From: a virus | Virus record (IMG/VR): IMGVR_UViG_3300036791_001038 | Span: 1 to 64,000 of that record | Length of the DNA stretch: 64,000 nt | Strand: one strand, 5' to 3' | Part shown: piece after piece, positions 1 through 64,000 of the stretch | Layout: every line of letters begins with the position of its first letter | Numbering within the stretch: the stretch's first letter is position 1 | Translations under genes and position numbers: made by a program | The notes under the pieces: generated by a model | Database searches by the model: none | The model's input: only the letters and a program-made list of their open reading frames with translations | Told to the model about the DNA's origin: nothing

Positions 1-136
1 CTGGACCGACCTCGTATCCGAGAGCGGCAAGCCATTTGAGTCACGGCGCATCAACCTGAAGGGCCTCAAGCCCCCCACCCCAGCCCGCTGGGCCAGCTTC
101 GGCTGGATGGTGGAGATCAACGGGGTGCTGGCATGA
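1..136 (+). CDS. 3' end of a hypothetical protein (truncated by window)
   Basis: Open frame 2 (WTDLVSESGK...GVLA*). Its TGA overlaps the next ATG (ATGA). Confidence 0.6.
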   Translation, partial: WTDLVSESGKPFESRRINLKGLKPPTPARWASFGWMVEINGVLA

Positions 137-348
137 GCCACACCCAGACCCGCACCTGGACCAAGGTTCGAGCCGGGGTCTATGCCTCGGGTGGCTACAC
201 CGTCGAGAAGCGCTACGACCGGGCCTCGGGTGGCTGGCAGTGGCGGCTCCGCAACCAGGAGCGCCCCGAGCGCCGCTACTACGAATGGTTCCCCACGCTG
301 GCCGACGCCAAGGACTTCGTGGCCCTCTGGGACGGCGAGGCGGATTGA
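133..348 (+). CDS. small hypothetical phage protein
   Basis: ATGA coupling, high GC3, C-terminal F-x-T-L-A-D-A-K typical of small phage proteins. Confidence 0.75.
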   Translation: MSHTQTRTWTKVRAGVYASGGYTVEKRYDRASGGWQWRLRNQERPERRYYEWFPTLADAKDFVALWDGEAD

Positions 349-374
349 TTTCCTCTAGCCCAACCTGTTAAGCT
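345..374 (+). promoter_or_regulatory. SigA-like promoter
   Basis: TTGATT(345-350)-N18-TAAGCT(369-374) with extended TG. Shares a motif with the sites at 2457 and 4923. Confidence 0.45.
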
Positions 375-380
375 GACCAC

Positions 381-590
381 CTTGACAGCCGATTTTTCAG
401 ATCCTCCGAGGCCGGGCGTAGTGGACCACCCGCCGGTCCCGGCAGAGGCGAGGTCCGCCCCTCCGCCCTGCCCCCCGGCCTCGGGGGAACCTCCGCTCCA
501 ACGGTGCTTTGTACTGTGGTGGTCATAGCGCCGTTCGGGGCCGCCAAACATCGCCGCCATCCTTCAAGGGGTGGCGGCGATGTTTATATT
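381..590 (+). ncRNA. candidate structured small RNA
   Basis: Lies between a promoter and a terminator with no credible ORF. Stems: 402-416/474-488, 421-427/452-458, 500-508/527-535. Confidence 0.4.
546..590. terminator. bidirectional intrinsic terminator
   Basis: 14-bp inverted repeat AAACATCGCCGCCA (546-559) / TGGCGGCGATGTTT (572-585) with T-rich ends, between convergent units. Confidence 0.8.
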
Positions 591-1084
591 TACGGCCCGG
601 TTTTGACGGGGCCAGACACGGCGTTGGCCAGCAGGCTCTGAGCCAGCTTGAACGAGTTCGACATCTGCTGGGCGGCGTGGGTCATGACCAGCTTGATCTG
701 GGCGTCAGCAGCCGGGTTGTGACCCCGCAGGGCCGGGTCGATCTCACAGCCGATGTCACGCATGAAGCGAGCGAAGGTGTCGGAGGTCAGCCATACCGCG
801 TGAGCGGCGTGGTTCTTCTCGATCACGGTCGGATGGGTGCCCGGCTTGGCCAGGATCTTCCAACGGGCCTTGGGGCCATAGCTCTCGCAGGCCACCACGT
901 ACCGGGTCCGTTTGCTGCCCTGCAGGCGGCGGTAGTCCTGCAGCCAGGTACTCATGTCCTCCACCGAGACGTTGACCATCTTGGCCAGGGTGGTGGCCCG
1001 GAACCCGGAGGGGTCGATGCCCCGGCGGCCGCGCATCGAGGTGATGTAGATGTCCAGCGCCCGGTCCACGATGTGGGGGGTCAC
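590..1084 (-). CDS. hypothetical protein (possible winged-helix-like DNA binder)
   Basis: GTG at 1084 overlaps the upstream TGA (GTGA). Good codon bias. Confidence 0.7.
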   Translation of the reverse strand: MTPHIVDRALDIYITSMRGRRGIDPSGFRATTLAKMVNVSVEDMSTWLQDYRRLQGSKRTRYVVACESYGPKARWKILAKPGTHPTVIEKNHAAHAVWLTSDTFARFMRDIGCEIDPALRGHNPAADAQIKLVMTHAAQQMSNSFKLAQSLLANAVSGPVKTGP

Positions 1085-1926
1085 TGCCCGATCCCCATGG
1101 CCGCCAGCCACTCTCGATCGGCGCTGGAGAGTTCGCCGTGGGTCTTGAACATGGCGATGTAATGCTCCAGCCGCTCCAGTTCGGCGGCCACCTCGGCGCG
1201 CTCCTCGGGGGAGTCCATCCCGAACTCCTCCTGGCACAGGATGGCCTCGGCCATGGCGGAGGTGGCGTTGCGGATGGCCCCGGCGATCAGGCTGGTCCGC
1301 ATGGTCTGGGCGGTGCGGGAGGCGTGACGACGAGTCTCTCGGCGGGCCTCATCCTCGTCGTAGGGCTCGGCCTCCACGCGGGCCTCGATGGCGGCCTCCT
1401 CGACCATCTCGATGGCCACCGGGTTCGAGGCGATGGCGTGCGCCACGGCCTGAGTGACGCTCTGGGCCACCATCTCGGGATGGTCCTCGGCTAGGCGGGA
1501 GATGACGATCTCGGCCGTGCGCTGGTCCAGGTTCTGGGCCATCACCTCGGCGTCGAGGTCCTGGCGCTCCAGGCTGCGGGCCACGGCCTTCTCGTCGCGG
1601 CGGACGTAGCGGGTGGGATCCCGATCGGCCACCTCGACCCAGGCGGCGTCGGGGAGGTCCACCTGGTCGCCTGGTGCCACCGGCTTGGATAGCCCGGCGT
1701 CGATGGAGTTCTGCCAGGAGTTGCGGTACCGGCGGATGGTCTCGGTGCCGCGCAGCCCGGTGATGCCCTGGTCCGCGAAGGCCTTGAGGGCGGGGCCAGA
1801 GCCGTCACCGGAGAAGGCGTACACGATGGCCGCCTTCTCCCATTCCTTGGCGATCAGCAGCCCCTCGATCCCTTCGAGGGCCGCAACGGCCTCACGAAGA
1901 GTTTGAGGAAGTTTAATGGTTGTCAG
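1081..1926 (-). CDS. hypothetical helical protein with probable CTG start
   Basis: ORF 1081-1824 stays open upstream to CTG at 1926, 6 nt after AAGGAG. An in-frame TAA lies just upstream. Confidence 0.75.
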   Translation of the reverse strand: MTTIKLPQTLREAVAALEGIEGLLIAKEWEKAAIVYAFSGDGSGPALKAFADQGITGLRGTETIRRYRNSWQNSIDAGLSKPVAPGDQVDLPDAAWVEVADRDPTRYVRRDEKAVARSLERQDLDAEVMAQNLDQRTAEIVISRLAEDHPEMVAQSVTQAVAHAIASNPVAIEMVEEAAIEARVEAEPYDEDEARRETRRHASRTAQTMRTSLIAGAIRNATSAMAEAILCQEEFGMDSPEERAEVAAELERLEHYIAMFKTHGELSSADREWLAAMGIGQ

Positions 1927-2086
1927 CGTACTCTCCTTGTCTTAGGCCACCCTGCCCCTTTGGAAAGCACATCCATGCATAGCGGTGGTTTGGCAAGCCT
2001 ACCTATGAACTTCGACCACCTCAAGTGTTGAATGGTTGGCCGCATCTGTCAAAAAGGTATCGATTCGGCTCAGTTTGACTCATTAG

Positions 2087-2136
2087 ATGTCGGGAAGTGT
2101 TGGATGGTGTCGGGCGGTGTTGGGCGGTACGGGGGG
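2087..2136 (+). repeat. five imperfect 10-bp direct repeats in divergent intergenic region
   Basis: ATGTCGGGAA/GTGTTGGATG/GTGTCGGGCG/GTGTTGGGCG/GTACGGGGGG. Confidence 0.6.
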
Positions 2137-2138
2137 AA

Positions 2139-2453
2139 GTGACCAAAGTCACATCATCAGAGCAGGCTTTGCGAGGCGAGATCATGGCCCAGGCCCTGGC
2201 CGCCCGGTTCTTCGATGACGAGCTTTGGGAGTGGAACCAGGTGGCCGACTGGCTGCTGGAGACCTACTTGCCCACCGAGGCCCGCCTGGGCCGTCTGAGA
2301 GCCCTCCTGGGCCTCCAGGGGGCCACCTACGTGACCTGGGAGGGTCCCGAGCCCGACGAGACCACCCAGATCATCCTGGACGGCCTGGGCATGCGTCTGG
2401 GCGTGCGTCGAAGCCATAGGCGCAACGAACGCGTGCTGCTCCTGGCGACTTGA
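2139..2453 (+). CDS. hypothetical protein
   Basis: ORF with phage-like codon usage. Start is GTG 2139 or ATG 2184. Confidence 0.65.
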   Translation: MTKVTSSEQALRGEIMAQALAARFFDDELWEWNQVADWLLETYLPTEARLGRLRALLGLQGATYVTWEGPEPDETTQIILDGLGMRLGVRRSHRRNERVLLLAT

Positions 2454-2478
2454 CCGCTCTAAGGAAACCTGCTAACTT
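2450..2478 (+). promoter_or_regulatory. SigA-like promoter
   Basis: TTGACC(2450-2455)-N17-TAACTT(2473-2478) with extended TGn. Confidence 0.65.
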
Positions 2479-2519
2479 GGGTGGTGATGCACAACGACCA
2501 CCACAGCGAGGTATCCCAG

Positions 2520-3236
2520 ATGAATCGCAGCCAGCTTCTCGAAGCCATGAACGCCAACAAGCCTGCTCCCCGCCCCCTGACCACCACCGAGCAGTCCGCC
2601 GCCGCGGGCTCCAAGTACGCCCGCCCCGACGTGGCCCGCCAGGCTGCCGCGGTGGCCCCTCAGCCCTCGGCCGTGACCGAGAAGCAGTCCAACTTCCTGC
2701 GGAAGCTCCTGACCGAGCGGGTGGGGATCACCGAGGCCGAGGACATCCGCAACGCCCTCAACCAGGCCCGCAGCGCCAAGACCCTGGACAAGGGCATGGC
2801 CTCCGAGTTCATCACCCGGCTGCTGGCCATCAAGCCCAACTCGGTGGTCCGCCAGGCCCCCATCTCCTCGGGCCTCCCCGGCCAGGACGGCACCCCGCCG
2901 CTGGCCAAGTCCGATGACGCCTGGAAGCGCCCGGACTGCGTGCCCGACGGCCAGTACGCATTGCGGGGCGAGGACGGGATCATCCGCTTCTACAGCGTCA
3001 ACACCAACGACGGGATCTGCTGGGTGGCCGTCCACGCCTCTGACGAGCGCCACAACATCAAGGGCCGCAGCCGCCACCAGATCCTCGACGCCATCGCCGC
3101 CGATCCCCGCTCCGCCGCCATCCTGTTCGGTCATGAGACCAACCACTGCGGGCGCTGCGGTCGGGAGCTTACCGACGAGGTCAGCCGGGCCAACGGGATC
3201 GGCCCCGTGTGTGCCAGGAAGGTTGGGTGGGCATGA
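2520..3236 (+). CDS. DUF6011-type zinc-finger protein
   Basis: C-terminal CGRCGRELTDEVSRANGIGPVC. GAGG RBS before ATG 2520; a leaderless start at 2487 is also possible. Confidence 0.8.
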   Translation: MNRSQLLEAMNANKPAPRPLTTTEQSAAAGSKYARPDVARQAAAVAPQPSAVTEKQSNFLRKLLTERVGITEAEDIRNALNQARSAKTLDKGMASEFITRLLAIKPNSVVRQAPISSGLPGQDGTPPLAKSDDAWKRPDCVPDGQYALRGEDGIIRFYSVNTNDGICWVAVHASDERHNIKGRSRHQILDAIAADPRSAAILFGHETNHCGRCGRELTDEVSRANGIGPVCARKVGWA

Positions 3237-3451
3237 ACCCTGAGCAGTCCGAGATCGAAGAGGGGGCTTCGGCCCCCTCTTCTGTCGTTGAGCCCGACGG
3301 TTACTTCATCGCTCATCACCGCATGACCGATACCCAGTACTTCGGGCCGTTCAAGACGGTGGCCGAGGCCAACGCCTGGTGTTACGATCATCCTGGCGTT
3401 CGAGGTAACATCATTCCCATGTGGCTCACCGTGGATTGGAACCGGCGCTAG
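3233..3451 (+). CDS. small hypothetical protein
   Basis: ATGA overlap with the upstream gene. Contains YFGPFKTVAEANAW. Confidence 0.7.
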   Translation: MNPEQSEIEEGASAPSSVVEPDGYFIAHHRMTDTQYFGPFKTVAEANAWCYDHPGVRGNIIPMWLTVDWNRR

Positions 3452-3480
3452 TTCATCTGAAGAATGGTGCAAGGTGTCGA

Positions 3481-3509
3481 TTGCGTTGCGCTGGGCTAGG
3501 TATTACTCT
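3481..3509 (+). promoter_or_regulatory. SigA-like promoter
   Basis: TTGCGT-N17-TACTCT upstream of ORF 3559. Confidence 0.45.
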
Positions 3510-3558
3510 CGAATCTTCGAATCTTCGATGACATCGATGAAAGGACGCGCAATCGTCT

Positions 3559-4068
3559 ATGCCTGCTGCCGCCAGTAAAAAGCCCCGTCGGGACCGCTAC
3601 GTCGGCCCCATCAAGCTCGAAGACACCAAGATGGAGACGATAGAGCGTAAAACGAACGTGCCCAAGGTAGACCTGCGTGACTACATCGAGGGGCTGAAGG
3701 CCTCCAAGACCTCCGGTCAGTCTGTCGGTCACACCATCGTGGAGGCCAGCGTCAACATCCTCAAGAGCCGCTACCGCCAGGCCGCCGGACAGCTTGGCTA
3801 CGGGGTCAGCTTCACCCTCATCCCGGCCGGGTCCGAACTGGCCACCGAGCGGGGCTACGAGCTTGCCGACGGCGATGCCCGCCTACTGGTCACCGCCGGG
3901 GAGAAGCAGGTCCGGGCACCCAAGCCCGCCGAGGGAGCCAGCGGGGCTCCTGCGGGCGCTGAGGGGTCCCAGGACGCCTCCCAGGACGGTGCCGCTGAGG
4001 AGGCCCCCAAGAGCCCCGAGGAACTGGCCGAGATGGCCGAGGTGGTCGGGGCGCAACCCGCAGGCTGA
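3559..4068 (+). CDS. hypothetical protein (basic N-term, acidic disordered C-term)
   Basis: ORF with AAGGA upstream and good codon bias. Confidence 0.75.
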   Translation: MPAAASKKPRRDRYVGPIKLEDTKMETIERKTNVPKVDLRDYIEGLKASKTSGQSVGHTIVEASVNILKSRYRQAAGQLGYGVSFTLIPAGSELATERGYELADGDARLLVTAGEKQVRAPKPAEGASGAPAGAEGSQDASQDGAAEEAPKSPEELAEMAEVVGAQPAG

Positions 4069-4094
4069 CCGTATCCCCCTACGATCGAGGACCG

Positions 4095-4427
4095 ATGCCC
4101 TCGAAGTTCTACCGTCCACCCACCGAGGTCCCCATCCAGGAGATTGACACGGCCGAGAGCGTTCGCCGTGTCAATCTCCTTAACATCATCCAGACCATGA
4201 TCACCAACGGCATGTGCGTGTCAGCCGCCACTCTGGCTCGGGACCATCAGGTGCAGTTCAAGCCGGAGACCTTGCGCGCCTGGACGCGTGATCCCCATCA
4301 GGGTCCTTACTACGACCATCGCAAGGTCTATGCCTGGGTGGTCCGCCAAGATGAGCCCAAGACCCTGACGTTATCCACCCGCCGTCACATGCGCCGGTTC
4401 GTGAGGAGTTCATCGAAGGTAGCTTGA
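4095..4427 (+). CDS. hypothetical protein, possible HTH
   Basis: GAGG RBS. Segment SAATLA...PETLRAW is HTH-like. Confidence 0.65.
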   Translation: MPSKFYRPPTEVPIQEIDTAESVRRVNLLNIIQTMITNGMCVSAATLARDHQVQFKPETLRAWTRDPHQGPYYDHRKVYAWVVRQDEPKTLTLSTRRHMRRFVRSSSKVA

Positions 4428-4918
4428 TATTTCGCCTGACATCTTCGAGGGGAACGTTCCTTGTAAGAGGTGTGAGAGCGAAAGACATCAAGCGAGGGGA
4501 CCTGGTGGTAGTGGCCGGTCCCGACCGCCGCAACATCGTCATGGTGACCAGGGTGTGGCCGCGCATCTTCAACGGGGTGCTGATCCACACCTGCCCGGAG
4601 ATGGCCACCGACGCCGACGTGGTCCTGCCGAAGGGCGCGGTGGCCCCCTACCCGGTCATCCTCCAGTTCGACCTGTACGGGGCCTTCTACCGGTCCCAGG
4701 TGGTCAAGACCACCGGCCATGTGCCCATCGATGACATGAGCCGCGCCCCGGTGGGCCATGACCCCTACGAGGTCACCCGCCGGGTGGCCACCCACCTCAA
4801 CGCCGGGCGGGGCCTGCCCTGCTGGCGGGGCACCGGGCGCTGGCGCTTCAAGGAGGAGCAGTTGATCGAGGAGCTACGGCCCCTGACCTCTGCCCTCCTC
4901 AGCCGCACCTTCAGGTAG
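4424..4918 (+). CDS. hypothetical protein
   Basis: TTGA overlap with the previous stop, high GC3. Confidence 0.65.
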   Translation: MIFRLTSSRGTFLVRGVRAKDIKRGDLVVVAGPDRRNIVMVTRVWPRIFNGVLIHTCPEMATDADVVLPKGAVAPYPVILQFDLYGAFYRSQVVKTTGHVPIDDMSRAPVGHDPYEVTRRVATHLNAGRGLPCWRGTGRWRFKEEQLIEELRPLTSALLSRTFR

Positions 4919-4934
4919 TCTTCTCTAAGATGAC

Positions 4935-4963
4935 TTGCTAATCGGCGGAGCCTGTAGTAGGGT
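4935..4963 (+). promoter_or_regulatory. SigA-like promoter, probably leaderless transcript
   Basis: TTGCTA-N17-TAGGGT, with GTG start 7 nt downstream and no RBS. Confidence 0.6.
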
Positions 4964-4970
4964 GCTTGCC

Positions 4971-5504
4971 GTGACCACCACCCATGTCCTTTATCCCGAT
5001 CGGGTCGTCCTGCGCTCCGGTCGCCTGGCCGATGTCGATGAGCGCGGCCGGGCCGAACTGGTGACCTGCCCCTGGCTGGTCCAGGTGCCCTCCGGCCATC
5101 CCGAGCCCGACTCCGAGGCCGACTGCTGGCTGACCATCCCCTGCGGGGCTCCGGCCTTCGCCATCGACGGTGACGCCGACGCCGGTTGGCGCTGCTCGAA
5201 CGGCCACCACCACTTCACCTACGGCTCCGCCCGCCAGCGGGCCGAGGAGCAGGCCGAGGCGGCCGTGGAGTATGCCGCCTCCTACGACCCCAATATCGCC
5301 CGCCGCCTGGACGACGGGGAGTCCTGGCAGGCCATCGCCGGGTATACCGACTCCGAGTTCGAGCGTGAGTTCGAGGCCGACGCCGAAGAGGAGCGCGAGG
5401 CCACCGAGGAGTACTACGAGCGCCAGGCCGAGGCCCGCCAGGAGGCCCGCCTGGACGCCCGCGACGAGGCCCGCGAGTGGGGCGGAGAGGACATCCCCTC
5501 ATGA
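4971..5504 (+). CDS. hypothetical protein (Cys/His cluster, acidic tail)
   Basis: ORF with motif CGAP...WRCSNGHHH. First gene of an ATGA-coupled operon. Confidence 0.75.
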   Translation: MTTTHVLYPDRVVLRSGRLADVDERGRAELVTCPWLVQVPSGHPEPDSEADCWLTIPCGAPAFAIDGDADAGWRCSNGHHHFTYGSARQRAEEQAEAAVEYAASYDPNIARRLDDGESWQAIAGYTDSEFEREFEADAEEEREATEEYYERQAEARQEARLDARDEAREWGGEDIPS

Positions 5505-5935
5505 GCAAGCTCTCCGCCGCTGACACCGCCCGGCTGACCCGCATCGAGGAGAAGCTGCGAGCGCAGCTACGCCGGGACCGGGCCAAGCCCTCCCGCCGGG
5601 TGGGGGTCGAGCCCGACGGCACCATCATCGTCAACCCCTCGGGCATCGCCTGCGGGCTGGCCATCGCCATCGAACACCTCACCGGAGAGGACTCCGACAC
5701 CATCCTGAAGCGGGTGGGTGACTCCCTCGAACCGGTACCCGCACCCGCACCCGAGCCCGCCGAGACGGCCATCGTCATCAGCGTGCCCGACACCGACGGC
5801 ATCCAGGTGCTGGTACGCCTGCCCGGCCACATCGCCAAGGATGACGTGGCCGTGGACTTCCGCCCCGATCGCCACGCTTCTTGGACCCCGGCCGAGTGCT
5901 TCGGGGAACTCCGGGTGGCGGTGCGCCACCAATGA
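5501..5935 (+). CDS. hypothetical protein
   Basis: ATGA coupling, GGAGAGG RBS. Confidence 0.7.
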   Translation: MSKLSAADTARLTRIEEKLRAQLRRDRAKPSRRVGVEPDGTIIVNPSGIACGLAIAIEHLTGEDSDTILKRVGDSLEPVPAPAPEPAETAIVISVPDTDGIQVLVRLPGHIAKDDVAVDFRPDRHASWTPAECFGELRVAVRHQ

Positions 5936-6084
5936 CCATCCGCTACCGGGCTCAGGTCCAGGGCGTCAACGGCTGGGTCGATGGCGGCCTGTTCGTCAAG
6001 CGCGAGGACGCCGTCACCGATGGCGTGCGCCTGGCCGCCCTCTATCAGGCCCCTACCCGCGTCATCGAGGAGACCACCCCATGA
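5932..6084 (+). CDS. small hypothetical protein
   Basis: ATGA coupling at both ends. Confidence 0.65.
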   Translation: MTIRYRAQVQGVNGWVDGGLFVKREDAVTDGVRLAALYQAPTRVIEETTP

Positions 6085-6581
6085 TCACTACCGCCACCCG
6101 CCCCGAACGTGACGGCTGGGGCAACCGCCCCGACGGTTTCCGGCCCTTCTTCTGCAACGGCCGCCCGGACGGCTCCAACTACACCCTGACCATGCTCGAC
6201 GCCATGATCCACGCCTGCCAGTTCGCCCTGGGCGTGGACTACGACGGCCAGGATCCCGAGTGGCAGCAACTCTACGACTGGGCCGGACTGTGGCTGCCCA
6301 AGCTGCAGGCGGCCAAGGCGGCTCCGCCCTGCGACGAGAAGCTGGTGCCCGAGGCGCCCTGGATCCCCGCCGACAAGACGGCCCGCATGGGCCTCTACCA
6401 GGTGTGCGAGGACTTCGTGGAGTACGAGCATCAGCAGGCTGTTGTCGTCCGCAACGATTGGGGCCATCCCACCGGAGCCTACGAGTACGACGACAACGAA
6501 ACCTATTGGCTTGTTACCCTCTTAGAGGGCTCTTCCATCGTCCTAGATCCCGACCAGTTCAAGGAGCTAACCACCACATGA
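6081..6581 (+). CDS. hypothetical protein
   Basis: GAGGAG RBS, ATGA coupling. Confidence 0.75.
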   Translation: MITTATRPERDGWGNRPDGFRPFFCNGRPDGSNYTLTMLDAMIHACQFALGVDYDGQDPEWQQLYDWAGLWLPKLQAAKAAPPCDEKLVPEAPWIPADKTARMGLYQVCEDFVEYEHQQAVVVRNDWGHPTGAYEYDDNETYWLVTLLEGSSIVLDPDQFKELTTT

Positions 6582-6823
6582 CCACCACCGAATCCACCAC
6601 CCCCAAAGAGCGTCATGCCTTCGGCCTTGACGTGGCCCGCAACGACCTGCAGGCCGGTGTCATCGCCCGGCCCACCGAGCGGTCCATGTCCGGCAACATC
6701 ATCCTCGAAGCCGGGCAGTCTCTGGCCTCGGGCGGCTGGCACAAGACCCTGCACATCGTGCTGACCCCCGACGAGGCGGCCGAGTTCCACGCCGCCCTGG
6801 GCCAGCTACTGGAGCAGTCATGA
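6578..6823 (+). CDS. hypothetical protein
   Basis: AAGGAG RBS. C-terminal I-V-L-T-P-D-E-A motif. Confidence 0.7.
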   Translation: MTTTESTTPKERHAFGLDVARNDLQAGVIARPTERSMSGNIILEAGQSLASGGWHKTLHIVLTPDEAAEFHAALGQLLEQS

Positions 6824-7107
6824 CCACTGCCAACGCCCCCCTGCCCCAGATCCCCAAGACCTACCACCGCTACGCCATGGAGCCCACCGAGCGCATCAAC
6901 AGCTTTGCGGACCAGGCCCAAGCCATCCTGGAGAACCTGGACGAGCAGCAGCGCCGGGCGGCAGCGGGTGTTGAGGGCGAGGAGGAGCATCCCGTCGCCA
7001 TCATCGCCATCGCCTTGGCCGCCGCTTATGTGGAGGGAGCCCAGGATGGTCGCGGCCATGGTTACGCCGATGGTTTTCTGCGTGGGAAGGGCGGTCCCAC
7101 GCCATGA
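6820..7107 (+). CDS. hypothetical protein
   Basis: GGAG RBS, ATGA coupling. Confidence 0.7.
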   Translation: MTTANAPLPQIPKTYHRYAMEPTERINSFADQAQAILENLDEQQRRAAAGVEGEEEHPVAIIAIALAAAYVEGAQDGRGHGYADGFLRGKGGPTP

Positions 7108-7430
7108 GAATCGAAGGCCCCATCATCAACAAGACCGTCGAGGTCCCGGCCCACACCATCGAGGTCCTCGACATCGACGCCTACTGGAACCTGGACTACC
7201 AGGGCAACCTGGCCGACGAGGGCGACCAGCCCATGTGCCTCTACGCCAAGGTGGCCTGGCCCACCCTGGCCGACGCCATGCGTCAGTTCCAGACCGAGCG
7301 CCTGGCCCGCGAAGCCGAGGGCCAGAAGGCCCGCAAGGGCACCCAGGAGGCCCGTAGAGCAGCCCTCAGGGCTCGCAAGGTGCAAGGCCGGGCCTATGCG
7401 GCCCAGCGCGCTCAGGAGGCTCAGGCATGA
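7104..7430 (+). CDS. hypothetical protein
   Basis: ATGA coupling, codon bias. Confidence 0.7.
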   Translation: MRIEGPIINKTVEVPAHTIEVLDIDAYWNLDYQGNLADEGDQPMCLYAKVAWPTLADAMRQFQTERLAREAEGQKARKGTQEARRAALRARKVQGRAYAAQRAQEAQA

Positions 7431-7810
7431 CCCTGCCGGGTAGCAAGCGCCTCGGGGATCCCATCACCACCGGGCAGGCCACCTGGGCCATCCTGAGGGA
7501 GATCAAGACGCCGATCGTAGGTGATCTGACCCTGTATAGCTCGGTGGGATACGCCTTGCAGCACTGTTGCAAAGAGGAGGTGTACGCCTGCCTGTCCGGT
7601 GGTGAGAAGCGCCTCGTCAACATCGCCATGGGCGTGCATGGCGGCGACGAGGACTACGTCGGCTCAGGGGTGGCGGCCCTGGGTGGGCTCGACCGCACCC
7701 TGCGCCGCAAGATATGGATCATCCTCGGGTACCTGTACTTGGGCCATGATCTGGCCTGGAACTCGGAGAATGAGGACCTGATCGACTGGAGCGTGCTGCG
7801 TGAACGGTGA
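7427..7810 (+). CDS. hypothetical protein
   Basis: AGGAGG RBS, ATGA coupling. Confidence 0.75.
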   Translation: MTLPGSKRLGDPITTGQATWAILREIKTPIVGDLTLYSSVGYALQHCCKEEVYACLSGGEKRLVNIAMGVHGGDEDYVGSGVAALGGLDRTLRRKIWIILGYLYLGHDLAWNSENEDLIDWSVLRER

Positions 7811-7816
7811 GGCCCG

Positions 7817-8017
7817 GTGATCGGAGACCAGAAGGAGATCCCCGCCATCGAGATCGAGATCGGGGATCTCCTGTGGCTGGCCGACTCCTGGGCCAAGGTC
7901 ACCGGCTGGTACCTGGGGGCCAAGGGCAAGGTCCGCATCGAGGTCAACGACCGCTGGATCGAGAGGTCCAAGTCCCAGCGGGTCTGGGTGCAGCGACAAG
8001 GAGAGAACGATGCCTGA
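7817..8017 (+). CDS. small beta-rich hypothetical protein
   Basis: GAGG RBS. I-x-x-G-D pattern typical of small SH3-like phage proteins. Confidence 0.65.
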   Translation: MIGDQKEIPAIEIEIGDLLWLADSWAKVTGWYLGAKGKVRIEVNDRWIERSKSQRVWVQRQGENDA

Positions 8018-8273
8018 CGCAGATGGTTGGATAACCGAGGCCGAGACCGAACTGATGGGCCTTTCGCCGGAGCAGGGTGGGGTGTGTGGCTGGTGCGCGG
8101 CGCCCCTGGCCGGTGACCCCGACGCCGAGGACCAGGGTCAACCCGCGGGTCGCCCCCTTACTGAACGCCAGCCTGATGGCACCTATCTGGTGGTCGGATA
8201 CGCGTCTACTCCTACCCATGACTGGCGTTGCGGCAAGTGCGTTCGGGGCGAGAGCGAAGGTCTGATGCGGTGA
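8010..8273 (+). CDS. hypothetical Zn-binding protein
   Basis: CGWC...CGKC, AAGGAG RBS. Confidence 0.65.
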   Translation: MPDADGWITEAETELMGLSPEQGGVCGWCAAPLAGDPDAEDQGQPAGRPLTERQPDGTYLVVGYASTPTHDWRCGKCVRGESEGLMR

Positions 8274-8340
8274 CGCGCTGGCGCTACCGCTGGCGTTGCG
8301 AGATGGCCATCGCTCCCCGGCGGTGGAGATGCCGACGCCG

Positions 8341-8538
8341 ATGAGTTGCCCGGTCTGTGATCAGCCGCCGCTCACCGAGTGGCGCTGCTGGTCCTGGTAC
8401 ACCCTGCTCGGGGTCCGCCACGCCTGCCGCCTGCGGGTCAACCATCCCAGGTCCCACCACGGCGACGGGCTGCGCTGGTGGACTTACGGCAACCAGCGCA
8501 CCGCCAAGGTGCGCTGTGCCCAGGCCCTGCCCCGATGA
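8341..8538 (+). CDS. small Cys/His-rich hypothetical protein
   Basis: MSCPVC...HAC..H..HH, GGAG upstream. Confidence 0.5.
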   Translation: MSCPVCDQPPLTEWRCWSWYTLLGVRHACRLRVNHPRSHHGDGLRWWTYGNQRTAKVRCAQALPR

Positions 8539-8590
8539 ACCGGCTATGGTGGCGGGATTAGCAGTTGTTCTTGACAAGGAGGCAATCCTG

Positions 8591-8767
8591 ATGGAACCGC
8601 TTGAATGGCACCGGTACAAGCACATGCGACGCGGCAACGCCCGGATGGCGGCTGTCTCCATGGATAACGCCCTGCTACGCCGCTACGGCACCGAATGGAC
8701 CGGCCGGGTGCCCTGGGTCTGCACCCAGGAGTTCGTCCGCGAATGCCATCATCGGGGGCTGATCTAA
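8591..8767 (+). CDS. small hypothetical protein
   Basis: AAGGAGG RBS 8 nt before ATG. Confidence 0.6.
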   Translation: MEPLEWHRYKHMRRGNARMAAVSMDNALLRRYGTEWTGRVPWVCTQEFVRECHHRGLI

Positions 8768-8770
8768 GCC

Positions 8771-8977
8771 ATGCCCTGGTCCGAAGCTGATCGCCGTCGC
8801 AACACCGAGGCCTGCATCCGCAGCACCATCGAGACCAAGCACGATCGCTACGGCTTGCGCCCCCATGAGATCGACCGGGCCGTCAAGCTCGGAGCCGATC
8901 TGGCCGACAAGGACCGCAGCCTCAACTGGGGTCAGATCGCCACCGCCGCCTCCACCGCCATCACCAGCGGTGCGTGA
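8771..8977 (+). CDS. small hypothetical protein
   Basis: ORF with high GC3 within the operon. Confidence 0.65.
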   Translation: MPWSEADRRRNTEACIRSTIETKHDRYGLRPHEIDRAVKLGADLADKDRSLNWGQIATAASTAITSGA

Positions 8978-9137
8978 GCCTCAGGGCCGGGCGCGACGGG
9001 ACAAACGGCGACTCACGGCTGACATCGCCATCGCCGCCAAGAAGGCCGAGACCAGGGATTGCCCGACGTGTGGAGCAGCCGCAGGTGAGCCTTGTACCTC
9101 GCTGGATGGCTCTCCGCATGTAGCGCGAGGAGCCTGA
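8970..9137 (+). CDS. small zinc-finger protein
   Basis: CPTCGAAAGEPC...H-x-A-R, a common actinophage Zn-finger pattern. Confidence 0.6.
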   Translation: MREPQGRARRDKRRLTADIAIAAKKAETRDCPTCGAAAGEPCTSLDGSPHVARGA

Positions 9138-9139
9138 GC

Positions 9140-9283
9140 TTGGACCTGCATGTCTCGATCCGGGTGGCCGACGCCGAGGTGCTGCTGTACATGGCCGAGG
9201 ACGGCGAGGATCCCGAGACCATCGAGGCCGTGGCCAGGGTGCGAGCCGCCATCGCCAACCTCCGGCCGGACGAAGGTGACTAA
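9140..9283 (+). CDS. small hypothetical protein
   Basis: GAGGAG RBS, TTG start. Confidence 0.55.
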   Translation: MDLHVSIRVADAEVLLYMAEDGEDPETIEAVARVRAAIANLRPDEGD

Positions 9284-9476
9284 AGGACCGCTGGGCTACG
9301 GCCGGTACAACGACGACCCCGCCTACATCGGCTGTCCCCGAGCCCAGAGCGACATGACCCCCTGCGTGGCCCGAGACGGGCACCTGGCCGTGGCCGACAG
9401 CGGGGTGTGCGTGGCGTGTGGATCCAACCCCGCCGATCTGCTGGCCGAACTGGTCAGAGCCGTCACCGAACCTTGA
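9276..9476 (+). CDS. small Cys-containing hypothetical protein
   Basis: CPRA..DMTPC.ARDG....CVACG. Confidence 0.65.
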   Translation: MTKGPLGYGRYNDDPAYIGCPRAQSDMTPCVARDGHLAVADSGVCVACGSNPADLLAELVRAVTEP

Positions 9477-9823
9477 GCGCTACTCCCTGCCCTACCTGTC
9501 CCTGGCGCAAGTCCTCGACCGAGGGTGGCTACGACATACCAGGCTTCTCCCTGGAACTGATGAGGGGCCTCTCCAACACCGTCCCTGGCCCTGGGGAGCC
9601 CAAGGACTGGTTCCGGCCCATCATGGCCTGCCACGGCTCTGTGGAGGGCTCAGAGGGCGTCTGCCGGGGCTACGCCTACGTGGAGGGCTGGACCAACCTG
9701 TCCTTCCGGGTCATGGCCATGCGGGGCGAGATCGACCTGGACGAGCTTGACCGGGCCTGCGAGCGCCTCGACCTGTGGCCCAGCTTCGCAGCGATGCTGG
9801 AGGCCTACGAGGAGGCCCGGTAA
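9473..9823 (+). CDS. DUF6283-like protein
   Basis: PCPTCPWR...MACH...CRG motif, TTGA overlap. Confidence 0.65.
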   Translation: MSATPCPTCPWRKSSTEGGYDIPGFSLELMRGLSNTVPGPGEPKDWFRPIMACHGSVEGSEGVCRGYAYVEGWTNLSFRVMAMRGEIDLDELDRACERLDLWPSFAAMLEAYEEAR

Positions 9824-9825
9824 GC

Positions 9826-9930
9826 AGACCGGCCGCCCCCGATCTGAGGGCGGCCGTCTTCGGGTGGACTCCAACCCTCGGGTTGGAAGGACGTTCACCT
9901 CCTCTCGCCCCTTAGAGGGGCTCGGGAGGG
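9826..9930. terminator. hairpin cluster at convergent junction
   Basis: CGGCCGCCC/GGGCGGCCG (9830-9856), TCCAACC/GGTTGGA (9870-9887), GCCCC/GGGGC (about 9907-9921). Confidence 0.6.
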
Positions 9931-9944
9931 CGGCAACAGGGGGA

Positions 9945-10709
9945 TCAGGTGACCGGGGCGGTCCAGGTGGTGGCCCAGGTCTGAGGTCCCACCTTTCCAT
10001 CCACTGTCAGGTGTTTTTCTGTCTGGAACTGCCTACAGATGCTTTCTGAGTCATTTCCGTATATCTGATCCACGGCGATGTTCCAGCCCCTACTCCGCAT
10101 CTTGTTCTGCCAGGTCCGCACATCGGCGTGGGTGTGGTTGTGGCCGAAGGCCGGGCCGAAGTAGTCCACATGCAGCGGTGGCACCACCGAGGGCTTGTTG
10201 GGGACGGGCGGAGGCGGAGCCGGAGGCGCGCCGCCGATGGAGTTCAGGATGGTCTGGCGGCGGTTCTTCCGCAGGTCGCCGGGGCAACTGGTGTGGCCAC
10301 CCCACCCTGAGCCGCCCATGCCGTGCCAGCCAAAGCCGGGCTGGCCGGGAGCCTCACTGAGGACCTTGGCCCACTTGTAGGTGCCGATACCCCACTGGTA
10401 CAGGCGGGCCAGCATGGCCTCCTGAGCGGCCGTGAGGGGCTCGCTGGGTATCCCCTCGGTCTCGACCGAGTTGTAGGTACTGTTCCCACCCGACTGCGCC
10501 CAGGCGCAAAGGTTGGAATCCACGTACTGCTCCAGCACCCCGGTCTTGGACACCCACCAGGTGGAGGAGGCATCCGCGGTGGGGTTGTTGAACCAGCCCG
10601 ACAGGCCGCCGTTGCCGACTTGGACGTGCAGGACCAGGCCCAGATGCGAGCCCATAGCTCCACCGTGATTGCGGACGGGCTTCCATACCGCGAAGGGACA
10701 GACGGTCAT
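9945..10709 (-). CDS. endolysin: N-acetylmuramoyl-L-alanine amidase plus PG-binding domain
   Basis: LVLH, S.TWW.S.TG..EQYV, AW.Q, VETEG, GWH, CPG; Pro linker; C-terminal D.IYG..S...CRQFQ...L.VDG.VGPQTW. Confidence 0.9.
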   Translation of the reverse strand: MTVCPFAVWKPVRNHGGAMGSHLGLVLHVQVGNGGLSGWFNNPTADASSTWWVSKTGVLEQYVDSNLCAWAQSGGNSTYNSVETEGIPSEPLTAAQEAMLARLYQWGIGTYKWAKVLSEAPGQPGFGWHGMGGSGWGGHTSCPGDLRKNRRQTILNSIGGAPPAPPPPVPNKPSVVPPLHVDYFGPAFGHNHTHADVRTWQNKMRSRGWNIAVDQIYGNDSESICRQFQTEKHLTVDGKVGPQTWATTWTAPVT

Positions 10710-10828
10710 GCTTCCTCCACCGGGGGCTGGTCGGGATGGGTCTCTTCGGGCACCTCGGGCTCGTCGGGATGCTCACCGGCAGGCTCATCGCCGCCGTGAT
10801 CGTCCTGGGATGGGGCGGTGTCGGTCAT
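10706..10828 (-). CDS. 40-aa acidic microprotein
   Basis: MTDTAPSQDD...VEEA*. ATGA overlaps at both ends, AAGGAGAGG RBS. Confidence 0.6.
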   Translation of the reverse strand: MTDTAPSQDDHGGDEPAGEHPDEPEVPEETHPDQPPVEEA

Positions 10829-11064
10829 GCCTCTCCTTCGGGTGCAGGCTCGGTTACTGGGGCTGGCTCGGGTCCTGCCGGGGTGGGCTCGGCTGTCTCC
10901 TCGGCTCCGGCGTCGATCCCGTACACCGGTTCGGCGGTGGCCGCAGGGCCGGGGTTCTCCACCGGTCGGGCTCCGGGGGGCTGCGTCGAGGGATCTATGG
11001 GCGGGGCTTCGGTCTCCGCTACGTCGCTGGGATCGTCTGGGGGTGCTGGATCGGTATCAGTCAT
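10825..11064 (-). CDS. 79-aa acidic Pro-rich protein
   Basis: MTDTDPAPP...EGEA*, coupled to the next ORF. Confidence 0.6.
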   Translation of the reverse strand: MTDTDPAPPDDPSDVAETEAPPIDPSTQPPGARPVENPGPAATAEPVYGIDAGAEETAEPTPAGPEPAPVTEPAPEGEA

Positions 11065-11098
11065 GGGGTTATCTTGGTGCTTTGGCTGGAGGTTCGCA

Positions 11099-11287
11099 AT
11101 GACCAAATGGCTTATTCGCGATGAAGGCACCGGCACTGTGGATGTGCTGAAGGATCGCAAGAGCTTTGCTTATGACCTTGATGATGTGGATGAGGCTGTC
11201 GCTCATATCAAGCATCATCGATACTATGACAAGGAGGATAAGATCGAGGTGGTCGAGCCCGACGGCTATCGCCATCGCCTGTCCTGA
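11099..11287 (+). CDS. small hypothetical protein
   Basis: GGAGG RBS. MTKWLIRDEG... Confidence 0.7.
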   Translation: MTKWLIRDEGTGTVDVLKDRKSFAYDLDDVDEAVAHIKHHRYYDKEDKIEVVEPDGYRHRLS

Positions 11288-11313
11288 ACCGAGCCAGAGC
11301 CTCGAAGGGGTGA
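11278..11313 (+). promoter_or_regulatory. putative late promoter motif copy 1
   Basis: CCTGTC-N20-GAAGGGGTGA. Confidence 0.7.
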
Positions 11314-11322
11314 GGTGACCCC

Positions 11323-14300
11323 GTGATCAAGTACGCCAGCCTGGAGATCCTCTCCTCCGAGTACGGCGGCGACGGCCCCATCCGCCGTCAGGCCCATCGC
11401 GCCGACTTCGCCTACGACCCCCGACCCGGCTTTCTCTACGTCCGGTCGCGGGCCATCTCCTCGCGAGTCAACGACAACTACGACGGGTTCCCTGCCGAGG
11501 AGATCGAGAAGGGTTACAAGTCCTTCATCGGCAAGCCTGTGTTCGTAAATCACGTCAATGACGACCACCGCCGGGCCAGGGGAGTGGTCATCGCGGCGGC
11601 TCTGCACCACGATGTCAATCCTAATGGTACGCCTGATACCTGGTGTGAAGTACTGATGGAAGTCGATGCTCATCGCTTCCCTAAGCTGGCTCAAGCTATT
11701 GTCCAGGGTCATATTGACAAGACATCGATGGGTGTAGACGTTGAGTATTCCATATGTTCAGCCTGTGGTAATAAGGCTACATCTCCTGCTGAATACTGTC
11801 GTCATATCCCACAACTCAAGGGCAGCAAGATTGTCAGGAGGAATGCAAAGACCGGTAGACCAGAGGAGACTTTGATCTATGAGACGTGCTATGGATTGAG
11901 TTTCTTCGAGAATAGTCTGCTCGTAGAAGATCCCGCCGATCCGACAGCATTTTTCCTTGGAGTTGACAAGCGTGGATTAGATATGAGTCCACACCACGCC
12001 TCGAAGGATCTGGTCGATCAAGCTCCAGGAGACGCCATAGTACATGGCCAGTTCAGCCCTGGTCAAAGAACTGGTTCGAATCTCGCGAACTTCGTCCTCG
12101 GTGAGCTTGGCGCGCCCATGCCAGATACCTCTGGATTGGCGGTCACGGGCGATCTTGTCGGCCATGTTGTCGATGTGGGTACCGACCACCCAGTGGGCGG
12201 GATTCTGGCAAGGCGGGTTGTCGCAGGTATGGCGGACGAACAGCCCATCTGGGATCGGGCCGACCAACTGTTCGTAACCGAAGCGATGGGCATAGGTCGA
12301 GCGACCGTTGACTCGGAGAGCGCCATATCCCTTGTTGGTGCAGCCCCAGGTCCAGGGCCAGCAGGCGTCAGGACCGCCGGAGCGATCAATCCTGGAGAGG
12401 TACCGCTCCATGTCGCCCACGATGACCAGCTTAAACGGTCTGGCCTGGGAGCCTTCGTGGCCAGTTCAGATGAAGAAGGCCCCCGCACCGGCCAGTTCGG
12501 GGACGATCATGCCCTGGTCAATGTCCACCAGGTCAAGTCGCGGCCCAACACCTACTACCTGCACAACCTGTGGGTGAACCCTGATCACCGCGATAAGGGC
12601 ATCGGCTCTCGTCTGATGAAGAGCATCACCGACGAGCATGATGCCAACGGCTCCACGCTGGCCTTGCACACTGATCAGCCTCGATTACAGGAATGGTACA
12701 AAGGCATGGGATTCGAGCCCAAGGAGCGTGATGTCTTCGGCCAGGTGATGGAGCGTCCACCGAGGACGGCTGGACTCAGAGCCTTCGTGGCCGCCAGTTC
12801 AGATGAAGACGACGACCTGTCCACCAAAAGCCCGGCCGAGATCGACGCCCGCCTGGGCGATCACCATACGAAGCTGTATGGCCACCAGGGTCGCCAGGCG
12901 TCGGCCCTGGAGCAGATGCACCACGCCGTGGGGGATCGCCAACAGGGCCGGGGCCAGGGCAAGTTCTGGCAGAAGTCCCACCAGGAGGTCCTCAACCACG
13001 ATCCCTCCACCCTCACCAACCCTCGCCTGGCCCGCGACTACGCCCGCAACCGGACGGCCTATGACTCGGCCGGGGAGGACGCCAAGACCGAGCAGGGCCA
13101 CATCAGCCGCTATGACAACGAGTTCCACAAGCGGGGTGGCTGGTCGAGGTTTTTTCTGGTCCCCGATGGACATATCCACTCCTCGATGCAATGCCACTCC
13201 TGTCGGCCCACCACTCCCTTTAGCTGGTTGCCCAACCTGTCCGGCAAGTCTGAGGGCGAGGCCGTTGAGCAGCACGGCCCGCACCTCTGCACCCATTGCT
13301 TCAAGTCCGCTCCCACCGAGTGGAAGCGGGATCCGGCCGAGACGCGCGCCGAGGAGAAGAAGAAGTCGGGTGAGTATTGCGAGGGCGGCAAGGCCAGCAG
13401 CTACCCCGACGCCGAGGAGCGCGCCCGGCGCAAGGCCACCCATCCGCAAGGCAAGGTCAAGCTAGAGCCCGGCGAGGCCATGTACACCGGCCAGCGGGGT
13501 GGCTACCAGGGCCGTTGCCCCACCTGCAAGACCATCCAAAAGGTCAAGAACTCCGGCGAGTTCTACCAGCACAAGCCGCCCGAGGTACCCAAGGAGGAGA
13601 AGCCCAAGGTCGAGCGGCCGGTGCTACCTGATCCTGGTAAGGGGCTCAAGACCCATCTGCGGCAGAAGCATCAGATGAATACCCATGATTTCGACTCGTA
13701 CCAGCAGTATCAACCGGATAAATCGCTGGATCAGATCCATAGTGATCTGCATGAGAAATACGATAACAATCAGCATGCACCGAACAATCACACCCATGGT
13801 GGGTCTGCGCCGCCTGCCACCACGGTCATGACCCCGCCCAGGGAAGGCTCCAGGAGGGGCCTAAGAGCCTTTGTAGGGGCTGATGCCTCGGGGATAACGG
13901 TGGCCGGTCTCGCGGTGGTGGCCCGCGACACCGGCCGGGTGCTGATGCTGCAGCGCCTGCTCGATGGTAAGGATCCGGCCGGGGGTACCTGGGAATGGCC
14001 AGGCGGTCATATCGGTCAGGACGAATCACCTATCGAGGGAGCCATCCGCGAGTGGAAGGAAGAAGTCGGTCAGCATCTCCCTGAGGGCCATGTAGGGGGC
14101 TCCTGGGACTCCAAGGGGATGTATCAGGGATTCGTGTACGTCATCCCCTCTGAGGACGACATCGAGGTCTACAGCGGCAAGCGACCGGTCACCAATCCCG
14201 ATGATCCCAAGGGCGACAATCCCGAAGCCGTGGCCTGGTGGGATCCCAAGGACCTGCCCGACATGCCCGCTCTGCGCCCTGAGTGCAAGACCACCGACTG

Positions 14301-17300
14301 GTCGCTGTTCAAGCCCGCTGCTATTGCGAAGGTGGCCGTCGAGGAGAAGCCCTCAGAGCCCTGGTATCACAGCGCCGACGACTATGAGGGCGCAGTAGGT
14401 GACCGTACTCATATCACCCGTAATGTGCAGATGGATCTACCCACCCATCTGGTCGCTCATATGCCCGGTGTGATGGATGAGCGTCCTGGCGAACACCGTA
14501 ACATGCAAGGTGATAAGTGGGAGGACTTCAAGAATGACATCTCTGCCAACGGCATCAAAAACCCGCTCTTTATCACGGTGGATCACGGCCAGCGACCCAG
14601 GCTGTCTGAGGGCAACCACCGCAGAGACGCGGCGATTGAGCTAGGCCTCAAGCACGTCCCGGCCCAGGTGCGCTACTACGGTCACGCCGAGCGGGACAGC
14701 GACCTGGAGGACCAGGCCCGCAAGTGGTGGACCCACAATCCCCAGCATCTGCCCAGAACCTCGGCTAGAGCGTCCAGGATCAAATGGGATCAGGTCGAAC
14801 AGGATTACGAACATTCAGGACCGAGTGATTACGGAGGTGCTTACTGGATAACCCCCTCCGGTAAGAACTTGAATGTCGGTGAATACCATTCCAATCTCTT
14901 CAAACATCCGGCCGTTGGTTACAATCCGAATGCTAAGCCGGAGTATGCCGATGAGGATTCCCGTCATGTGCTGGCTCAGGGTGGGGTGCGGATCATGCAT
15001 CTGCCCAACTCCGCCTATGGCAATCGCATAGCCGTCGAGCATCACCATCCTCTCACCGAGGGCCAACAGAAGACCCTGATCAGCTTCGTGCATCGCTCCC
15101 ATCCTGATTCCCTGGACTATGACGGCCCGAATGGCTATCGGCAGTTCGACTTTCCCACTGGGGCCGATGTCCGTAAGCATCTGTCCAAAGAGGCCGCCTA
15201 CGACCTCCTCGGTCCAGGCAAAGGCCACTACTTCGAGCCGGTGGAGGAGGGCAGCGACTGGTGCGCCGTCTGCGGTCACGATCGCCGGGTGACCAAGCAT
15301 CCCCTGCCCAAGCAAGCGGCCGCCGAGCGTCAATATCTCTATCACACTTCTCCCGTTCATAATCGAGCGAGTATTACCGAGAAGGGTCTGCTTCCTAATC
15401 AACCAGGTCATGAAGACGAACCTGAGCTTCCTAAGGGAGTCTATCTTGACTCTGATGAAAAGATGGCTCTCGATACCGGTAATGATTATGGAGAAGATGT
15501 ATGGAAGGTGGATGTCACTGGATTAAAACATCATGTTGATCCTTATTGGGAGGGAGTTGCTCATCGACCTAATACCAGTCATTACGTCAAAGGAGCCATC
15601 CCACCTCATCGTGTGACTCTACACCGGCCTGCATCATGGCATGAATGCTCTGATAAGTCTTGTCACCTTGCAAGGATCGGGCTGCGGGCCTTTGTGGCGC
15701 TGGTGGTCCCCAAGACCTTCTTTCATGGCACCACTGAAGAACTGCAGCCTGGAGATGTCCTGCATCCCGGCAATGAGATGGGGCTGAAGACACACCCTCA
15801 ACTGCACAAGTGGCGGGGGGATCATGTCTGGGCCACCCCCGAGGAGGCCGGGGCCTGGGGCTACTCCGAGCAGGCCGAAACCAGCCGGGGCACCCACCAC
15901 GTTTATGGACCAACGGTCGGTGATCGCCCCCGGCCTCGGGTCTATGAGGTCGAGCCCATGGGACCGGTGCAGAAGCGCCGTCGTCTGAGTCCCTTCGACC
16001 CCGAAGAATACACCATGCCCTCGGCCAGGGTCCTGCGCTCCATCGACATCCCCCACCCCGAGGTGCCGTTACCCACTCAGGGCAAGCCCTCCGGTGGGGG
16101 TATGCAGGGTCGTCTCCCCGGCGAGAAGAGTTGGGAGAACTGGAAGACCCTGGAGCCCGACGCGGCCGATCTCTCCGAGCATTGGGAACTGTCCCGGCGT
16201 CGTCATCCAGAGGCCTGGGCGGCGGGTGATAAGGAAGAGCCAGCCCCAGAGACCGATGAGCATCAGCAGAAGCTCTTCGCGGCTCGAATGGCCGCGCTCC
16301 GGGCCTTCATAGCCGTCAACAGTTCAGATGAAGTACCGCCACCCATGGGGGAGTCGCCCATCCCCGAGGGCCATGTGCGGCTGTTCCACCAGACCTCGGT
16401 GAAGCAGGCCGAGTCGGTGCGCCAGCACGGGCTGACCATGGAGCATGCTCGCGATGTCAGCGGGCCACGCGGCGTCTGGGCCAGTCATGGCACCCGTTTC
16501 TACGGCGAAGGCGATGAGCATGCCACCGTGGAGTTCCACGTCCCTTACGACGAGCTACGCGACACGGCCGGAGGTCAGTCCCCGCATCGGCATCAGCCTC
16601 AGGAGGACTGGGAGAAGAGTACTCACCACACCCTGATTATCCCCCGCTCTATCAAGCCGCATGAGATCTCCGCTATCCATCTGCCCTGGCACAATCGTTA
16701 TCACTACTTCCATGACAACGGCATGACTGATGATGTGAAGAAGGGTGAGTACGACAACCTGTCCGACATGAAGGACTACGGCCCGGCCATCGACAAGATC
16801 AAGCACGAAGCTCTGCGTCATTTGGCCATGCAAGCCGAGGACGAGGTACCGCCCCGGCTCGGGACCGCGCCCATCCCCGAGGACCACGTCCGGCTCTACC
16901 ACCACACCTGGTCAAGGAACGTTCCCGGCATCCGGGAGCATGGCCTGCTGGCCGAGATGGGCCAGGGCGACAGCGGCAAGGGCTACGGCAACGAGGCATC
17001 AGCGGGGGTATGGGCCGCCAGTCAGCATCCCGAGCCTGATCCCCAGAGTGACCGGCATGTGATCGAGTTCCACGCCCATCCAAGAGAGATCGATGTCAAC
17101 GGCCCCTCTCCTGGCCAGGACATCCATAAATGGCAGCAGGGCGATCACAACGTCCTGATGCGGGGCAGTGTGCCGAAAGAGAACATCCTGGCTATTCACG
17201 CCCCTTGGCATACCGCTTATCATCAGATCTCCGAGGATGCCCGCGACCGGGAGGATGTGAAAGGCGGCAAGCTGGACTGGGTCCACAACGATCCCAGCAT

Positions 17301-20300
17301 GAAGGAGATCAGCAAGGCCGTCCACAAGATCCAGTCCGAAGCCAAGAAGACCCGCAACACCGAGAAGCCTCAGCAATGCAACTGGTGCAAGCAGCCCGCC
17401 ACCAAGTCCATGCTGTGGGCCGAGGGTATGGGGTACATCCCCACCTGTGACAAGCATGAGGCAAAGACCCGTGACCACATCGAGAACACCAATGATGACG
17501 AGGTCGTTGCCATCCACCAGATCAAGCAGGGAGCCAAGCAGCCCTATATCGGCAAGGGCTGGTGGCTGACGCCCGAGGGCAAGAAGATCGGGGTCTACGA
17601 CCACTACGAGACCACTCCGGGGATGGCCCGGCAGATGATTCGTCCTCACATGGCCGAGAGTGGTCAGGTCCGGGTCCGTAGCTTCAACAATCAACTCAAC
17701 GTGCAAACGTCGCGGCCGTTCACCGATGCTCAGCGCCAGAGCTTGCTGCTGGATGCCGATAAGCATTCCCGCATGTTCGTGGACGTGCTACACCCCGACA
17801 CCGAGGAGTCCATCCACTCCGAGTCCGGTGGCCCCGAGGACGCCGATCGCATGCTGGCCCGAGCCCACCGGGCCGCCATACCCCACACGGCCGCCCTGAC
17901 TCTCCTGGCCGATCAGCCCTACGCCGGAGGTCACACCTTCCAGTTCATCAAGGCCACCCCCAAGGTGATGGGTGGTAGCTCCCTGCACGAACTGCGGGCC
18001 TATCCCGAGGGCGAGTCCAAGCGCTACTCCGGGTCGCTGCGATGGTCATACAAGTCTGGTGAGATTGCCGGTATCGACGTGGACAAGGACCAGCAGCGTC
18101 AGGGCCTGGCCACCGAGCTACTGGGCCGGGCACGCGATATCGCCGCCACCACCCGAGGGGTGATCGCTCCCAAGCACTCCGATCAACGCACCAACGAGGG
18201 AGAGGCTTGGGCGCGCTCGACCGGCGATCGGCTGCCCCGGCGGCTCACCGGACTGGGGGTGTTCGTGGCCGCTTTTGGACAACCACAGCTATTCGATCCC
18301 GGTAGTGGTGGCCATGAGCATCTACCCAATCCTCGGGGTGGGCTGGACTGGCATCACGGCACTCCGCATCACTTCGAGAGCTTCGAGGAGGAGCGCCCGG
18401 AAGAAGACGATCCCTATGGCGGGTATGACTTCGAGACCGGCGAGAAGTTCAAGCAGCCCCATTGGAACACCCACCTGGGCCAGCACTGGACCTCCCTGCC
18501 GGGCGTGGCCGAGCATTTCGCCAAGGGCCAGTACGGTCAGTATGGGGAAGGCAAGGGTCATGTCATCACCGCTAACCTGGGCGTAAAGCACCCCAAGGAC
18601 TACAAGCTCGAATCCCACATGGACAAGGAGGCCTTCGAGCATGCCTGGGACGGGCATGATCCCCACGATTACCACGATGAGTTCTGCCATAACCCGGAGC
18701 ATCGAGACGACCCCGACGAGGAGCATTTCGATGACGAGCCCTACCACTACAACGACCAGCATGAGCGCGGCGACGAGGTGGACCGCCAGGTCCAGGCCCG
18801 CTACCGGGACCGGGAGCAGCAGGGCGAGTGGCTGAGCCAGCATCCCGACTCGGGCTCCCTGGCCGAGAGCTTCAAGGACAAGGTCCGCCAGGAGGGTCAT
18901 GACGGCATCACCTACGGCAACGAGCTAGAGGGGCCGCACGGCCACCAGTGCGCCATCACCTTCGATGAGCATCAGATCCACAACCCCCGCCGCCGGGCTC
19001 TGGGCAAGCTGGCGGTCGAGGACTACGACACCCTGTACCACATCACCGATCAGCACCACTTCGCCCTGGACCCTGAGCATGCCCCCCAGGACAACGCCTT
19101 CGCCATCCAGGACCGCTCCCACTACAAGGGCCTATACGCGACCAAAGACCCTGACACCTGGCGGGCGCAGGGCTACCACCGGCCTTACGTGGCCGAACTG
19201 CACGTCCCCCATGGGCTGGCCCAGCAGGAGCGCTGGCACGGGGAGAGCTTCATTCCGGCCGAGCATTTCGACAAGGTCAAGGTCAACCGGGTCATCCCCT
19301 TCGATGCTCATCAGCGTGAGAAGTGGGGTGAGCCCGGCACCATCGAGAGCTACCACGGCACCCACTACCAGACCAACCAGCCGCTCAAGAAGAAGCCGGG
19401 CTGGGAGTCATCGGACTACTACGAGGCGGATGAGAACGAGCCTGCAACCAAGGACGTGCGCGACTTCACCCCGAAGGAACACACCCGTCATCTCAAGCGG
19501 CTGCGCGAGTACCTGCACCACGTCCAGGGTTGGGGCTGGAACGAGTTCAACCAGAAGCATGAGCATGTCGGCATAGGCGAGGACGAACAAGACGAAGAGG
19601 GCATGCCCATCCGGCGGGACCAGAAGGGCCAGCCCATGACCCGAGATCGCTATGCAGCCAAGACCGGGCCGATCTACTACCACGGCCATGGCCGGGGAGG
19701 AGCCCGAGCCGCGACCGGCGATCCCGAGTGGGACGACAACCTCTTCGTCAGCCACGATCCCGAGGTGGCCAAGCTGTACGGCCCCAAGCTGGATCGCATC
19801 CAGATGGCCCCCGACACCAAGGTGGCCCGCCATGAACACTGGCTGGGCGCGCAGAGGCCTGACATTGCCCTCAATCTCCTGCGTAAGGCCAAGGCTAAGA
19901 ACGCCGATGTGATCGAGTTCCACAAGCCTCATGACTTCGTCGGTCACATCATCCTGAACAAGGACAAGATCGTCAGCCGGGAGCCCTATGATCCCGGTCA
20001 TACCGCCATGGCCGATCGAGGCGACTACGGCATGGAGCATTCCCCCCACCTGGAGGGACCGGCCTTGCACGAACTGGGGCACAGCTATCCCGACATCTAC
20101 GACCATCCCGAGTACTACGGCTCCATGCATGAACGGCCCGGCCGGGAGTCAGCCCGCGCCCTGAAGAGGGCCAAGGGCATCGGCCCCGACGACCAGGTCA
20201 GCATCTACCGGGCCGCTCCGCACGGGGTCACCACCTTCAACCACGGCGACTGGGTCACCCTCTCCCCCAGCTACGCCCAGCAGCACAGCCGCCACCCCAC

Positions 20301-21045
20301 CGACGAGAGCCGGGACATGCCCATCTACAAGGCCCAGGTGGCGGCCAAGCACGTCCACTGGGACGAGAACGACATCAACGAGTTCGGCTACTCCGGCCCC
20401 GAGGTACCCGCCACCAAGCACCTACCGGGTGGTCCTGACGCGCCGCGCCTGGCTGCCTTCGTGGCCGCCCTGGACCCCGGCCAGGTCTCCGAGGCATCCC
20501 CGGAGGAGTTCCATCGCCGCTTCTCCGAGGCTATGGAGGGCAGCCCCTTCGTCCACCATGTGACCAACCACACTCCCGAGGAGATCCGCTCGGGCGGCAT
20601 GCGCCCGCTCACCACCAACGGTGGCGACACCGGGGTGCTGGTGCATGACCACGGCGACGGCCGTATCGAGGCCACCGGCCTGTACAACCGCTCCAAGGTC
20701 AAGGGCGCGGGGGTCGATCTGCTCAAGCATACCATGGAGCATCATGGCGTGAACTACGTCGAAGCGTATGGACCTAGACTTCCCCAGTTGTACCGACGAG
20801 CAGGCTTCCAGACCACCGAGAAATATCGCTTCGATCGTGAGCAGGCTAACCCTGGCTGGGATTTTCGCCAGTTCGATTCGCCTAGCTATCACATCATGCA
20901 CCCACGTAACACTCAGAAGTCTGGTAAGGTGATCTCATGGCCTTCGACCGCCAGCGTTCCATTCCTGTTCCCATCAACGAGCCTGAGCCCTCCGAGGGGG
21001 CTATCAGCCTTTGGGATGTTGACTGGGACGACCCCGAGCAGGTAG
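11323..21045 (+). CDS. prohead protease fused to a polyvalent multi-effector polyprotein (GNAT x3, NUDIX, ParB-like, ART-like x~8, Zn modules)
   Basis: N-term F.GKPVFVNH...TSMG..V.YSICS.CG...YC.H...FFENS protease-like domain, positioned before scaffold and capsid genes. NUDIX box GGHIGQDESPIEGAIREWKEEVG. ParB EGNHR. GNAT V.PDHRDKGIGSRL. Multiple YH-x-T/HGT ART-like starts. Confidence 0.85.
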   Translation: MIKYASLEILSSEYGGDGPIRRQAHRADFAYDPRPGFLYVRSRAISSRVNDNYDGFPAEEIEKGYKSFIGKPVFVNHVNDDHRRARGVVIAAALHHDVNPNGTPDTWCEVLMEVDAHRFPKLAQAIVQGHIDKTSMGVDVEYSICSACGNKATSPAEYCRHIPQLKGSKIVRRNAKTGRPEETLIYETCYGLSFFENSLLVEDPADPTAFFLGVDKRGLDMSPHHASKDLVDQAPGDAIVHGQFSPGQRTGSNLANFVLGELGAPMPDTSGLAVTGDLVGHVVDVGTDHPVGGILARRVVAGMADEQPIWDRADQLFVTEAMGIGRATVDSESAISLVGAAPGPGPAGVRTAGAINPGEVPLHVAHDDQLKRSGLGAFVASSDEEGPRTGQFGDDHALVNVHQVKSRPNTYYLHNLWVNPDHRDKGIGSRLMKSITDEHDANGSTLALHTDQPRLQEWYKGMGFEPKERDVFGQVMERPPRTAGLRAFVAASSDEDDDLSTKSPAEIDARLGDHHTKLYGHQGRQASALEQMHHAVGDRQQGRGQGKFWQKSHQEVLNHDPSTLTNPRLARDYARNRTAYDSAGEDAKTEQGHISRYDNEFHKRGGWSRFFLVPDGHIHSSMQCHSCRPTTPFSWLPNLSGKSEGEAVEQHGPHLCTHCFKSAPTEWKRDPAETRAEEKKKSGEYCEGGKASSYPDAEERARRKATHPQGKVKLEPGEAMYTGQRGGYQGRCPTCKTIQKVKNSGEFYQHKPPEVPKEEKPKVERPVLPDPGKGLKTHLRQKHQMNTHDFDSYQQYQPDKSLDQIHSDLHEKYDNNQHAPNNHTHGGSAPPATTVMTPPREGSRRGLRAFVGADASGITVAGLAVVARDTGRVLMLQRLLDGKDPAGGTWEWPGGHIGQDESPIEGAIREWKEEVGQHLPEGHVGGSWDSKGMYQGFVYVIPSEDDIEVYSGKRPVTNPDDPKGDNPEAVAWWDPKDLPDMPALRPECKTTDWSLFKPAAIAKVAVEEKPSEPWYHSADDYEGAVGDRTHITRNVQMDLPTHLVAHMPGVMDERPGEHRNMQGDKWEDFKNDISANGIKNPLFITVDHGQRPRLSEGNHRRDAAIELGLKHVPAQVRYYGHAERDSDLEDQARKWWTHNPQHLPRTSARASRIKWDQVEQDYEHSGPSDYGGAYWITPSGKNLNVGEYHSNLFKHPAVGYNPNAKPEYADEDSRHVLAQGGVRIMHLPNSAYGNRIAVEHHHPLTEGQQKTLISFVHRSHPDSLDYDGPNGYRQFDFPTGADVRKHLSKEAAYDLLGPGKGHYFEPVEEGSDWCAVCGHDRRVTKHPLPKQAAAERQYLYHTSPVHNRASITEKGLLPNQPGHEDEPELPKGVYLDSDEKMALDTGNDYGEDVWKVDVTGLKHHVDPYWEGVAHRPNTSHYVKGAIPPHRVTLHRPASWHECSDKSCHLARIGLRAFVALVVPKTFFHGTTEELQPGDVLHPGNEMGLKTHPQLHKWRGDHVWATPEEAGAWGYSEQAETSRGTHHVYGPTVGDRPRPRVYEVEPMGPVQKRRRLSPFDPEEYTMPSARVLRSIDIPHPEVPLPTQGKPSGGGMQGRLPGEKSWENWKTLEPDAADLSEHWELSRRRHPEAWAAGDKEEPAPETDEHQQKLFAARMAALRAFIAVNSSDEVPPPMGESPIPEGHVRLFHQTSVKQAESVRQHGLTMEHARDVSGPRGVWASHGTRFYGEGDEHATVEFHVPYDELRDTAGGQSPHRHQPQEDWEKSTHHTLIIPRSIKPHEISAIHLPWHNRYHYFHDNGMTDDVKKGEYDNLSDMKDYGPAIDKIKHEALRHLAMQAEDEVPPRLGTAPIPEDHVRLYHHTWSRNVPGIREHGLLAEMGQGDSGKGYGNEASAGVWAASQHPEPDPQSDRHVIEFHAHPREIDVNGPSPGQDIHKWQQGDHNVLMRGSVPKENILAIHAPWHTAYHQISEDARDREDVKGGKLDWVHNDPSMKEISKAVHKIQSEAKKTRNTEKPQQCNWCKQPATKSMLWAEGMGYIPTCDKHEAKTRDHIENTNDDEVVAIHQIKQGAKQPYIGKGWWLTPEGKKIGVYDHYETTPGMARQMIRPHMAESGQVRVRSFNNQLNVQTSRPFTDAQRQSLLLDADKHSRMFVDVLHPDTEESIHSESGGPEDADRMLARAHRAAIPHTAALTLLADQPYAGGHTFQFIKATPKVMGGSSLHELRAYPEGESKRYSGSLRWSYKSGEIAGIDVDKDQQRQGLATELLGRARDIAATTRGVIAPKHSDQRTNEGEAWARSTGDRLPRRLTGLGVFVAAFGQPQLFDPGSGGHEHLPNPRGGLDWHHGTPHHFESFEEERPEEDDPYGGYDFETGEKFKQPHWNTHLGQHWTSLPGVAEHFAKGQYGQYGEGKGHVITANLGVKHPKDYKLESHMDKEAFEHAWDGHDPHDYHDEFCHNPEHRDDPDEEHFDDEPYHYNDQHERGDEVDRQVQARYRDREQQGEWLSQHPDSGSLAESFKDKVRQEGHDGITYGNELEGPHGHQCAITFDEHQIHNPRRRALGKLAVEDYDTLYHITDQHHFALDPEHAPQDNAFAIQDRSHYKGLYATKDPDTWRAQGYHRPYVAELHVPHGLAQQERWHGESFIPAEHFDKVKVNRVIPFDAHQREKWGEPGTIESYHGTHYQTNQPLKKKPGWESSDYYEADENEPATKDVRDFTPKEHTRHLKRLREYLHHVQGWGWNEFNQKHEHVGIGEDEQDEEGMPIRRDQKGQPMTRDRYAAKTGPIYYHGHGRGGARAATGDPEWDDNLFVSHDPEVAKLYGPKLDRIQMAPDTKVARHEHWLGAQRPDIALNLLRKAKAKNADVIEFHKPHDFVGHIILNKDKIVSREPYDPGHTAMADRGDYGMEHSPHLEGPALHELGHSYPDIYDHPEYYGSMHERPGRESARALKRAKGIGPDDQVSIYRAAPHGVTTFNHGDWVTLSPSYAQQHSRHPTDESRDMPIYKAQVAAKHVHWDENDINEFGYSGPEVPATKHLPGGPDAPRLAAFVAALDPGQVSEASPEEFHRRFSEAMEGSPFVHHVTNHTPEEIRSGGMRPLTTNGGDTGVLVHDHGDGRIEATGLYNRSKVKGAGVDLLKHTMEHHGVNYVEAYGPRLPQLYRRAGFQTTEKYRFDREQANPGWDFRQFDSPSYHIMHPRNTQKSGKVISWPSTASVPFLFPSTSLSPPRGLSAFGMLTGTTPSR
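11977..12420 (-). CDS. HNH homing endonuclease nested antisense in the giant ORF
   Basis: CWPWT...GYG...YAHRFGYE...VRHTCDNPPCQNPAH..VGT..DNM.D; C-terminal AKLTEDEVREIR HTH. TAAGCT -10 lies 7 nt upstream. Confidence 0.9.
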   Translation of the reverse strand: MGDMERYLSRIDRSGGPDACWPWTWGCTNKGYGALRVNGRSTYAHRFGYEQLVGPIPDGLFVRHTCDNPPCQNPAHWVVGTHIDNMADKIARDRQSRGIWHGRAKLTEDEVREIRTSSLTRAELAMYYGVSWSLIDQILRGVVWTHI

Positions 21046-21176
21046 CCGCGCTCAAGGCCCAGACCGAAGCCGAGCTTGAGGCCGAGAACCCCGAGGATTG
21101 GGCCGCCATGACGCCCGAGCAGAGGGAGAACTCCTGGAAGGCGGCCCTCGCTCAACTCGGCGTACACGGCGTCTGA
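20937..21176 (+). CDS. small acidic protein overlapping the polyprotein 3' end
   Basis: AAGGTG RBS, coherent acidic helical sequence. Ends just before late-motif copy 2. Confidence 0.6.
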   Translation: MAFDRQRSIPVPINEPEPSEGAISLWDVDWDDPEQVAALKAQTEAELEAENPEDWAAMTPEQRENSWKAALAQLGVHGV

Positions 21177-21177
21177 G

Positions 21178-21213
21178 CCTGTCGGGCGCTCCCTGAGCGC
21201 GCCGAAGTGGTGA
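21178..21213 (+). promoter_or_regulatory. putative late promoter motif copy 2
   Basis: CCTGTC-N20-GAAGTGGTGA, followed by G then ATG. Confidence 0.7.
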
Positions 21214-21214
21214 G

Positions 21215-23449
21215 ATGTCTCTGGTCGCCACCGCCAAAGAGCAGACCACGGTGCCGCCCGAGGTGGACACCATGCGGGAGGAGATCTGCCCGGTCTGCGG
21301 CTCGGACGACTCCTACGTGGGTGACAAATGCTCGGTGTGCGGCTTCGAGAAGCCCCCGTCGCTGTTCATGGACCCCGACACCTCCCTGGCCCAGAACGTC
21401 AACCTGCGCCAGCAGGACCAGGAGGACGCCAACGACGACGGGGCCGGGGATCTGCAGTGCCCCGAGTGCGGGGAGACCTTCTCCTCGGCCGAGGCCCTGA
21501 ACCAGGCCGGGGACCCCCACCTGGCCCCGGCCGCCCAGACCATCCCGGCCGAGCAGGACCTGGTCGCTCCCGAGGAGGGCTCAGAAGAGCCGGAGGGGCC
21601 GCTGGAAGCCCCCGAGGACGAGGATGAGAACCAGATGGCCCCAGGCCCGCCTGAGGACGCCATGGGCGTTCCTGGGCAGCCTGAGCCCCCCGAGGAGGAC
21701 CAGGAGGAGGAGCTACCACCGGGTCAGCCCGAGGACCAGGACGAGGTAGCTCCCGGCCAGGAGGGACCAGAGCCGCCCGAGGGGGAGCTTGACGGCGAGG
21801 AGATCCCCGAGGGGGCCGAGGAGGAAGAGGAGCCTGAGCAGGCCGAGCAGGAACAGGTCGATCCCGAGGCCATGGCCGAGCAGCAGTATGCCGCCGATCA
21901 GCAGGGCATGGCCGACACCGGCTACGAGGAGGGCGACATCTGCCCCAACTGCGGTCAAGGCATCCTGCAGGAAGTCGGCCCGGAAGGCCCCATCGTCCCG
22001 CCCGAGACCAGCAGCCCGCGCACCGCCCCTGACTCCGGTGACCAGGGCCAGTCACCCTTCCCGGTCAGCGACGAGGACGAAGAGGATGAGGGTGACCAGG
22101 AAGAGGCACCCGGCGCAGACGAGGCCGAGGAGTCCGGCGGTCAGTCCGACATAGCCCCCGAAGACCAAGACGACGGGGATGAGGACCAGGAGCCAGACGA
22201 TGAGGACGGGGACGAGGATGAGGACGAGGATGGCATCCCTCCCTGGGTGAAGAAGAAGACAAGTTCACATGAACTACCAGCCATAGGAAGGAGCCCCAGT
22301 ACCATGGCCAACCGCACCCGCACCAACGGTCGCGTCACGCCCCGACAGCCCCAAACCACCACCCGCACCGCCAACACCGCTCAGCCCGAGCCCACGCCCC
22401 GGACCTCGGTGCGGACGGCCCTGCACGCCTCGCTCAACCAGCAGGCCCATGTGCTGCGCCAGATGACCGCGGCCTGCCAGCAGGAGCGCATCCTGCGCCT
22501 GGCGGCCGAGGCCCGCATCACCACCTTGGAGCGCCAGATGCTGCGCTTCGCCCAACTGGCCGGGGCCGATCACGATGCCGAGCTTCGCTCCCTCAACGAG
22601 GAGGGCTACCGGACCCACACCGCCCTCATGGCCCGTGCCGCCTCCCTGCATGACACCACTCGGCACATTGCCGACCAGCGCGACCCCGGTCAGCCCGTGC
22701 CCGAGCCCGCCCCGGCTCCTCCGGTGGTGACCGAGCAGGAGGCGGCCCAGCCCGCCGGGCGGGACGACGTGACCCAGCTTGGGGCCACTCCGGTGGCCGA
22801 CGTGTCCGCCGACGCCACCCTGGCCGTGGACGAGCCCTACGGCACGGCTGCCTTCGAGCCCCTCAACCTCAACCAGGTGGACGTGACCGCCCCGGTCCAG
22901 AACACCCAGGGCCATCTGCCCCCCGAGCAGACCATCATCCCCGTCGAGGTGCGCGTCGGTGACCCCGACGATCCCCAGCCCAGCTTCGGTTGGACCATCG
23001 ACGGTGGCAACCCCTCCGGTCAGACCGGGGGCTCGGTGGGCTCAGGGGCTCCCACGGGAGCCGGGCGCGGCGCACCAGGGGTCCAGCCCGGCACCACCGC
23101 GGCCCGCAACGACGGCCAGGTCTCCCTGGGAGCCCTGCGGCTGGCTCGGCTCCGCATGCAAGCTGGTATTGCCCCGGCCAACCAGGACGACCTGTCCATC
23201 GCCGCGGCCATCCAGGACAACCCGGCCCTGACCGTCGAGGCCATCAACACCGAGATCCGCACCCTGACCCAGGTGTTGTCGGCCCAGCCTCAGGCCCAAC
23301 AGCGCACCGCCGCCGCCAGCCGTCGCCTGGTCCCCCGTGCCGCGCCGGGGGCCGAGCCCATGCCCTCTCTGGCCCCGAGCGGGGAAGGCCCCATTCGATC
23401 CCACGCTTCTACCGGGCAAGTTACGGCAGATGAGATGCTCTTCGAATAG
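21215..23449 (+). CDS. head assembly/scaffolding protein (Zn ribbons, acidic region, coiled coil)
   Basis: CPVC..CSVC, CPEC, CPNC; D/E/P-rich middle; coiled coil. Lies between protease and capsid genes. Internal AAGGAG-ATG at 22304. Confidence 0.7.
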   Translation: MSLVATAKEQTTVPPEVDTMREEICPVCGSDDSYVGDKCSVCGFEKPPSLFMDPDTSLAQNVNLRQQDQEDANDDGAGDLQCPECGETFSSAEALNQAGDPHLAPAAQTIPAEQDLVAPEEGSEEPEGPLEAPEDEDENQMAPGPPEDAMGVPGQPEPPEEDQEEELPPGQPEDQDEVAPGQEGPEPPEGELDGEEIPEGAEEEEEPEQAEQEQVDPEAMAEQQYAADQQGMADTGYEEGDICPNCGQGILQEVGPEGPIVPPETSSPRTAPDSGDQGQSPFPVSDEDEEDEGDQEEAPGADEAEESGGQSDIAPEDQDDGDEDQEPDDEDGDEDEDEDGIPPWVKKKTSSHELPAIGRSPSTMANRTRTNGRVTPRQPQTTTRTANTAQPEPTPRTSVRTALHASLNQQAHVLRQMTAACQQERILRLAAEARITTLERQMLRFAQLAGADHDAELRSLNEEGYRTHTALMARAASLHDTTRHIADQRDPGQPVPEPAPAPPVVTEQEAAQPAGRDDVTQLGATPVADVSADATLAVDEPYGTAAFEPLNLNQVDVTAPVQNTQGHLPPEQTIIPVEVRVGDPDDPQPSFGWTIDGGNPSGQTGGSVGSGAPTGAGRGAPGVQPGTTAARNDGQVSLGALRLARLRMQAGIAPANQDDLSIAAAIQDNPALTVEAINTEIRTLTQVLSAQPQAQQRTAAASRRLVPRAAPGAEPMPSLAPSGEGPIRSHASTGQVTADEMLFE

Positions 23450-23635
23450 CTATGGGGTCTCGTCCACCAACTGATTTTCGTCCACGAACTGAACCTGTAG
23501 ATAATCGACAGTTTCAGGCAGCATCAACAGGAACATGCGTAGTTCGCTTCGGCGTATACGCACGGTAATAAGTGCCGGTTGATCAGGATTCGGTAGCTCA
23601 GGATCAGGACCAGTAATAGGCGGCAGCGCAGTCAT
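23450..23635 (-). CDS. small antisense moron-like gene
   Basis: 61 aa, lower GC, TACAAT -10 six nt before ATG (leaderless). Confidence 0.5.
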   Translation of the reverse strand: MTALPPITGPDPELPNPDQPALITVRIRRSELRMFLLMLPETVDYLQVQFVDENQLVDETP

Positions 23636-23703
23636 GCTGCGATTGTATTTACCCACGAACTCCGGTCCTCCGATCGGGGTTCGTGGTCGTTCAGGGATGA
23701 GAG

Positions 23704-23739
23704 CCTGTCTATTTGCGGTCCAGACCGACGAAGTGGTGA
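23704..23739 (+). promoter_or_regulatory. putative late promoter motif copy 3
   Basis: CCTGTC-N20-GAAGTGGTGA. Confidence 0.7.
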
Positions 23740-23767
23740 AAGCCACTCAATAGGAGGCTGAGCGCCC

Positions 23768-24403
23768 GTGATTCGTGTCCCCATCTCTCGGTCGTACATC
23801 AAGCGGACGATCCGGGTCAACTACGGCTGGACCCAGGCCACCCCCAAGAGTGGCTACCTCGATCCCGCTTGGAACCGCTCGGTGCCCATCTGGCCTGGCA
23901 TGGCCTTCATGAGGACCTCCGGCGCGTCTGGCTACACCAGCCCGTACCAGAGCTTCGGAGCCACCTCGGGTGGTCCCAACTACACCCTGCTCAACGCCAC
24001 CGGGGTACCGGCCGGGTTCGTGGGCAACTACATCGGCGGCGAGGGCATCGATGAGCTTCTCGACACCGGCCTGTCCGCCCTGGCCGTGTGGGTCCTCGAC
24101 CCCGACGCCGAGTTCGAGATCCTGGCCCCGGCCTTCGACGCCAACCTGGTCTGGACCGACCCCGGCAACGGCACCGACGCCCTGGTCTATGCCCGCACCT
24201 CCAATCTGGCGGGGGCGGTGGGCCTCAACGGTCTGGGTGGGGCCATCGCGGCAGGCTCCTACACCGGCACCTACGGCCTGCAGGGCCAACTGGTGACCAC
24301 GGCCGACGCCAACAAGTCCACCCAGCCGGTGGCCCGCCTGGTGGCCGTCAACTCCAACCTGTCCATCACCATCGGTGGCCTGGCCGTCCGCTCGGGCTTC
24401 TGA
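23768..24403 (+). CDS. capsid decoration/minor capsid protein
   Basis: AGGAGG RBS, very high GC3, directly upstream of the major capsid gene. Confidence 0.7.
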   Translation: MIRVPISRSYIKRTIRVNYGWTQATPKSGYLDPAWNRSVPIWPGMAFMRTSGASGYTSPYQSFGATSGGPNYTLLNATGVPAGFVGNYIGGEGIDELLDTGLSALAVWVLDPDAEFEILAPAFDANLVWTDPGNGTDALVYARTSNLAGAVGLNGLGGAIAAGSYTGTYGLQGQLVTTADANKSTQPVARLVAVNSNLSITIGGLAVRSGF

Positions 24404-24446
24404 TCCCGCTTCGCCTTAGTCCTCGTCTTACAAGGAGCAAATCGAT

Positions 24447-25439
24447 ATGACTCTGGTTGCCAACGTTGCGGGGCTAGCTCCAAAGCGGGCCAAGAAGTCC
24501 GACGACTACGTCGCTGAGATCCTCAAGCGGCGCGGCGGGGATGGCAACGTCCCGTCGCTGACCCATGAGGCCAAGGTCCGCAAGCTCTCCCTGATCCTCC
24601 AGGACGAGGTCAACGGCATCCGCCGTCTGGGCGTGGGCATGGTCGGACCCATCCAGTTGAAGCTGCGCTACCAGGGCATCACCCGCAACGTGCTGATCGA
24701 GGACCCAGTCACCCCCGGCACCCCGGTCGAGTACGACGTGTGGGACGACCTGGGCCAGGCCTACCTCATGAGTGGCACCGAAGGCGAGGTCCGGGTCACC
24801 CCCTTCGAAGGCAAGCGCCTGCCCATCCGGTTCTGGCGTATCGCCTCCCGTCCGGCCATCCGCAAGGAGGACCTGTTCTACCTCCGCATCAACGCGGTGG
24901 AGCAGGCCCAGGACGAGACCAAGCAGGCCATCATGAAGCAGGAGGACTCCCGCCTCCTGGTCATCATCCAGGCCGCCCTCACCGACTACGCCTCCAGGCC
25001 CGACCATGTCGTCACCCCCAACCACACCGTCTACGAGGCCAGCGGCTACTTCACCCCGCAGTCCATGTACACCGCGGTGGCCCAGTCCGACATGCACGAA
25101 CTGCCAGCCGGGCGCATGCTGGTCAACCCCTTCGACTACCGGGACTTCTTCCGCTGGGACATCAACACCACCGGCTGGGCCTTCAAGGACCGCATTGTGG
25201 CCGGGGAGCAGATCCAGACCTTCGGGGAGTTCAACTTCCAGCGCTCCATCATGGTCCCCCAGGGCCAGATGTACCTGCTGCCCAACCCGGACTTCCTGGG
25301 CGTGTTCCCGGTGCTGTACTCGCTCGACGTGGAGGAGAACCACAACGTCGAGGCCTTCTGGAAGGGCTGGGTTTTCGATGAGATGGTCTCCATGGCCATC
25401 CTCAACCCCAGGGGCATCACCACCGTCCTCAAGGGCTAG
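24447..25439 (+). CDS. major capsid protein
   Basis: 330 aa, strongest codon bias, AAGGAG RBS. PIQLKLRYQGITRNVL..D and GWVFDE.VSMAILNPRG recall cluster-C-like HK97-fold capsids. Confidence 0.85.
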   Translation: MTLVANVAGLAPKRAKKSDDYVAEILKRRGGDGNVPSLTHEAKVRKLSLILQDEVNGIRRLGVGMVGPIQLKLRYQGITRNVLIEDPVTPGTPVEYDVWDDLGQAYLMSGTEGEVRVTPFEGKRLPIRFWRIASRPAIRKEDLFYLRINAVEQAQDETKQAIMKQEDSRLLVIIQAALTDYASRPDHVVTPNHTVYEASGYFTPQSMYTAVAQSDMHELPAGRMLVNPFDYRDFFRWDINTTGWAFKDRIVAGEQIQTFGEFNFQRSIMVPQGQMYLLPNPDFLGVFPVLYSLDVEENHNVEAFWKGWVFDEMVSMAILNPRGITTVLKG

Positions 25440-25466
25440 ACGCCAGGCCCCGGAGGGGGTGCTGAC

Positions 25467-25721
25467 GTGGTGACCACCGACAAGGCCGCCCAGGTGGCCG
25501 CAGAGCCTGAGGAACCGCTCGAACCCTCCTGGTATCGCACCGGCTTCCCCATTATCCGGCGCGTGGTCATCTTCCTACTGGGGATGGCCATCATGATCGA
25601 CGCCCTGTGGGATCGCCAGTACGTGGTCCCGGAGTTGATCATCGGCATGATCATGGTCGGTGTACTTCCGCTCGATGAAGTCCTAAAGTCCCTGACGAGC
25701 AAACGCCGTAAGGGTGGCTGA
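25467..25721 (+). CDS. two-TM membrane protein (holin candidate)
   Basis: Two hydrophobic segments and a basic C-terminus. Confidence 0.6.
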   Translation: MVTTDKAAQVAAEPEEPLEPSWYRTGFPIIRRVVIFLLGMAIMIDALWDRQYVVPELIIGMIMVGVLPLDEVLKSLTSKRRKGG

Positions 25722-25956
25722 AGGGACCGCGATCGCCGCCGTACTCACCGGCACCGCTGCGGTCTTAACGGCTTGGGCGGCTGTCAAGCGAGCCAAATCC
25801 AAGGGGAACGAGGAGTGTGAGGAGAATCTGTCCTTAGCTCGAAAGGAAGCTGAGGCTAATGCCGCCGAGGTCCATCGGCTGAGAATGGCGCATCCAGAGG
25901 ACTATGAGGAGCCTGATCACAAAGAAGAAGTAGAAGATGAGAACAAGGACAAATAG
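25714..25956 (+). CDS. single-TM coiled-coil protein (lysis-cassette-like)
   Basis: N-terminal TM segment followed by a charged coil. Confidence 0.6.
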   Translation: MAEGTAIAAVLTGTAAVLTAWAAVKRAKSKGNEECEENLSLARKEAEANAAEVHRLRMAHPEDYEEPDHKEEVEDENKDK

Positions 25957-26575
25957 AGGAGCTATTACCTCGAATATGCTCTTGGGTTTGTCGGTCATCT
26001 TCATCGTCCTAGCGGTGGTATTCGGCTTGTTGACCGGGAGTGGGGCGTCAACAAAGAACGGACCACCGGGATCGACCGGGCCACCTGGATCGACCGGACC
26101 AGCAGGACCACCAGGCAGTCCCGGCAAGCAGGGACCTCAGGGGCCATCGGGGGCAACGGCCACCACCCTGATCACCGAGGGCGGGCGAGTGGTAACCGCC
26201 ACCGTCCCTGGCGCGACGGGATCTACTGGAGCAGCCGGATCAGCAGGTACGTCAGGAGGGACAGGAGCGACAGGAGCAACAGGAGCGACAGGATCGGGTG
26301 GAGCAACAGGTACAGCAGGAAATACTGGAGCCACCGGGGCACCAGGTGCCCAAGGCCTACCAGGCCCAGCGGGAGAGCGAGGGGCCACGGGCGCTCAGGG
26401 CTCACCTGGTCCATCCGGGTCTCATGGCGCGACAGGAGCTACCGGGCCGCCAGGGCCGCGAGGACCGCCCGGAGTGGCCGGTACGTTCGAGTGTCCGAGC
26501 GGCTCAAGGCTGGAGAAGATCACCTTAAATGGCAAAGGTGGGCAGACCACCCTCTGGGCTTGTGTGATCGGATGA
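25937..26575 (+). CDS. membrane-anchored collagen-like protein
   Basis: TM segment, G-X-Y repeats, C-terminal CP...C. Confidence 0.8.
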   Translation: MRTRTNRGAITSNMLLGLSVIFIVLAVVFGLLTGSGASTKNGPPGSTGPPGSTGPAGPPGSPGKQGPQGPSGATATTLITEGGRVVTATVPGATGSTGAAGSAGTSGGTGATGATGATGSGGATGTAGNTGATGAPGAQGLPGPAGERGATGAQGSPGPSGSHGATGATGPPGPRGPPGVAGTFECPSGSRLEKITLNGKGGQTTLWACVIG

Positions 26576-26588
26576 TCTACACTCAATC

Positions 26589-26900
26589 ATGGCTATCGTA
26601 ACCGGAACTATCGCCATGTCCACCACGGCCGGGCTCACGGTGGTGGGCACCAGAAGCCACATGACCTACAGCGGCGGCCAGGTCACCCAAATCGGGGTTG
26701 ATGGCACCACTGGTTTGCAACATCCAGTCGGTACCTGTGTGTGGTGTGGGCAAACCAACGTCATACTGTCTTCTCACATGGATAGAGGCGGCGGTGGTCG
26801 TTATCTCTGCCTGTCCCCCACACTGGGTCCTTTCATCGATCCCAACCAGTCTGCCTTGCCCGCCAATCAAAAGGGCGCGGCGGGCTATCTGCATCGATGA
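26589..26900 (+). CDS. hypothetical virion-module protein (Cys motif)
   Basis: ORF with CVWC...YLC. Confidence 0.55.
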   Translation: MAIVTGTIAMSTTAGLTVVGTRSHMTYSGGQVTQIGVDGTTGLQHPVGTCVWCGQTNVILSSHMDRGGGGRYLCLSPTLGPFIDPNQSALPANQKGAAGYLHR

Positions 26901-27148
26901 CCACCTCGGTCACCTACTCGGAGAAGAACGGGATCATGGTCCAGGACGGCCTTGATCCGCTGGCCGGAATCAAGGATCCTGGTCCCGGTGTTTGCATCAA
27001 CTGCGGCCAGTACATCCCCAAGTTGAATCACCATTACTCGCAGTATTTCGGCTATTTCTGTCTGCCGCCCTATTTGCCCAATGGCACCGATCCTCGACCT
27101 ATTCTGGCCGTTGAAGCCACGGTCTCTATGACTGGTACCACGACTTAA
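26897..27148 (+). CDS. hypothetical protein (Cys motif)
   Basis: ATGA overlap. CINC...YFC resembles the preceding ORF. Confidence 0.6.
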   Translation: MTTSVTYSEKNGIMVQDGLDPLAGIKDPGPGVCINCGQYIPKLNHHYSQYFGYFCLPPYLPNGTDPRPILAVEATVSMTGTTT

Positions 27149-27157
27149 GGAGATCTG

Positions 27158-27478
27158 ATGGCAACTGGTAATGCTAAGCGGGCCTATCACAGCGCTCTGG
27201 TCGCCAGTGCTGTGGATACCATCACCTTGAACCAGGGTTTTGAGTTCGTGGAGATCATAAACAGAACGGGTGCAGCCGAGATCTATTACACCCTGGATGG
27301 CACCACCGCTCCCACCGTCGGAGGAGCCGACTGTTACGTCATACCTGCGGCCATAACCTCTCGCATTCGAGCCAATCCCCTGGGTAGTCGTAACACCACG
27401 GTGGTCAAGGTCACCTCCTCCGGCACCCCCAACTACACGGTGCAGGGAGCGGACAACACCATGGTGCCGTCCGGCTGA
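27158..27478 (+). CDS. beta-rich hypothetical virion protein
   Basis: AAGGAG RBS. IYYTLDGT.AP motif. Confidence 0.75.
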   Translation: MATGNAKRAYHSALVASAVDTITLNQGFEFVEIINRTGAAEIYYTLDGTTAPTVGGADCYVIPAAITSRIRANPLGSRNTTVVKVTSSGTPNYTVQGADNTMVPSG

Positions 27479-27479
27479 G

Positions 27480-27515
27480 CCTGTCACCCTAGAAGCCAGA
27501 GCGACGAAGGGGTGG
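27480..27515 (+). promoter_or_regulatory. putative late promoter motif copy 4
   Basis: CCTGTC-N20-GAAGGGGTGG. Confidence 0.65.
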
Positions 27516-27544
27516 AGGCCCCCGCGTCGAGGGAGGAATGCCCT

Positions 27545-27706
27545 ATGCCCCATCAAGTCACCACCACCAGGCCCAACACCACGCTGCCCAATGGGTTCAC
27601 CTATCCGGTGGGGTCGGTGGTCATCCTGTCCAACGAGCAGTTCGCCAAGCTCCAGGCGGGCATCTTCACCAGGGGCAACCTGACCGACGGCGGGAACGTC
27701 CCGTAA
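27545..27706 (+). CDS. small virion protein, paralog A
   Basis: GGAGG RBS. NTTLPNG..YPVG.VV.L...TRGNLTDGGN is shared with the next ORF. Confidence 0.75.
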   Translation: MPHQVTTTRPNTTLPNGFTYPVGSVVILSNEQFAKLQAGIFTRGNLTDGGNVP

Positions 27707-27708
27707 CC

Positions 27709-27882
27709 ATGGCTCGTCAGGTCACCATCGTCAAAGCCAACACCACTCTGCCCAACGGGATCGCCTATCCAGTGGGGGCGGTGGTCGTCCTCACCGACCA
27801 GCAGTGGAACATGGTCAACCCCGGCATGGTCACCCGAGGCAACCTGACCGACGGCGGCAATATCCCCACTACGTCTCAGTAG
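27709..27882 (+). CDS. small virion protein, paralog B
   Basis: Tandem paralog of 27545-27706. Confidence 0.75.
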   Translation: MARQVTIVKANTTLPNGIAYPVGAVVVLTDQQWNMVNPGMVTRGNLTDGGNIPTTSQ

Positions 27883-27903
27883 TCCCTGGTCCCAGGCTGA
27901 ATC

Positions 27904-27930
27904 GGAGGTCACCCCTCGGGGGTGGCCTTC
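27904..27930 (+). terminator. hairpin, possible terminator
   Basis: GGAGGTCACCCC-TCG-GGGGTGGCCTTC. Confidence 0.5.
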
Positions 27931-27937
27931 GTCGCGT

Positions 27938-27973
27938 CCTGTCACTCCTCCGACCAGAGCTATGAAGGGATGA
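27938..27973 (+). promoter_or_regulatory. putative late promoter motif copy 5
   Basis: CCTGTC-N20-GAAGGGATGA. Confidence 0.65.
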
Positions 27974-28008
27974 AGACCGTTCAAACTCATCTCATGGAGG
28001 ATCTCATC

Positions 28009-28551
28009 ATGTCTGGTTCGGGTGTTCTCATCGTTCGCAATATGCACGGCGGACCAACCACGTTTACTCACGAACACGATGGGATGAAGACACCCTACGA
28101 GTGGTTCGGGGCGGGCGATGTCGATGAGCGTGACATCCTCGAAGTGCCCGAGTCCATGGCCATGAGCCCCCACTTTCGCAAGGCCGTGGCACGGGGCATC
28201 TTCAAGATCGAGGAGGGCGACGAGGATGTCCTGGCCTCTATCAATCGGGCCGGGCAGCGCTGGCAGGAGCGCCAGACCGCTCGCCGGGTCGAGATCGAGG
28301 CCCAGATGGACCGCCAGGAAGACAAGTCCATGATCGTGGTGGCCTGCGTGGGTCCGGGGCCGCGGGGCTCGACGTGTGGGGCCAGCGTGTTCGAGCGGGC
28401 CAAGACCCAAGGCGGCAAGCCCCCGCTGTGCCCCAACCATGAGCATCTCTCCACCAACTTCGTGCAGGTGGAGTCCAACGAGATCCGCGATGGCAAGGCC
28501 GTCATGACCTGGGTCCAGGCCTCCAAGACGGCCGCCAACGCCATCGACTGA
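28009..28551 (+). CDS. hypothetical head-associated protein
   Basis: GGAGG RBS. C..C..PLCP.H motif. Confidence 0.7.
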   Translation: MSGSGVLIVRNMHGGPTTFTHEHDGMKTPYEWFGAGDVDERDILEVPESMAMSPHFRKAVARGIFKIEEGDEDVLASINRAGQRWQERQTARRVEIEAQMDRQEDKSMIVVACVGPGPRGSTCGASVFERAKTQGGKPPLCPNHEHLSTNFVQVESNEIRDGKAVMTWVQASKTAANAID

Positions 28552-28560
28552 AAGCGCCCC

Positions 28561-28683
28561 ATGTCCGACCAATCCGACCCGATCGAGTACGACACCACCG
28601 ACACCCCCGATCCTTATCCCGTCGAGGATCCGGCCACCCAGGTGCTGGCCGCCGATTCCATCCTGTACCCCGGTACCACCTAA
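28561..28683 (+). CDS. 40-aa acidic microprotein
   Basis: MSDQSDPIEY...PGTT* fills the gap between genes. Confidence 0.5.
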   Translation: MSDQSDPIEYDTTDTPDPYPVEDPATQVLAADSILYPGTT

Positions 28684-28691
28684 GGAGCCCC

Positions 28692-29333
28692 ATGTCTGAG
28701 CAAACCGACCAGTCCACGGCGGAGACCGAGGAGGCCCCGCCCGAGGACACCGAAGCCGAGCCCACCCAGGAAGACACCGGCCCTGACCCCGCCCTGGCCG
28801 ACAAGTTCCGGCGTGCCCGTGAGATGGGCATCACCGGGGATCCCGACGCCCCTCCCGGCTACGTGGTCGATGAGAACTTCCGGCCCAATCCCCTGGACGT
28901 AGGCACCCTCAACACCACCGAGGTCCACGGCATCTCCGCCTACGACCTGCCTCGTCACGCCGGGGTCTTCGACCCCACGGCCGTCCCCGAGAACCCCAAC
29001 CCGACCGAGGTCGAGCCGGTCCCCCAGGCGGTCGCCACCGACTACGACCCCTCGGCGCGGGCTGGGGTCCTGGCCGAGGTCACCCCTCAGGAGGACCCGT
29101 CCGCGGCCATCACCCGCCAGACTGAAGGAGTCGCGGCCGGGACGGTCGAGGATACCGGGGTCGAGGCCCAGGCCCAGACCCAGGCCCAGCCTGAGGTGGC
29201 AGAGCCCGCTCAGCCCGTTGCCAAGGCCACCAAGGCCACCAAGGCGACCAAGGCCCCATCCCCCGCCGGAACCAAGGACAGCGCCCTGGAGCCCACTCCA
29301 GAGGGCTCTGAGGGCGGACCTCGCATCCCCTGA
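28692..29333 (+). CDS. acidic low-complexity protein
   Basis: AAGGAG RBS. KAT tandem repeat near 29221-29255. Confidence 0.7.
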   Translation: MSEQTDQSTAETEEAPPEDTEAEPTQEDTGPDPALADKFRRAREMGITGDPDAPPGYVVDENFRPNPLDVGTLNTTEVHGISAYDLPRHAGVFDPTAVPENPNPTEVEPVPQAVATDYDPSARAGVLAEVTPQEDPSAAITRQTEGVAAGTVEDTGVEAQAQTQAQPEVAEPAQPVAKATKATKATKAPSPAGTKDSALEPTPEGSEGGPRIP

Positions 29334-29336
29334 CCT

Positions 29337-29993
29337 ATGCCCACCCCGTCCCCCAAGCTCGGGCTGAACATCTTCGCCCTGGCTGACACCTTCTCGACCG
29401 CCCAGTACAACGCCAACTGGAACGCGCTCGATAACTACCCCGGTCTGTTCGTCTGCACCTCGACCAGCAGACCGGCCTGGGGGGCCAACCAGAACGGCAT
29501 GCGGATCTCCGAGACCGACACCGGGCTGTTGTGGACCTGGAATGGGACGGCCTTCGTGCGGACCCATGGGATCGGCAACCTGGGCCGGGTCACTCGCACC
29601 TCCAACGTCGGCACCACCTCGACCTGGACGCCGCCCTCGACCGGCTCACCCACCTCGGCCCTGACCCAGACGGTGCATCCTCCCAATGGCGGTCGTTTGC
29701 TCATGATCGTGGCCGAGGTGCCCGAGGTGCAGAACCCCAACGGGCTCAGCTACCTGATCATCCAGCGCGACGCCACCATCTTGAACTCCTACCCGGTGTG
29801 GACCTCCCAGGAGACCGGCTCGGGTAACTCCGGCAACGCCGGGAACAAGGGCGACTTCACCACCTTCGACATCCCCAACGAGGCGTCGGCGGTGTACTCC
29901 CTGTTCTTCGCGGCGGCCACCGTCACCGGGGGCACCACCACCCTGGTGGCGGCAGCCTCCCGGCCCATCGCTTTAACCGTGATCGAGACGTAG
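29337..29993 (+). CDS. minor virion/tail protein
   Basis: N-term LGL...D.F....N.NW..LD, then a T/S/G-rich beta domain. Confidence 0.7.
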   Translation: MPTPSPKLGLNIFALADTFSTAQYNANWNALDNYPGLFVCTSTSRPAWGANQNGMRISETDTGLLWTWNGTAFVRTHGIGNLGRVTRTSNVGTTSTWTPPSTGSPTSALTQTVHPPNGGRLLMIVAEVPEVQNPNGLSYLIIQRDATILNSYPVWTSQETGSGNSGNAGNKGDFTTFDIPNEASAVYSLFFAAATVTGGTTTLVAAASRPIALTVIET

Positions 29994-30004
29994 AAAGGAT
30001 CCCT

Positions 30005-30373
30005 ATGAGTGACACCTCCGGCTCGGATCGGGTCAGTCGGGTTTGTGATGTCTGTGGGGTGGAGGACGCTCAGAGCCATCACGTCCAGCACGTCGCCTTC
30101 CTGCACCCGGTGACGAATGAGCCAACTGATCTATCGGTGTCCCGACACATCCAGTGCTGCGCCGACACCGGCTGCGAGATCTGCAGTGTCGATGTAGCCC
30201 ATGCCCAGGAGGCCGGGATCGACACCAGTGGCCCCTCCGACGAGTTCACCCAGGCCATGCAGCAAAAGGGCGATGTGCTGCTGGCCGCCTTGGCCACGGT
30301 GGGAGTGGCCAACCCGGTGGACGAGACCGCCTTTGCCGGAGAGCCCACCCCGTCCGCCGAGTCAGGAGCGTAA
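30005..30373 (+). CDS. hypothetical Zn-binding protein
   Basis: CDVC...H...RHIQCC...GC..C. Confidence 0.7.
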   Translation: MSDTSGSDRVSRVCDVCGVEDAQSHHVQHVAFLHPVTNEPTDLSVSRHIQCCADTGCEICSVDVAHAQEAGIDTSGPSDEFTQAMQQKGDVLLAALATVGVANPVDETAFAGEPTPSAESGA

Positions 30374-30376
30374 CCC

Positions 30377-30760
30377 ATGGCCAACCTGGTCCAAGTAGAA
30401 GCCAATGCCATCCTGGCCGCCAGTTCCGGCCAGGCCACCTACCTCAACGTCACCGCCCCTATCAAGGTGGCCCTGGTGACCGCCACCGGCTCGGCTCTGG
30501 CCGCCGGTACCGAGGTGACCGGCGGCAGCTATGTCCGCCAGACCATCACCTTCGCCGCCCCCTCGGGGGGTGCCATCGCCTCCAACATCGCCTTGAACTG
30601 GACTTCGATGCCCGCCTGCACCGTGACCGGTGTGGACGAGTACGACAGCACCGCCACGCCGGTTCGCAGGTGGTTCGGTAATCTAAGTGCATCAAAAACG
30701 GTGAATGCCGGTGACACGTTCTCGATTGCATCAGGAAGCTATACAAAGACGTTAAGCTAG
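30377..30760 (+). CDS. small virion structural protein (tail-fibre-associated family)
   Basis: EVTGGSY.RQ.ITF.AP...KTVNAGDTF. Related to 44982 and 45436. Confidence 0.75.
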   Translation: MANLVQVEANAILAASSGQATYLNVTAPIKVALVTATGSALAAGTEVTGGSYVRQTITFAAPSGGAIASNIALNWTSMPACTVTGVDEYDSTATPVRRWFGNLSASKTVNAGDTFSIASGSYTKTLS

Positions 30761-30769
30761 GACACCACC

Positions 30770-33700
30770 ATGTCGGTTGACCTGTTCACTGACTACTACC
30801 GGTGGACGGTCTCCTCGGGTGGTACTACCGCGCCGGTCGCGGGCACCTCCGAGACCTGGACCGTCGCCTCCTCCACGGGTGCGCCCACGGTCACCGCCGG
30901 GGTGTCACAGTTCCGCATCGTGGACGCCGCCGATCCCGGCGCGCCCCCGGAGATCATCATCGTCACCAACATCTCCGGCACCACCTGGACGGTGACCAGA
31001 GGCGGGGAGGGAGCGGCTCCCTGGGCGCATGTGGCGGGCTGGACGGCCATCCCGGTCCTCACCGCTGACGCCCTCAACACCCTGGCCAAGTTCCCGCTCG
31101 TTGACACCACCCAGACCACGGCGGCTGCCATCGAGTATGCCACCAGGGTTTCCGGTGATGCTTATCCCCGTTTCGAGATCGAGACCAGCGGGAAGTTGGT
31201 CTGGGGCACCGGTACTTATGATCCAGTAGCCAGTCCAGGTGGTGATCTGAGCTATACCACCACTGTCATGGGCGGATCGTTATCGGGTCTTGTCACCACC
31301 GCAAATCCCTGGTTGTCCACGGCCTGGGCTGGTTTTGGTTACGCCGATACTCGTACTAATGCCTGGACTGATCAGACTCAGGCCAGTACCGCTTTCTTTT
31401 CCGGTCATAATCTCGACAACGGTAACTATCGCTTCCAGATAAACAGCGACGGCGGGTTTATGTGGGGGTCCTACGACACCGCTGGCACCGTCGAAGGCAA
31501 TCCTGATGTACTCATGACCCATCGCCAGTCCGCGGCGGGTACCTATGGCAATCAGGGCCTAAATATCATGGCTGGTGACTGGCAACCTGCTGTGCCTGTC
31601 CTCTCCGTTGTGGCTCGCGGCTCAGTCATCAATAACAGCACTACTTGGCAGACCAGTTTCGGACGCCAAACCGGTGACCTGCTGCGTATACAGGATGGTT
31701 CGACCGGCAATATCTGGGCCAAGTTCGACGCCGAGGGACGCCTCAGCCTCACCCCAAACAACCCGGCTTACATCCCCTTCACTATCCAGGCGGCAGCCAG
31801 TCAGACCGGCGATCTCCTCGACATCAAGAGCAACGGTGGCGCTCTTCTATCGAGGATCGATTTGGCCGGGACCATCACCACTGGCGCTGTCGGCCTCAGA
31901 ATCCCACGCACCGATTCGGCTCCGGGTGCCCTCACCGGCCTGATCTCCTACGGTACAACCTGGGCGTTCAACTTCATTGGGGGTGCTTCGGGCACTGCCT
32001 TGACGAGTATCGCCACTTCCGACGTGGGTGGTGGGGCTGGTCTCGATCGTATCTACTTCCCCCAATACGGTCAGGTGTCAGTCGCTAACATCCTCAGTGT
32101 TGGCACGACAGGCGTCAACAGCATGGCGCAGTTTAACGTGCTATCTAGCGCTACCACCAGCGTCGGTATCGCCATCAAGCTCTTTGCCAGTCAGAGCGCT
32201 GACGCTCTCCAGATTCAAAACAGTGCCGGTACTATTCTGTCTCGGTTTGACAGCGTTGGGATGTTTAATACTCCGGGTTGGCGGCTTGCTCAGAATGCTG
32301 GGACCGCCTACTTGTTCATCCAGGACATGGTCAACTCGCGGTCACAGATTGGCTTGACTCCGGGTTCAACCACTGCTGGTGCTTTGACCGAGTTCTATTC
32401 AACTGTGGCGGTGGATGGCAACTTCAGTTTAGGTGGTATCGGCTCCTGGGGTGGTGGCTCAGGACCAATGCTATTCATGGCCAATGACACGGCTGATCCC
32501 ACCGGTAATCCCACGGGCGGGATCATCTTGTTCTACTCGTCTGGCACGCTGAAGGCCCGAGATCCAAACGGCGTTGTCACCCAAATCACTCCGGGACTCA
32601 CGCTGGGACCGGCCACGGCGGTATTAGGGCCTGACGCCTTCGGCGCAGGCTCGGTGGTGGGTTCGAGCAGCCTGTTCGCCCGGCAGGATCACCGACATGG
32701 GTTACCGGTGGCACCCACGGCCACAGGCGCGGCCTCGGGAGATCTGTCCGGCACCTATCCCGGTCCCACCGTGGCCAAGGTCAACGGCACCAGCGTCCCG
32801 GCCCTGCCCACCGCTGGTCAGGTCCTCACCGCCATCTCGGGGACCTCGGCCGCCTGGCAGGTCCCTGCGGCACCGGGGGTGAGCTTCCCGCTCACCAATG
32901 TTGCGTCGGGCAGCACCGTCGCCCAGTACCAGACGAGAGTCACTGGTGACACTCAGTATCGCTTCGTAATGTGGGCTGACGGCACCTTGTTGTGGGGACC
33001 GGGTGGCAGCGCCGGGATCGACACCTCTATCGCGCGTAGCGGTCCTGGAGCGCTGGATCTAAATCCTGGCGCGCTGGCCATCCACGGCACCGCCGTGGGC
33101 ACAAGCGCACTCAACATCGTGGCTCCAAGCGCCAGTCAGACCGCGGCTCTCTTGGCGATCTACGGCGTGTCCGGCATGTCGGCCAACCTCATTCAGACCC
33201 AGGGCACGGGTGGCGGCTTCAGCGTCTTTCCTACTGGCCAGATCTCTGGTCTCTCCGCCCAGGGACATCAGTTCTCCACCACCGCCGGATATGCCAGCAA
33301 CTTCAACGCCATCATCGCCCAGCCCGCTGCGGCCACCGACATAGCCCTGATATTGACCATGGCGGCCTCGCAGAGCGCCGACGCCCTGCGGATCCGTAAT
33401 AGCGCCTTCACCGTCCTGGCGGGCTTCAACGCCTCCGGCCAGTTCTACCTGGGGGCGGCTCCCACCTATGGGGGAGGCACCGGCCCCATGGTCTACCTGG
33501 GCAACGACACCGCCGATCCCAGTGCCAATCCCACGGGCGGAACCATCATCTACTCGGCGGCCGGAGTGCTGAAGGCTCGTACTCCTGATGGCACCGTCAC
33601 TCAGATCGCGCCCGCCGTTGGCGGTGTGTCCTTCCCGCTGTCAAACTCGGCTGCCGCGGCCACCACCGTCGAGTACCAGACCAACGTCACCGGCATTGAC

Positions 33701-36700
33701 ACCCAGTACCGCTTCAGCATCAACGCCCGAGGAGACCACTTCTGGGGGACCGGCAGCGCCGTCACCGACACCCAGCTTGGTCGCACCGGCAATGGCATTC
33801 TCAGCCTGACTGCAAGCGCTCGGGCGGTCCTCAGCGTGCAGGGTGGGATTGGCATCACCGAGCAGTCCGCCTCCGCCACCCCGCTGAACATCCAGGCCGC
33901 CGTCAGCCAGACCGGCCCACTCACGTCCTGGGCCAACTCCTCTGGCCAGGTCATCACCTGGATCGACTCCGCTGGCAACTTCAATACCTGGGTGGCGGCC
34001 GACACCGTGGCCCGCTTCAACCTCAACGCCAACGGGTCCATGTCCTGGGGTGTGGGCAACGCCGGGCGCGACACCGGCCTCTTTCGCTCGGCCGCGGGCG
34101 CGCTGGCGGTGGGCGGTAGTGCTAACGGTGTTCAGGGCTGGGACATCGGCAATCTCGGGCTCAGCGGTTCCCTGGCCGGGATCGTGGCCCACGGCTACAG
34201 CGGCACCACCGCCTTCTCCTTGGCCGGGGATGGCTCCCAGACCATCCTCAATGCCACCAATGCCGTCTATTGCCGTATCGGCGGCTCTACCAGCCTCTGG
34301 AGCGGATCCTCTGGCGGCACCAGCTTCAACAGCCCCACGGCCTGGGCCACCGCTACCCTCTCCTCCACCGTTCTGGCCGGTATCGGCATCAACTCCAGCG
34401 CCACCATCGGACTGCAAATCACCGCCAACTCCACCCAGAACGCCGACCTCATGCAGTGGCGCAACAGCACCCCGGCGGTGCTGGGTGGCATCAACAGCGC
34501 GGGACAGATGTACTTCGGAGCCAGCCCCAGCTTCGCGGGTGGCACCGGCCCCATGGTCTACCTGGGTACCGACACCGCTGACCCGTCCAGCAATCCCACG
34601 GCCGGGATCCTCCTGTTCTACTCGGCTGGGGTGCTGAAGACGCGTGATCCCAACGGTGTCGTCACCCAGATCGCCCCGGCCCTGACGACTGGGCCAGCTA
34701 CGGGGGTCATAGGACCGGATGCCTTCGGGGCAGGCTCCAGCGTGGGTAATAGCACGCTGTTCGCTCGGGGAGATCACGATCACGGTTTGCCCCCCGCACC
34801 GGTAGTCCCCACCGCTTCAACCACTGTTGCCGGTCCTCCTGCCTTCGGGGCGGCCTCAGCAGCAGGGAGCAGCCTCAACTGGTCGCGGGGCGATCACGTT
34901 CACGGGCTGCCAGCGGCACCGGCCGCGAGCTTCCCGCTCACCAATACGGCGGCCACAGGATCCACCGTTCAATATCAGACCAACGTCTCAGGTGATACCA
35001 ACTACCGCTTCCAGATCAACGCGTTTGGCTCCATGTACTGGGGACCGGGCAATGCTGCCACCGACACCCAACTGCTGCGAACGGCGGTCGGAACACTGGC
35101 GCTTTACAACGCCCTTTCGATTCAAGGCAGCGCCGCCATCGTCCCGCTACTCATCCAGGGGGCATCAGGTCAGACCGCCAATCTGTTCACCATCAGTGCC
35201 AGCAGCGGGACTCCGCTCAGTGTCAGTTCCATCGGAGCGGTCACCCTTACCGCTCAAGCCGCCGCTTCAGTCCCGCTGATCATCAAAGGGGCTGCCAGCC
35301 AGTCCGGGTCACTGATGCAGCTTCAGAACAGCACTGGCGCGCTCCTAGCCCAGTTCAGCCAGGTGGGCAACCTGGCCATCACCTCCTCGCCGTCATCCAC
35401 CGTCAGCTTGACTCCGGCCGGTGGTGGCCAGGTCGTCCTCGACCTCAACAACGGCACCAACGAGTTCTACCTGTACGCCAACGTCAGCGACGCGAATCTG
35501 TACCTGCGGGACATGAAGAATGCCAGAATGCATGTCACCTTTAGTCCTGCGGCGACCGCGGCGACGGCTCAGACCATTGTTAGCTCACAGCTTGTGGTCC
35601 AGAGCAATGTCAGCGTCAACCCTGCGGCTAGTACTGATGCGAATATCGTCATCAACAATCCTGGATATAATGGGGACAACTGGTTTACTCTCAACCGGGG
35701 TGGCGCTGGCAACGAGCGGCTAAGGATCCTGGCTGCCGGTGGTGGTAGCACCGGCCTCAACAACGTCTATACCGTAGATCGGATCAATACCGCTACCGGT
35801 CTCTTACGCGATCTGTCGTTCAGGACATCCCAGGACAATGGATCTACTTATGCCATGCAGTTCAACCTGACTGGAGGGGGTGACATAGGTATCGGTGGCA
35901 CCGGCAAGATCACCACTGCTCTCACCGAACTGATCCTGGAGGAGACCGGCGACGCGGGTGGTGCCAGTCGTCTGCATATACAGAACCGTGGAGGTCTGGC
36001 TGGCGCGCTAATCGAAAGCACCGGCAATCCCATCACCGATCTGGGCTTCAAAGCTGTCGGTGTCAACCAGGCGATCGTTCGTTTGGAGGGGCGTGCCGCG
36101 TACATCGGTGACGTAGGCAACGGCACCACCAATGGTGACCTCCAGTTGCAGCCCAACCAACAGCAGGCAGCTTGGTTCGGGATGGTTGGTTCTGGTGTCA
36201 CAGGCCGGTTCAGCCTGGGCGTCAACCCTCAAGCGGCCACCTGGGGTGGTGGCTCGGGCGGGATGCTGTACATCGGCAACAACACGGGTGATCCAAACGG
36301 CAGCGTTACTGGCGGAACCCTCCTTTTCTCCTCAGCGGGCGTACTCAAGGCCAAGACCCCGAATGGCACCGTGACGCCCCTGGCCCCTGGAGGGGCCTAC
36401 GCTCCGGTCAGCGCTGGTACGGCCCCCAACGCCAGCAATCCGGGTGCTGTGCCGCCCATGGGCCTGCTCTGGGTGGACACCAGCGTCACGGGTGCATCGT
36501 TCGTCGGCCCACCGGGGTCACCGGACATGGGGGTGAGCGCGGCTGCGGTCGATCTGAACACCTACCAGACCACCGGGGTGTACGGCCTGACCGGCACTCT
36601 CACCAACGCCCCGACCAACGTGGTCAGCCCGATCATCCTGCAAGTCACCACGGTGGGCAGCGGTACGTACATCCTGCAACAACTATCCTCGATCACCAAC

Positions 36701-37153
36701 CCGCAATGGGTCTTCACACGGGCATATGCATCGGGAGCATGGGCGGCCTGGCGATCCCCCATGGGTCCACCCGCCACCTATCTCACTGTTTTTGGTGGAT
36801 CTTTTACGACCAGCGGCACCGTTGTAACCACCCTGGGCTCTATCACCATTCCGGCTCAACCCTATGCCCAACGAGTTCGACTCTCGCTCATTCTTTCTGC
36901 TAGCCAGACGGTGGCTGCGGATGGGTTCCAGACAAATCTGGGTATCACCAGCGGTCTCTCCTCGGGCTCCATCGCTCGTTATTCGGGTGCCTTCTGGACC
37001 TCTCACTCGACTCTCGCCTACACCTTGCCCGCCAACACGGCTGATGCCACATCAGCGTTGATAAGCCGATCGGCAGGCACCGGGACCGCCACGACAGTCA
37101 ACGATGCTCGGTACAACCATGTGGATGTCGAACTCTGGCCGGTGGGGGTCTGA
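30770..37153 (+). CDS. long modular tail fibre/receptor-binding protein
   Basis: 2127 aa, G/S/T/A-rich, with several repeated modules including FAR.DH.HGLP. Confidence 0.8.
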   Translation: MSVDLFTDYYRWTVSSGGTTAPVAGTSETWTVASSTGAPTVTAGVSQFRIVDAADPGAPPEIIIVTNISGTTWTVTRGGEGAAPWAHVAGWTAIPVLTADALNTLAKFPLVDTTQTTAAAIEYATRVSGDAYPRFEIETSGKLVWGTGTYDPVASPGGDLSYTTTVMGGSLSGLVTTANPWLSTAWAGFGYADTRTNAWTDQTQASTAFFSGHNLDNGNYRFQINSDGGFMWGSYDTAGTVEGNPDVLMTHRQSAAGTYGNQGLNIMAGDWQPAVPVLSVVARGSVINNSTTWQTSFGRQTGDLLRIQDGSTGNIWAKFDAEGRLSLTPNNPAYIPFTIQAAASQTGDLLDIKSNGGALLSRIDLAGTITTGAVGLRIPRTDSAPGALTGLISYGTTWAFNFIGGASGTALTSIATSDVGGGAGLDRIYFPQYGQVSVANILSVGTTGVNSMAQFNVLSSATTSVGIAIKLFASQSADALQIQNSAGTILSRFDSVGMFNTPGWRLAQNAGTAYLFIQDMVNSRSQIGLTPGSTTAGALTEFYSTVAVDGNFSLGGIGSWGGGSGPMLFMANDTADPTGNPTGGIILFYSSGTLKARDPNGVVTQITPGLTLGPATAVLGPDAFGAGSVVGSSSLFARQDHRHGLPVAPTATGAASGDLSGTYPGPTVAKVNGTSVPALPTAGQVLTAISGTSAAWQVPAAPGVSFPLTNVASGSTVAQYQTRVTGDTQYRFVMWADGTLLWGPGGSAGIDTSIARSGPGALDLNPGALAIHGTAVGTSALNIVAPSASQTAALLAIYGVSGMSANLIQTQGTGGGFSVFPTGQISGLSAQGHQFSTTAGYASNFNAIIAQPAAATDIALILTMAASQSADALRIRNSAFTVLAGFNASGQFYLGAAPTYGGGTGPMVYLGNDTADPSANPTGGTIIYSAAGVLKARTPDGTVTQIAPAVGGVSFPLSNSAAAATTVEYQTNVTGIDTQYRFSINARGDHFWGTGSAVTDTQLGRTGNGILSLTASARAVLSVQGGIGITEQSASATPLNIQAAVSQTGPLTSWANSSGQVITWIDSAGNFNTWVAADTVARFNLNANGSMSWGVGNAGRDTGLFRSAAGALAVGGSANGVQGWDIGNLGLSGSLAGIVAHGYSGTTAFSLAGDGSQTILNATNAVYCRIGGSTSLWSGSSGGTSFNSPTAWATATLSSTVLAGIGINSSATIGLQITANSTQNADLMQWRNSTPAVLGGINSAGQMYFGASPSFAGGTGPMVYLGTDTADPSSNPTAGILLFYSAGVLKTRDPNGVVTQIAPALTTGPATGVIGPDAFGAGSSVGNSTLFARGDHDHGLPPAPVVPTASTTVAGPPAFGAASAAGSSLNWSRGDHVHGLPAAPAASFPLTNTAATGSTVQYQTNVSGDTNYRFQINAFGSMYWGPGNAATDTQLLRTAVGTLALYNALSIQGSAAIVPLLIQGASGQTANLFTISASSGTPLSVSSIGAVTLTAQAAASVPLIIKGAASQSGSLMQLQNSTGALLAQFSQVGNLAITSSPSSTVSLTPAGGGQVVLDLNNGTNEFYLYANVSDANLYLRDMKNARMHVTFSPAATAATAQTIVSSQLVVQSNVSVNPAASTDANIVINNPGYNGDNWFTLNRGGAGNERLRILAAGGGSTGLNNVYTVDRINTATGLLRDLSFRTSQDNGSTYAMQFNLTGGGDIGIGGTGKITTALTELILEETGDAGGASRLHIQNRGGLAGALIESTGNPITDLGFKAVGVNQAIVRLEGRAAYIGDVGNGTTNGDLQLQPNQQQAAWFGMVGSGVTGRFSLGVNPQAATWGGGSGGMLYIGNNTGDPNGSVTGGTLLFSSAGVLKAKTPNGTVTPLAPGGAYAPVSAGTAPNASNPGAVPPMGLLWVDTSVTGASFVGPPGSPDMGVSAAAVDLNTYQTTGVYGLTGTLTNAPTNVVSPIILQVTTVGSGTYILQQLSSITNPQWVFTRAYASGAWAAWRSPMGPPATYLTVFGGSFTTSGTVVTTLGSITIPAQPYAQRVRLSLILSASQTVAADGFQTNLGITSGLSSGSIARYSGAFWTSHSTLAYTLPANTADATSALISRSAGTGTATTVNDARYNHVDVELWPVGV

Positions 37154-38052
37154 TGCCCGCCCTCAAGTACTGGGATGCCGGAAGCAATCAGTACGTATTG
37201 CTCATGCCGGGGACACCGACCACCTTCCCGCTAATCTACACCCAGACCTTGAGCGCTCCCACGGTGGTGTCGTCGCCCTATCAGGTCAACCACAATCTCG
37301 GTACCACCACGCCGTTGGTGCAGGCATATGACGCCGTGACCGGCCAGCTTGTCATGGTGGCCATCACGGTGGCCAACAGCAACTCCATCCAGGTCAGCGT
37401 GTCGGCCAACATGCCGAATAACATCAACGTGGTCGTGGTTGGCACCGCTCAGGCGACAGTACCAGTACAGCCCGCGGACGTGGCCAATAAGTCCTATGTT
37501 GACGCTCGCACCCCCAACTTGCCTGCGCCGGTTACCAGCGGCTCAGGTGTCCAGAGCTTCACAGATGCTCTCGGGGATGTGTGGGTGGCAGTCAATGGTG
37601 TGTACTCAGGCAACTGGCGACGTGCTAAGGATGTAATCCGTGCCAGGGTCTACCGGGTGGCCGCCTTCACGGCTGGGGCAGCCGGGTACACCATCGTTCC
37701 TTACGACACGGTTTCGGATGACGCCTTTGGTGGGTGGACGTTGGGTGCCAATGCCCTCTACACCTGTCCAATAGCCGGTAGGTACTCTGCCTCTGCCCGT
37801 GGTGGTTGGGCTGTCACCGGGGCAACACGGGGCTTTATCAGCATCTACAGGCAGGGTGGCGAAGCGTATCGTGGCACTGATATTTCCACCACCACTGCCT
37901 CTATCCCACTGAGTGTTGTTGTGACAAGTTCTCTTCTTGTGAATGCTAACGACCAACTACAAGCAAGACTCTACTGCTCTGTTGCCTCCTTAGTCATGGA
38001 GGTCGCTCAGATCTTGGCATACATGGATGTGCAATACATAGGGCCGGTTTGA
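37153..38052 (+). CDS. fibre-associated protein with C1q-like C-terminal domain (paralog 1)
   Basis: V.HNLGT..P.VQ.YD N-term; shared NLPAP..SG..IQSFTD..G.VWVA motif; YDTV..D...YTCPIAGRY. Confidence 0.7.
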   Translation: MPALKYWDAGSNQYVLLMPGTPTTFPLIYTQTLSAPTVVSSPYQVNHNLGTTTPLVQAYDAVTGQLVMVAITVANSNSIQVSVSANMPNNINVVVVGTAQATVPVQPADVANKSYVDARTPNLPAPVTSGSGVQSFTDALGDVWVAVNGVYSGNWRRAKDVIRARVYRVAAFTAGAAGYTIVPYDTVSDDAFGGWTLGANALYTCPIAGRYSASARGGWAVTGATRGFISIYRQGGEAYRGTDISTTTASIPLSVVVTSSLLVNANDQLQARLYCSVASLVMEVAQILAYMDVQYIGPV

Positions 38053-39218
38053 TGGCCAAACTTAGCTCGTTGATGAACGCCTTTGTTAGTGGTCTTAGCA
38101 ATCCTCCTTGGGCCAGTGCAAATGCGGCCGGAGGCTCATTTTCGGCTGTTGGACAACTGGTTTTGAATGTCCCGGTGAACACGGTTAGCTCCGCTGCATC
38201 ACTAGTCACTTACAGTGGGGGCTACATCTACTGGGATATCACCGAGAGTTACATCGTCGTTCAGGTGGTGAATGCTGGGACTCAAAATGCCACTCTTGAA
38301 CTGTGGTGCCCGCAGTTGGTTGATACCTCTGGTAACTGGTTTGGCTGGCACATCATCAACGGCCAGATCCAGGCCGACTACGAGGGCACCATCGTAGCCT
38401 CGGCCACTTACTCAGCCATCACCCACGCCTGGCTGAGGATACGTGAGACCGCCAGTACGACCTATTTCGATTTCTCATCTGACGGTGTGAACTGGACGAA
38501 TCTCACCTCTTACGCTGACTCAGCCCACACCTATGTGGCCACCGCCGTTTACCCCAACTTCTACCTGGGCAGCAACAGCAGCGGCACCAATCCCGCGTCC
38601 TCAGCGACCCTCGACAACCTTAACCTGCCGCCCGTTCCTGTTCAGATACCCAACTATGCCGTCACCGACAACCTGCCTGCTCCTCTGACCTCGGGCACCA
38701 CCATCCAGAGCTTCACTGATGTCGGAGGTGAGATCTGGGTGGCTAAGAACGGCGTCAATGGTGGCACCTGGAACCGGGCGCGTGACGTGTTGAAGGGCAT
38801 AATCACCCGGAATGCGGCCTACAACATGCCTACCGCTACCACGGGCGGCGGAGGCATCATCGCCTTCGATGCCGTTGCCAAGGACGTGTACGGCATGTAC
38901 ACGGGTGCTAGTAACTACGGCTATACGGCCTTCATCGGCGGCTGGTACCAAGCCTTTGTCATCATTCAGGTCGTCTGCACGGTGGCCAATGCTTTCGTCC
39001 AGGGTTCCATCAAGGTCAACAACACCACCCTGTGGTCGAGTGACAACGAGTTCAGTGCCCTGGCGTCTGGAGGTGGCTTGCTCTGGCGCAGTAGCGCCCT
39101 GTTGTTCTTGAACGCCGGGGACATCGTCAACACGGTCGCTTATAATGCCCAAGGGTTCGCAGTGTCTGCGGGTGCTTCTGTCACTCACATGGACTTTGAG
39201 TATGTGGGGTCAGGATGA
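38049..39218 (+). CDS. lectin-like plus C1q-like protein (paralog 2)
   Basis: WLRIRE....YFDFSSDG.NW domain, then the shared motif. Confidence 0.7.
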   Translation: MMAKLSSLMNAFVSGLSNPPWASANAAGGSFSAVGQLVLNVPVNTVSSAASLVTYSGGYIYWDITESYIVVQVVNAGTQNATLELWCPQLVDTSGNWFGWHIINGQIQADYEGTIVASATYSAITHAWLRIRETASTTYFDFSSDGVNWTNLTSYADSAHTYVATAVYPNFYLGSNSSGTNPASSATLDNLNLPPVPVQIPNYAVTDNLPAPLTSGTTIQSFTDVGGEIWVAKNGVNGGTWNRARDVLKGIITRNAAYNMPTATTGGGGIIAFDAVAKDVYGMYTGASNYGYTAFIGGWYQAFVIIQVVCTVANAFVQGSIKVNNTTLWSSDNEFSALASGGGLLWRSSALLFLNAGDIVNTVAYNAQGFAVSAGASVTHMDFEYVGSG

Positions 39219-39790
39219 GTATTCAATCCACTTACGCGCCAGCTAACAATCTCCCCAATCCTATTGTCTCGGGATCGGGCATCCAGGGTTACACCGATGT
39301 CAACGGTGAAGTATGGGTCGCTGCCAATGGAGTGAACGGAGGAAACTGGAGCAAGGCTCGGGAGGCATTACATGCCGTCGTCGGTCGAGCGGCAGCCTTT
39401 ACCTGTCCTACCGGTGTCACCACGTTTGGCTGGGACACCATCGTTCATGATACCTACGGGATGTTTTCCGGTGGTCCCAACTACGGTTTCAACATCCCGG
39501 TAGCTGGTAGCTATCGACTGTTCGCTCAGTATGCGGCAGGTTGTCAGTCCGCTCAGTACTGTGGCATCCGTCATTATTACAACGATGGACATGGTGGTAG
39601 CGCCCTGCTGACCAACGAGAACAAGATAATGAATCAATCATCGGGGAACGTTGTGATCTACTCCCTGGCGATCAGCTTCAACGCCCAGCCGGGATGGTGG
39701 TATTACGTCATGTATTGGCAGCCCAATGGAGGGGCTGGTGTTCCCGGTGTTCAATGTCGCTACTCGATCAGCTACATAGGTGCGCCATGA
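39215..39790 (+). CDS. C1q-like protein (paralog 3)
   Basis: Shared motif plus WDTI..D.YG...F.IPVAG.Y. Confidence 0.7.
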   Translation: MSIQSTYAPANNLPNPIVSGSGIQGYTDVNGEVWVAANGVNGGNWSKAREALHAVVGRAAAFTCPTGVTTFGWDTIVHDTYGMFSGGPNYGFNIPVAGSYRLFAQYAAGCQSAQYCGIRHYYNDGHGGSALLTNENKIMNQSSGNVVIYSLAISFNAQPGWWYYVMYWQPNGGAGVPGVQCRYSISYIGAP

Positions 39791-40347
39791 GCATTGCTAC
39801 CTATACTCCTGTTAATGATCTGATCGCCCCGGTTACCACTGGTGGCATCCAGAGTTTCATCGACGTGTACGGGGATGTCTGGGTAGCCAAGCCGGGAGTC
39901 AATGGCGGAGCGTGGCGCAAAGCCCGTGACGTATTGCATGCTGTTATCTACCGCAATGCCGCCTGGTCAACCGGGAACACCATTGTGGTGGCCTTCGACA
40001 CGGTGGTGCGTGACACCTATGGCATGTTCTCCAGCAACGGGTATCTCATCCCGGTGGCAGGTTGGTATCGGATCCAGGGAACCTGCAACGGCAACGTGAC
40101 GGCTTTGGGCCAATACATGATCGCTTACATCTACGGTGGTAGTCCCACGGCAGGCACCCAGCTTTCCTCGACCAACGTCACCGATCCGCTAACCGGTGGC
40201 GGGTGTGCCTGCCGCACCTGGACCGACACCTACTGTAACGCTGGCGATCTGATCCAACTGAGGATGTATCAGGCTGGCTTCCCCATCAATGCCCAGGTGG
40301 GGCAGGCCAACACTCGCCTGGAGATCTCGTTCACAGGGACTGGCTAA
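39787..40347 (+). CDS. C1q-like protein (paralog 4)
   Basis: Shared motif plus FDTV..D.YG...YLIPVAGWY. Confidence 0.7.
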   Translation: MSIATYTPVNDLIAPVTTGGIQSFIDVYGDVWVAKPGVNGGAWRKARDVLHAVIYRNAAWSTGNTIVVAFDTVVRDTYGMFSSNGYLIPVAGWYRIQGTCNGNVTALGQYMIAYIYGGSPTAGTQLSSTNVTDPLTGGGCACRTWTDTYCNAGDLIQLRMYQAGFPINAQVGQANTRLEISFTGTG

Positions 40348-40356
40348 GGAGAATCG

Positions 40357-40962
40357 ATGAGCTACCTGACCTATGCATTCCTCACCGAGGACGTGAACTT
40401 CGGACGACGATCCCGTGCCTGCATCAACGAGACCGCCAACTCGCTCAATCAGTCTGACAATCCTGCCATCGCGGCATTGGCTACTGATCTGTTGAAGCAA
40501 GAGGCTTTGCAGACCACGGTCATGCTCAACTCCATCTGTGCTGGTCCGAACTTCAGCATCATTGTGGACAATGGCGATGGCACCATCGATTCGACCAAGA
40601 TCTCCGACGAGGACATCAAGGCCCATACCCAGGCCATGTTCACTGAGGTGGCCTGGGTCTTCTACCCTGATTTGACAGCACCACCTGACATACCTCCTGA
40701 TGAGGTGCCTCCTGATGAGGTCACGGTGACCGACATCTCGCCTATTAGCGGAGATAAGAACGGCGGTACCACCGTGACCATCACCGGCACTGGCTTGACC
40801 GGGACCACCGACGTGACCATCAGCAACCCCTGCACCAACGTCACCGTGGTCTCCGACACCACCGTCACCGCCATCACCCCAACCGCCGCCAAAGCCACGT
40901 TCCCCGTGATCGTGACGGTGGACGGCGTTGAGGTCACTGGCCCGAACTACCAGTACATCTAG
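40357..40962 (+). CDS. fibre chaperone-like domain plus IPT/TIG Ig-like domain
   Basis: C-term VT.ISP.SG...GGT.VTITGTG. N-term is paralogous to 40999. Confidence 0.75.
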   Translation: MSYLTYAFLTEDVNFGRRSRACINETANSLNQSDNPAIAALATDLLKQEALQTTVMLNSICAGPNFSIIVDNGDGTIDSTKISDEDIKAHTQAMFTEVAWVFYPDLTAPPDIPPDEVPPDEVTVTDISPISGDKNGGTTVTITGTGLTGTTDVTISNPCTNVTVVSDTTVTAITPTAAKATFPVIVTVDGVEVTGPNYQYI

Positions 40963-40998
40963 ATTCGATATCCATCCACCTAATCACCCGGAGGTGCT

Positions 40999-41334
40999 AT
41001 GAGCTACAGCAGCGTCCATCTCTTGAACCAAGAGCCCACCTACGCCGGGCGGGTTCGGGCTTGTGTCACCGAGCAGGCCGCCTTGCTGACCGGTGACGCC
41101 GATCCGGCCATCGCGGCCTGCGCCAATGCCGGGCTGCGAGGTGACCCGGTGATCATGGACACCTTCGTGCGGACCACCTCCAGCGCCCCCGGCCTGGGCG
41201 ACAAGGCCGACGTGGGAGACGGCACCATCGACCACACCCTGATCGTGGACGACGACATCCTGACCGCCATCCAGACCAACTTCCCGAAGGTGGCGGTGTT
41301 GTTCTTCAACGCCGAAGGCGTCAGGATCGCCTGA
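40999..41334 (+). CDS. fibre chaperone-like protein (paralog of 40357 N-term)
   Basis: MSY...L......R.RAC..E.A...GDGTID...I.D.DI. Confidence 0.7.
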   Translation: MSYSSVHLLNQEPTYAGRVRACVTEQAALLTGDADPAIAACANAGLRGDPVIMDTFVRTTSSAPGLGDKADVGDGTIDHTLIVDDDILTAIQTNFPKVAVLFFNAEGVRIA

Positions 41335-41561
41335 TGAGCCCGACCAAGAAGGACACCAACAAGCGCATGCGGGTGGTGGGCTGGAACATCCAGCCTGTCA
41401 TCATGGCCGACGACGGCGAGAACCTGACCCCGGTCCAGGTCCAGGCCACCATGATCTCGGCCGCCAACTGGGACGAGTTCAAGGAGGGCGGCGACAAGCT
41501 GGCCCTCGAAGACCTGCGGACCCAGATCGAGAACGGGAAGGTCGAAACCCCCAACACCTGA
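41334..41561 (+). CDS. small hypothetical protein
   Basis: TGATG coupling, high GC3. Confidence 0.7.
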   Translation: MSPTKKDTNKRMRVVGWNIQPVIMADDGENLTPVQVQATMISAANWDEFKEGGDKLALEDLRTQIENGKVETPNT

Positions 41562-41577
41562 CCGTACCTGAGGTGAT

Positions 41578-43185
41578 GTGACCCCTACCCCTGAGCCACT
41601 CGCTGGACCGTCGGTCGCTCGGACCGCGGGGGTGCTGGGCGCGCCGGTCGGGTCCTTCGTGTTGAGCAAGCCGTTGGTGGCCGCCGAGGCCGCCTCTATC
41701 GGCATGTCCGCCAGCACCGGCCTGACCGTCCAAGGTCAGGTCACCCAGGTGGCCCAGGTGGCCCAGTCGGCCACCTCTGGGATGGTCCTGGCCGGAGTGG
41801 TCACCCGCCCGGCCGCGGTGTCCCTGTCGGCTACGGCCGGGATGACCATCGCTCCTCTGGTCACCGAGGTGGCCACGGTAGCTCTGTCCGCTTCGACCAG
41901 CTTGACCCTTGCTGCGACTCGCACGGTATTCGGCACCGTACCTTTGAGCGCCACTACCGGGCTGACCGTTACCACCCTCCAGACGGTCCTGGCCACGGTG
42001 CCGCTCTCGGCTGTCTCCGGGCTGAACATCGCCGGGCTGATCACTCAGCAGGCCGGGGTGGCTTTGACCGCCACCGGAGGACTGACCATCTCGCCCCTGG
42101 TCACCGAGATGGGCGCGCTGACCATGACCGGGGTGGCCTCCCTGTCGGCCACCCTCACCGGCCTGTACGCCGGGACGGTCGCCATGACGGCGGCCACCTC
42201 CCTGACCCTGGTGTACACCGTCTTCGCCGGGACCTCGATCTTCATGGCCGCCACTACCACCCTGGTCGTAGCCGCCTGGGTCACCGAGTTGGCCGCGGTG
42301 TCGATGAGCGCCAGCGCGGGCCTGGTCGTAGCCGGGGTGGTGACCCGCTCCGGGGCCGTGACCATGAGCGCCACCGCCGGGTTGGCCTTCACCGTCCTGG
42401 TCACCGAGGTGGCCGTGGTGGCCATGAGCGCCAACGCCGTCCTCACCATCGTGGCTGGGGTGACCGAGATGGCGGTGGTGGCCCTGTCGGCACGGGCCAG
42501 CCTGACGGTGGCGGCCCTGGTGACCGAAGAGGGCTCGTTGGCCCTGAGCGGGTCCACCACCTTGACCGTGGCGGCCGGGGTGATTGAGCTTGCCAGTGTC
42601 GATCTGACCGGGCTGGCGTCCTTGACCACGGCGGCTCTGGTGATCGAGCAGGGCACGGTGGCCATGACGGCGGTGGCCTCGCTGACCACGATCGGGGTGG
42701 TGGTCCGGTACGGCTCGGTGAACATGACGGCGGTGGCCTCGCTGACGGTGACCGGGTTGATCACCGAGTTCGCCATCGAGGCCTTCATGGGGGCCACGGC
42801 CGAAGTGCTGATCGGTCACCTGTTCATACCGGCCTCGGTTCCCCTCAATGCCAGGTCCACGCTGCTGATCTTGGCTCGGGTGACCGAACTGGCCACGGTG
42901 CAGTTGAAGGCCAAGGCGGCCATGAAGGTGATCGGCACCGTTATCGCCATCACCATCCTGGGCAAGGTCCGACCGGGGGCCACCCTATACCCTTGGCCCG
43001 AGTCCGAGGCTCTGGTGGAGATCACCGAGGACCTCACGGGCCTGGTCAGGATGGCCGGTACGCTCTTCCCCTGGCCGGTGGCGGGCGGCCCGGAGGAGGA
43101 GACCGAGAACATCCTGGGGGTCGTCCGCGTCGGAGGACCCCTCTTCCCGTTTCCCACTACGGATCCCACCATGGAGAACCAATGA
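41578..43185 (+). CDS. repetitive (~24-aa unit) beta-rich virion protein
   Basis: More than 15 repeats of about VTE.A.VA(L/M)SA.A.LTV. Confidence 0.75.
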   Translation: MTPTPEPLAGPSVARTAGVLGAPVGSFVLSKPLVAAEAASIGMSASTGLTVQGQVTQVAQVAQSATSGMVLAGVVTRPAAVSLSATAGMTIAPLVTEVATVALSASTSLTLAATRTVFGTVPLSATTGLTVTTLQTVLATVPLSAVSGLNIAGLITQQAGVALTATGGLTISPLVTEMGALTMTGVASLSATLTGLYAGTVAMTAATSLTLVYTVFAGTSIFMAATTTLVVAAWVTELAAVSMSASAGLVVAGVVTRSGAVTMSATAGLAFTVLVTEVAVVAMSANAVLTIVAGVTEMAVVALSARASLTVAALVTEEGSLALSGSTTLTVAAGVIELASVDLTGLASLTTAALVIEQGTVAMTAVASLTTIGVVVRYGSVNMTAVASLTVTGLITEFAIEAFMGATAEVLIGHLFIPASVPLNARSTLLILARVTELATVQLKAKAAMKVIGTVIAITILGKVRPGATLYPWPESEALVEITEDLTGLVRMAGTLFPWPVAGGPEEETENILGVVRVGGPLFPFPTTDPTMENQ

Positions 43186-44117
43186 CCGCACTGCCCTCTC
43201 CTGTCCCCGGTAATCCTCCGGCCAATCTGGAGGACTATCTCTACGTCTCGCAACAGGCCAACGATCAGGTTGGCATCATCATCAACATCGGCGGAGTGCC
43301 CACCGATCCTGACGGTCTAGTGGTGCTGGTGGCCATGATGCCGGACCTGGCCGGAGTGCCCGCCGTTTTCACCGGGCGTAACGCCGTGCGGGACTACACC
43401 GGGGCCTATTCGTACACCTTCCTGTCCACCGACACCGCCATCACCGGCAAGTACCACCTGGCCTGGACCTACCAGCTATCCGGGGTGCCGGACACCTACA
43501 TGACCCCGATCGAGGTGGGCTCCTACAGCCCGGCCTATGACGCTCTGGCCCCGGACATGCGGGCTGTCATCGACCTGGTGTGGGCCAAGTTCGAGGACAT
43601 CTACGACAGCCAGTTCGGTGGTCCCAACCTGCTGTCCTATTTCCAGAGTCACTTCGGGCGCGGTCGCATGGCCCAGCTACTGCAGATCGCCATCATGAAC
43701 ATCAACCTGTCCATGCAGCCGGTCAACAACTACTCCTGGGCCGCCCCACCCACCGATGCCAACGCCCCACCGGCCACCGGCCCCACCTTCCCGGTCCAGC
43801 AGTGGGGTGGCCTGCTGGTCCAGGGCCTGACCATCGAGACCATCAAGCACCTGATGCGCTCCTACGTGGAGGAGCCCCTGGCCGAGAACGCCAACGTGGC
43901 CCGCCTGACCCGCCGGGACTACCTGCAGCGCTGGGGCGAGATCCTCTCCACCGAGCAGGCCGCCTACCAGCAGGAACTGGAGGTGTTCAAGATCCGCCAG
44001 ATGTTCACCCTGCAGCCCAGGGTGCTGGTCTCGGGCGGCGTCTACGGGAACTTCGGTCCCACCCGGCTGGCCGGGAATGCCGCGGCCAGACCTCGCTACT
44101 GGACGCGTTGGTACTAA
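43182..44117 (+). CDS. head-tail adaptor/neck protein (putative)
   Basis: Position in the module. Ig-like N-term; C-term HLMRSYVE.P...RRDYLQRW. Confidence 0.6.
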   Translation: MTALPSPVPGNPPANLEDYLYVSQQANDQVGIIINIGGVPTDPDGLVVLVAMMPDLAGVPAVFTGRNAVRDYTGAYSYTFLSTDTAITGKYHLAWTYQLSGVPDTYMTPIEVGSYSPAYDALAPDMRAVIDLVWAKFEDIYDSQFGGPNLLSYFQSHFGRGRMAQLLQIAIMNINLSMQPVNNYSWAAPPTDANAPPATGPTFPVQQWGGLLVQGLTIETIKHLMRSYVEEPLAENANVARLTRRDYLQRWGEILSTEQAAYQQELEVFKIRQMFTLQPRVLVSGGVYGNFGPTRLAGNAAARPRYWTRWY

Positions 44118-44122
44118 GCCAA

Positions 44123-44320
44123 ATGGAATACCTCACCACAAGCTCCAGCAACTCCGCGGTGTCCTGGACCACGGCCAACACCAGCACTACCTCGTTGTCA
44201 TGGACCATCTACCAGTCCCCCAGTGACCCCTCAGCGCCTCCCTGTGGCGTCCGGGAGCCCCGCAGGCCCCTGCTCCCCTCCGGCTCGGCCAGCCAGGCCC
44301 TGGCGCTGCCTGAGGGCTGA
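44123..44320 (+). CDS. small low-complexity protein
   Basis: Fills the gap; contains GVREPRRP. Confidence 0.4.
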   Translation: MEYLTTSSSNSAVSWTTANTSTTSLSWTIYQSPSDPSAPPCGVREPRRPLLPSGSASQALALPEG

Positions 44321-44340
44321 CCAGAGCAACGAAGGGGTGA
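44305..44340 (+). promoter_or_regulatory. putative late promoter motif copy 6 (degenerate upstream box)
   Basis: GCTGCC-N20-GAAGGGGTGA with CCAGAGC in the spacer, followed by G then ATG. Confidence 0.6.
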
Positions 44341-44341
44341 G

Positions 44342-44587
44342 ATGGCGAACGAGTCCGGCACGTCCAAGTATGAGGTACGCCTGGCCAAGTGGTCCGAGGA
44401 GCAGACCACGGCCGCGGCCGAGCGACACGGGGTGGCCCCCGAGGATTTGACCAACGATCACTTCACGGGCCTGGCCCCGGCCGAGGAGATCCGCATCGAT
44501 CATGTCACCGGCAGGGTCATCCACATCGACTCTCGCGGCAACCGGCGGGTCCTGACCATCGAAGAGTGGAACGAGGAGAAGCACTGA
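44342..44587 (+). CDS. small hypothetical protein
   Basis: ORF immediately after the late motif. Confidence 0.7.
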   Translation: MANESGTSKYEVRLAKWSEEQTTAAAERHGVAPEDLTNDHFTGLAPAEEIRIDHVTGRVIHIDSRGNRRVLTIEEWNEEKH

Positions 44588-44979
44588 TGGTCGAGACCAA
44601 CACCGGCATCGGCATCATGGAGCAGCTTCTGACCGGCACCGCTCAGCCCACCCCCTTCGACGCCGGTCATGCCCGCATCGGGGTGGGTGATGGCAACGGC
44701 AGCGTGCCCGTTGCCCACGCCACCGACACCGCCCTGGCCGCCACCACCAACAAGGTCTTCGTGGGCATGAACGCCGGGTTCCCCCAACAGTCCGGCAACG
44801 TCATGACCTGGCAGGCCACCTTCCCGGCCGGGACCGGCACCTTCTTCTGGCGGGAGTGGGGCATCGACAACGGCAATGGTGGCGGCCCGCAGCAGCTTTT
44901 CAACCACATCGGGGTGTCCCTGGGCAACAAGACGGCCGGAACCACCTGGACCTTCCAGGTCAGCGTGACCCAGACCTAG
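44587..44979 (+). CDS. small virion structural protein
   Basis: IGVGDG...A..TDT.L...W.EWG..N....LFN....LG.K. Confidence 0.75.
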   Translation: MVETNTGIGIMEQLLTGTAQPTPFDAGHARIGVGDGNGSVPVAHATDTALAATTNKVFVGMNAGFPQQSGNVMTWQATFPAGTGTFFWREWGIDNGNGGGPQQLFNHIGVSLGNKTAGTTWTFQVSVTQT

Positions 44980-44981
44980 CC

Positions 44982-45425
44982 ATGCCCTTCACCAACTACC
45001 TCGATCAGAAGCTGGCCGGGCTATTCCTAGGCAACACCGCCTATGCCATCCCGGCCAACCTGTACCTGGGCCTGTCCTCCACCGGTCCCACCCAGGCCCA
45101 GGCAGGCACCCCGCCCTGGAACTTCACCGAGCCCTCCGGCAACGCCTATGCGCGGGTGATGGTGCCCAACAACTCGACCAACTTCGGGCCGATCACCACC
45201 GAGCCCCCGGCCGGTTACACCATCCAGAACAAGCTGGTGATCACCTTCCTGCAGGCCAGTGGACCCTGGTTGGCCGGAGCCCCCTTGTCCTGGTTCGGGC
45301 TCTTCGATGTGGTCACCGGAGGCAACCTGTGCCTGTATGGGACCTGCTCCCCGGCCCAGACGGTGGGATCTGGGAACATCACGCTTAGCTTCACTGCCGG
45401 TGCCTTGAATATCACGCTGAACTGA
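44982..45425 (+). CDS. small virion structural protein (paralog family of 30377)
   Basis: YLGLS.T.P...EPSGNAYARV...FGLFD..TGGN. Confidence 0.75.
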   Translation: MPFTNYLDQKLAGLFLGNTAYAIPANLYLGLSSTGPTQAQAGTPPWNFTEPSGNAYARVMVPNNSTNFGPITTEPPAGYTIQNKLVITFLQASGPWLAGAPLSWFGLFDVVTGGNLCLYGTCSPAQTVGSGNITLSFTAGALNITLN

Positions 45426-45435
45426 GGAGCAAACA

Positions 45436-45834
45436 ATGCCCGTAGGAGTTGCCACTCCGGTCGCCAACAGCATTCTGGCATTGATGCTCAACGGCACCGC
45501 GTGGGCCGGTTATAGCACCTTGTACGCCCAGTTGCACACTGGTCAACCAGGACCATTAGGCACCGCTAATGTCGCCGGTGAAGCTCTGCGCGTTACCTGT
45601 GGGACAGTACCGGAGTTCGGAACCCCGACCAACGGGGCTTGCAGCAACAACAATCCCATAACCTGGTCTGCAGTAACCACCAGTGAAACCTACACCTTTG
45701 TCACGCTTTGGACGGCGCTTACCGGTGGGAACTTCGTAGCGTCAGGATCCATCTCTGCACAGCCGGTAGTCGTCGGGAACAACTTCTCAATCCCGGCTGG
45801 AGGCCTGTCTGTTTCGCTGCCTGTAGCGAGCTAA
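45436..45834 (+). CDS. small virion structural protein (paralog family of 30377)
   Basis: Y.QLHTG.PG..GT.N...W.A.T.GNF. Confidence 0.75.
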   Translation: MPVGVATPVANSILALMLNGTAWAGYSTLYAQLHTGQPGPLGTANVAGEALRVTCGTVPEFGTPTNGACSNNNPITWSAVTTSETYTFVTLWTALTGGNFVASGSISAQPVVVGNNFSIPAGGLSVSLPVAS

Positions 45835-45838
45835 GCCT

Positions 45839-48190
45839 ATGGCGACTTACCGCCTGTTCCCCTCCACCAACGGGCCAGCTACCGCTACTGCTCGTACCGG
45901 GAGCTTCATCTCCGGGGTGACCTTCACCGTCACCCAGGGAGGCATGTGGTTCACCGGCTACTGGTGGTGGGTGTGCGCCTCGGGCCAGACCATCACCCCG
46001 GTCAAGTGCGCTCTGTGGTCCCTCCTCAATGGCACCAGCGGACGGGTCATCCCCGGCAGCGTGGTCACCTCCGGGACGCTGACGGTCGGGGCCTGGAACT
46101 ACATTCCGCTGCCCATCCCCGTCCAGATCGCCATCGGTGACACCCTGGTGGCCGCCATCGGGGTCAACGGGGCCTACCCCGACACCCCCAACTCCTTCGG
46201 GGCCGGTCAGACCTACGCGGCGGGCATCACCCAGGGACCATTGCGGGCCTTCTCCGCCCCCAGTGGCACCTATCCCAGCGGCTGGGGCAACCCCCAGGGC
46301 TGCATGTCCACCGGGGGCAACGACCCCTCCACCACCATCCCGTTGACCGCCTCGGGCACCGACAACCTGTGGGTCGGAGTGCAGGTCTCTGACACCGCGG
46401 CCCCCAACTACACCGGCACCTGGCGACTGTGGCCCAACATGGCCTCGGCCACCTCCTATACCCAGCCCAACACCACCGACAATCTCATCGTCGGCACCGA
46501 GATCGATATCACAGCCCGAGCCACCGTCAACAACATCTGGTTCTACAGCCCGGCTGGAACGGCTCAGCTACCCACCGAGGTCACCATCTGGACCACCCAT
46601 CAGGGCGGGCTCACCGGCACCGCCCTGGTCGATGTCACCGCTCCGGTCTGGTCGGGCGTGGCCGGGAGCGGCTGGATCTCGACCCCGGTGCCCGGCAACG
46701 TGGTGTTGCCCATCGGCAAGTACCGGGTGTCGGTCTACAACGAGACCGTCACCCCGGACCAGTGGTCCGCCTTCTACACCGGCTACTGGGGGATCTACTC
46801 CGGCCAGGCCGCTCGGGCGGTGGGCCAGAACGGCATCGTGGCCGGTCCCATGACCGCGCCCCCCTCGGCCACAGCCCTGAACGCCTTCAGTGCCAACGGC
46901 GCAGGAGCCACCGAGCCGGGCCAGTCGGTCTACATCCTGGGTCCTCCGAACGCCTTCCCCAACATCTACGTCGGGGTCAACTCCCCTGGTGGGGCGCTCT
47001 TCCAGAACTACTGGGTGGACCTGGAGGTCACCACCGTCATCATCACCGTCACCGGTACTGCCTCCATCATCGCAGGACCGTTGAGCGTTAGAGCTAACGG
47101 CGTCGTTTCGATAATAGGAAAAGCCAGTATTACGGTTGGTCCGGTCCTTATTGTCGCCACGGTTATCACCGTAATAGGCAATGTCAGCATCGTCGTTGGC
47201 GGCGTGGATGTCGTTGCCACCGGGCAGACCTCTGTCACTGGCACAGGCCGGGTGGCCCTGGGCGTGCTGGACCTCCGGGCTACCGGGATCACCACGGTGG
47301 TGGGCCACGCCAGCATCGTCGTCGGGCCGATCCTGGTGGTGGCGGCCCGCGTCAACAAGGTCTACACGCGAGGCGAGTCGGTCACCCAGTCCTCGGTCGC
47401 GGCCACCCTGCACAAGGCCATCGTCATCACCACCACCGGCCCGGTCACGGCCCTGTCCTCGGCCAGCGCCGTCCTGACCCAGAACCTGGCTATCCCGCCC
47501 GGTGTCGAGACCGGGGTCGGGACCGAGTCCATCGACTCCCTGACCATCCAGGCCGCCCTGCTCAACCACTTCTTCGACACCTACGTGGTCCCCGACGCCA
47601 AGAACTGGGAGGTCGAGAACGAGCGCGCCCGCCACGATCAGGCCCTGTACCGCTTGGGCGAGTACGGCATCTTTGTGCTGATGTGGCAGATGCAGGACTT
47701 CACCCTGGGCCTGGTGGGGCGCTGTACCACCTGCATGATCCCCCAGGGAGCCCTGGCTGACACCTGGGCGCAGCCCGCCTACTTCAAGTGCCCGGACTGC
47801 TACGGCACTGGCTTCGAGGGCGGCTACAAGGCCGTCCTGGTGCGGCCCTCGCTGTGGACCTGGGACGAGCCGGTGCAGCAGCAGGTGGCCCGTGGCGTGA
47901 TCAACACCAACGTGGCCCAGGTCCAGACCACCGCCGACTTCCGCATGCAGCCCAAGGACTACCTGATCCGGGGGGACGGGTCGCGCTGGCAGATCCAGAG
48001 CGTCGAGGGGGAGCATCTCGACACCGGCTTCGGGACCCAGGCCGGGCCGTGGAACGCCGTCGGCTTCAGCTATGCCAACGTGACCAGAGAGGACGAGTCC
48101 TCGCCCATCTACCTGCTGCCGCTGGCCGAGAGCTACATCCAGGAGAACATCACCCAGTACTACTCCCGAGCCCCGGTTACGGAGTTCTGA
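45839..48190 (+). CDS. two DUF4082-like beta domains fused to a neck/head-closure domain
   Basis: G..F.V......TG.WW and NYWVD motifs, repeat linker, C-term RC..C...CPDCYGTGFEGGY. Confidence 0.65.
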   Translation: MATYRLFPSTNGPATATARTGSFISGVTFTVTQGGMWFTGYWWWVCASGQTITPVKCALWSLLNGTSGRVIPGSVVTSGTLTVGAWNYIPLPIPVQIAIGDTLVAAIGVNGAYPDTPNSFGAGQTYAAGITQGPLRAFSAPSGTYPSGWGNPQGCMSTGGNDPSTTIPLTASGTDNLWVGVQVSDTAAPNYTGTWRLWPNMASATSYTQPNTTDNLIVGTEIDITARATVNNIWFYSPAGTAQLPTEVTIWTTHQGGLTGTALVDVTAPVWSGVAGSGWISTPVPGNVVLPIGKYRVSVYNETVTPDQWSAFYTGYWGIYSGQAARAVGQNGIVAGPMTAPPSATALNAFSANGAGATEPGQSVYILGPPNAFPNIYVGVNSPGGALFQNYWVDLEVTTVIITVTGTASIIAGPLSVRANGVVSIIGKASITVGPVLIVATVITVIGNVSIVVGGVDVVATGQTSVTGTGRVALGVLDLRATGITTVVGHASIVVGPILVVAARVNKVYTRGESVTQSSVAATLHKAIVITTTGPVTALSSASAVLTQNLAIPPGVETGVGTESIDSLTIQAALLNHFFDTYVVPDAKNWEVENERARHDQALYRLGEYGIFVLMWQMQDFTLGLVGRCTTCMIPQGALADTWAQPAYFKCPDCYGTGFEGGYKAVLVRPSLWTWDEPVQQQVARGVINTNVAQVQTTADFRMQPKDYLIRGDGSRWQIQSVEGEHLDTGFGTQAGPWNAVGFSYANVTREDESSPIYLLPLAESYIQENITQYYSRAPVTEF

Positions 48191-48951
48191 TGCCCATCGG
48201 CACTCGGGCACCTGATCGGGCCATCATGGTCATCGACGGGCTCAGCCTGCACGATGCCAAGTGGCTGGCCAACGTCGCCGTCATCTTCGCCCGCGCCCAC
48301 GCCCCCAAGCTGACCGGGGTCTCGGCGTCGAGGATCGAGCCGCTCTACGGCAAGGAGCATTTCGGGCTGCGCTGGGCCGATGATCGGGTGTGGTTCCAGA
48401 ACGCCGGGGTGAACCCCTTCGTCATGCGCGCCCTGGCCGGGAAGACCATCCCCATGTGGATCGATGACCCCTCCGGCACCGAGCGCCAGAAGAACCCCAA
48501 AGCCAAGGTGCGCGTCACCGAGAGCGGCCGGACCCAGGTGCTGATCTTCCGCAAGGCCGCTCAGCTAGGGGCGCGCAAGACCGTCGCTCGACGCCGAGGT
48601 GGCGTCACCACTCAGGTGACGGTGCCCCAGAGCTATCCCGGCGCGCCCGGTCGCATCACCATCCGGGAGGCCGGAGCCCCCTACACCTCGCCGGGCCGTC
48701 AGCCCGGTCGCATCGCTCGGGGCAACGTGGGCCTGCGCTGGTACTTCCCTGGGCTGAGCCCCCGCAACTTCATCCAGAACGGATTGGTGCAGGCCTGCAA
48801 CGCCGCGGGGATCACCCCCGGCCCTATCCATACCGGCTACAACTTCTACTCGGCCCGAGCCTCGCTCGGTGACAAGATCCCTGCTTATCCCCAGCAACCC
48901 ATGGCCGAGCGGATGAGCAAACTGGCGAAAAGAGGTGTGAAATCTACCTAG
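48190..48951 (+). CDS. basic virion morphogenesis (neck) protein
   Basis: TGATG coupling, W..PGL.PR.F motif, position in the module. Confidence 0.65.
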   Translation: MPIGTRAPDRAIMVIDGLSLHDAKWLANVAVIFARAHAPKLTGVSASRIEPLYGKEHFGLRWADDRVWFQNAGVNPFVMRALAGKTIPMWIDDPSGTERQKNPKAKVRVTESGRTQVLIFRKAAQLGARKTVARRRGGVTTQVTVPQSYPGAPGRITIREAGAPYTSPGRQPGRIARGNVGLRWYFPGLSPRNFIQNGLVQACNAAGITPGPIHTGYNFYSARASLGDKIPAYPQQPMAERMSKLAKRGVKST

Positions 48952-49622
48952 TTCAGTTGATGCATGTCATCACCTCAGGCTTGCAAAGCGTCTTCCATGG
49001 CGATTATGTCTCCATGGATGATCAGCCGGACTTCGCCGGTCTGCATGTCTCTATCGAATACCCGTTGAACCCCCAGGACTACCCTGGTATCTGGGTGGAC
49101 TTCGAGCCCGAGGGAGAGCTTTCCCGAGGTGGCATCGATGACATCAACAGCTTCCTGCCGAACGGGGACTCCTCCCTGACCCCGTTGTACCTGTGGCGGG
49201 CTCAGGGCTGGGCCACCTACACCCTGGCCGCCCTGACCTCCCTGCAACGGGCGCGCCTGCACGATGAGATCGTCCGGGTGTTCGCCTTCGGCAGCGACCC
49301 GACGGTGGCGGCCTTCCGGGGCTCCATCGAGTCCAACGACTACCTGGCCATGAACATGGACTTCGATCGCATCGCGGAACGGGGAGCCTCGGCCACCGCG
49401 GGCACGCCCTGGGGAACCGAAGAGATCATCTACGAAGTGACATTGGCCATGCAATGCGTGATCGAGTTCTACTCGACAGCCAACAAGGACAAGCTCTATC
49501 CGTTGTCCCAGATTCAGATTTACTCCACGCCACAAGGATTGGATACTTGGACAGAAACCACAGTCAATGCTAATGGCCTGTCCATCGCGCCAGGCACACC
49601 ACCATCAGATGGTTGGCAGTAG
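48942..49622 (+). CDS. tail terminator/completion protein (possible ATC start; canonical alternative 48957/48960)
   Basis: VSIEYP.....YP.IWV.FE, directly before the sheath gene. Confidence 0.6.
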   Translation: MYLVQLMHVITSGLQSVFHGDYVSMDDQPDFAGLHVSIEYPLNPQDYPGIWVDFEPEGELSRGGIDDINSFLPNGDSSLTPLYLWRAQGWATYTLAALTSLQRARLHDEIVRVFAFGSDPTVAAFRGSIESNDYLAMNMDFDRIAERGASATAGTPWGTEEIIYEVTLAMQCVIEFYSTANKDKLYPLSQIQIYSTPQGLDTWTETTVNANGLSIAPGTPPSDGWQ

Positions 49623-49631
49623 GGGTCGGGG

Positions 49632-49667
49632 CCTGTCTCTAGCTGGATCAGAGCGCCGAAGGAGTGA
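49632..49667 (+). promoter_or_regulatory. putative late promoter motif copy 7
   Basis: CCTGTC-N20-GAAGGAGTGA. Confidence 0.7.
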
Positions 49668-49754
49668 GAAGCCCGACCAGGGAGACGCGGTTCTGTGTCA
49701 TCAGCCCAAATGCATGACGCAATCCTAACCTTTGATAAGGGGGCGTGATACGTC

Positions 49755-51230
49755 GTGTCCATCATTGATTTCACGCAGTACCAGCCTCCCGATGTATATA
49801 TCGAGGCTTTAGCTGCCCCCCTTGTTGGGGTCACTGGCATCGCTCCTGATGTCATCGGGATTGTTGGTCCAGCCCTCGGTTACAAAACCACCACCGAGAG
49901 CTATGTTCTGACCGATACCATTCCGGTCATACTGAATCAGTTTGGAGCCAATCCAGCCAGCGTAAGCGTTACCGATGTATCCGGGAATGCATTCCTTCTG
50001 ACCGACTATGTCACCACTGTGATCAATGGGCACACCCCGGCTCAGAACCAGGTCACGGTGGCCCGGTCCCCGACCTCGAACATCCTCAGCGGCCAGGTGG
50101 TCTACATCACCTACCAGTACACCGACGGGGACTACTACCTCCCGGCCACCTACACCGACTACCCCTCGGTGAAGAAGGACTGGGGCATCCCCCTCGACCT
50201 GACCACCAACGCCATCCTGTCCCCGCTGTCCCTGGCCGCCCAGTTGGCCTTCGTCAACGGGGCCAACACCATCATCATCTGCCCCACCCAGGATACCGGG
50301 GGCATTGCCACCCGCACCGGCCTGGCCGAGGCCTACAACACCATGGCCTCGATCGTCCCGCTGGACATCATCGTCCCGCTACCGGTGGGCATCAGCGGTA
50401 CTCCCGCCCTGCCGGGAGACACCATCAACGTCGGCCTGGACCTGGCTTCCTTCCTGAACGGTCAAGCCCAAGTGGGCATCTTCGGGGTGGGCCTGGTGGG
50501 CTACGACGCGGTCAACTCGGTCGGTCCCGACACCATCGCCCAGGGCATCTCCAGCTACCGCATCCAGGAACACTGGCCAAATCAGATGAACTACTTCAAC
50601 GGCACCAACAACGCCTCGTTCATCATCTCGGGCTACTACCTGGCCGCGGCCTGGGCCGGAGTACTGGCCTCTCTGCAACGCCAGATCCCGCTGACCAAGA
50701 AGAACGTCTCGGGCCTGTCGGGGATCCCGAACTCGGTCTTCACCACCATGACCATGGCCTACAAGAACCAGCTATCGGCGTCCGGGGTGGCCGTCACCGA
50801 GCAGGTGACCGGCGGGGGCCTGCAGATGCGCCACAGCGTCACCACCTCCACGGTGGCCATCACTAGCCGGGAGCTATCCATCATCCGGGCTGGCGACGGC
50901 ATGATCGAGATGATCGAGAACACCCTGCAGAACTCGGGCCTGATCGGCTCGGCCTTCACCCCTACCACCTTGGCCAACGTCAAGAGCATGGTCCAGGGAG
51001 CCCTGGAGGCCTTGCTCAGCCAGGGGCTCATCGTGGGCTACACCGCCCTCGGGGTGCAGCAGCAGATCACCAATCCGTTGGTGGTCCTGGTCCAGTTCCA
51101 GTACCAGCCTGCCTATCCCCTCAACTACATCGTCGTCCAGTACTCCATCGACACCACCACCGGGTCGGTCTCGACCGTCACCACGGCTCCCGATCCCACG
51201 GGTGGCTCCACGGGCAACGCCACCGGCTAG
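49755..51230 (+). CDS. tail sheath protein
   Basis: Y.PP.VYIE N-term, AAA.AG..AS....PLT.K, RELSIIR, Y.PAYPLNYI C-term. Confidence 0.9.
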   Translation: MSIIDFTQYQPPDVYIEALAAPLVGVTGIAPDVIGIVGPALGYKTTTESYVLTDTIPVILNQFGANPASVSVTDVSGNAFLLTDYVTTVINGHTPAQNQVTVARSPTSNILSGQVVYITYQYTDGDYYLPATYTDYPSVKKDWGIPLDLTTNAILSPLSLAAQLAFVNGANTIIICPTQDTGGIATRTGLAEAYNTMASIVPLDIIVPLPVGISGTPALPGDTINVGLDLASFLNGQAQVGIFGVGLVGYDAVNSVGPDTIAQGISSYRIQEHWPNQMNYFNGTNNASFIISGYYLAAAWAGVLASLQRQIPLTKKNVSGLSGIPNSVFTTMTMAYKNQLSASGVAVTEQVTGGGLQMRHSVTTSTVAITSRELSIIRAGDGMIEMIENTLQNSGLIGSAFTPTTLANVKSMVQGALEALLSQGLIVGYTALGVQQQITNPLVVLVQFQYQPAYPLNYIVVQYSIDTTTGSVSTVTTAPDPTGGSTGNATG

Positions 51231-51242
51231 TAAAGGATCGTC

Positions 51243-51728
51243 ATGCAGACCCAGACCAGGCTCGTCGGCTCGGGCTTCACCACCTTCACCTACCAGTCCA
51301 GGGCCATCGCCTTCCTGGACGAGGTCCATGACTCGGGCCAGCAGCCCATCCGCCAGTACGAGGCCGTCACCCCGCTCGATGCCCAGTACCCGGTGGAGTT
51401 CGCCCTGCCCCGTGTGCGGGCCGAGGGCACCCTGCAGCTAGTGGTGCGGGAACTGTGGAACCAGCCCGTCTGGTGGGCGCTGAGCGGCCTCACCGGGTCC
51501 TGGAACATCGTGGACGTGTACAACATGATGGCCAATCAGAAGACCCCCATCATCGCCACCACCACCATCAAGTCCCCCACCTCGTCCACCTGGCGGGGCT
51601 GGACCTACCACAACTGCGTGGTCACCGCCATCGATGACCGGGAGGCGGTGCAGATCGGCACCCTGACCTTCCCGCGCAACCTCTCACTCATCTACGCCTA
51701 TAAGACAGGGCTGCAAGGACAAACTTAA
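51243..51728 (+). CDS. tail tube protein
   Basis: 161 aa directly after the sheath. Y.NC.V..I.D motif. Confidence 0.8.
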   Translation: MQTQTRLVGSGFTTFTYQSRAIAFLDEVHDSGQQPIRQYEAVTPLDAQYPVEFALPRVRAEGTLQLVVRELWNQPVWWALSGLTGSWNIVDVYNMMANQKTPIIATTTIKSPTSSTWRGWTYHNCVVTAIDDREAVQIGTLTFPRNLSLIYAYKTGLQGQT

Positions 51729-51739
51729 GGAGATCACCC

Positions 51740-52351
51740 ATGAATGGTGAAGGAGAGTCCATCGACCCTCCTGTTTCAGATATCCCCATGGACTTTGGCA
51801 CCACATCTACCGGATCAGGCTCGTTCTGGACCAGCGACTCAGAGCAAGAGAGCATCTCCGAGCCACCCCACGATCCACGCCCGGTGACTGAAGGAACGTT
51901 GAGTGAGGGACCTGGAATAGAGGAAGAGGAACTCCCCGCATTTGATGATCAATACAGACAGGATTTCATAGGACTCAACTTCGTCGGCAAGCTCAGTGAT
52001 GACTTTGAGTGGATGGGCCATCGCTTCAAGATCAGAACGTTGATGACAGACGAACTGATCCAAATAGGGATGGTGCATGCGAAGTACCAGAATACCCTGT
52101 CGGATGTCAAGGCTTATCAGACCCTGGTCGTAGGAGCATGCCTGGAGCATGTGGACGGCAAGCAACTACCGGTGCCCATCGCCATGGATGTGGATCTGGT
52201 GGAAGAGCGGTTCAACTACATCAGGACCCACTGGTACCCCTGGACCATCGATGCGATCTACGAGCGTTACCTCCTCCTCGAAATCCGGGTACAGAAGGTC
52301 ATCGAAGCAATGGGAAAAGTGTCGGGATCAGTGGAGTTGATCCCTGGCTAG
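51740..52351 (+). CDS. tail assembly chaperone
   Basis: Between tube and tape measure; ends at a slippery site. Confidence 0.8.
   Translation: MNGEGESIDPPVSDIPMDFGTTSTGSGSFWTSDSEQESISEPPHDPRPVTEGTLSEGPGIEEEELPAFDDQYRQDFIGLNFVGKLSDDFEWMGHRFKIRTLMTDELIQIGMVHAKYQNTLSDVKAYQTLVVGACLEHVDGKQLPVPIAMDVDLVEERFNYIRTHWYPWTIDAIYERYLLLEIRVQKVIEAMGKVSGSVELIPG
52312..52318 (+). other. -1 programmed frameshift site G GGA AAA
   Basis: X XXY YYZ in the chaperone frame. The -1 frame stays open to 52710. Confidence 0.8.
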
Positions 52352-52710
52352 CTGCCCAGTGCCGACTGGCTGAACGACAGGGCCTCCTGCACGGTGGCCA
52401 TATCTCGATGGTGCAGAAGACCGCCCTCGAAGTCGTCATAGCCATGGAGGACCAGGACAGGGTGCGCCAGGAGATCCAGGCCCTGAAGTTGGCGCTGATC
52501 TCTGCTGATCCCGTTATTTACGTTCCCCGGTTCTATCCCGAAATCGCCCCACCTCCGTTGCTCAGCAACGTCGATTCCCTCATCGACACCCTCACCGAGG
52601 AGGAGACCCCCATGATCGACTTCGAACTCACCCCACCCTCCACCGCCGAGGCCGCCCAGATCATCGAGTCGCTCCTGGCCAACAAGAAAGTGACGCTCAA
52701 CGGATCATGA
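52318..52710 (+). CDS. frameshifted extension of the tail assembly chaperone
   Basis: -1 frame ORF whose stop overlaps the tape measure ATG. Confidence 0.7.
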   Translation, partial: SVGISGVDPWLAAQCRLAERQGLLHGGHISMVQKTALEVVIAMEDQDRVRQEIQALKLALISADPVIYVPRFYPEIAPPPLLSNVDSLIDTLTEEETPMIDFELTPPSTAEAAQIIESLLANKKVTLNGS

Positions 52711-55133
52711 GTTGGACCACCGCCTCAGGCTTTGAAGGCCCCGAATCCAATATCAGAGGCGATCAAGCTCGGACCAATCCTCCTCCCGGCGGAGGTCTCG
52801 GCTCGGATCTGCCCAGTTCCATCGCCGCCGGTATAGCCGCCGGGCTCCGGGGCCTGGAAGGCATCATCTCGAACCTGAACACCCAACAGCAGCAGACCAA
52901 CCTCTTCCTGTCCCAGATGACCGGCAAGGCCACCCAGGGCGGCACCATGTTCGGGGGCGTGTGGGGACCCATGGGCGTGGGTGGCACCACCCACACCACC
53001 GGCAAAGGCACGGTGCCCACCGTCACGGCCAGGTTCGACATGCCCGGAGGCGGGTTCACCGAGGTAACGGACCCGTCCAGCCAGCGGGGTCAACCCGGCG
53101 CTCTGCCCACCAGGGCCATGACCATGGGCAGCCTGCGTACTCGGGCGGCTCGGGCCATCTCCACCACCGGATCGGGGATCTTCGGTCCTCGCCTGGAGAG
53201 CTACTACAACGAGAACACCAAGAAGATGGAGACCCACCAACTCATCCGCGACGCCGACGGCAACGTCAGATCCGAGAAGGTGGACGAAGGACAGGTGCCC
53301 AAGCTGCAGCGCGCCGAACGTGTCGGTAGCGCCTTTCAGGGGGCAGTGGGTCGAGCCGTGGCCGGAGAGGGGCTGGGTGGCGTCGGCCAGATAGCCACGG
53401 CCTTGCTCCCAGAGGGAGCCATGCTCGGGCTGGGGGCCGCCGGGGCGGTGGGTGCCGTCGGCTACGAGGGCGTCAAGATGATCCAGAACCAGCGGGCGCA
53501 GAACGCCCAGTACCAGGCCATCCTGGGCGGCTCTAACTTCTCCCAGTTCGGTCAGCGCATCTCCAGCGCCGCCTTCGGGATCCGCAATATGTTCAGCTTC
53601 GGCTCCGGGCAAGCCCAGGAGGCCTTCATGGGGGCCACCCAGTTAGGCATGCGGGGCCAGGAGCGCAACAGCGCCCTGAACATGATGGTGTCGAGCTTCA
53701 ACTCCATGGGCATGAGCGTGGCCCAGTCCCTGGCCGCCATCACCGTCCAGGCCCAGAGCGGCTACGAGAACTTCAACGACCTGGAGAAGTCCCTCAAGGG
53801 GGTGTCGGCCGCGGCCAAGGACACCGCCCAGAACGCCGAGGCGGTGCGCCAGGGCTTTATCCAGACCTACCAGGGGGTGACCCAAAACGTGGGGGGCGGA
53901 GCCGGGACCCTGGGGGTGTCCACGGCTATCAGTAAGTTCCAAGCCAACCTGGGTCGTCAGTTCCAGGGCATGAACTTCAGCGGAGTAACCGGCAATACCC
54001 AGCTATACGAGATCGCCTCCGAACAAGGGATGAACTTTAACCAGGTGGTCCAGAAGATGGCCACCAATCCCACTTGGGGTGTTCAAGCAGTCAATAAGAA
54101 CATCGATACATTCCTGAGTCAAGCTGGTGGTGGACAGGCTATAGCTAGCTTACGACAGCAGATGAAATCCGGTAAGTTCCAGGTCGGTGCAAATGGTCAG
54201 GTTGATCCGGCTCAACTGACAGGATTAGCCACCAATCTCCTGACCCAGCTTCCCAATGTTCAGGGCATCTCATCGATCTTGTCAGCGGCCGGGATCGACA
54301 CCAGCCAGATGAACCCCATGCAGGTGGCTCAGGCCTTCATCGGCTACTACGCCCAGAATGGCCTCCAGGCTCCGGCCGCGGCTGGACCGCAGACTGTCGG
54401 CGCGGCCCAGCGACAGGCCTTGGCCGCCACCAGTGCCAACCCGGCGGCGGCGGCCGGTTCACCTGGTGGGGCAGGCAGTTCCACGGCGGCCCTGGGAGCG
54501 GCGGCCAAGGGCACCGGCCTCAAGGGTGGTGTCCAGATCGACGTGGGCACCATCACCGGGTCCAGTGGGGCCGAGAAGCTGCGTCGGCAGTACCTGGCCC
54601 AGATCGGCAAGACCGGACAGAACTCCACCATCATCGACCAGATGCTCAAGAGCAGCGCGGCCCAGAAGATGCTCTACCGGGTGAACACCTCGGACGGCTC
54701 CAAGGTGGTCAACTTCCAGGACCTGATCACTAACTACTCCGACCAGGCGGCCTCGGGTGGAGTGGAGATCGCCCAGGGCACCATGAACGGTCAGAACGTG
54801 GCCGGGCTGTCGGCGTCCTCCCAGTTCGGTGGCACCCAGGGCGATCCCGCTGCCTACGCGGCCGCCAATGCTGCGGCCTCCTCCAACCAGAAGCTCAAGG
54901 GCAAGGACCTCTCCGGCAAGCTCAAGACCGGGGAGGCGGCCACCGGCAAGGCGGCCACGCAGCTTCAGATCTCGGCCACCCCGCAACTCCAGCAGCTTCT
55001 GAGCTTTGCCGTCAACGGTCAGAGCGTGTCGGCCTCCAGCGCCACCAGCCTGGTGGCCCCACTCGGGCCGGTCAACCCCGACAGCATGGCCGGTAGCTCT
55101 CCGGCCAACTACAGCGGCTACACCGGGCAATAG
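52707..55133 (+). CDS. tape measure protein
   Basis: 808 aa, A/G/Q-rich, directly after the chaperones. Confidence 0.8.
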   Translation: MSWTTASGFEGPESNIRGDQARTNPPPGGGLGSDLPSSIAAGIAAGLRGLEGIISNLNTQQQQTNLFLSQMTGKATQGGTMFGGVWGPMGVGGTTHTTGKGTVPTVTARFDMPGGGFTEVTDPSSQRGQPGALPTRAMTMGSLRTRAARAISTTGSGIFGPRLESYYNENTKKMETHQLIRDADGNVRSEKVDEGQVPKLQRAERVGSAFQGAVGRAVAGEGLGGVGQIATALLPEGAMLGLGAAGAVGAVGYEGVKMIQNQRAQNAQYQAILGGSNFSQFGQRISSAAFGIRNMFSFGSGQAQEAFMGATQLGMRGQERNSALNMMVSSFNSMGMSVAQSLAAITVQAQSGYENFNDLEKSLKGVSAAAKDTAQNAEAVRQGFIQTYQGVTQNVGGGAGTLGVSTAISKFQANLGRQFQGMNFSGVTGNTQLYEIASEQGMNFNQVVQKMATNPTWGVQAVNKNIDTFLSQAGGGQAIASLRQQMKSGKFQVGANGQVDPAQLTGLATNLLTQLPNVQGISSILSAAGIDTSQMNPMQVAQAFIGYYAQNGLQAPAAAGPQTVGAAQRQALAATSANPAAAAGSPGGAGSSTAALGAAAKGTGLKGGVQIDVGTITGSSGAEKLRRQYLAQIGKTGQNSTIIDQMLKSSAAQKMLYRVNTSDGSKVVNFQDLITNYSDQAASGGVEIAQGTMNGQNVAGLSASSQFGGTQGDPAAYAAANAAASSNQKLKGKDLSGKLKTGEAATGKAATQLQISATPQLQQLLSFAVNGQSVSASSATSLVAPLGPVNPDSMAGSSPANYSGYTGQ

Positions 55134-56329
55134 TGCCGTCGTCTTACGCCCGCGAGAGCTTCCTCAACAGGAGTCTGTCCGGCGTTATGAATGCCTCTCT
55201 CAATGGCATTCCCATGAGGCTGAATCCCCTCACCCTGGAGCTTGACTATGTGGTGAAGACCTCGGAGATCCCCACTCTTGGCGGCATGGTGGTGCAGATC
55301 TTCGGGGTGGAGATGAGTGATCTGGTCGTCACCGGCACTTTCGGAGTGGGCGGTTACGTCGAGCAACTAACGTTCCTGAACCGGATGCTGGCTCTGGCCG
55401 GGTACCAGGCCAACCAGAGCTTCTCCACCGCCGGGGGACCGGTACGTTTCGTCTATCCCAATCGCAACTTCGATTTCATGGTCTATCTCAAGGACTACAC
55501 CTCATCTGCCGGGATGGCCATCGACTACGAGAACACCAATATCGCCCCTGATTGGCAGCTAACGTTCTTCGTTGACGTTGATAATACCGGTGGGTCTTTG
55601 ACCAGAGTGGCAGCCGATGCTTACATCCAGCGTCTCTCCCATGGGTTGGGGTACGATAGCGTCAATAAGTACAACGGCAATCTCAGCGTTGCTGATGTCG
55701 AGAAGTTCCTGGCCGCCCAGGGCTACGCCAACAACCTCGGGGGGTATCTGCAAGCGGGCTTCGGCAATCCCGTCCAGGTCCCGCCCAGCACCACCTCCAG
55801 CGACGGGACCACCGCGCCCGGCACCCCGGCCACCGGAGGCACCGGCCAGGGTCAGTACTCGGGGGCCAAGTGGATGCCGGTGGTCAACCACGGTGGGGCC
55901 ATGTCCGCCCATGTCGGTCTGGTCCTGCACGTCTGCCAGGGCGACAACAGCCAGTACAACCACTTCAACACCCCCGGCGCGGGAGCGGTCTCGGCCCACT
56001 TCTGGGTGGCCAAGACCGGGGCTGTCGAGCAGTACGTGGACGGTGCCAACCAGGCCTGGCACGCCGTGGCCGCCAACGATTCCTACCTGGGGGTCGAGAC
56101 CGAGGGCATGAACACCGACCCCCTCACCAACGCCCAGGTCAAGGCGGTGGCCGGGATCTACCAGTGGGCCGTGACCTCCTATGGGATCCCCAAGCGGCTG
56201 TCGGCCAAGCCGGGTGACGGTGGGTTCGCCTGGCACGGTGAGGGAGGCTCCGACTGGGGCGGTCACATCTACTGCCCAGGGGACCTTCGCAAGGCCCAGA
56301 TGCCCGACATCTTGAAGCTGGTGAAGTGA
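55133..56329 (+). CDS. baseplate/tail protein with C-terminal amidase domain
   Basis: N-term duplicated in the next gene. C-term LVLH..SAHFWV.K.G.VEQYV..AWH..GVETEG..WH..CPG. Confidence 0.85.
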   Translation: MPSSYARESFLNRSLSGVMNASLNGIPMRLNPLTLELDYVVKTSEIPTLGGMVVQIFGVEMSDLVVTGTFGVGGYVEQLTFLNRMLALAGYQANQSFSTAGGPVRFVYPNRNFDFMVYLKDYTSSAGMAIDYENTNIAPDWQLTFFVDVDNTGGSLTRVAADAYIQRLSHGLGYDSVNKYNGNLSVADVEKFLAAQGYANNLGGYLQAGFGNPVQVPPSTTSSDGTTAPGTPATGGTGQGQYSGAKWMPVVNHGGAMSAHVGLVLHVCQGDNSQYNHFNTPGAGAVSAHFWVAKTGAVEQYVDGANQAWHAVAANDSYLGVETEGMNTDPLTNAQVKAVAGIYQWAVTSYGIPKRLSAKPGDGGFAWHGEGGSDWGGHIYCPGDLRKAQMPDILKLVK

Positions 56330-57552
56330 TGTCGTCCTACGCCCGTGAGAGCTTCCTGAACCGGTCCCTGTCGGGAGTGATGAACGCCTCCCTCAACGGG
56401 GTGCCCATGCGACTGAACCCGACCAGCGTGTCGCTCTCCTACACCGTCAAGACCTCGGAGATCCCCACCCTCGGGGGCATGGTGGTGCAGATCTTCGGGG
56501 TCGAGATGAGCGACCTGATGGTGACCGGGACCTTTGGCAAAGGCGGCTACATCGAGCAGCAGCAGTTCCTCAACCGCATGCTGGCCATCGCCAACATGCA
56601 AGCCGATCAGGGCCGGGCCGTCGCCTCTACCCCGTCCACCTCGTCTCATCCGGTGCGCTTTGTCTACCCCAATCGTGGCTTCGATTTCATGGTCTATCTC
56701 AAGGACTACACCTCAGCCGCGGGTATGGCCGTTGACTACGAGAACATCAACATCGCTCCCGACTGGCAACTCACCCTCTTTGTGGACTCCGATCTCACGG
56801 GTGGGGCGTTGACCAGGGTGGCTACCGACGCCTACATCCAACGCCTTTCCAACGGGCTGGGCTATGACGGCATGAACAAGTACAACGGCAACCTGCAGAC
56901 CTCCGACGTGGAGCAGTTCCTGGCCCAGCAGGGCTTCGCTGACAACCTGGGCGGCTATCTGAACTCTGCCTTCGGCGGAGCCCAGCAGCAGCCCGCACAG
57001 AGCAACACAGGGGGCTCTGGGACCCCTCCAGCGGGTGGTGGAGACCCGGCCAAGGCGGCCGATCCCAACATGACCATCCTGGGACCGAACACGGCCACGG
57101 CCAAGCAGATCCTGAACTTCTGGGGCAGCCGGGGTCAGCCGTCCAAGCTCAAGGACACCATCCAGAACGTGATCGGCTGGTACCTCTCCGAGGGCAAGGC
57201 CCAGAACGTGCGCGGCGACGTGGCCTTCGCCCAGGCCATCTGGGAGACCGGCTACTTCACCAACGACGACACCAGCCTCAACAACTACGCCGGGATCGGC
57301 CATCCGGTGAGCGCCCCCTCGGGCCTGGACTTCTCCAGTCCTCAGAACGGGGTGCGCGCCCAGATCCAGCTTCTCTACCGGGTGGTCCAGGGCAACTCCG
57401 CTCCGCTGGCCGAACCGGTGGTGGCTCCTACCTGGGGCGGCAAGAACGTCCCCACCTGGGCCGGGCTGGGTGGCAACTGGGCGGCCGACACCACCTACCC
57501 CAAGGACATCATGAGCGTCTACGGACAGATCCTGGCAGCGAGTACAACATGA
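56329..57552 (+). CDS. baseplate/tail protein with C-terminal glucosaminidase (GH73-like) domain
   Basis: AFAQAIWETG...NNYAGIG...F.SP..GVRAQ...WAAD..Y. Confidence 0.8.
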   Translation: MSSYARESFLNRSLSGVMNASLNGVPMRLNPTSVSLSYTVKTSEIPTLGGMVVQIFGVEMSDLMVTGTFGKGGYIEQQQFLNRMLAIANMQADQGRAVASTPSTSSHPVRFVYPNRGFDFMVYLKDYTSAAGMAVDYENINIAPDWQLTLFVDSDLTGGALTRVATDAYIQRLSNGLGYDGMNKYNGNLQTSDVEQFLAQQGFADNLGGYLNSAFGGAQQQPAQSNTGGSGTPPAGGGDPAKAADPNMTILGPNTATAKQILNFWGSRGQPSKLKDTIQNVIGWYLSEGKAQNVRGDVAFAQAIWETGYFTNDDTSLNNYAGIGHPVSAPSGLDFSSPQNGVRAQIQLLYRVVQGNSAPLAEPVVAPTWGGKNVPTWAGLGGNWAADTTYPKDIMSVYGQILAASTT

Positions 57553-57761
57553 CTGCCAGCGCCAGCAATGCCAGCAACTATTGGATCGCAGACACGCCCA
57601 TCTCCATGCCTGCTCCACCGACTACACAACGACCTGTCGTCCATGAGTTCAAGGACACTGGCTTCGGGCTTACCACTTATGGATTGACGGTGGTTATGAC
57701 CGAGGCTGACCGAGACGAGATGCTGTCGGGATTCCTGGGACCATCGGGGGGAGTGCCCTGA
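57549..57761 (+). CDS. small hypothetical protein
   Basis: Coupled to neighbours at both ends. Confidence 0.6.
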   Translation: MTASASNASNYWIADTPISMPAPPTTQRPVVHEFKDTGFGLTTYGLTVVMTEADRDEMLSGFLGPSGGVP

Positions 57762-58432
57762 TGGCGGGCGAGAACATGACCCTATCGTGGGGCTCTGGTA
57801 GCACGGCTACTTCTTACGCCGTCAAATGCAACCGAATCCTCTTCGGTCCCAACATCATCTCCACTCAGGACTCCGGCCAGGGAGGACCCCGCTACGGTGG
57901 CTTCGGGGCCAAGGCTATCTACGTGCGTCAGTACTTCATGAGTACGGTGGGCATCACCATTGTTCAGACCACCTGGGAAGATCGGGAGAGATTCGTCAAC
58001 TGGTGTATCAACTACGCCAAGTACATTTCTAGTGGAGCCAACTATCCTATGCGGATGAGAGGACCCAGGGGATTCGACTTCTATGGGTTTCTTACTGAGG
58101 GATTTGATCGTACTAATACTGTTCAAGATCTGGCCTATACCATGAATCTTACCTTCCGGGGATGTCAACCGACCATCAGAGGAGTCATAGGGTTCGCGGC
58201 GGGATCAATAGCCTCCAAGCCGAAGAGCATCGGAGGGGCCAACTCGCAGTTCTATCCCTTCGAGAGCCTGCAGGGAGGTCCGGCGGTGTCGATCGAGGCC
58301 AAGCTCTACGACAACATCACCGATGACTCCAAGGGCCTTCCCATCTCGTTGCCCACCGACGTGACCGGTGGTCCCCCTCCCTCCCCGGTCAGCACCTCGA
58401 TTCCTGGTCATCCTGGCAAGGGAGAGGCCTGA
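57761..58432 (+). CDS. baseplate-region protein
   Basis: TGATG coupling, position. Confidence 0.7.
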   Translation: MAGENMTLSWGSGSTATSYAVKCNRILFGPNIISTQDSGQGGPRYGGFGAKAIYVRQYFMSTVGITIVQTTWEDRERFVNWCINYAKYISSGANYPMRMRGPRGFDFYGFLTEGFDRTNTVQDLAYTMNLTFRGCQPTIRGVIGFAAGSIASKPKSIGGANSQFYPFESLQGGPAVSIEAKLYDNITDDSKGLPISLPTDVTGGPPPSPVSTSIPGHPGKGEA

Positions 58433-60852
58433 TGGGGGTCTTCGCCTACTCACCCAGCATCAGATGTGAGATCGCCACGGCCTCGGGCACTGTCGATGTC
58501 TCCGAGGACATCACCCAGGGCACGGTGCAGCTTCGCGAGAACGGCCTGCACACCATGAGCCTGGGCCTGCTCAACAAGCGGCGCAAGTACGACCGGGCCT
58601 TCTCCCCCAACGACCGCTTCGTGATCTACATGAAGCGGGTGCGCGAGATGCTGGTCATGACCGGCTACCTCAACGTGGTGCCCTTCGTGACGGCCTGGCA
58701 GCGGACCATCATCATCACCGGGTCCTGCGCCAACAAGCGGCTCCTGTACCACTACTGGGATCCCGGCACCATCGCGGCCATGGACCTCTTGATGCACAAC
58801 GGAGCCATGGGGGATCCCGCCAACGGAGCCGATGGTGGCATCTCTCAAAAGATGGAGGCAATCCTCACCCAGGTGTGTGGACTGAAGAACTCCGAGATCC
58901 ACATCGGGCAGATACCACCAGCTTGGATGAACAAGATCGCCGCCTTGTACAACGCCGTCGAAGGCCAGTTCGGCAGCTATTACGACGCTCTGGGCGGCAA
59001 TAACACTCAGGGATCCACCACTGCCGCCAATGGTGTCACCACCAACTCCACCAATCCCATCAAGACCTTAGGGAAAGCCCGGAACGACGTGCCCAAGGGG
59101 GTCGAGCTTCCTACCACCCTGGGTCCGGTGACCAGCGCGGCTCCATTGACCACCGGCATCCAGCCCGAGAAGGGCCACTTTTGGATCGCCATGCAGTGGG
59201 GCTTCCGGTTGCCCCCGGACGGCACCAAGAACACCCCCGGCATCGACAAGGTCAAGGTCACGGCCTGGCTGGCCAAGCGCAAGATGATCGTGGCCAACCC
59301 CAACTCCAACGCCGCCGCCATCGTCTACACCGTGGGCTGGGGACCCAAGCAGGTCAGCAAGCCCCCTCAGCCCTTGGTGTGCATGGACTCGTACCTGATG
59401 TCGTCACTGGGGCTCACTGAGGGCGACTACGTCTCGATCGCCTGGGTCGATCCCGCCCAGGAGGCGGCCCAGAAGTTCGGGATGATCTCCGGCACGGCGG
59501 CCACTACCGGAGCCGGATCGGCAACCGGTGGCGACAATGCTTACACCGGGTCGAGTACGGGACAGATCGCAGTCGTTTCCGTAGCCGGTCTCAACGCCGC
59601 TAACTACGCCACTGGCCTTTGCAATCACACGCCTCCCATCCCTTATGTCAGTGGTGGTGTCGGTCCTAACGGCTATGACTGCTCCGGTTTGACCTCACAA
59701 GCGTGGCTACATGGTGGAAAGATCGAGATCCCTCGTACCTCTGAACAACAATACACCGCTCTGCATGTCCCCAATATGACGGTGGCTCAGCTTGAGCCCG
59801 GTGATCTGATCTTTTACGAGATGCGCTCGGATGGTCCCGGTCATGTCACCATGTGGGTCGGTAACAATCAGATGGCCGAGGCTCCCCAGACCGGCCAAAA
59901 CCTCCATATCACCGATTATCGCACCGACTCAGTAGGGTTTGGACGGCCCTCGGATGCGGCGGCCAAGGCTGGTACTACCACGGTTCCTGTCGGTAGCACG
60001 GCGGCCGGAGCCACCGGGGGCACTGGCACTGCAGCCACGCAGCAGCTAATCACCGAGTGGGATTGGTTCGGTCAAGGCTATGATCCGCTCTCCGGGATAT
60101 TGGCCGGGGTACGCTCTCTGATGAACGACTCTCCCATCCTGCCTTTCATCGACATGATGGCCAAGGCCTCGATGCGATCCTGGTGCGCGGCTCCCAACGG
60201 TGATTTCATCAGTTGGTTCCCGGACTATTTCGGGGTGTATCAGACGGCCGGGATCATGGATGTCACCAATGTTGAGCTACAGGACTTCACCATCGTTTGG
60301 TCCGACGAGAGCTTGTTCACCCACCAGTTCACGGCCGGAACCTACGCCCCCAGCGTCTTCGGCTCTGCTCCGGGTGGCCCGATAGCTATCGGCAACATGG
60401 TCCAGACCATGGGCATAGCCACCGTGCAGACGCCGGATGTCCTCAAGGCCCTCCTCAATCTGAGCGAGGCCGATCTGGCCCCCAATGGATCCGGCTCGGT
60501 ACTGATCAAGCAGATCCTGGACCGCTTTGGGGTACGACCCAACTTCACCCCCATGCAGACCATCGTCGGCCACCTGGCTGAGTTCTGGTATGCCCTCTAC
60601 CTATTTCAGTTGAACTGGGCCAGCCAGTTCAACACGGTCATCCCCATCACCTTCATGCCTGAGCTTTACCCCGGCATGCTGTTGCGCCTCAAGCAGTTCG
60701 GCTTCCAGTGCTACGTCACCGGGGTGACCCACTCCTTCAACCTAACCCAGGGCGGTGGGTTCAAGACCGATGTCAACGTGATCGCCCCGTCCGCCACCGA
60801 CAACTCCGGGCTCTACGGAATGGCCAAGGGAGGGTTGACCGCACTCGTATGA
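58432..60852 (+). CDS. baseplate hub protein with NlpC/P60 peptidase domain
   Basis: PYVSGG.GP.GYDCSGL...IPRTS..QY...PGDLIFY...GHV; C-term FMPELYPGM..YV..V.HSF. Confidence 0.85.
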   Translation: MGVFAYSPSIRCEIATASGTVDVSEDITQGTVQLRENGLHTMSLGLLNKRRKYDRAFSPNDRFVIYMKRVREMLVMTGYLNVVPFVTAWQRTIIITGSCANKRLLYHYWDPGTIAAMDLLMHNGAMGDPANGADGGISQKMEAILTQVCGLKNSEIHIGQIPPAWMNKIAALYNAVEGQFGSYYDALGGNNTQGSTTAANGVTTNSTNPIKTLGKARNDVPKGVELPTTLGPVTSAAPLTTGIQPEKGHFWIAMQWGFRLPPDGTKNTPGIDKVKVTAWLAKRKMIVANPNSNAAAIVYTVGWGPKQVSKPPQPLVCMDSYLMSSLGLTEGDYVSIAWVDPAQEAAQKFGMISGTAATTGAGSATGGDNAYTGSSTGQIAVVSVAGLNAANYATGLCNHTPPIPYVSGGVGPNGYDCSGLTSQAWLHGGKIEIPRTSEQQYTALHVPNMTVAQLEPGDLIFYEMRSDGPGHVTMWVGNNQMAEAPQTGQNLHITDYRTDSVGFGRPSDAAAKAGTTTVPVGSTAAGATGGTGTAATQQLITEWDWFGQGYDPLSGILAGVRSLMNDSPILPFIDMMAKASMRSWCAAPNGDFISWFPDYFGVYQTAGIMDVTNVELQDFTIVWSDESLFTHQFTAGTYAPSVFGSAPGGPIAIGNMVQTMGIATVQTPDVLKALLNLSEADLAPNGSGSVLIKQILDRFGVRPNFTPMQTIVGHLAEFWYALYLFQLNWASQFNTVIPITFMPELYPGMLLRLKQFGFQCYVTGVTHSFNLTQGGGFKTDVNVIAPSATDNSGLYGMAKGGLTALV

Positions 60853-61685
60853 CCTCTCCCCACTCCCGTAACCCTCAGGCCGTCGCTGTGGCCAACAGCG
60901 CCGCCCAGATCACCCGCTACTCGGTGGTCGTCACCGCCATCGATCATTCCAGGGTCGGTCAGAACCAGACCGATCCCATGGGCATCGCCACCACCATCGA
61001 CAGCTTCGGCAAGTACCGCCAGATCGGCGTGTCCACCATGGTGGGCTCGGGGGCCTACCCGCAGGTGGGCGAGCAATGGATCGTGGACCAGTCCCTGGGG
61101 GCCTGGACCTTTCTGTCGCGCCAGAACCCGGTGTTGCCGGTCCTCCTGATGGGTCCGACCATCGTGCTACCCCGCAGCCCTTCGACCCCGGCTACTCCGC
61201 CCGACGGCGGCATCCTCTACGTGGAACACGGGGATCTCTACTTCCTCGATCCCAACGGGGTCCCGAACCCTCTGACCTCCCCACCACCGAACTTCGAGTT
61301 CACGGTGCCGGGGCCGATCACTCTGGCCGCGTCGGCGGCCTGGGTGCCCTTGCCTGCGCCGGGGCTCACCGGCTCGTTCACTCTCAATCATAACTGGCTG
61401 TGTCAGATTTGTGTCTCGGCCTACATCGACACCGTTGTCAACAACAATCAGATCAACCTGGACTTCCAGATATCGGGAGCCAACAGCATCGCACCAGGGT
61501 CACCTCCACAGAATGTGTTGCGCGTCGGTGGTAAGAGCGAGACGGCTACGACTGCTTCTCTGACCACTTTCTATTCGTTTCTAAAGGGAACTTCGACTAT
61601 TACCGCCTATTACACGGCCCAGGCCGCCGGTGGTTTGGCCAGTTATTACACGATTGATGTGGTCGGTGTCGGGTTGCTGCGTTGA
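60849..61685 (+). CDS. baseplate spike-like protein
   Basis: OB-like P.VGE.W.V motif, located between hub and wedge. Confidence 0.55.
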   Translation: MTSPHSRNPQAVAVANSAAQITRYSVVVTAIDHSRVGQNQTDPMGIATTIDSFGKYRQIGVSTMVGSGAYPQVGEQWIVDQSLGAWTFLSRQNPVLPVLLMGPTIVLPRSPSTPATPPDGGILYVEHGDLYFLDPNGVPNPLTSPPPNFEFTVPGPITLAASAAWVPLPAPGLTGSFTLNHNWLCQICVSAYIDTVVNNNQINLDFQISGANSIAPGSPPQNVLRVGGKSETATTASLTTFYSFLKGTSTITAYYTAQAAGGLASYYTIDVVGVGLLR

Positions 61686-61697
61686 GAAAGGGATGGG

Positions 61698-62129
61698 ATG
61701 TTCACCTTACAGGTTCAAAACGGTGATCTGCAGATCGGTGCGAATGGGTTTGCTTCGCTCAATGGTCCCTCGAAGGTCTACCAGGACTTGTCCCTGGCTA
61801 CCCTGGAGCCCTACGGATGTGATCGATTCCATCCGAGATGGGGCTCATTGCTGGGCAACTATATCGGTGACGCCATCACCTTGGTCGATGAGAACCTGAT
61901 CATGGCCGAAGTGGCCCGACTGGTGAACAACTACATGATGGTGCAGCAGGACAACATCTCCACCGAGGTATCCAGGGGCCTGCAAAGCCAGTACGCCAGC
62001 AATGAGGTGGTGGGCTCCATCGAAGCCATCAATGTGACCCAGCAGGCGGACAGGCTGATGGTCTCGGTGCAGATCCTGACGGTGTCAGGACAGCAGGTGA
62101 CCCTCCAGAACGAAGTGAGCCAAACCTGA
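61698..62129 (+). CDS. baseplate wedge protein (gp25/W-like)
   Basis: NGDL...QDL...LEP.G...FHP.WGS.L...IG. Confidence 0.8.
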   Translation: MFTLQVQNGDLQIGANGFASLNGPSKVYQDLSLATLEPYGCDRFHPRWGSLLGNYIGDAITLVDENLIMAEVARLVNNYMMVQQDNISTEVSRGLQSQYASNEVVGSIEAINVTQQADRLMVSVQILTVSGQQVTLQNEVSQT

Positions 62130-62581
62130 TGCCCCTTAACACCCTTGTGTTCGTCAACGGAGTGCGCCGCCCGGAATACCGCGCCTGGCAGAGCATGAAG
62201 TATCGATGCTTGGATCCGAACGCTCGTCAGTTCCGTAACTACGGAGCTAGAGGTATCCAAATCTGTGATCAGTGGATGGTCTTCGCCAACTTCTTTGCTG
62301 ACATGGGTGAACGTCCTGGGCCAGCGTACAGCATCGACCGGTTCCCTGATCTCCATGGGGACTATGAGCCCGGTAACTGTCGATGGGCCACAATCATCGA
62401 GCAAAACAGGAACAAACGTACCAACGTTATCCTGACTTTGCATGGTGAATCGCATCCCATGTCTGAATGGGCGGAGATCACTGGAATCCATGTGGATACC
62501 ATCAGGAGAAGAATCGTAGTTTACGATTGGTCTGAAGAGGAAGCTCTGACCATTCCTGCTCGACTCGGACAGAGGAGGTAG
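62129..62581 (+). CDS. HNH-like endonuclease (free-standing)
   Basis: W.SMK.RC...YGARGI.IC..W..F..F..DMG.RP...SIDR....YEPGNCRWAT..EQ..N, lower GC. Confidence 0.85.
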   Translation: MPLNTLVFVNGVRRPEYRAWQSMKYRCLDPNARQFRNYGARGIQICDQWMVFANFFADMGERPGPAYSIDRFPDLHGDYEPGNCRWATIIEQNRNKRTNVILTLHGESHPMSEWAEITGIHVDTIRRRIVVYDWSEEEALTIPARLGQRR

Positions 62582-62585
62582 GGCC

Positions 62586-64000
62586 ATTCCTACGCAGACC
62601 GATGTCGCCAGCCAGATCGTATCCGCCCTGGGGGTGACCATCCCCGACCTCGACACCTCGATCGGCACCCCCACCCGCAAGATCATCGACGCCGTGTCCG
62701 AGGTGATCGCAGAGGCGTATGTCGATCAGTTCTTCCTGGGCTACAACTACGACATCGCCAGCCTGACCGGGGCTTCGCTGGACGACTTCGTGAACCTGTT
62801 CGGCATGACCCGTTTCGCGGCCCGGCGCGCCACCGGAGTGGCCACCTTCGCCGTTCCCCAGGCCGCCGTGCAATCCACCTCGGTGCCCTCGGGGACGGCC
62901 ATCGCCACCAACGACAGTCCGGCCGTCATCTTCACCACCCTCATCACCGCGGTGCTACCCATCGGCGCAGTCTCCATCGACGTGCCCATCATCGCCCAGG
63001 TAGGGGGATCGGCGGGCAACGTGCCCCCCAATGCCATCGTCAACTTCGGCACGCCCCTGAGTGGCTTCTCCAACGTGGCCAACACCAACGCCACCTTCGG
63101 GGGATCCGACGCCGAATCCGACGACGCCCTGCGGAACCGCTTCGAGAACACCGTCTTCCGCAACATGGCCGGGACCGAGCAGATGTTCCTGGGGGTGGCC
63201 CAGGAGAACCCCGCCACCGTCCGGGCCAACGTCATCGGGGCGGCCAAGACCCATCTGGAGCAGGTCCAGATCGTCAACACCAAGGGCCAATCCACCATCC
63301 AGGCGGCCCAGTACGTCTACCCCATCAACTACGTCTTCGGGCCGGACATCGACAACCAGAACATCCTGAACCCCGGCATCAACTACACCTTCGACCCCAC
63401 CACCTTCGCCATGACGGCCCCAACCTTCGCGGTCGCCAACCTGGCCCTGGTGGCCTCGGGTGGCACCTTCGCCAGCGGGGTGGCCCGGTTCTACCGCATC
63501 GCCTGGGGCAACGACTGGGGCACCACTCCGGCTTCGGCTGAGGCCACCATCACCACCAACGCCGTCAACCAGGGCATCCGGCTGACCATCCCGACCCCAC
63601 CATTGATCGCGGAATGGGTCTACATCTACGGCTCTTCCACCACCAATACCGAGGTCCTGCTGGCCATCATCCCGGTCAGTCAGACCACCTGGACCGACAA
63701 TGCCTCCTACACCGGCACCCAGGCTTATCCCACCGTGAACACGGCCGGATACTCACCTACCATCACGTCCATCGATCCGGTCAACTGCCCGGATGGCATC
63801 TACGATTTTCAGTTCTCATACGTGCCGCAGGCGTCGCGCAACAACCCCGCCAATGGCATCACCAACAAGATCGACATCTATGTCCAGGGCGACGACGAGC
63901 AGCAGGCCAATGACACCGTCATCTGGTCCGGGGCCGTCACCTTCAACTCGGTGGCCAACGACCCCATGAACTTCACCAAGTACATTCACCCTGATCTCAC
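62586..64000 (+). CDS. baseplate J-like protein (probable ATT start; truncated by window)
   Basis: LDDF..LFG.TR..ARRATG..TF and GGSDAESDDALRNR. GGAGG lies 7 nt before ATT. Confidence 0.85.
   Translation, partial: MPTQTDVASQIVSALGVTIPDLDTSIGTPTRKIIDAVSEVIAEAYVDQFFLGYNYDIASLTGASLDDFVNLFGMTRFAARRATGVATFAVPQAAVQSTSVPSGTAIATNDSPAVIFTTLITAVLPIGAVSIDVPIIAQVGGSAGNVPPNAIVNFGTPLSGFSNVANTNATFGGSDAESDDALRNRFENTVFRNMAGTEQMFLGVAQENPATVRANVIGAAKTHLEQVQIVNTKGQSTIQAAQYVYPINYVFGPDIDNQNILNPGINYTFDPTTFAMTAPTFAVANLALVASGGTFASGVARFYRIAWGNDWGTTPASAEATITTNAVNQGIRLTIPTPPLIAEWVYIYGSSTTNTEVLLAIIPVSQTTWTDNASYTGTQAYPTVNTAGYSPTITSIDPVNCPDGIYDFQFSYVPQASRNNPANGITNKIDIYVQGDDEQQANDTVIWSGAVTFNSVANDPMNFTKYIHPDL

Follow-up and report, generated by a model that had tools for sequence, protein, structure and literature searches.

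A phage from soil is predicted to encode a single protein of 3240 aa that consists of a capsid-maturation protease followed by about 18–19 mostly enzyme-like modules, among which a short motif is repeated. Its gene lies in a stretch of 64,000 nucleotides (positions 1 to 64,000 of the IMG/VR record IMGVR_UViG_3300036791_001038, hereafter the window). The main new result comes from the relatives of this protein, in most of which the cargo is flanked by the protease on one side and a scaffold-like C-terminal part on the other. The clade of the studied phage carries the largest cargo (~3000 aa), its scaffold-like part being encoded by a separate gene directly downstream, and the family as a whole seems to consist of protease-scaffold fusion proteins of large phages related to actinobacteriophages. 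We consider it fairly probable that the polyprotein is an enlarged fusion of this kind, whose cassettes would be loaded in the capsid, cut there and injected as cargo.

The ORF (11323-21045, + strand) begins with a GTG codon preceded, 5 nt upstream, by a strong Shine-Dalgarno sequence, and its start agrees with the N termini of its homologues. As claimed by an earlier reading made from the letters alone (the sequence-only reading), it is a single frame located in the head module; capsid genes lie downstream (Table 1). That reading had also raised the possibility of an assembly artefact. A chimeric assembly, or the chance read-through of separate genes in GC-rich DNA, could be invoked, as long open frames are easily obtained at ~62% GC, as 155 codons of the ORF are an antisense reading of another gene and as its 3' end is altered by a 56-nt insertion; this explanation is nevertheless extremely improbable. 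A 12,251-nt Logan contig, assembled independently from what is probably the source run, crosses positions 10800-22480 with 0 differences. Moreover, 35 homologues of 1800–3310 aa were found in many samples, the largest on contigs of ~150–170 kb, and the N-terminal domain is common to at least 85 distinct relatives on phage contigs of ~150 kb. The polyprotein is conserved at the protein level over its whole length, and its reading frame is the one that gives the Pfam and PHROG matches. The 3240-aa ORF is real and is not an artefact.

Table 1. Features of the polyprotein gene and its surroundings (positions in the window)
Positions	Strand	Feature	Evidence or remark
11323-11976	+	Predicted prohead (capsid maturation) protease domain, aa 1-218	phrog_18299, phrog_2774, invariant His77/Ser135
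11977-12441	+	Filler, aa 219-373, sense-frame reading across antisense HNH gene	
11977-12420	-	Antisense HNH_3 homing-endonuclease gene, 147 aa	Pfam HNH_3 E 1.3e-8, above cut-off
12442-12462	+	Linker motif 1, GLGAFVA	
12463-12771	+	GNAT acetyltransferase (a)	Pfam Acetyltransf_1 E 8.9e-15, Acetyltransf_7 E 1.3e-13
12772-12792	+	Linker motif 2, GLRAFVA	
12793-13857	+	Cys/His-rich module, no function assigned	phrog_2433 E 3.9e-43, phrog_15500; six homologues among relatives
13858-13878	+	Linker motif 3, GLRAFVG	
13879-14367	+	NUDIX hydrolase	Pfam NUDIX E 1.3e-14; phrog_1198
14368-14721	+	ParB N-terminal-like domain	Pfam ParB_N 17.8 bits, below cut-off; homologue transfer
14722-15174	+	W-x-TP-x-G module, copy a	hhalign 94% to copy b
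15175-15303	+	Small Cys-rich module	
15304-15678	+	ART-like module, lead only	Pfam PARP E 0.062; hhalign to duplicated modules
15679-15699	+	Linker motif 4, GLRAFVA	
15700-16293	+	Diverged module resembling Arr, the rifampin ADP-ribosyltransferase	Pfam Arr-ms E 0.0058, 17.2 bits, below cut-off
16294-16314	+	Linker motif 5, ALRAFIA	
16315-16809	+	ART-like module, duplicate A, lead	hhalign 100% to duplicate B; Atlas nearest clusters
16810-16830	+	Linker motif 6, degenerate, ALRHLAM	
16831-17322	+	ART-like module, duplicate B, lead	hhalign to duplicate A
17323-17520	+	Cys-rich (zinc-finger-like) module	
17521-17889	+	W-x-TP-x-G module, copy b	hhalign 94% to copy a
17890-18249	+	GNAT acetyltransferase (b)	hhalign 97% to GNAT a
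18250-18270	+	Linker motif 7, GLGVFVA	
18271-19005	+	ART-PolyVal-type ADP-ribosyltransferase	Homologue transfer from P0008, P0007
19006-19659	+	ART-like module, weak lead	Atlas nearest clusters; ~20 homologues
19660-20004	+	Module without identity	Stand-alone proteins of 116-124 aa also exist
20005-20445	+	ART-fold domain (phrog_2579 C-terminal region)	Fold level
20446-20466	+	Linker motif 8, RLAAFVA	
20467-20997	+	Module without assigned function (phrog_2563)	phrog_2563 E 4.6e-5
20998-21045	+	Linker motif 9, GLSAFGM, with 8-aa tail and stop codon	
20937-21176	+	79-aa ORF, -1 frame, own SD and ATG	
21215-23449	+	744-aa scaffold-like protein	Matches C-terminal parts of relatives' protease ORFs
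23768-24403	+	Cali gp94 / Stormageddon gp14 homologue (phrog_2783), no function assigned	
24447-25439	+	Major capsid protein	phrog_2522 E 2e-93; 55-57% identity to Cali and Stormageddon capsid proteins

The first 218 residues probably form a divergent prohead serine protease of the T4-gp21/assemblin type (clan SH), whose activity is predicted. They match the PHROG families phrog_2774 (E 2e-67) and phrog_18299, 'head maturation protease' (E 6e-23), and share ~30% identity with jumbo-phage genes annotated as 'head maturation protease' (tblastn E 1e-9 to 1e-11). His77, within VNH, and Ser135, within TSMG, are invariant in 9 relatives; in an hhalign alignment that is weak by itself (E 0.13), they fall on His85 and Ser140 of T4 gp21, which we take to be its catalytic residues. 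The domain also contains a C-x2-C...C-x-H insert. Its gene is adjacent to those of the scaffold-like and major capsid proteins, and the protease genes show synteny with the capsid genes of the phages Cali and Stormageddon. Sequence and profile searches of Pfam, NCBIfam and PDB did not detect any match to the domain, and Foldseek returned TBP-like rows only, which are spurious because the protein model is poor. The identification of a prohead protease from VNH and TSMG in the sequence-only reading, which had looked to the SH clan for a counterpart, agrees with the matches to phrog_18299 and to the jumbo-phage proteases.

The 744-aa protein encoded directly downstream includes Zn ribbons, hyper-acidic and helical regions, a site-like motif (QQRTAAAS) and a tail ending in ...EMLFE; in nearly all relatives, its match is the C-terminal part of the protease ORF. 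The Zn-ribbon part of the scaffold and the protease belong to the same ORF in 61 of the 85 distinct relatives, where they are separated by ~50 to ~2070 aa (51–2067); these proteins can therefore be viewed as putative protease-scaffold fusions similar to herpesvirus UL26, in which cargo cassettes would have been inserted. A conserved acidic-hydrophobic tail ends the ORFs of 40 of the 85 relatives, as well as Cali gp93 and Stormageddon gp13. The motif [RK][TQA]A[ASG] is found just after the protease in 39 of 78 cases (background 4.6%) and 15–65 aa before the tail in 28 of 40 (background 9%); in the 744-aa protein, it is located 47 aa from the end. The head module has the order polyprotein, scaffold-like ORF, gp94-like ORF and major capsid protein. 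A tblastn search of the 77-kb record, itself only ~54% complete, with the portals of Cali and Stormageddon as queries detected no portal gene.

In the studied phage, the protease and the scaffold part are carried by two ORFs (11323-21045 and 21215-23449). Since the scaffold is encoded by a separate gene, the entry of the 3240-aa protein into the procapsid is predicted by homology only, and the argument that a cargo flanked by two internal capsid parts has to be internal itself applies directly only to the relatives. Comparison with the latter supports the view that, through the fusion, the cargo would end up in the procapsid and be cut there. The sequence-only reading had proposed that the protease itself acts as a packaging tag for many host-modifying enzymes. 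Its protease, its cargo and its placement in the procapsid are in keeping with these results, but a simple tag is not, as the cargo of the relatives lies between the protease and the scaffold.

The cargo would gather several unrelated conflict-type enzymatic domains in one polypeptide. Two GNATs and a NUDIX are solid predictions: the first GNAT (aa 403-466) and the NUDIX (aa 863-980) exceed the Pfam cut-offs, and the second GNAT (aa 2190-2309), in which Pfam Acetyltransf_1 gives two stretches, is matched to the first one by hhalign (97%). The ParB_N, Arr-ms and PARP matches of the 3240-aa protein are all below the Pfam cut-offs, and a ParB-N domain, an Arr-like module and an ART-PolyVal are predicted by transfer from homologues. 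The ParB_N module of the relative P0007, 48% identical to the homologous module of the studied phage, reaches 28.2 bits for a cut-off of 26.3. Arr-ms exceeds its cut-off in relatives aligned to the module 15700-16293, whose top PDB match was 2hw2 (E 0.3), Arr being all that a phmmer search of two large chunks against PDB returned. The ART-PolyVal module aligns to a domain of P0008 that passes Pfam PF18760 (32.6 bits for a cut-off of 31.2), the P0007 domain scoring 28.1 bits.

One further ADP-ribosyltransferase (ART) domain, of predicted activity, can be proposed at fold level. The module 20005-20445 (aa 2895-3041), the most widespread cargo module of the family, has an ART fold, with a low pLDDT at its linker end, and displays invariant Y-R, G-D-W-V and N-E-F-G-Y segments; its profile had no PDB sequence match. 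Four other ART-like modules (15304-15678, 16315-16809, 16831-17322 and 19006-19659) are leads only. The first one is related to the duplicated modules by hhalign (78–82%) over 33 columns only. The Atlas clusters nearest to duplicate A are DarT/PARP, Tox-ART-HYD1 and Arr (scores 0.89–0.91), and those nearest to 19006-19659 all belong to the ART clan (0.88–0.90), its recognition being below threshold. With module profiles built from ~96 relatives, hhalign did not link any unassigned or ART-like module to the Arr or ART-PolyVal modules; a three-module alignment (A2), in which long rows were forced onto non-homologous modules, was left out. Single-module searches in viral contigs, a method that needs near-identical words, gave almost no matches. 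DUF7178, which is frequent in relatives, is absent from the 3240-aa polyprotein.

Much of the multi-enzyme cargo read from the letters alone was recovered by these searches, i.e. the first GNAT and the NUDIX, the second GNAT (17930), the ParB-like, Arr-like (15715) and ART-PolyVal-like (18340) domains and the ART-like domain at 20020, together with the pairing of the two W-x-TP-x-G modules, which are paralogues. For the two modules described as duplicated and ART-like, the paralogy holds and the ART identity is a lead only; the same grade applies to the ART-like modules placed at 15330 and 19025. Two assignments found no confirmation: the supposed ART-like module at 19670 (19660-20004, aa 2780-2894) gave only weak, unrelated matches in profile searches, and the supposed GNAT-like module at 20480 (20467-20997) is matched to the first GNAT by hhalign at 13% only.

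Comparison of the predicted proteins of the relatives reveals cassette shuffling. Modules are common to them, but in other orders and other subsets, and entire modules have been gained or lost at junctions in relatives from two further soil samples. The ART-like module 15304-15678 is thus absent, with exact boundaries, from a relative from another soil sample (joint 15303>15697), and the stand-alone version of the module 19660-20004 starts at a junction. The cargo of the fused forms varies in length as indicated above and includes no universal module. The protease is N-terminal in the studied protein and in all 85 relatives. A survey of the cargo behind the homologous protease, which the sequence-only reading had advised, finds modules shuffled, gained and lost.

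The motif G-L-x-A-F-V-A occurs in nine copies in the polyprotein, every one at a module junction. The scan pattern detected eight of them in the ORF, compared with 0.04 in shuffles, RLAAFVA (20446-20466) being the ninth. A looser pattern has only two matches in the rest of the 64-kb window, one in a 69-codon frame and the other on the minus strand, in the frame of a 247-aa ORF (1081-1824). The junctions that carry the motif were set independently by BLAST breakpoints, and the motif is kept at the amino-acid level in the nearest relatives; it is missing from roughly half of the module junctions. Its codons vary from copy to copy, and a DNA repeat used for recombination was rejected because of these differences. 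Other clades repeat other motifs (SKTA, SLLQHFA, SLRR(T/Q)A), and in one clade the repeated motif is the sequence immediately following the protease domain. Neither the scaffold-like protein nor the capsid protein contains G-L-x-A-F-V-A, and the motif is also missing from Cali gp92 and gp93 and Stormageddon gp12 and gp13.

Such a repeated junction motif fits processing sites. G-L-x-A-F-V-A may not be what the protease cuts, however, because the site-like motif found family-wide beside the protease and the tail is a different one, [RK][TQA]A. This difference would also fit a single giant polyvalent protein, packaged or not, that is not cut between its modules and in which the motif serves as a structural hinge or as a peptide for docking or capsid targeting, as would the hydrophobicity of the motif, unusual in an exposed cleavage site, and the full-length transfer of some polyvalent proteins (PMC5512222). 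We consider such an uncut protein unlikely, as the motif is confined to junctions, changes with the protease lineage and, in one clade, is the very sequence right after the protease domain. Furthermore, known relatives of the protease to which the modules are fused cut proteins inside the head, and some modules exist as stand-alone proteins beginning at the junctions.

Under the preferred reading, in which the cargo is loaded, cut and injected, the process can be viewed as follows. The polyprotein and the scaffold would be built into the procapsid core. Once activated in the procapsid, the protease would cut short motifs between the cassettes, i.e. G-L-x-A-F-V-A in the studied clade and probably also looser K/R-x-A junctions. 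The freed enzymes would remain in the head and would enter the host with the DNA, like T4 Alt and internal proteins. By a rough reckoning, this amounts to ~330 kDa of cargo per protease copy, a heavy capsid load that counts against loading.

The polyprotein could also enter the procapsid and be cut there without delivery of its cargo, which would be bulk core or scaffold broken down and expelled at maturation, or would act in the producing cell or in the procapsid, for instance on phage DNA or head proteins. In tailed phages and herpesviruses, cleavage is normally followed by removal of the scaffold, and the cargo lies within a protease-scaffold protein, ranges from ~50 to ~2070 aa and has no universal module. 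An undelivered cargo is nonetheless improbable in our view: it consists of conserved enzyme folds with family signatures (GNAT, NUDIX, ART-PolyVal, ART fold) and not of low-complexity filler, an expelled filler has no need of ART catalytic cores, and the same domain types are found in injected polyvalent proteins (PMC5512222). If injection is extended to the whole family, the latter would be a modular delivery platform, a proposal that we hold tentatively and at somewhat less than even chances. Any cassette lying between the prohead protease and the scaffold and flanked by the motif of the lineage would be co-assembled, cut and injected, and payloads would be shuffled, duplicated and exchanged; the 3240-aa form would load at least 6–8 different ARTs together with NUDIX, GNAT and ParB-like enzymes, in a fixed 1:1 ratio with the protease.

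Polyvalent proteins harbour many conflict-type domains (ART, GNAT, NUDIX, ParB-like) in one polypeptide, are encoded among late or head genes and are predicted to be packaged in the head and injected, a peptidase domain being proposed as their processor (PMC5512222; PMC9503650). Their assemblin-like peptidase, when present, is C-terminal (PMC5512222). A literature search found no description of the present architecture beyond the papers of Iyer et al. 2017 (PMC5512222) and 2022 (PMC9503650). The polyprotein resembles these proteins by its multiple conflict-type domains, its head-gene context and its peptidase. However, its protease is N-terminal, its modules number ~18–19, it shows a repeated clade-specific junction motif and no MuF or portal fusion, and in the relatives of the studied phage the cargo lies between the protease and the scaffold part.

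Herpesvirus UL26 (assemblin) comprises an N-terminal His/Ser serine protease and a C-terminal scaffold with a short tail, and has release and maturation sites. The phage family similarly displays candidate sites at these two positions, just behind the protease and a short distance ahead of the tail, in the form of small-residue motifs with a final Ala. Whereas UL26 has a plain linker, up to ~2070 aa (fused relatives) or ~3000 aa (split form) of enzyme cassettes are found here; the protease and scaffold, encoded by one ORF in UL26 and in 61 of the 85 relatives, are split into two in the studied phage. Among the proteins that T4 packages in its head, trims with its prohead protease and injects is an ART (Alt). 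The protease studied here is gp21-like; however, the T4 cargo is encoded by separate genes, each with a capsid-targeting sequence and an (L/I)-x-E site, whereas the present cargo is covalently joined to the protease and has other candidate sites.

The closest cultured counterparts are the 'capsid maturation proteases' gp93 of Mycobacterium phage Cali (1286 aa) and gp13 of Gordonia phage Stormageddon (1089 aa). Their N-terminal protease is 46–50% identical to that of the polyprotein, and they have the same C-terminal tail and the same gene order before the gp94-like and capsid genes. Their scaffold part is fused, they lack G-L-x-A-F-V-A and they carry little recognisable cargo (only Phage_L5_gp82, in Cali gp93).

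If the preferred reading is true, a position between protease and scaffold, together with a short flanking motif, would provide a simple packaging rule for many early-acting enzymes, directly testable in cultured Mycobacterium and Gordonia phage relatives. The family would also offer a catalogue of injected-effector candidates, including several ART-like families and unannotated modules. The pairing of protease lineages with distinct junction motifs gives material for the study of the co-evolution of protease specificity and sites, and the layout would form a bridge from the polyvalent proteins of phages to the way in which herpesviruses combine protease and scaffold.

Two parts of the ORF call for caution. 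The antisense HNH_3 gene is in codon register with the polyprotein, as judged from register and codon counts. The filler that reads across it (aa 219-373) is missing from a 95%-identical relative, and homologues of the HNH_3 gene occupy the same site in four other lineages. At the 3' end, the last ~35 residues of the polyprotein come after the 56-nt insertion, identified relative to a close relative, and the peptide encoded by the overlapping 79-aa ORF is the C terminus of the polyprotein in the relative L004.

The open reading frame (ORF) proposed by the sequence-only reading starts with a GTG immediately preceded by a strong ribosome-binding site, ends with a stop at 21043–21045, and encodes a polyprotein of 3240 aa whose N terminus agrees with those of its homologues. 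The window comes from a 77-kb viral record with an estimated completeness of about one half. That so long an ORF is an artefact is excluded by the data: a contig from an independent assembler (probably from the source run) covers 10800–22480 without any difference, and residues 1–230 match 35 database proteins of 1800–3310 aa, the largest of which are located on contigs of roughly 150–170 kb. Another 90 family loci came from scanning viral and metagenome contigs, and the lengths of the complete ORFs, counted from the protease, form a continuous range from 515 to 3116 aa. Therefore, the 3240-aa form lies near the top of a real family.

On sequence grounds, the N-terminal domain can be accepted as a prohead protease, as had been claimed, since its PHROG score, its annotated jumbo-phage relatives, its invariant residues and its synteny agree. 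Two PHROG profiles hit residues 30–210, phrog_2774 at E 2e-67 and phrog_18299 ('head maturation protease') at E 6e-23; for this domain, nothing was matched by sequence searches of Pfam, NCBIfam and the PDB. According to tblastn, its identity is 46–50% to counterparts in Bxz1-like mycobacteriophages as well as phages of Gordonia and Rhodococcus, and ~30% to annotated head maturation protease genes from Erwinia, Burkholderia and Dickeya jumbo phages. In a profile alignment whose score alone is weak (E 0.13), the invariant His77 and Ser135 fall on the catalytic residues of T4 gp21, His85 and Ser140. The homologues from Cali (1286 aa) and Stormageddon (1089 aa) precede a small conserved gene and then the major capsid gene, an order that is kept in the window.

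In two relatives (P0008 and P0034), the protease domain is split by inteins (Intein_splicing, LAGLIDADG_3, Hint) after a conserved E-Y-C. Between the protease and the first linker, the polyprotein ORF also houses an intact HNH_3 endonuclease gene, and polyprotein residues 219–373 are an antisense, in-register reading of it. This gene is missing from a 95%-identical relative; antisense homologues (~37% identity) occupy this site in four further lineages (L021, L034, L040, L051), the polyprotein sense frame being open across the gene in each (chance ~0.25 per gene by codon usage). Together, the inteins and the HNH gene indicate that homing elements target the protease.

The ~19 modules of the polyprotein were delimited by a repeated motif and by BLAST breakpoints versus relatives. 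The outline of the effector array drawn by the sequence-only reading is largely right: at least three of its ART-type domains are supported, four others are plausible and a further one is unsupported. The best PDB sequence match of the Arr-like module is Arr (E 0.3). DUF7178 (PF23802; E to 1e-36), absent from the polyprotein, is a frequent cargo in other clades of the family (P0010, P0011, P0013, P0022, P0026, P0031) and is a candidate packaged-effector family.

Features of the polyprotein (aa) and of the surrounding window (nt, strand), with the basis of each assignment
Feature	Position	Assignment	Basis
Endolysin-like gene	9945–10709 (-)		Amidase_2, PG_binding_1
Polyprotein ORF	11323–21045 (+)		
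HNH_3 gene	11977–12420 (-)		
GNAT	aa 403–466	firm	Pfam
Cys/His-rich module	aa 491–845	no identity assigned	phrog_2433
NUDIX	aa 863–980	firm	Pfam
ParB_N	aa 1016–1133	by transfer	module of relative P0007 (48% identity) scores 28.2 bits vs 26.3 cut-off
ART-like module	aa 1328–1452	lead only	link to duplicated modules over 33 columns
Arr-ms module		by transfer	passes in relatives P0003 and P0007; 17.2 bits only in polyprotein
Duplicated ART-like modules	aa 1665–1829, 1837–2000	leads only	true paralogues (hhalign 100%); Atlas neighbours DarT/PARP, Tox-ART-HYD1, Arr, 0.89–0.91
Two W-x-TP-x-G modules		no identity assigned	paralogues, hhalign 94%
Second GNAT	aa 2190–2309	firm	hhalign 97% to first GNAT
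ART-PolyVal	aa 2317–2561	by transfer	aligned P0008 domain; 32.6 bits vs 31.2 cut-off
ART-like module	aa 2562–2781	lead only	Atlas neighbours all ART clan, under recognition threshold
Module	aa 2780–2894	no identity assigned	
ART module	aa 2895–3041	fold level	
Last module		no identity assigned	phrog_2563; GNAT link just 13% (hhalign)
79-aa ORF	20937–21176		
Scaffold-like protein (744 aa)	21215–23449 (+)		
Collagen-like or tail-fibre-like protein (212 aa)	25937–26575 (+)		

The protease is the sole part common to all relatives, among which the cargo modules reappear in other orders and subsets. In P0004, the order of NUDIX and ParB-N is reversed, and the last module of the polyprotein is internal in P0006. 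Sequencing runs of two other soil metagenomes (X2 and X3) contain related phages in which whole modules are inserted, replaced or lost exactly at junctions (14337–14347, 14755–15185 and 15303–15697 in the window); one soil-metagenome relative exactly lacks 15304–15696 and has its own G-L-W-A-F junction instead, and another carries 399 additional bases at the NUDIX/ParB-N junction. The module at aa 2780–2894 is also found as stand-alone proteins of 116–124 aa whose start is aligned with the junction.

The motif G-L-x-A-F-V-A was found by the scan pattern in eight copies in the polyprotein ORF versus 0.04 in shuffles, with a ninth copy, RLAAFVA, at 20446–20466; some of the copies are degenerate. 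A slightly looser pattern has only two matches elsewhere in the 64-kb window, one within a 69-codon frame and the other in a minus-strand frame, that of the 247-aa ORF at 1081–1824. As codon choice differs among the copies, the motif is conserved at the amino-acid level. The copies coincide with junctions set independently by BLAST breakpoints; about half of the junctions lack the motif and show loose K/R/H-x-A patterns instead. The motif is retained in the nearest relatives, and more distant clades have other repeated inter-module motifs (SKTA, SLLQHFA, SLRR(T/Q)A, SLRTAA), the first copy in the SKTA clade being directly C-terminal to the protease domain. Cleavage sites would be expected to behave in this way, with the type of motif following the lineage of the protease. 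In a rival reading, the polyprotein would act as one giant uncut protein and the motif would serve as a hinge or as a docking peptide.

The gene following the polyprotein ORF encodes a scaffold-like protein that contains Zn ribbons, a hyper-acidic stretch and a helical region and whose tail terminates in EMLFE. There are two or three C-x2-C ribbons, and the stretch of ~250 aa, extremely rich in Glu/Asp/Pro, varies in length around 22091–22232 in read contigs from three soil samples. In almost every relative, tblastn places the N- and C-terminal parts of this protein within the ORF of the protease. The Zn-ribbon part shares an ORF with the protease in 61 of 85 distinct relatives, at 51 to 2067 aa from it, and the conserved acidic-hydrophobic tail ends 40 of the 85, as well as Cali gp93 and Stormageddon gp13. 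These counts point to a family ground plan of protease, optional cargo, scaffold-like region and tail, which is that of herpesvirus UL26. The small-residue pattern [RK][TQA]A[ASG] is enriched at two positions that correspond to the UL26 release and maturation sites: within 30 aa after the protease (39/78 proteins vs 4.6% of background windows) and 15–65 aa before the tail (28/40 vs 9% of background). In the 744-aa protein, QQRTAAAS lies 47 aa before the C-terminal end. Because both ends of the fused relatives are internal procapsid parts, their cargo must be inside the procapsid. In the largest-cargo members, including the window phage, the scaffold is a separate gene (in the related locus L004, ~230 nt away, with several stops between in the polyprotein frame), so that incorporation there is suggested by homology.

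Taken together, the mechanism towards which we lean as the likeliest can be outlined as follows. The polyprotein and the scaffold would co-assemble into the procapsid, where the protease would cut the polyprotein at the junction motifs, presumably at a scissile bond there; the freed enzymes would remain in the head and then enter the host by injection, like T4 Alt and the T4 internal proteins. What the sequence comparisons show directly is the architecture, the family assignment, the tabulated domain identities, the statistics of the motif and the shuffling of cassettes. In a rival scheme, the same cleavage would be followed by loss of the cargo together with the scaffold. Polyvalent proteins were defined as having 2–15 domains, and their assemblin-like peptidases, when present, were stated always to be C-terminal (Iyer et al. 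2017, PMC5512222). Literature searches gave no account of an N-terminal prohead protease separated from its scaffold by inserted cargo, of lineage-specific junction motifs, or of arrays of this size.

A 56-nt insertion relative to L004, within 20920–21176, moves the polyprotein end out of its ancestral frame. It supplies a ribosome-binding site (AAGGTGA) and an ATG for the 79-aa ORF, which encodes the ancestral C-terminal peptide (~33 of the last 44 residues identical to the P0004 C terminus) and may be expressed on its own or through a -1 frameshift. On the opposite strand, the endolysin-like gene precedes the start of the protease gene by ~600 nt, a location that is unusual for a lysis gene. 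Directly after the capsid gene, a 212-aa protein of collagen-like or tail-fibre-like character is encoded, which possibly corresponds to the annotated 'head fiber protein' of Cali.

Follow-up and report, generated by a model that had tools for sequence, protein, structure and literature searches.

The window analysed here, 64,000 nucleotides of the viral record IMGVR_UViG_3300036791_001038, carries a forward-strand open reading frame of 3240 residues (positions 11323–21045), in which an N-terminal protease is followed by cargo enzymes. A heptad of the form G-L-x-A-F-V-A recurs along this chain. Phages inject enzymes along with the DNA, and processing has been predicted for 'polyvalent' head proteins; we know of no defined processing sites that have been described for such proteins. 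The locus thus raises the question of what the reiterated heptad does. The initial annotation, made from the sequence of the window, read it either as a cleavage site or as a docking signal for the capsid or scaffold, and suggested that it lets new cargo cassettes be added. Here we report a computational analysis of the polyprotein, its neighbouring genes and its relatives, which addresses these readings.

A protease-headed polyprotein in the head module

The first 222 residues of the chain (positions 11323–11988, forward strand) match phrog_18299, a family labelled 'head maturation protease' (E = 1.9e-23), and are about 50% identical to the 'capsid maturation protease' of Cluster C mycobacteriophages and Gordonia phages, and jumbo-phage homologues of this domain are annotated as head maturation protease. 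Searches of the domain against Pfam gave no family at E ≤1, and searches against PDB sequences gave no match at E ≤10. In VIA-align comparisons, its AF2 model (pLDDT 70, pTM 0.67) is closest to T4 gp21 (5jbl; Z 8.3, rmsd 3.3 over 121 residues), followed by the VZV protease (1vzv; Z 7.9), with the HCMV and KSHV proteases also among the best matches; Z-scores of about 8 lie near the background range of the method, and the support for the fold is moderate. The top Foldseek matches to the model are herpes proteases (probability 0.90–0.96, E 0.01–0.04). His77 (in FVNH) and Ser135 (in TSMG) are invariant in 25 relatives and are candidate catalytic residues. The domain is thus a predicted head-maturation serine protease of the assemblin/T4 gp21-like type.

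The cargo region contains Pfam matches to GNAT (residues 403–469), NUDIX (863–980), ParB_N (1058–1119), Arr-ms (1466–1551) and a second GNAT (about 2204–2277), all at or near the Pfam cut-offs. A match to ART-PolyVal at about residues 2344–2552 is weak (E 0.012, 16.8 bits against a cut-off of 31.2), with the relative P0007 reaching 28.1 bits, and a Pfam-type domain search found no MPTase or MuF domain in the polyprotein. The gene sits in the head module among virion genes, in the order protease-polyprotein, scaffold-like ORF, phrog_2783 ORF and major capsid protein, and the order is alike in Tonenili and Stormageddon. The scaffold-like product is an acidic protein of 744 residues (positions 21215–23449, forward strand), homologous to the C-terminal part of the protease–scaffold fusions found in relatives, Tonenili and Stormageddon.

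Both ends of the cargo region are affected by overlapping genes. Residues 224–373, which the initial annotation had treated as a domain between the protease and the first heptad, are the antisense reading of an HNH homing-endonuclease gene on the reverse strand (positions 11977–12420; Pfam HNH_3, E 1.3e-8) and are best regarded as filler: GC3 in this region is 0.74 for the minus strand versus 0.57 for the plus frame, and the HNH gene is missing from the compared relatives P0002–P0007, P0009, P0010, P0012 and P0039. At the 3′ end, the polyprotein overlaps a small, conserved −1-frame ORF (positions 20937–21176) with its own ATG and a Shine–Dalgarno-like sequence. A programmed frameshift from the polyprotein into the scaffold was considered and rejected: the scaffold frame is open only from position 21197, without overlap, and inspection by eye revealed no X_XXY_YYZ slippery heptamer.

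A reiterated heptad at domain junctions

All seven strong heptads listed by the initial annotation are present in one frame of this ORF, as GLGAFVA, GLRAFVA (twice), GLRAFVG, ALRAFIA, GLGVFVA and RLAAFVA. Shuffles of the polyprotein are expected to yield 0.0015 full heptads against the seven seen, and the core L-x-[AV]-F occurs eight times against 0.61 expected in 2000 shuffles, each occurrence being a motif copy. A matrix trained on the relatives P0002–P0005 only recovers the same seven at 16–23 bits, with 0.03 matches of at least 12 bits expected; together with the shuffles, this rules out chance or a low-complexity artefact. As the initial annotation observed, the codons vary among copies (GGC/GGA/GGG, CTG/CTC/CTA, AGA/CGG/GGA), so the heptad is not a DNA-level repeat.

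The motif is also confined to this ORF on the contig. Scanned in six frames, the whole contig (77 kb) gave the seven heptads at 20 bits or more and none in coding frames elsewhere, the next-best matches (15.4 bits or less) lying in antisense non-coding frames. Two minus-strand candidates, GLHPFVA and GLHPFIA at positions 27520 and 27978, were rejected as antisense, non-coding and junk-like (GC3 0.54–0.65, no family matches). In a complete 157-kb relative, G001, the DNA pattern has four forward-strand matches, all in the polyprotein gene; forward-strand matches in G000 are likewise confined to that gene, and each of the two sequences has one reverse-strand match that was judged non-coding.

Among 30 motif instances, conservation climbs at G-L and falls once the residue that follows the terminal Ala is passed; the upstream flank is basic and the downstream flank acidic. 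Of these instances, 25 end in Ala and 5 in Gly, and the next residue is Ala in 17, Met in 4, Ser in 3 and Val in 3. Three copies (starting at residues 374, 484 and 1658) do continue into SSDE, as had been noted, whereas the statement that the heptads usually stand just after Arg is too loose: Arg directly precedes two of eight copies and lies within five upstream residues in six of the eight. A linker for joining a reporter pair around this element is RTAGLRAFVAASSD.

Copy 1 (GLGAFVA, residues 374–380, positions 12442–12462, forward strand as for all copies) is followed by SSDEE and the GNAT domain, and the orthologous junction of P0039 reads GLRAFA/SSDEE against GLGAFVA/SSDEE here, with the Ala–Ser edge (slash) kept. 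Copy 2 (GLRAFVA, residues 484–490, positions 12772–12792) is directly preceded by PPRTA and forms a cassette boundary in P0004, P0006 and P0007. The NUDIX domain begins 11 residues after copy 3 (GLRAFVG, residues 846–852, positions 13858–13878), and the Arr-like ADP-ribosyltransferase domain begins 7 residues after copy 4 (GLRAFVA, residues 1453–1459, positions 15679–15699); overall, the NUDIX, Arr and GNAT domains begin 7–11 residues downstream of a copy. Copies 5 (ALRAFIA, residues 1658–1664, positions 16294–16314) and 6 (GLGVFVA, residues 2310–2316, positions 18250–18270) are cassette boundaries in P0002 and P0003, and in P0003 and P0004, respectively. Copy 7 (RLAAFVA, residues 3042–3048, positions 20446–20466) precedes the last GNAT-like cassette, and the same RLAAFVA variant stands before that cassette in P0003, P0005 and P0009.

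Other junctions of the polyprotein carry weaker variants. ALRHLAM (residues 1830–1836, positions 16810–16830) sits where the second unit of a tandem duplication begins, with flanks that parallel those of copy 5 (…EDEVPP…IPE.HVRL); ALGKLAV (residues 2559–2565, positions 18997–19017) occupies a junction that reads GLQAFAG in P0006; and YAAKTG lies at positions 19651–19668. The degenerate copy that the initial annotation placed near the C terminus is present as GLSAFGM (positions 20998–21018), but scores 6 bits, a level at which 1.25 matches are expected per shuffled protein. Because it falls within the overlap with the conserved −1-frame ORF, it is probably a run-on tail reading rather than a real copy.

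The heptads lie between domains rather than within them. None falls in a Pfam envelope, and copies 1–3 fall in AF2 segments of pLDDT <50 (model residues 1–28, 110–138 and 454–499, respectively) between folded blocks of pLDDT 60–89, although the low linker values may partly reflect a poor alignment, which had 7 rows for residues 360–1140. The proposal that heptads punctuate the domain boundaries therefore stands in part: not every boundary has one, and the segments between them hold several domains.

Cleavage, docking and spacer readings of the heptad

We consider the heptads to be putative self-cleavage sites of the N-terminal protease, with the cut falling behind the Ala or Gly that ends the motif, and assign this reading a probability of about 0.6. 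The initial annotation had offered cleavage as one option, and the support that this option now has is indirect, coming from the protease fold, a capsid cut in Bacillus phage G, motifs resembling herpesvirus release (R) and maturation (M) sites, and the disordered linkers. The sharp loss of conservation past the terminal Ala fits a scissile edge. Compared with the herpes-type (V/L/I)-x-A/S site, P3 of the heptad would be Phe. In an AF2 model in cis, the motif tail is disordered (pLDDT ~40) and is not placed in the protease active site.

The layout of the polyprotein is shared by about 180 retrieved relatives. The homologous protease defines 551 clusters at 50% identity (E ≤1e-30); in the best 150 of these, it is always N-terminal and has a long extension, and many relatives are single protease–cargo–scaffold chains. 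The junction motifs differ by lineage, as GLxAFVA, GLxAFA, LLQHFA and [KR]TA. In 56 family proteins there are 86 occurrences of L..F(V)A where 11 are expected, and 172 of [KR]TA where 46 are. An unbiased ranking of tripeptides by their enrichment in 180 family proteins puts KTA seventh (169 against 44 expected), a place that weighs little because the sequences are related and each has about one conserved copy. [KR]TA or L..FA stands 15–22 residues past DPADPTA, after the protease domain, in most aligned relatives, a placement resembling that of an R site. In the scaffold-like protein, QQRTAAA (positions 23300–23317) and MPSLAP (positions 23360–23377) precede a tail ending in …EMLFE, and across the family the last 40 scaffold residues keep PR[TQ]AA..PSFAG ahead of a …DLF tail, a placement like that of an M site.

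The strongest support for cleavage is, by analogy, the trimming of the phage G capsid protein, which N-terminal sequencing showed to be shortened from 282 to 255 residues (PMC5646251). By length arithmetic, the loss of 27 residues puts this cut after G-R-V-A-L-A27. Phage G gp19 is a homologous protease (38% identity) and a candidate enzyme for the cut, and the tail of phage G gp21 carries KKTAKSAPRSLGG, which resembles the scaffold motif here. In the window, the major capsid protein (positions 24447–25439, forward strand; phrog_2522, E 2e-93) has a candidate maturation site, GIRRLG/V (residues 57–62, positions 24615–24632), that lines up with the cut after A27 in phage G and is conserved in all relatives compared. 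GIRRLG is the sole match in the capsid protein to the pattern G[LIF]xx[LF][VIL]?[AG], with 0.1 expected, and the same pattern matches the polyprotein linkers six times; because the heptad is thus like the site at which the capsid protein itself would be matured, it is more readily seen as a protease substrate. A second candidate site, GLAPKRA/KK, lies at residues 9–15 (positions 24471–24491). Against cleavage, the window's capsid site has Gly rather than Ala at the aligned P1, and T4-type relatives of the protease fold cut after Glu, not Ala.

If the heptads are cut, the 3240-residue chain would be made late in infection, and its protease domain would co-assemble with the scaffold and the capsid protein into a prohead, dragging the tethered cargo inside. 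The activated protease would then cleave behind the small residue that closes G-L-x-A-F-(V)-A/G, with both the scissile bond and the timing as we infer them, and the same activity would trim the capsid protein at GIRRLG/V and the scaffold tail. About seven cargo pieces of 103, 355, 600, 198, 645, 725 and about 156 residues would be freed, including the GNAT, NUDIX, ParB-like and several ADP-ribosyltransferase-like enzymes, which would remain in the head and presumably enter the host with the DNA.

The relatives hold the same cassettes in other orders (P0002–P0009), with the motif at many junctions, which backs the suggestion that the heptads accompany cassette addition. The same reordering also suits the reading that the heptads are uncut spacers at cassette junctions, serving independent folding or cassette exchange within one giant polyvalent chain. 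In keeping with spacers, the antisense HNH filler indicates that junk is tolerated in a linker, and polyvalent proteins, among them the N4 virion RNA polymerase, are delivered without being cut (PMC5512222). However, many other block edges have no motif, and the codons of the copies are too different for 21-nt DNA homology to drive exchange. Passive linkers, moreover, usually have a high content of Gly, Ser, Pro or acidic residues and do not keep an invariant L..F core through synonymous change, the sites in the capsid protein and the scaffold look like the motif, and a folded chain of 350 kDa would not readily pass through a tail. We therefore regard uncut spacers as improbable.

Motif copies also occur 1–12 residues from the C terminus in six relatives (P0004, P0006, P0007, P0008, P0011 and P0017), where cutting seems pointless. 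Such terminal-tag-like placement suits docking or retention peptides that attach to the inside of the capsid, to the scaffold or to the portal, any cutting being done elsewhere, for instance at an upstream [KR]TA, which stands just ahead of GL in several copies (PPRTA-GL, PPKTG-GL, PHKT-GL). In AF2 models, copies 2 and 3 form a short helix of low confidence in which L and F point to the same side. HK97-fold shells do bind short cargo peptides, as in encapsulins and with the HK97 protease tail, although encapsulin cargo peptides are of the G-S-L type and unlike the heptad in sequence. Docking nevertheless appears unlikely: a covalent link already joins the cargo to the protease, so that one address would be enough, and the strict motif is confined to the polyprotein gene in G000 and G001 apart from the reverse-strand matches. 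Its resemblance to the capsid maturation site and the conservation edge past Ala also speak against docking.

Cutting at the heptads by a protease other than the N-terminal domain, from the host or from elsewhere in the phage genome, is a highly improbable variant. The A-F-A of the 6-mer form is reminiscent of signal peptidase and its A-x-A rule, and the contig covers 77 of about 155 kb of the genome; F-V-A, H-F-A and K-T-A, however, do not fit A-x-A, the motif type tracks the protease lineage, and a motif follows the protease domain directly, as a self-release site would. Phage G virions also contain ClpP (PMC12484599), a point in favour of another protease.

A more far-reaching and tentative reading is that a dsDNA phage lineage runs a plug-and-play scheme for capsid cargo. 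Any heptad-flanked enzyme cassette placed between protease and scaffold might be carried into the prohead and excised there by the maturation protease, the heptad acting both as the element that is recognised and cut and, as the new C terminus, as a retention tag, and the dialects (GLxAFVA, GLxAFA, LLQHFA and KTA) might co-evolve with the protease.

The literature searched yielded no description of the linker motif or of Cluster C capsid processing. The finding provides a concrete and testable grammar of sites for a large family (the 551 clusters). It would bring cargo release under a logic like that of herpesviruses, in which a release site and a maturation site go together with trimming of the capsid. 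If the cleavage reading is true, cargo would be loaded and released as in herpesvirus and RNA-virus polyprotein processing, and cassette insertion suggests itself as a route for adding anti-host enzymes to the virion. The cargo set of ADP-ribosyltransferases, NUDIX, GNAT and ParB-like nuclease comprises candidate early counter-defence effectors. If confirmed, the heptad and the protease domain would offer a handle for loading proteins into actinophage-like HK97-fold capsids.

Comparison with known processing systems

The prohead proteases of T4 (gp21), phiKZ and SPN3US, which share the protease fold, cut at one short motif, which they recognise in capsid protein and scaffold as well as in many proteins that are internal or ejected. 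Their cargo consists of separate gene products with their own N-terminal propeptides, cut after Glu (L/I-x-E or A/G/S-x-E), whereas the cargo here is one chain and the predicted P1 is Ala or Gly. The heptads also differ from T4-type capsid targeting sequences, in that they have no Glu at the motif edge and their forward-strand matches in G000 and G001 lie only in the polyprotein gene. Bacillus phage G is alike in its homologous protease (gp19) and capsid protein (gp27), the latter losing 27 N-terminal residues, but its protease is a 300-residue protein without a cargo polyprotein. In RNA-virus polyproteins, such as those with picornavirus 3C sites, an embedded protease likewise frees enzymes at reiterated short interdomain sites; the protease fold is unrelated, however, the genome is RNA, and the chain is processed for the sake of gene expression, not to load a capsid.

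Polyvalent proteins similarly combine many effector domains (ART, GNAT, ParB-like and NUDIX) in one chain among virion genes. They have been predicted to be packaged and injected, with processing by embedded peptidases proposed (Iyer et al. 2017, PMC5512222). The same text names a zincin-like MPTase as the main processing domain and says that assemblin-like peptidases are rare and sit 'always at the C termini' (PMC5512222), whereas the assemblin-like domain here is N-terminal. Keyword look-ups in that text found no reiterated linker or site motif, with zero matches for 'linker'.

Herpesvirus pUL26 resembles the phage chain in that a longer chain begins with a serine protease of the assemblin fold, with an R site after the protease, matched in the phage family by the R-site-like motif, and an M site a few tens of residues before the capsid-binding scaffold C terminus. 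In PrV, both the R site and the M site are cut after Ala, at YLQA/T and VQA/S (PMC4498786). Many phage relatives are, like pUL26, true protease-…-scaffold fusions, whereas the scaffold in this window is a separate gene. The phage system further differs in that unrelated enzymes, amounting to as many as about 3000 residues, follow the protease, with seven or more reiterated sites, in its longer motif (G-L-x-A-F-V-A), whose P1′ is not fixed as Ser, and in its bacterial host. Overall, the phage system is akin both to the polyvalent head proteins and to herpes-type protease–scaffold processing.

The N-terminal protease and the head gene order

The virus, whose record spans 77 kb, has its kin among the Cluster C mycobacteriophages (Bixzunavirus) and Gordonia phages such as Stormageddon. 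Its polyprotein (ORF 11323–21045, +; 3,240 residues) begins with a domain (residues 1–222) that matches phrog_18299 (head-maturation protease; E 1.9e-23) and shares ~50% identity with Cluster C and Gordonia protease genes, and 27–38% with jumbo-phage 'head maturation proteases' and gp19 of Bacillus phage G. The top structural matches of its AF2 model (pLDDT 70) are T4 gp21 (Z 8.3), followed by the VZV, HCMV and KSHV proteases, and no variation at His77 or Ser135 occurs among 25 relatives. The domain matched no Pfam family or PDB sequence, and its family assignment thus rests on fold, PHROGs and gene context, which together identify it as a head-maturation protease. Next along the strand come an acidic scaffold-like ORF (21215–23449, +), which has zinc ribbons and ends in ...EMLFE, then a phrog_2783 ORF, then the gene of the major capsid protein (MCP; 24447–25439, +). 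GC3 is 0.74 in the polyprotein, 0.85 in the scaffold and 0.93 in the capsid gene, and the lower polyprotein value fits cargo cassettes that are foreign or arrived recently, or else weaker selection on codon use.

An intact HNH endonuclease gene (11977–12420, −; HNH_3, E 1.3e-8), absent from the relatives compared, runs antisense within the polyprotein ORF and separates the protease domain from the first heptad. The plus frame remains open across it, yielding ~150 residues of filler, and residues 224–373 were rejected as a domain, being an antisense reading of this gene. With this insertion the window lost the [KR]TA site found there in relatives (GLTAKTASRPLAGLGVFVA in P0009, a related polyprotein).

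Linker heptads and cargo cassettes

The initial annotation placed seven G-L-R-A-F-V-A-type heptads in the polyprotein (starting at 12442, 12772, 13858, 15679, 16294, 18250 and 20446, +) and a degenerate copy, RGLSAFG, near its C-terminus. All eight occur at these places, and their codons vary from heptad to heptad, as had been described. L-x-[AV]-F occurs 8 times (0.61 expected) and the full heptad 7 times (0.0015 expected). A scoring matrix trained on relatives only recovered the same seven; contig-wide, they score at least 20 bits, and the next-best matches sit in antisense non-coding frames. In a complete 157-kb relative genome, all four forward-strand pattern matches lie inside the polyprotein gene, and the single reverse-strand match was judged non-coding. 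Copy 8 (GLSAFGM) is doubtful, because it scores just 6 bits and falls within the last 36 codons, where a −1-frame ORF overlaps (20937–21176, +). This 79-residue ORF starts at an ATG of its own, 5 nt after an SD-like AAGGTGA, shares 109 nt with the polyprotein 3′ end and encodes a conserved mini-domain (ISLWDVDWDDPEQ...AALAQLGV), which forms the in-frame polyprotein C-terminus, preceded by QQKTAALP, in the relative L003 (polyprotein P0003). Compared with L003, an extra 56 nt are inserted in the window just upstream of the ORF; in the related polyprotein P0006, the run-on frame reads through the mini-domain region into more cassettes.

No heptad lies inside the Pfam-placed domains, namely GNAT (residues 403–469), NUDIX (863–980), ParB_N (1058–1119), Arr-ms (1466–1551) and a second GNAT (near 2204–2277); NUDIX begins 11 residues after the heptad before it, and Arr 7. 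In an AF2 model of residues 360–1140, copies 1–3 each lie in stretches of pLDDT <50, which cover 23% of the model and alternate with blocks of pLDDT 60–89. Since the alignment had seven rows only, this predicted placement in linkers between folded blocks is supportive rather than decisive. The Cys/His-rich cargo segment at residues 491–845 (12793–13857, +) matches phrog_2433 (E 1.5e-44; a 230-residue profile of unknown function), and this cassette is thus also a phage protein family by itself. In a tandemly duplicated module (…EVPP..IPE.HVRL[FY]H…; 16315–17400, +; residues ~1665–2020), a decayed heptad, ALRHLAM (16810–16830), precedes the second unit, as though cassette and linker were copied together and the linker then degenerated.

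A length-matched search yielded 36 further giant protease-polyproteins (contigs up to ~167 kb, several near 155 kb), and a whole-library search with the protease yielded 551 clusters at E ≤1e-30, in the best 150 of which the protease is always N-terminal, with extensions of up to 2,400 residues. GLxAFVA is the form in the closest clade, and the 6-mer GLxAFA that in P0006, P0007 and P0039 (10–11 copies in P0006 and P0007); in more distant lineages LLQHFA and [KR]-T-A stand at equivalent places (for example, GPTKYS-LLQHFA versus GPTKYS-SKTAS). In a set of 56 proteins, the counts are 86 for L..F(V)A (11 expected) and 172 for [KR]TA (46 expected). The window's cassettes recur in different orders among relatives; many block edges coincide with motifs (residues 484, 846–858, 1654–1663, 2310–2320 and 3042–3051) and others do not, and some junctions without a strong copy keep a decayed one (ALGKLAV for GLQAFAG of P0006; YAAKTG for SLQAFA).

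Candidate processing sites in the protease, scaffold and capsid proteins

In most aligned relatives, and likewise in Tonenili, a [KR]TA or L..FA motif lies 15–22 residues past the protease domain, resembling the herpes release site. The scaffold is a separate gene in the window and L003, and is fused into a single protease–cargo–scaffold chain in many relatives, as in Tonenili and Stormageddon, which suggests that a herpes-like protease–scaffold gene has been split and fused repeatedly. In the final 40 residues of the relatives' scaffold, PR[TQ]AA..PSFAG is kept ahead of a ...DLF tail, with QQRTAAA..MPSLAP..EMLFE as the window's equivalent; these tail motifs resemble the herpes maturation site, where cutting releases scaffold from capsid protein (PMC4498786). 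In phage G (L044), the tail of gp19 (1841–2743) carries EKVA|SKSG and LKIA|SEKN, and gp21 (3269–4729) ends in KKTAKSAPRSLGG...SLFENGG, matching the actinophage-like scaffold-tail motif, which suggests that the [KR]-x-A grammar predates the window's clade.

According to N-terminal sequencing reported by Hua et al. 2017 (PMC5646251), phage G shortens its capsid protein, which is homologous to those of Bxz1 and Myrna, from 282 to 255 residues. By arithmetic from these lengths and the record sequence, the cut falls after G-R-V-A-L-A27, with gp19 as its candidate protease. When the alignment is anchored at the conserved M-x-x-P-I-[RQ]..Y-Q-G block, the cut position corresponds to G57-I-R-R-L-G62|V of the window's MCP, a stretch conserved in every relative. 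The pattern G[LIF]xx[LF][VIL]?[AG], which covers both forms, matches the MCP once (0.1 expected), exactly at residues 57–62, and the polyprotein six times (0.5 expected). The MCP also has a second motif-like element, GLAPKRA (residues 9–15; 24471–24491, +), after the hypervariable N-terminus and right before the conserved KKSDDYV. In relatives it reads GLRPRVA, GLKPRTA, SLRGRVA or, in Tonenili, GLGRFA. The element may be trimmed as well, or may belong to a short delta-like propeptide.

Cleavage, docking and known systems

Given the release-like and maturation-like sites, the phage G cut, the aligned MCP site, the shared pattern and the edges of conservation, the heptads are best read as candidate protease cleavage sites. 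Conservation across 30 unique heptads begins at G-L and stops one residue beyond the terminal Ala; at one orthologous junction, P0039 has GLRAFA|SSDEE and the window GLGAFVA|SSDEE. No docking of the motif into the protease emerged from AF2. Several relatives have copies at their very C-terminus (LAAFAAL*, LAAFAL*), and these look more like a terminal tag than a cleavage site, making docking or a dual role possible beside the preferred reading of cleavage.

Polyvalent proteins have been described before, and so has a proposal that they are processed (PMC5512222). In that paper assemblin-like peptidases are reported as rare and C-terminal, and keyword look-ups in it turned up no linker motif. 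Head-packaged ARTs and NUDIX enzymes are likewise a known theme (PMC9503650); the window's system is thus a variation on known themes.

Follow-up and report, generated by a model that had tools for sequence, protein, structure and literature searches.

The window analyzed here is a stretch of soil-phage DNA of 64,000 nucleotides (positions 1 to 64,000 of the 77-kb IMG/VR record IMGVR_UViG_3300036791_001038). One very long ORF on its plus strand encodes a protease-cargo polyprotein, and a small HNH endonuclease gene, present as a single copy in the record, lies antisense inside that ORF, right behind the protease domain. The features of the locus are collected in Table 1.

Table 1. Features of the polyprotein locus and of the antisense HNH insertion (positions of the window)
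Feature	Coordinates	Strand	Basis or detail
Protease-cargo polyprotein (polyvalent protein): predicted prohead protease and multi-domain virion cargo	11323..21045	+	Single 3240-aa ORF (ORF listing)
Predicted prohead (capsid maturation) protease domain, aa 1-218; conserved C-terminal end ...DPADPTA..GVD.RG	11323..11976	+	PHROG families, homologues
Low-GC3 tract, 3′ part of the protease domain, abutting the HNH 3′ end	11611..11976	+	GC3 profile
Intact gene of HNH_3 plus C-terminal helix-turn-helix, predicted homing-type endonuclease	11977..12420	-	147 aa from GTG; 144 aa from ATG at 12411
Filler: 155 host-ORF codons, the in-register antisense reading of the HNH cassette	11977..12441	+	Stop-free, predicted disordered
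Part of the insert upstream of the HNH ORF, 21 nt, with TANNNT-type hexamer TAAGCT at 12433-12428	12421..12441	-	No homology to L003
First GLGAFVA motif, candidate protease cleavage site; homology to HNH-less L003 restarts here	12442..12462	+	
First cargo module, GNAT acetyltransferase core	12529..12729	+	Pfam Acetyltransf_1 8.9e-15, aa 403-464

A protease-cargo polyprotein in the head module

In a PHROG profile search, the first domain of the polyprotein matched phrog_18299 (head maturation protease, 1.9e-23) and phrog_2774 (4.6e-68). It is 47-50% identical to proteins of Bxz1-type mycobacteriophages, and its homologues in Gordonia and Rhodococcus phages are annotated as capsid maturation or prohead proteases. 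H77 and S135 are invariant in nine relatives, and by family match and these conserved His and Ser residues the domain is a prohead (capsid maturation) protease, with activity and cleavage specificity that are predicted. The cargo behind it includes GNAT, NUDIX, ParB_N, and Arr-like domains (Pfam), and the gene sits in the head module, upstream of the major head protein gene at 24447-25439.

With many unrelated effector-type domains recognized by similarity in one virion-module polypeptide, the product is a phage polyvalent protein. The available portion of the paper on that class (Iyer, Burroughs, Anand, de Souza, and Aravind 2017, PMC5512222) likewise presents multi-domain virion proteins, whose modules include GNAT, ART-like, NUDIX, and ParB-like ones that a peptidase is proposed to set free. 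Embedded endonuclease genes are not described in that portion, whereas one is present here.

Eight GL[RG]AFVA-like motifs are found where modules of the polyprotein meet; the relative L003 has only two such motifs in its polyprotein of 2218 aa, and they are absent from the other relatives. Cutting by the protease at these motifs is a candidate, putative step. A role of the motifs as internal restarts, each with a Shine-Dalgarno (SD) sequence and a GTG, was considered and rejected, since the Val/Ile codon is GTA or ATA, not GTG, in two of the eight.

An intact HNH gene on the opposite strand

The antisense ORF scored 34.8 bits against Pfam HNH_3 (PF13392; cut-off 24.8, E 1.3e-8), matched PHROG endonuclease and HNH families with values down to 5e-30, and aligned over its full length in tblastn with annotated HNH endonucleases of phages (45-49% identity). 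All invariant and near-invariant residues of the family are kept, including the His/Asn catalytic residues and the Cys ligands of the beta-beta-alpha-metal core, and those that are invariant in 35 homologues (C20, W23, H64, C66, N68, C71, N73, H76, N85, and D88) are all present. The idea that the C-terminus was borrowed from host codons was rejected, as the ...W-x-H-I end is native to the family.

The AlphaFold2 model of the protein, for which a beta-beta-alpha-metal fold is a candidate, has a pLDDT of 95.5, and its top fold match in the PDB is I-HmuI (1u3e; prob 0.99, E 6e-3, TM-score 0.39, 14% identity), followed by I-PpoI; a sequence search against solved structures found no significant match. 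As in I-HmuI, an HNH nicking homing endonuclease of Bacillus phage SPO1, the model places an HNH nuclease before a helical DNA-binding part. I-HmuI is intron-encoded and on the sense strand, whereas the gene described here is antisense, and nicking by its product is putative. We regard it as probably a small selfish DNA-cutting gene, an HNH homing endonuclease, with an activity that is predicted.

The 144-aa form is already recorded as a called gene, and a second member, 97% identical, is encoded on another contig. We consider the ATG at 12411 a more likely start than the GTG at 12420. An earlier reading of the letters and ORFs of this DNA, made with no database search (the sequence-only reading), had given the gene a -10 element of its own, seven nucleotides upstream. 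A hexamer of that type does stand 7 nt before the GTG, but a sigma-70 scan called no site there, no convincing promoter or ribosome-binding site was found for the gene, and the argument from spacing is weakened because the ATG is the likelier start. A metagenome scan with the HNH returned matches of at most 51% identity, near alleles being absent from them, and a degenerate DNA pattern of the HNH N-terminus found nothing in IMG/VR.

Borders of the insert and alleles that lack it

In 10/10 IMG/VR relatives a single ORF encodes protease and cargo as a fusion, with no HNH, and the complete 157-kb genome of L003 contains no HNH homologue. Alignment with L003 and with the soil contig X3, both HNH-less, puts the empty site at 11975/76, which is the end of the protease domain, where the sequence-only reading had located the insertion. 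Homology to both alleles ends 1 nt short of the complemented HNH stop and restarts at GLGAFVA. The insert is at most 465 nt long, of which the HNH ORF takes 444 nt and 21 nt lie outside the ORF, too few to hold a ribozyme. Compared with other alleles, the locus differs in length by 423 nt (X3) and 309 nt (X4), both divisible by three.

The HNH gene is thus present or absent at one and the same site: the window and contigs X2 and X4 have it, and X3 and L003 do not. Contigs that are ~91% identical, from two other soil studies, carry it at the same position, and an assembly chimera was rejected because the same junctions recur in independent assemblies of other studies. A second lineage is polymorphic as well, with the HNH in P0232 and none in L190, an HNH-less allele of the P0232 lineage. 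This is the presence/absence pattern of a mobile homing endonuclease gene, for which site-specific cleavage or nicking of the empty allele and gene conversion would be predicted.

In diverged lineages, antisense-HNH filler follows right after the protease domain in three further proteins of the same protease family (P0229, P0231, and P0232, from clusters with less than 50% identity to one another), a set that is subject to ascertainment bias, as long filler-bearing proteins are findable only when their frames are open. At the conserved HNH positions, the host-strand residues are compatible with the conserved HNH residue in 26/27, 26/28, and 23/26 cases (P0229, P0231, and P0232, respectively), compared with 57-65% over all positions. 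To judge from the host-strand proteins, the HNH ORFs of these diverged alleles would be intact. P0229 and P0231 had no match in viral or genome collections.

Codon register and the chance of an open frame

The edge of the HNH gene at 11977 lies 654 nt into the polyprotein ORF (11977-11323 = 654 = 3×218), and the codons of the two genes, on opposite strands, coincide. Across 11977-12420 the host frame has 0 stops, while the other two plus-strand frames have five and four. The HNH stop TAA is the complement of a plus-strand TTA (Leu) codon, and its start, whether ATG or GTG, reads as His on the host strand. The host ORF is continuous because the HNH gene is without TTA, CTA, and TCA, the three codons that read as stops backwards.

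An open in-register antisense frame is, taken alone, unremarkable. It is stop-free in 39/104 high-GC homologues, and the codon usage of this phage gives an expected chance of 0.27. For an insertion to be at once in register, stop-free, and frame-preserving toward a conserved fused ORF, the joint chance is ~0.03. Antisense frames other than the in-register one were open in none of the first 80 homologues. The in-register antisense frame is the sole one able to stay open, and surviving insertions are therefore expected to look like this one. The sequence-only reading had described an intact HNH gene in exact codon register inside the polyprotein and had cautioned that such frames are often open in high-GC genes; the gene and its register both stand, and the caution was correct, with a frequency of ~0.3.

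Of six long antisense ORFs that span HNH homologues at other loci, five match no family and seem spurious, and one, L114, matches helicase families.

The filler and signs of splicing

The filler has no PHROG family match. It is predicted with a pLDDT of 22-30 and no secondary structure, against 54-78 for the neighboring GNAT module, which is likewise without homologues in the alignment. An Rfam search of 11000-13200 found no intron at E<=10, and neither Pfam nor PHROG gave a Hint or intein family. The insert starts with Leu and ends in Lys-Arg-Ser followed by Gly, with no terminal His-Asn. As far as motif and profile comparison can tell, the ribozyme core of a group I or group II intron is absent, and so are the Hint domain, the N-terminal Cys/Ser, and the C-terminal His-Asn plus Cys/Ser/Thr of an intein. 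That the endonuclease gene invaded with neither intron nor intein, as the sequence-only reading had supposed, agrees with these results and with an insert that is almost all HNH ORF. The polyprotein is probably made with ~155 extra floppy residues, with no intron or intein needed to remove them.

Proposed mechanism and alternatives

We propose that a free-standing, I-HmuI-like gene of HNH_3 plus helix-turn-helix inserted antisense exactly at the end of the protease domain, and that this codon-on-codon placement would keep the host ORF continuous. Ribosomes on the late polyprotein mRNA would read straight through, with no RNA or protein splicing, and ~155 disordered residues would join an inter-domain spacer that is already variable. 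The filler would be tolerated because it lies between independently folding modules, and it may be trimmed when the protease cuts at the GL[RG]AFVA motifs. An antisense transcript of its own would supply the endonuclease, which would spread by cutting HNH-less alleles of the conserved protease gene, dragging flanking protease sequence along. Taken whole, this model of antisense in-register insertion with read-through of a disordered spacer seems to us likely.

A wider proposal is tentative, and we hold it to be possible rather than probable. A dedicated HNH lineage may have specialized on the prohead-protease domain of protease-cargo polyproteins of actinophages, at its conserved 3′ end, and may persist over deep divergence precisely because it is antisense, codon on codon. 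Some 440 nt (~440) would then be under dual selection, for the nuclease and for stop-freeness, and the element would need no splicing vehicle and be hard to delete, while its homing would drive recombination and cargo-module exchange nearby.

If instead the insertion splits the gene, the protease would be left with a junk tail, or translation would fail in the filler, the cargo would be restarted downstream, for example at the GTG at 12457, and the continuity of the frame would be a high-GC coincidence. An SD-like GGGAG lies 5 nt before that GTG, in-register antisense frames are open by chance in 27-37% of cases, and free-standing endonuclease genes are known that divide a phage gene into pieces which still work, as in Aeh1 nrdA and phage 25 gene 43 (PMC2988022). 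However, GGGAG is made up of the Gly-Leu-Gly codons of the linker motif, in which the Val/Ile codon is not always GTG, and with no stop codon, ribosomes from the protease start must go on into the cargo anyway. The low joint chance given above, the fusion kept in every one of the ten relatives, and the frame that is open across the same insert in three further diverged lineages also speak against a split, which we judge unlikely.

We are still more doubtful that the HNH ORF is decaying or silent and is retained as a neutral scar, not an active mobile element, because its precise removal is difficult. Such a state would fit the silence of the promoter and ribosome-binding site scan, the single copy in the record, and a search of sequencing runs that listed the locus in no RNA run, but it is at odds with the kept invariant and near-invariant residues, the confident structural model, the conserved protein on another contig, conserved HNH residues that are encodable in three lineages of different 50%-identity clusters, and presence/absence polymorphism in two lineages.

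Domestication, with the nuclease serving the phage by, for example, excluding co-infecting relatives or aiding DNA packaging, appears very improbable. As PMC11855218 mentions, HNH proteins can work for terminases when they are encoded beside head and packaging genes; free-standing endonucleases favor their carrier through marker exclusion (PMC2988022), and this HNH gene does sit in the head module. The relatives that lack it nevertheless include complete genomes, and the protein is of the HNH_3/I-HmuI-like homing type, not of the terminase-associated type. Least credible of all is that the insert splices itself out as an element of a kind not yet described, be it an intron whose ORF runs antisense or a non-canonical intein, for although inteins and introns are the usual vehicles of endonuclease genes in essential genes and inteins with out-of-frame endonuclease ORFs have been reported (bioRxiv 10.64898/2026.09.14.751524), the Rfam and Hint searches were empty, only 21 nt of insert are not HNH ORF, the filler is predicted to be disordered, and neither a terminal His-Asn nor a Cys, Ser, or Thr is found at junctions formed by Leu and Gly.

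Relation to known endonuclease insertions

The closest published cases are the "hidden" HNH endonucleases, the ShiLan domain and the Pacc40 gp60 insertion, in DNA methylase genes of actinobacteriophages (Arsenault, Gosselin, and Gogarten 2025, PMC11855218). There too, an HNH lies in a host ORF that reads across it stop-free, with no detectable intron or intein and an insert that is nearly all HNH ORF; what the host frame encodes across it is disordered and has no matches, the distribution is disjunct among close relatives, and the carriers are phages of high-GC actinobacteria. In those cases, the HNH occupies a different frame of the same strand and the host gene is a dispensable methylase, whereas here the HNH runs antisense, codon on codon, at a domain boundary of a head protease-cargo polyprotein. 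The words reverse, antisense, complement, and opposite do not occur in that paper. Because of the opposite strand and the codon register, the locus is an antisense variant of the ShiLan-type insertions and not a member of them.

Free-standing homing endonucleases are also known to split phage genes, as mobE does in nrdA of Aeromonas phage Aeh1 and a seg-like gene in gene 43 of phage 25 (PMC2988022). Like the present case, these are endonuclease genes that lie, with neither intron nor intein, in a conserved phage gene of critical function, and for both, co-conversion of the flanks is expected. They leave the host gene as two separately translated polypeptides, whereas the host frame described here is continuous.

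In a cyanobacterial dnaX intein, the endonuclease ORF is said to be on the opposite strand. That intein (bioRxiv 10.64898/2026.09.14.751524) resembles our locus in having the endonuclease in a frame other than the host's, so that one DNA stretch is under two constraints. Its extra residues leave by protein splicing, whereas our searches found no splicing element in this insert.

To our knowledge, homing endonuclease genes are thought to survive in essential genes only through removal by an intron or intein or in a host gene that tolerates being split. The locus supports a third route, in which antisense, in-register nesting leaves the host frame intact and the extra residues fall in a flexible inter-domain spacer. 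If read-through is true, standard annotation, which forbids nested antisense genes, would systematically miss such elements or mis-split their hosts. The same premise would make long natural antisense overlaps a clean system for studying dual-strand coding constraints, and the elements themselves would mark sites at which a virion polyprotein takes ~150 inserted residues without loss of function.

The low-GC3 tract

GC3 is 0.33-0.60 over protease residues 101-218, compared with 0.8-0.9 before them and 0.9-1.0 at the same residues in eight relatives. The sequence-only reading had raised the possibility that this is a co-conversion tract. The tract does exist, and among soil contigs it goes with the HNH-bearing alleles; the HNH-less contig X3 is 81% identical or unalignable within it and 94% identical downstream of the insert. 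Single-donor co-conversion is only one possible origin among others, however, because HNH-less L003 has part of the tract in common (~aa 81-160) and the GC3 of the HNH gene, 0.75, is higher than that of the tract. Further low-GC3 patches occur within the polyprotein.

An HNH gene antisense to the head protease-cargo gene

The source record is a soil viral contig of 77 kb, estimated to be 54% complete (IMG/VR), of which the window covers the first 64 kb. The endonuclease encoded by the minus-strand ORF is complete and belongs to HNH_3 (Pfam score 34.8 bits, cut-off 24.8), with a helix-turn-helix part at its C-terminus; PHROG HNH families match it down to 5e-30, and annotated phage HNH endonucleases give full-length tblastn matches at 45-49% identity. 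Every residue invariant across 35 HNH homologues is kept, and the AlphaFold2 model (pLDDT 95.5) has the homing nickase I-HmuI as its top PDB match (prob 0.99, with a weak E of 6e-3). A 144-aa form starting from the ATG at 12411 is already on record, and retention of ...G[ED]VPLH, the antisense of a Met/Val-Glu-Arg-Tyr start, in the proteins P0229, P0231 and P0232 favours this ATG as the probable start. The sequence-only reading had assigned the gene its own -10 element; the TANNNT-type hexamer TAAGCT does lie 7 nt upstream of the GTG, but it is 16 nt from the favoured ATG, and a consensus promoter scan called no site there.

On the plus strand, residues 1-218 of the host ORF are a head-maturation protease (phrog_18299, 1.9e-23), annotated in Gordonia and Rhodococcus phage homologues as capsid maturation or prohead protease, and H77 and S135 are invariant in nine relatives. 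The remainder carries GNAT, NUDIX, ParB_N and Arr-like domains (Pfam) with eight GL[RG]AFVA-like motifs between them, and the major head protein gene lies downstream. This multi-domain cargo fits the published 'polyvalent proteins' (PMC5512222), from which the host gene differs in its N-terminal peptidase.

Features of the locus and long proteins carrying the filler, the in-register plus-strand reading of the HNH cassette
Feature	Position	Strand	Length	Remark
Endolysin-like gene	9945-10709	-		phrog_1493, 2e-32; just upstream of the head protease gene, opposite orientation
Host ORF	11323-21045	+	3240 aa	ORF listing
HNH ORF	11977-12420	-	147 aa	ORF listing
Filler	11977-12441	+	155 codons	
P0229			866 aa	protease then filler
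P0231			1201 aa	protease then filler; 50%-identity cluster representative
P0232			602 aa	protease then filler; 50%-identity cluster representative

Insertion site and codon register

The protease is fused to 860-2200+ aa of cargo as a single ORF in all ten IMG/VR relatives (46-85% protease identity), none of which has the HNH. In one of them, L003, no HNH homologue was found in the complete 157-kb genome, and the stretch from the conserved ...GVD.RGL to the first GLGAFVA is 30 residues long; in the window, the 155-codon filler occupies this place. The soil contig X3, from another study, aligns up to 11975 and again from 12487 with 88 nt between, a difference of 423 (3x141). Two contigs from further soil studies, X2 and X4, are about 91% identical and carry the HNH at the same site; past it, X4 skips the GNAT module, a difference of 309 (3x103). 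In the alignments, L003 and X3 place the left border at 11975/76. The left junction thus precedes the complement of the HNH stop codon by one base, and the right junction is no more than 21 nt from the HNH start, so that the ORF accounts for 444 nt of an insert of at most 465 nt.

The antisense embedding described from the sequence was borne out. Codons of the two genes coincide on opposite strands because the offset of 654 is 3x218, and the host frame crosses the HNH with no stop, with five and four stops in the other two plus-strand frames; the HNH contains no TTA, CTA or TCA codon. By itself, the open frame is ordinary, since the probability of lacking these codons is 0.27 under the codon usage of this phage and the in-register antisense frame is open in 39 of 104 high-GC homologous HNH genes, as the earlier caution about such genes had anticipated. 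No other antisense frame was open among the first 80 homologues checked. Multiplying in-register entry (1/3), openness (about 0.3) and in-frame exit (1/3) gives a joint chance of about 0.03 for a random insertion; one with all three properties would be the expected outcome of survivorship in a gene required to stay fused.

Recurrence in diverged proteins

Recurrence was tested within this protease family by searching with the filler as a protein, a search that can find only open-frame proteins and to which closed-frame cases are invisible. Three long proteins, P0229, P0231 and P0232, share this protease family at their N-termini, with the filler right behind the protease domain; L190 is an allele of the P0232 lineage without the HNH. 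Working from protein sequences, we checked position by position if the residue read from the host strand leaves the conserved HNH residue encodable opposite it. This held at 26/27, 26/28 and 23/26 conserved positions, respectively, against 57-65% of all positions, and it indicates that the nuclease was maintained while the host frame remained open. One other plausible embedded case, in an Lhr helicase, emerged from 160 loci that have homologues of this HNH.

In that locus (L114:3-1433, minus strand), the ORF of an Lhr-type helicase, which matches Helicase_C and the first 36 positions of WH_Lhr, continues stop-free into an in-register antisense homologue of this HNH. The same arrangement may thus occur in a cellular gene here, on a contig (1433 nt, 70% GC) too short to show whether Lhr resumes. 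Of the 84 representative proteins matching the filler, about 78 (within P0233-P0313) are just 70-300 aa and are probably wrong-strand gene calls, in public protein sets, over free-standing HNH genes. Near the C-terminus of P0232 (aa 465-599) lies a further HNH domain, separate from the filler and encoded on the sense strand, and residues 159-264 of P0239, whose 694 aa include a protease of another family (phrog_3677), resemble the filler.

Read-through and its alternatives

All evidence weighed here is computational, and we regard ribosomal read-through of a disordered spacer as the likeliest mechanism, and a probable one. The filler would be translated between protease and cargo, and maturation cleavage may trim it afterwards. 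In a model of residues 1-483, the filler has no secondary structure and a pLDDT of 22-30, and the neighboring GNAT module, likewise without homologues in the alignment, reaches 54-78; no family matched the filler in a profile search. A separate restart of the cargo at the GTG at 12457, behind GGGAG, is possible yet unnecessary, and it is poorly reconciled with the conserved protease-cargo fusion and the recurrent open frames, which leaves it unlikely. We give somewhat less credence to the HNH being a silent relic, a reading to be set beside its intact conserved residues, and domestication of the nuclease seems improbable. Least probable of all is removal of the insert by a splicing element of an unknown type. 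The insert appears to be neither intron nor intein, as first proposed: an Rfam search gave no match at E<=10 around it, Pfam and PHROG profile searches found no Hint family, and there is no room for a ribozyme. Its first residue is Leu, and Gly follows directly after it.

The closest published case is the 'hidden HNH' of ShiLan in mycobacteriophage methylases (PMC11855218), which shares the logic of an HNH hidden in a host ORF; there, however, it uses a different frame of the same strand and the host gene is dispensable, whereas here it is antisense, codon on codon. In nrdA and gene 43, free-standing endonucleases break the host gene by splitting it (PMC2988022), while the frame here is continuous, and inteins with out-of-frame endonuclease ORFs, unlike this insert, have their extra residues spliced out. 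By these comparisons, the antisense in-register insert is a variant of the already known hidden-HNH kind.

Low-GC3 tract and cargo modules

The suggestion of a co-conversion tract beside the HNH held in part. Protease residues 101-218 have a GC3 of 0.33-0.60, with 0.9-1.0 in eight relatives. The HNH-less X3 is unalignable over 11457-11673, 81% identical over 11674-11975 and 94% identical downstream of the insert, and the HNH-bearing X2 and X4 align across the tract at 91%, a mosaic that fits linkage between tract and HNH. However, three observations speak against simple co-conversion: part of the tract (about aa 81-160) is also present in L003 without the HNH, the GC3 of the HNH is 0.75, and comparable patches occur elsewhere in the polyprotein.

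Two such patches with GC3 <0.5 (14803-14922 and 15403-15642) suggest a mosaic origin of the cargo modules. X4 lacks the GNAT module (window 12415-12808) with the frame preserved, and linker copies 1 and 2 (12435-12476 and 12766-12809) are 84% identical in DNA; thus, modules seem to be exchanged through recombination at the GL[RG]AFVA linkers. Protease-cargo homologues, many with DUF7178 (PF23802), were also found on contigs of ~150-157 kb that are listed as belonging to Streptomyces and Kitasatospora genomes, a hint of the host range and of phage DNA inside those assemblies.
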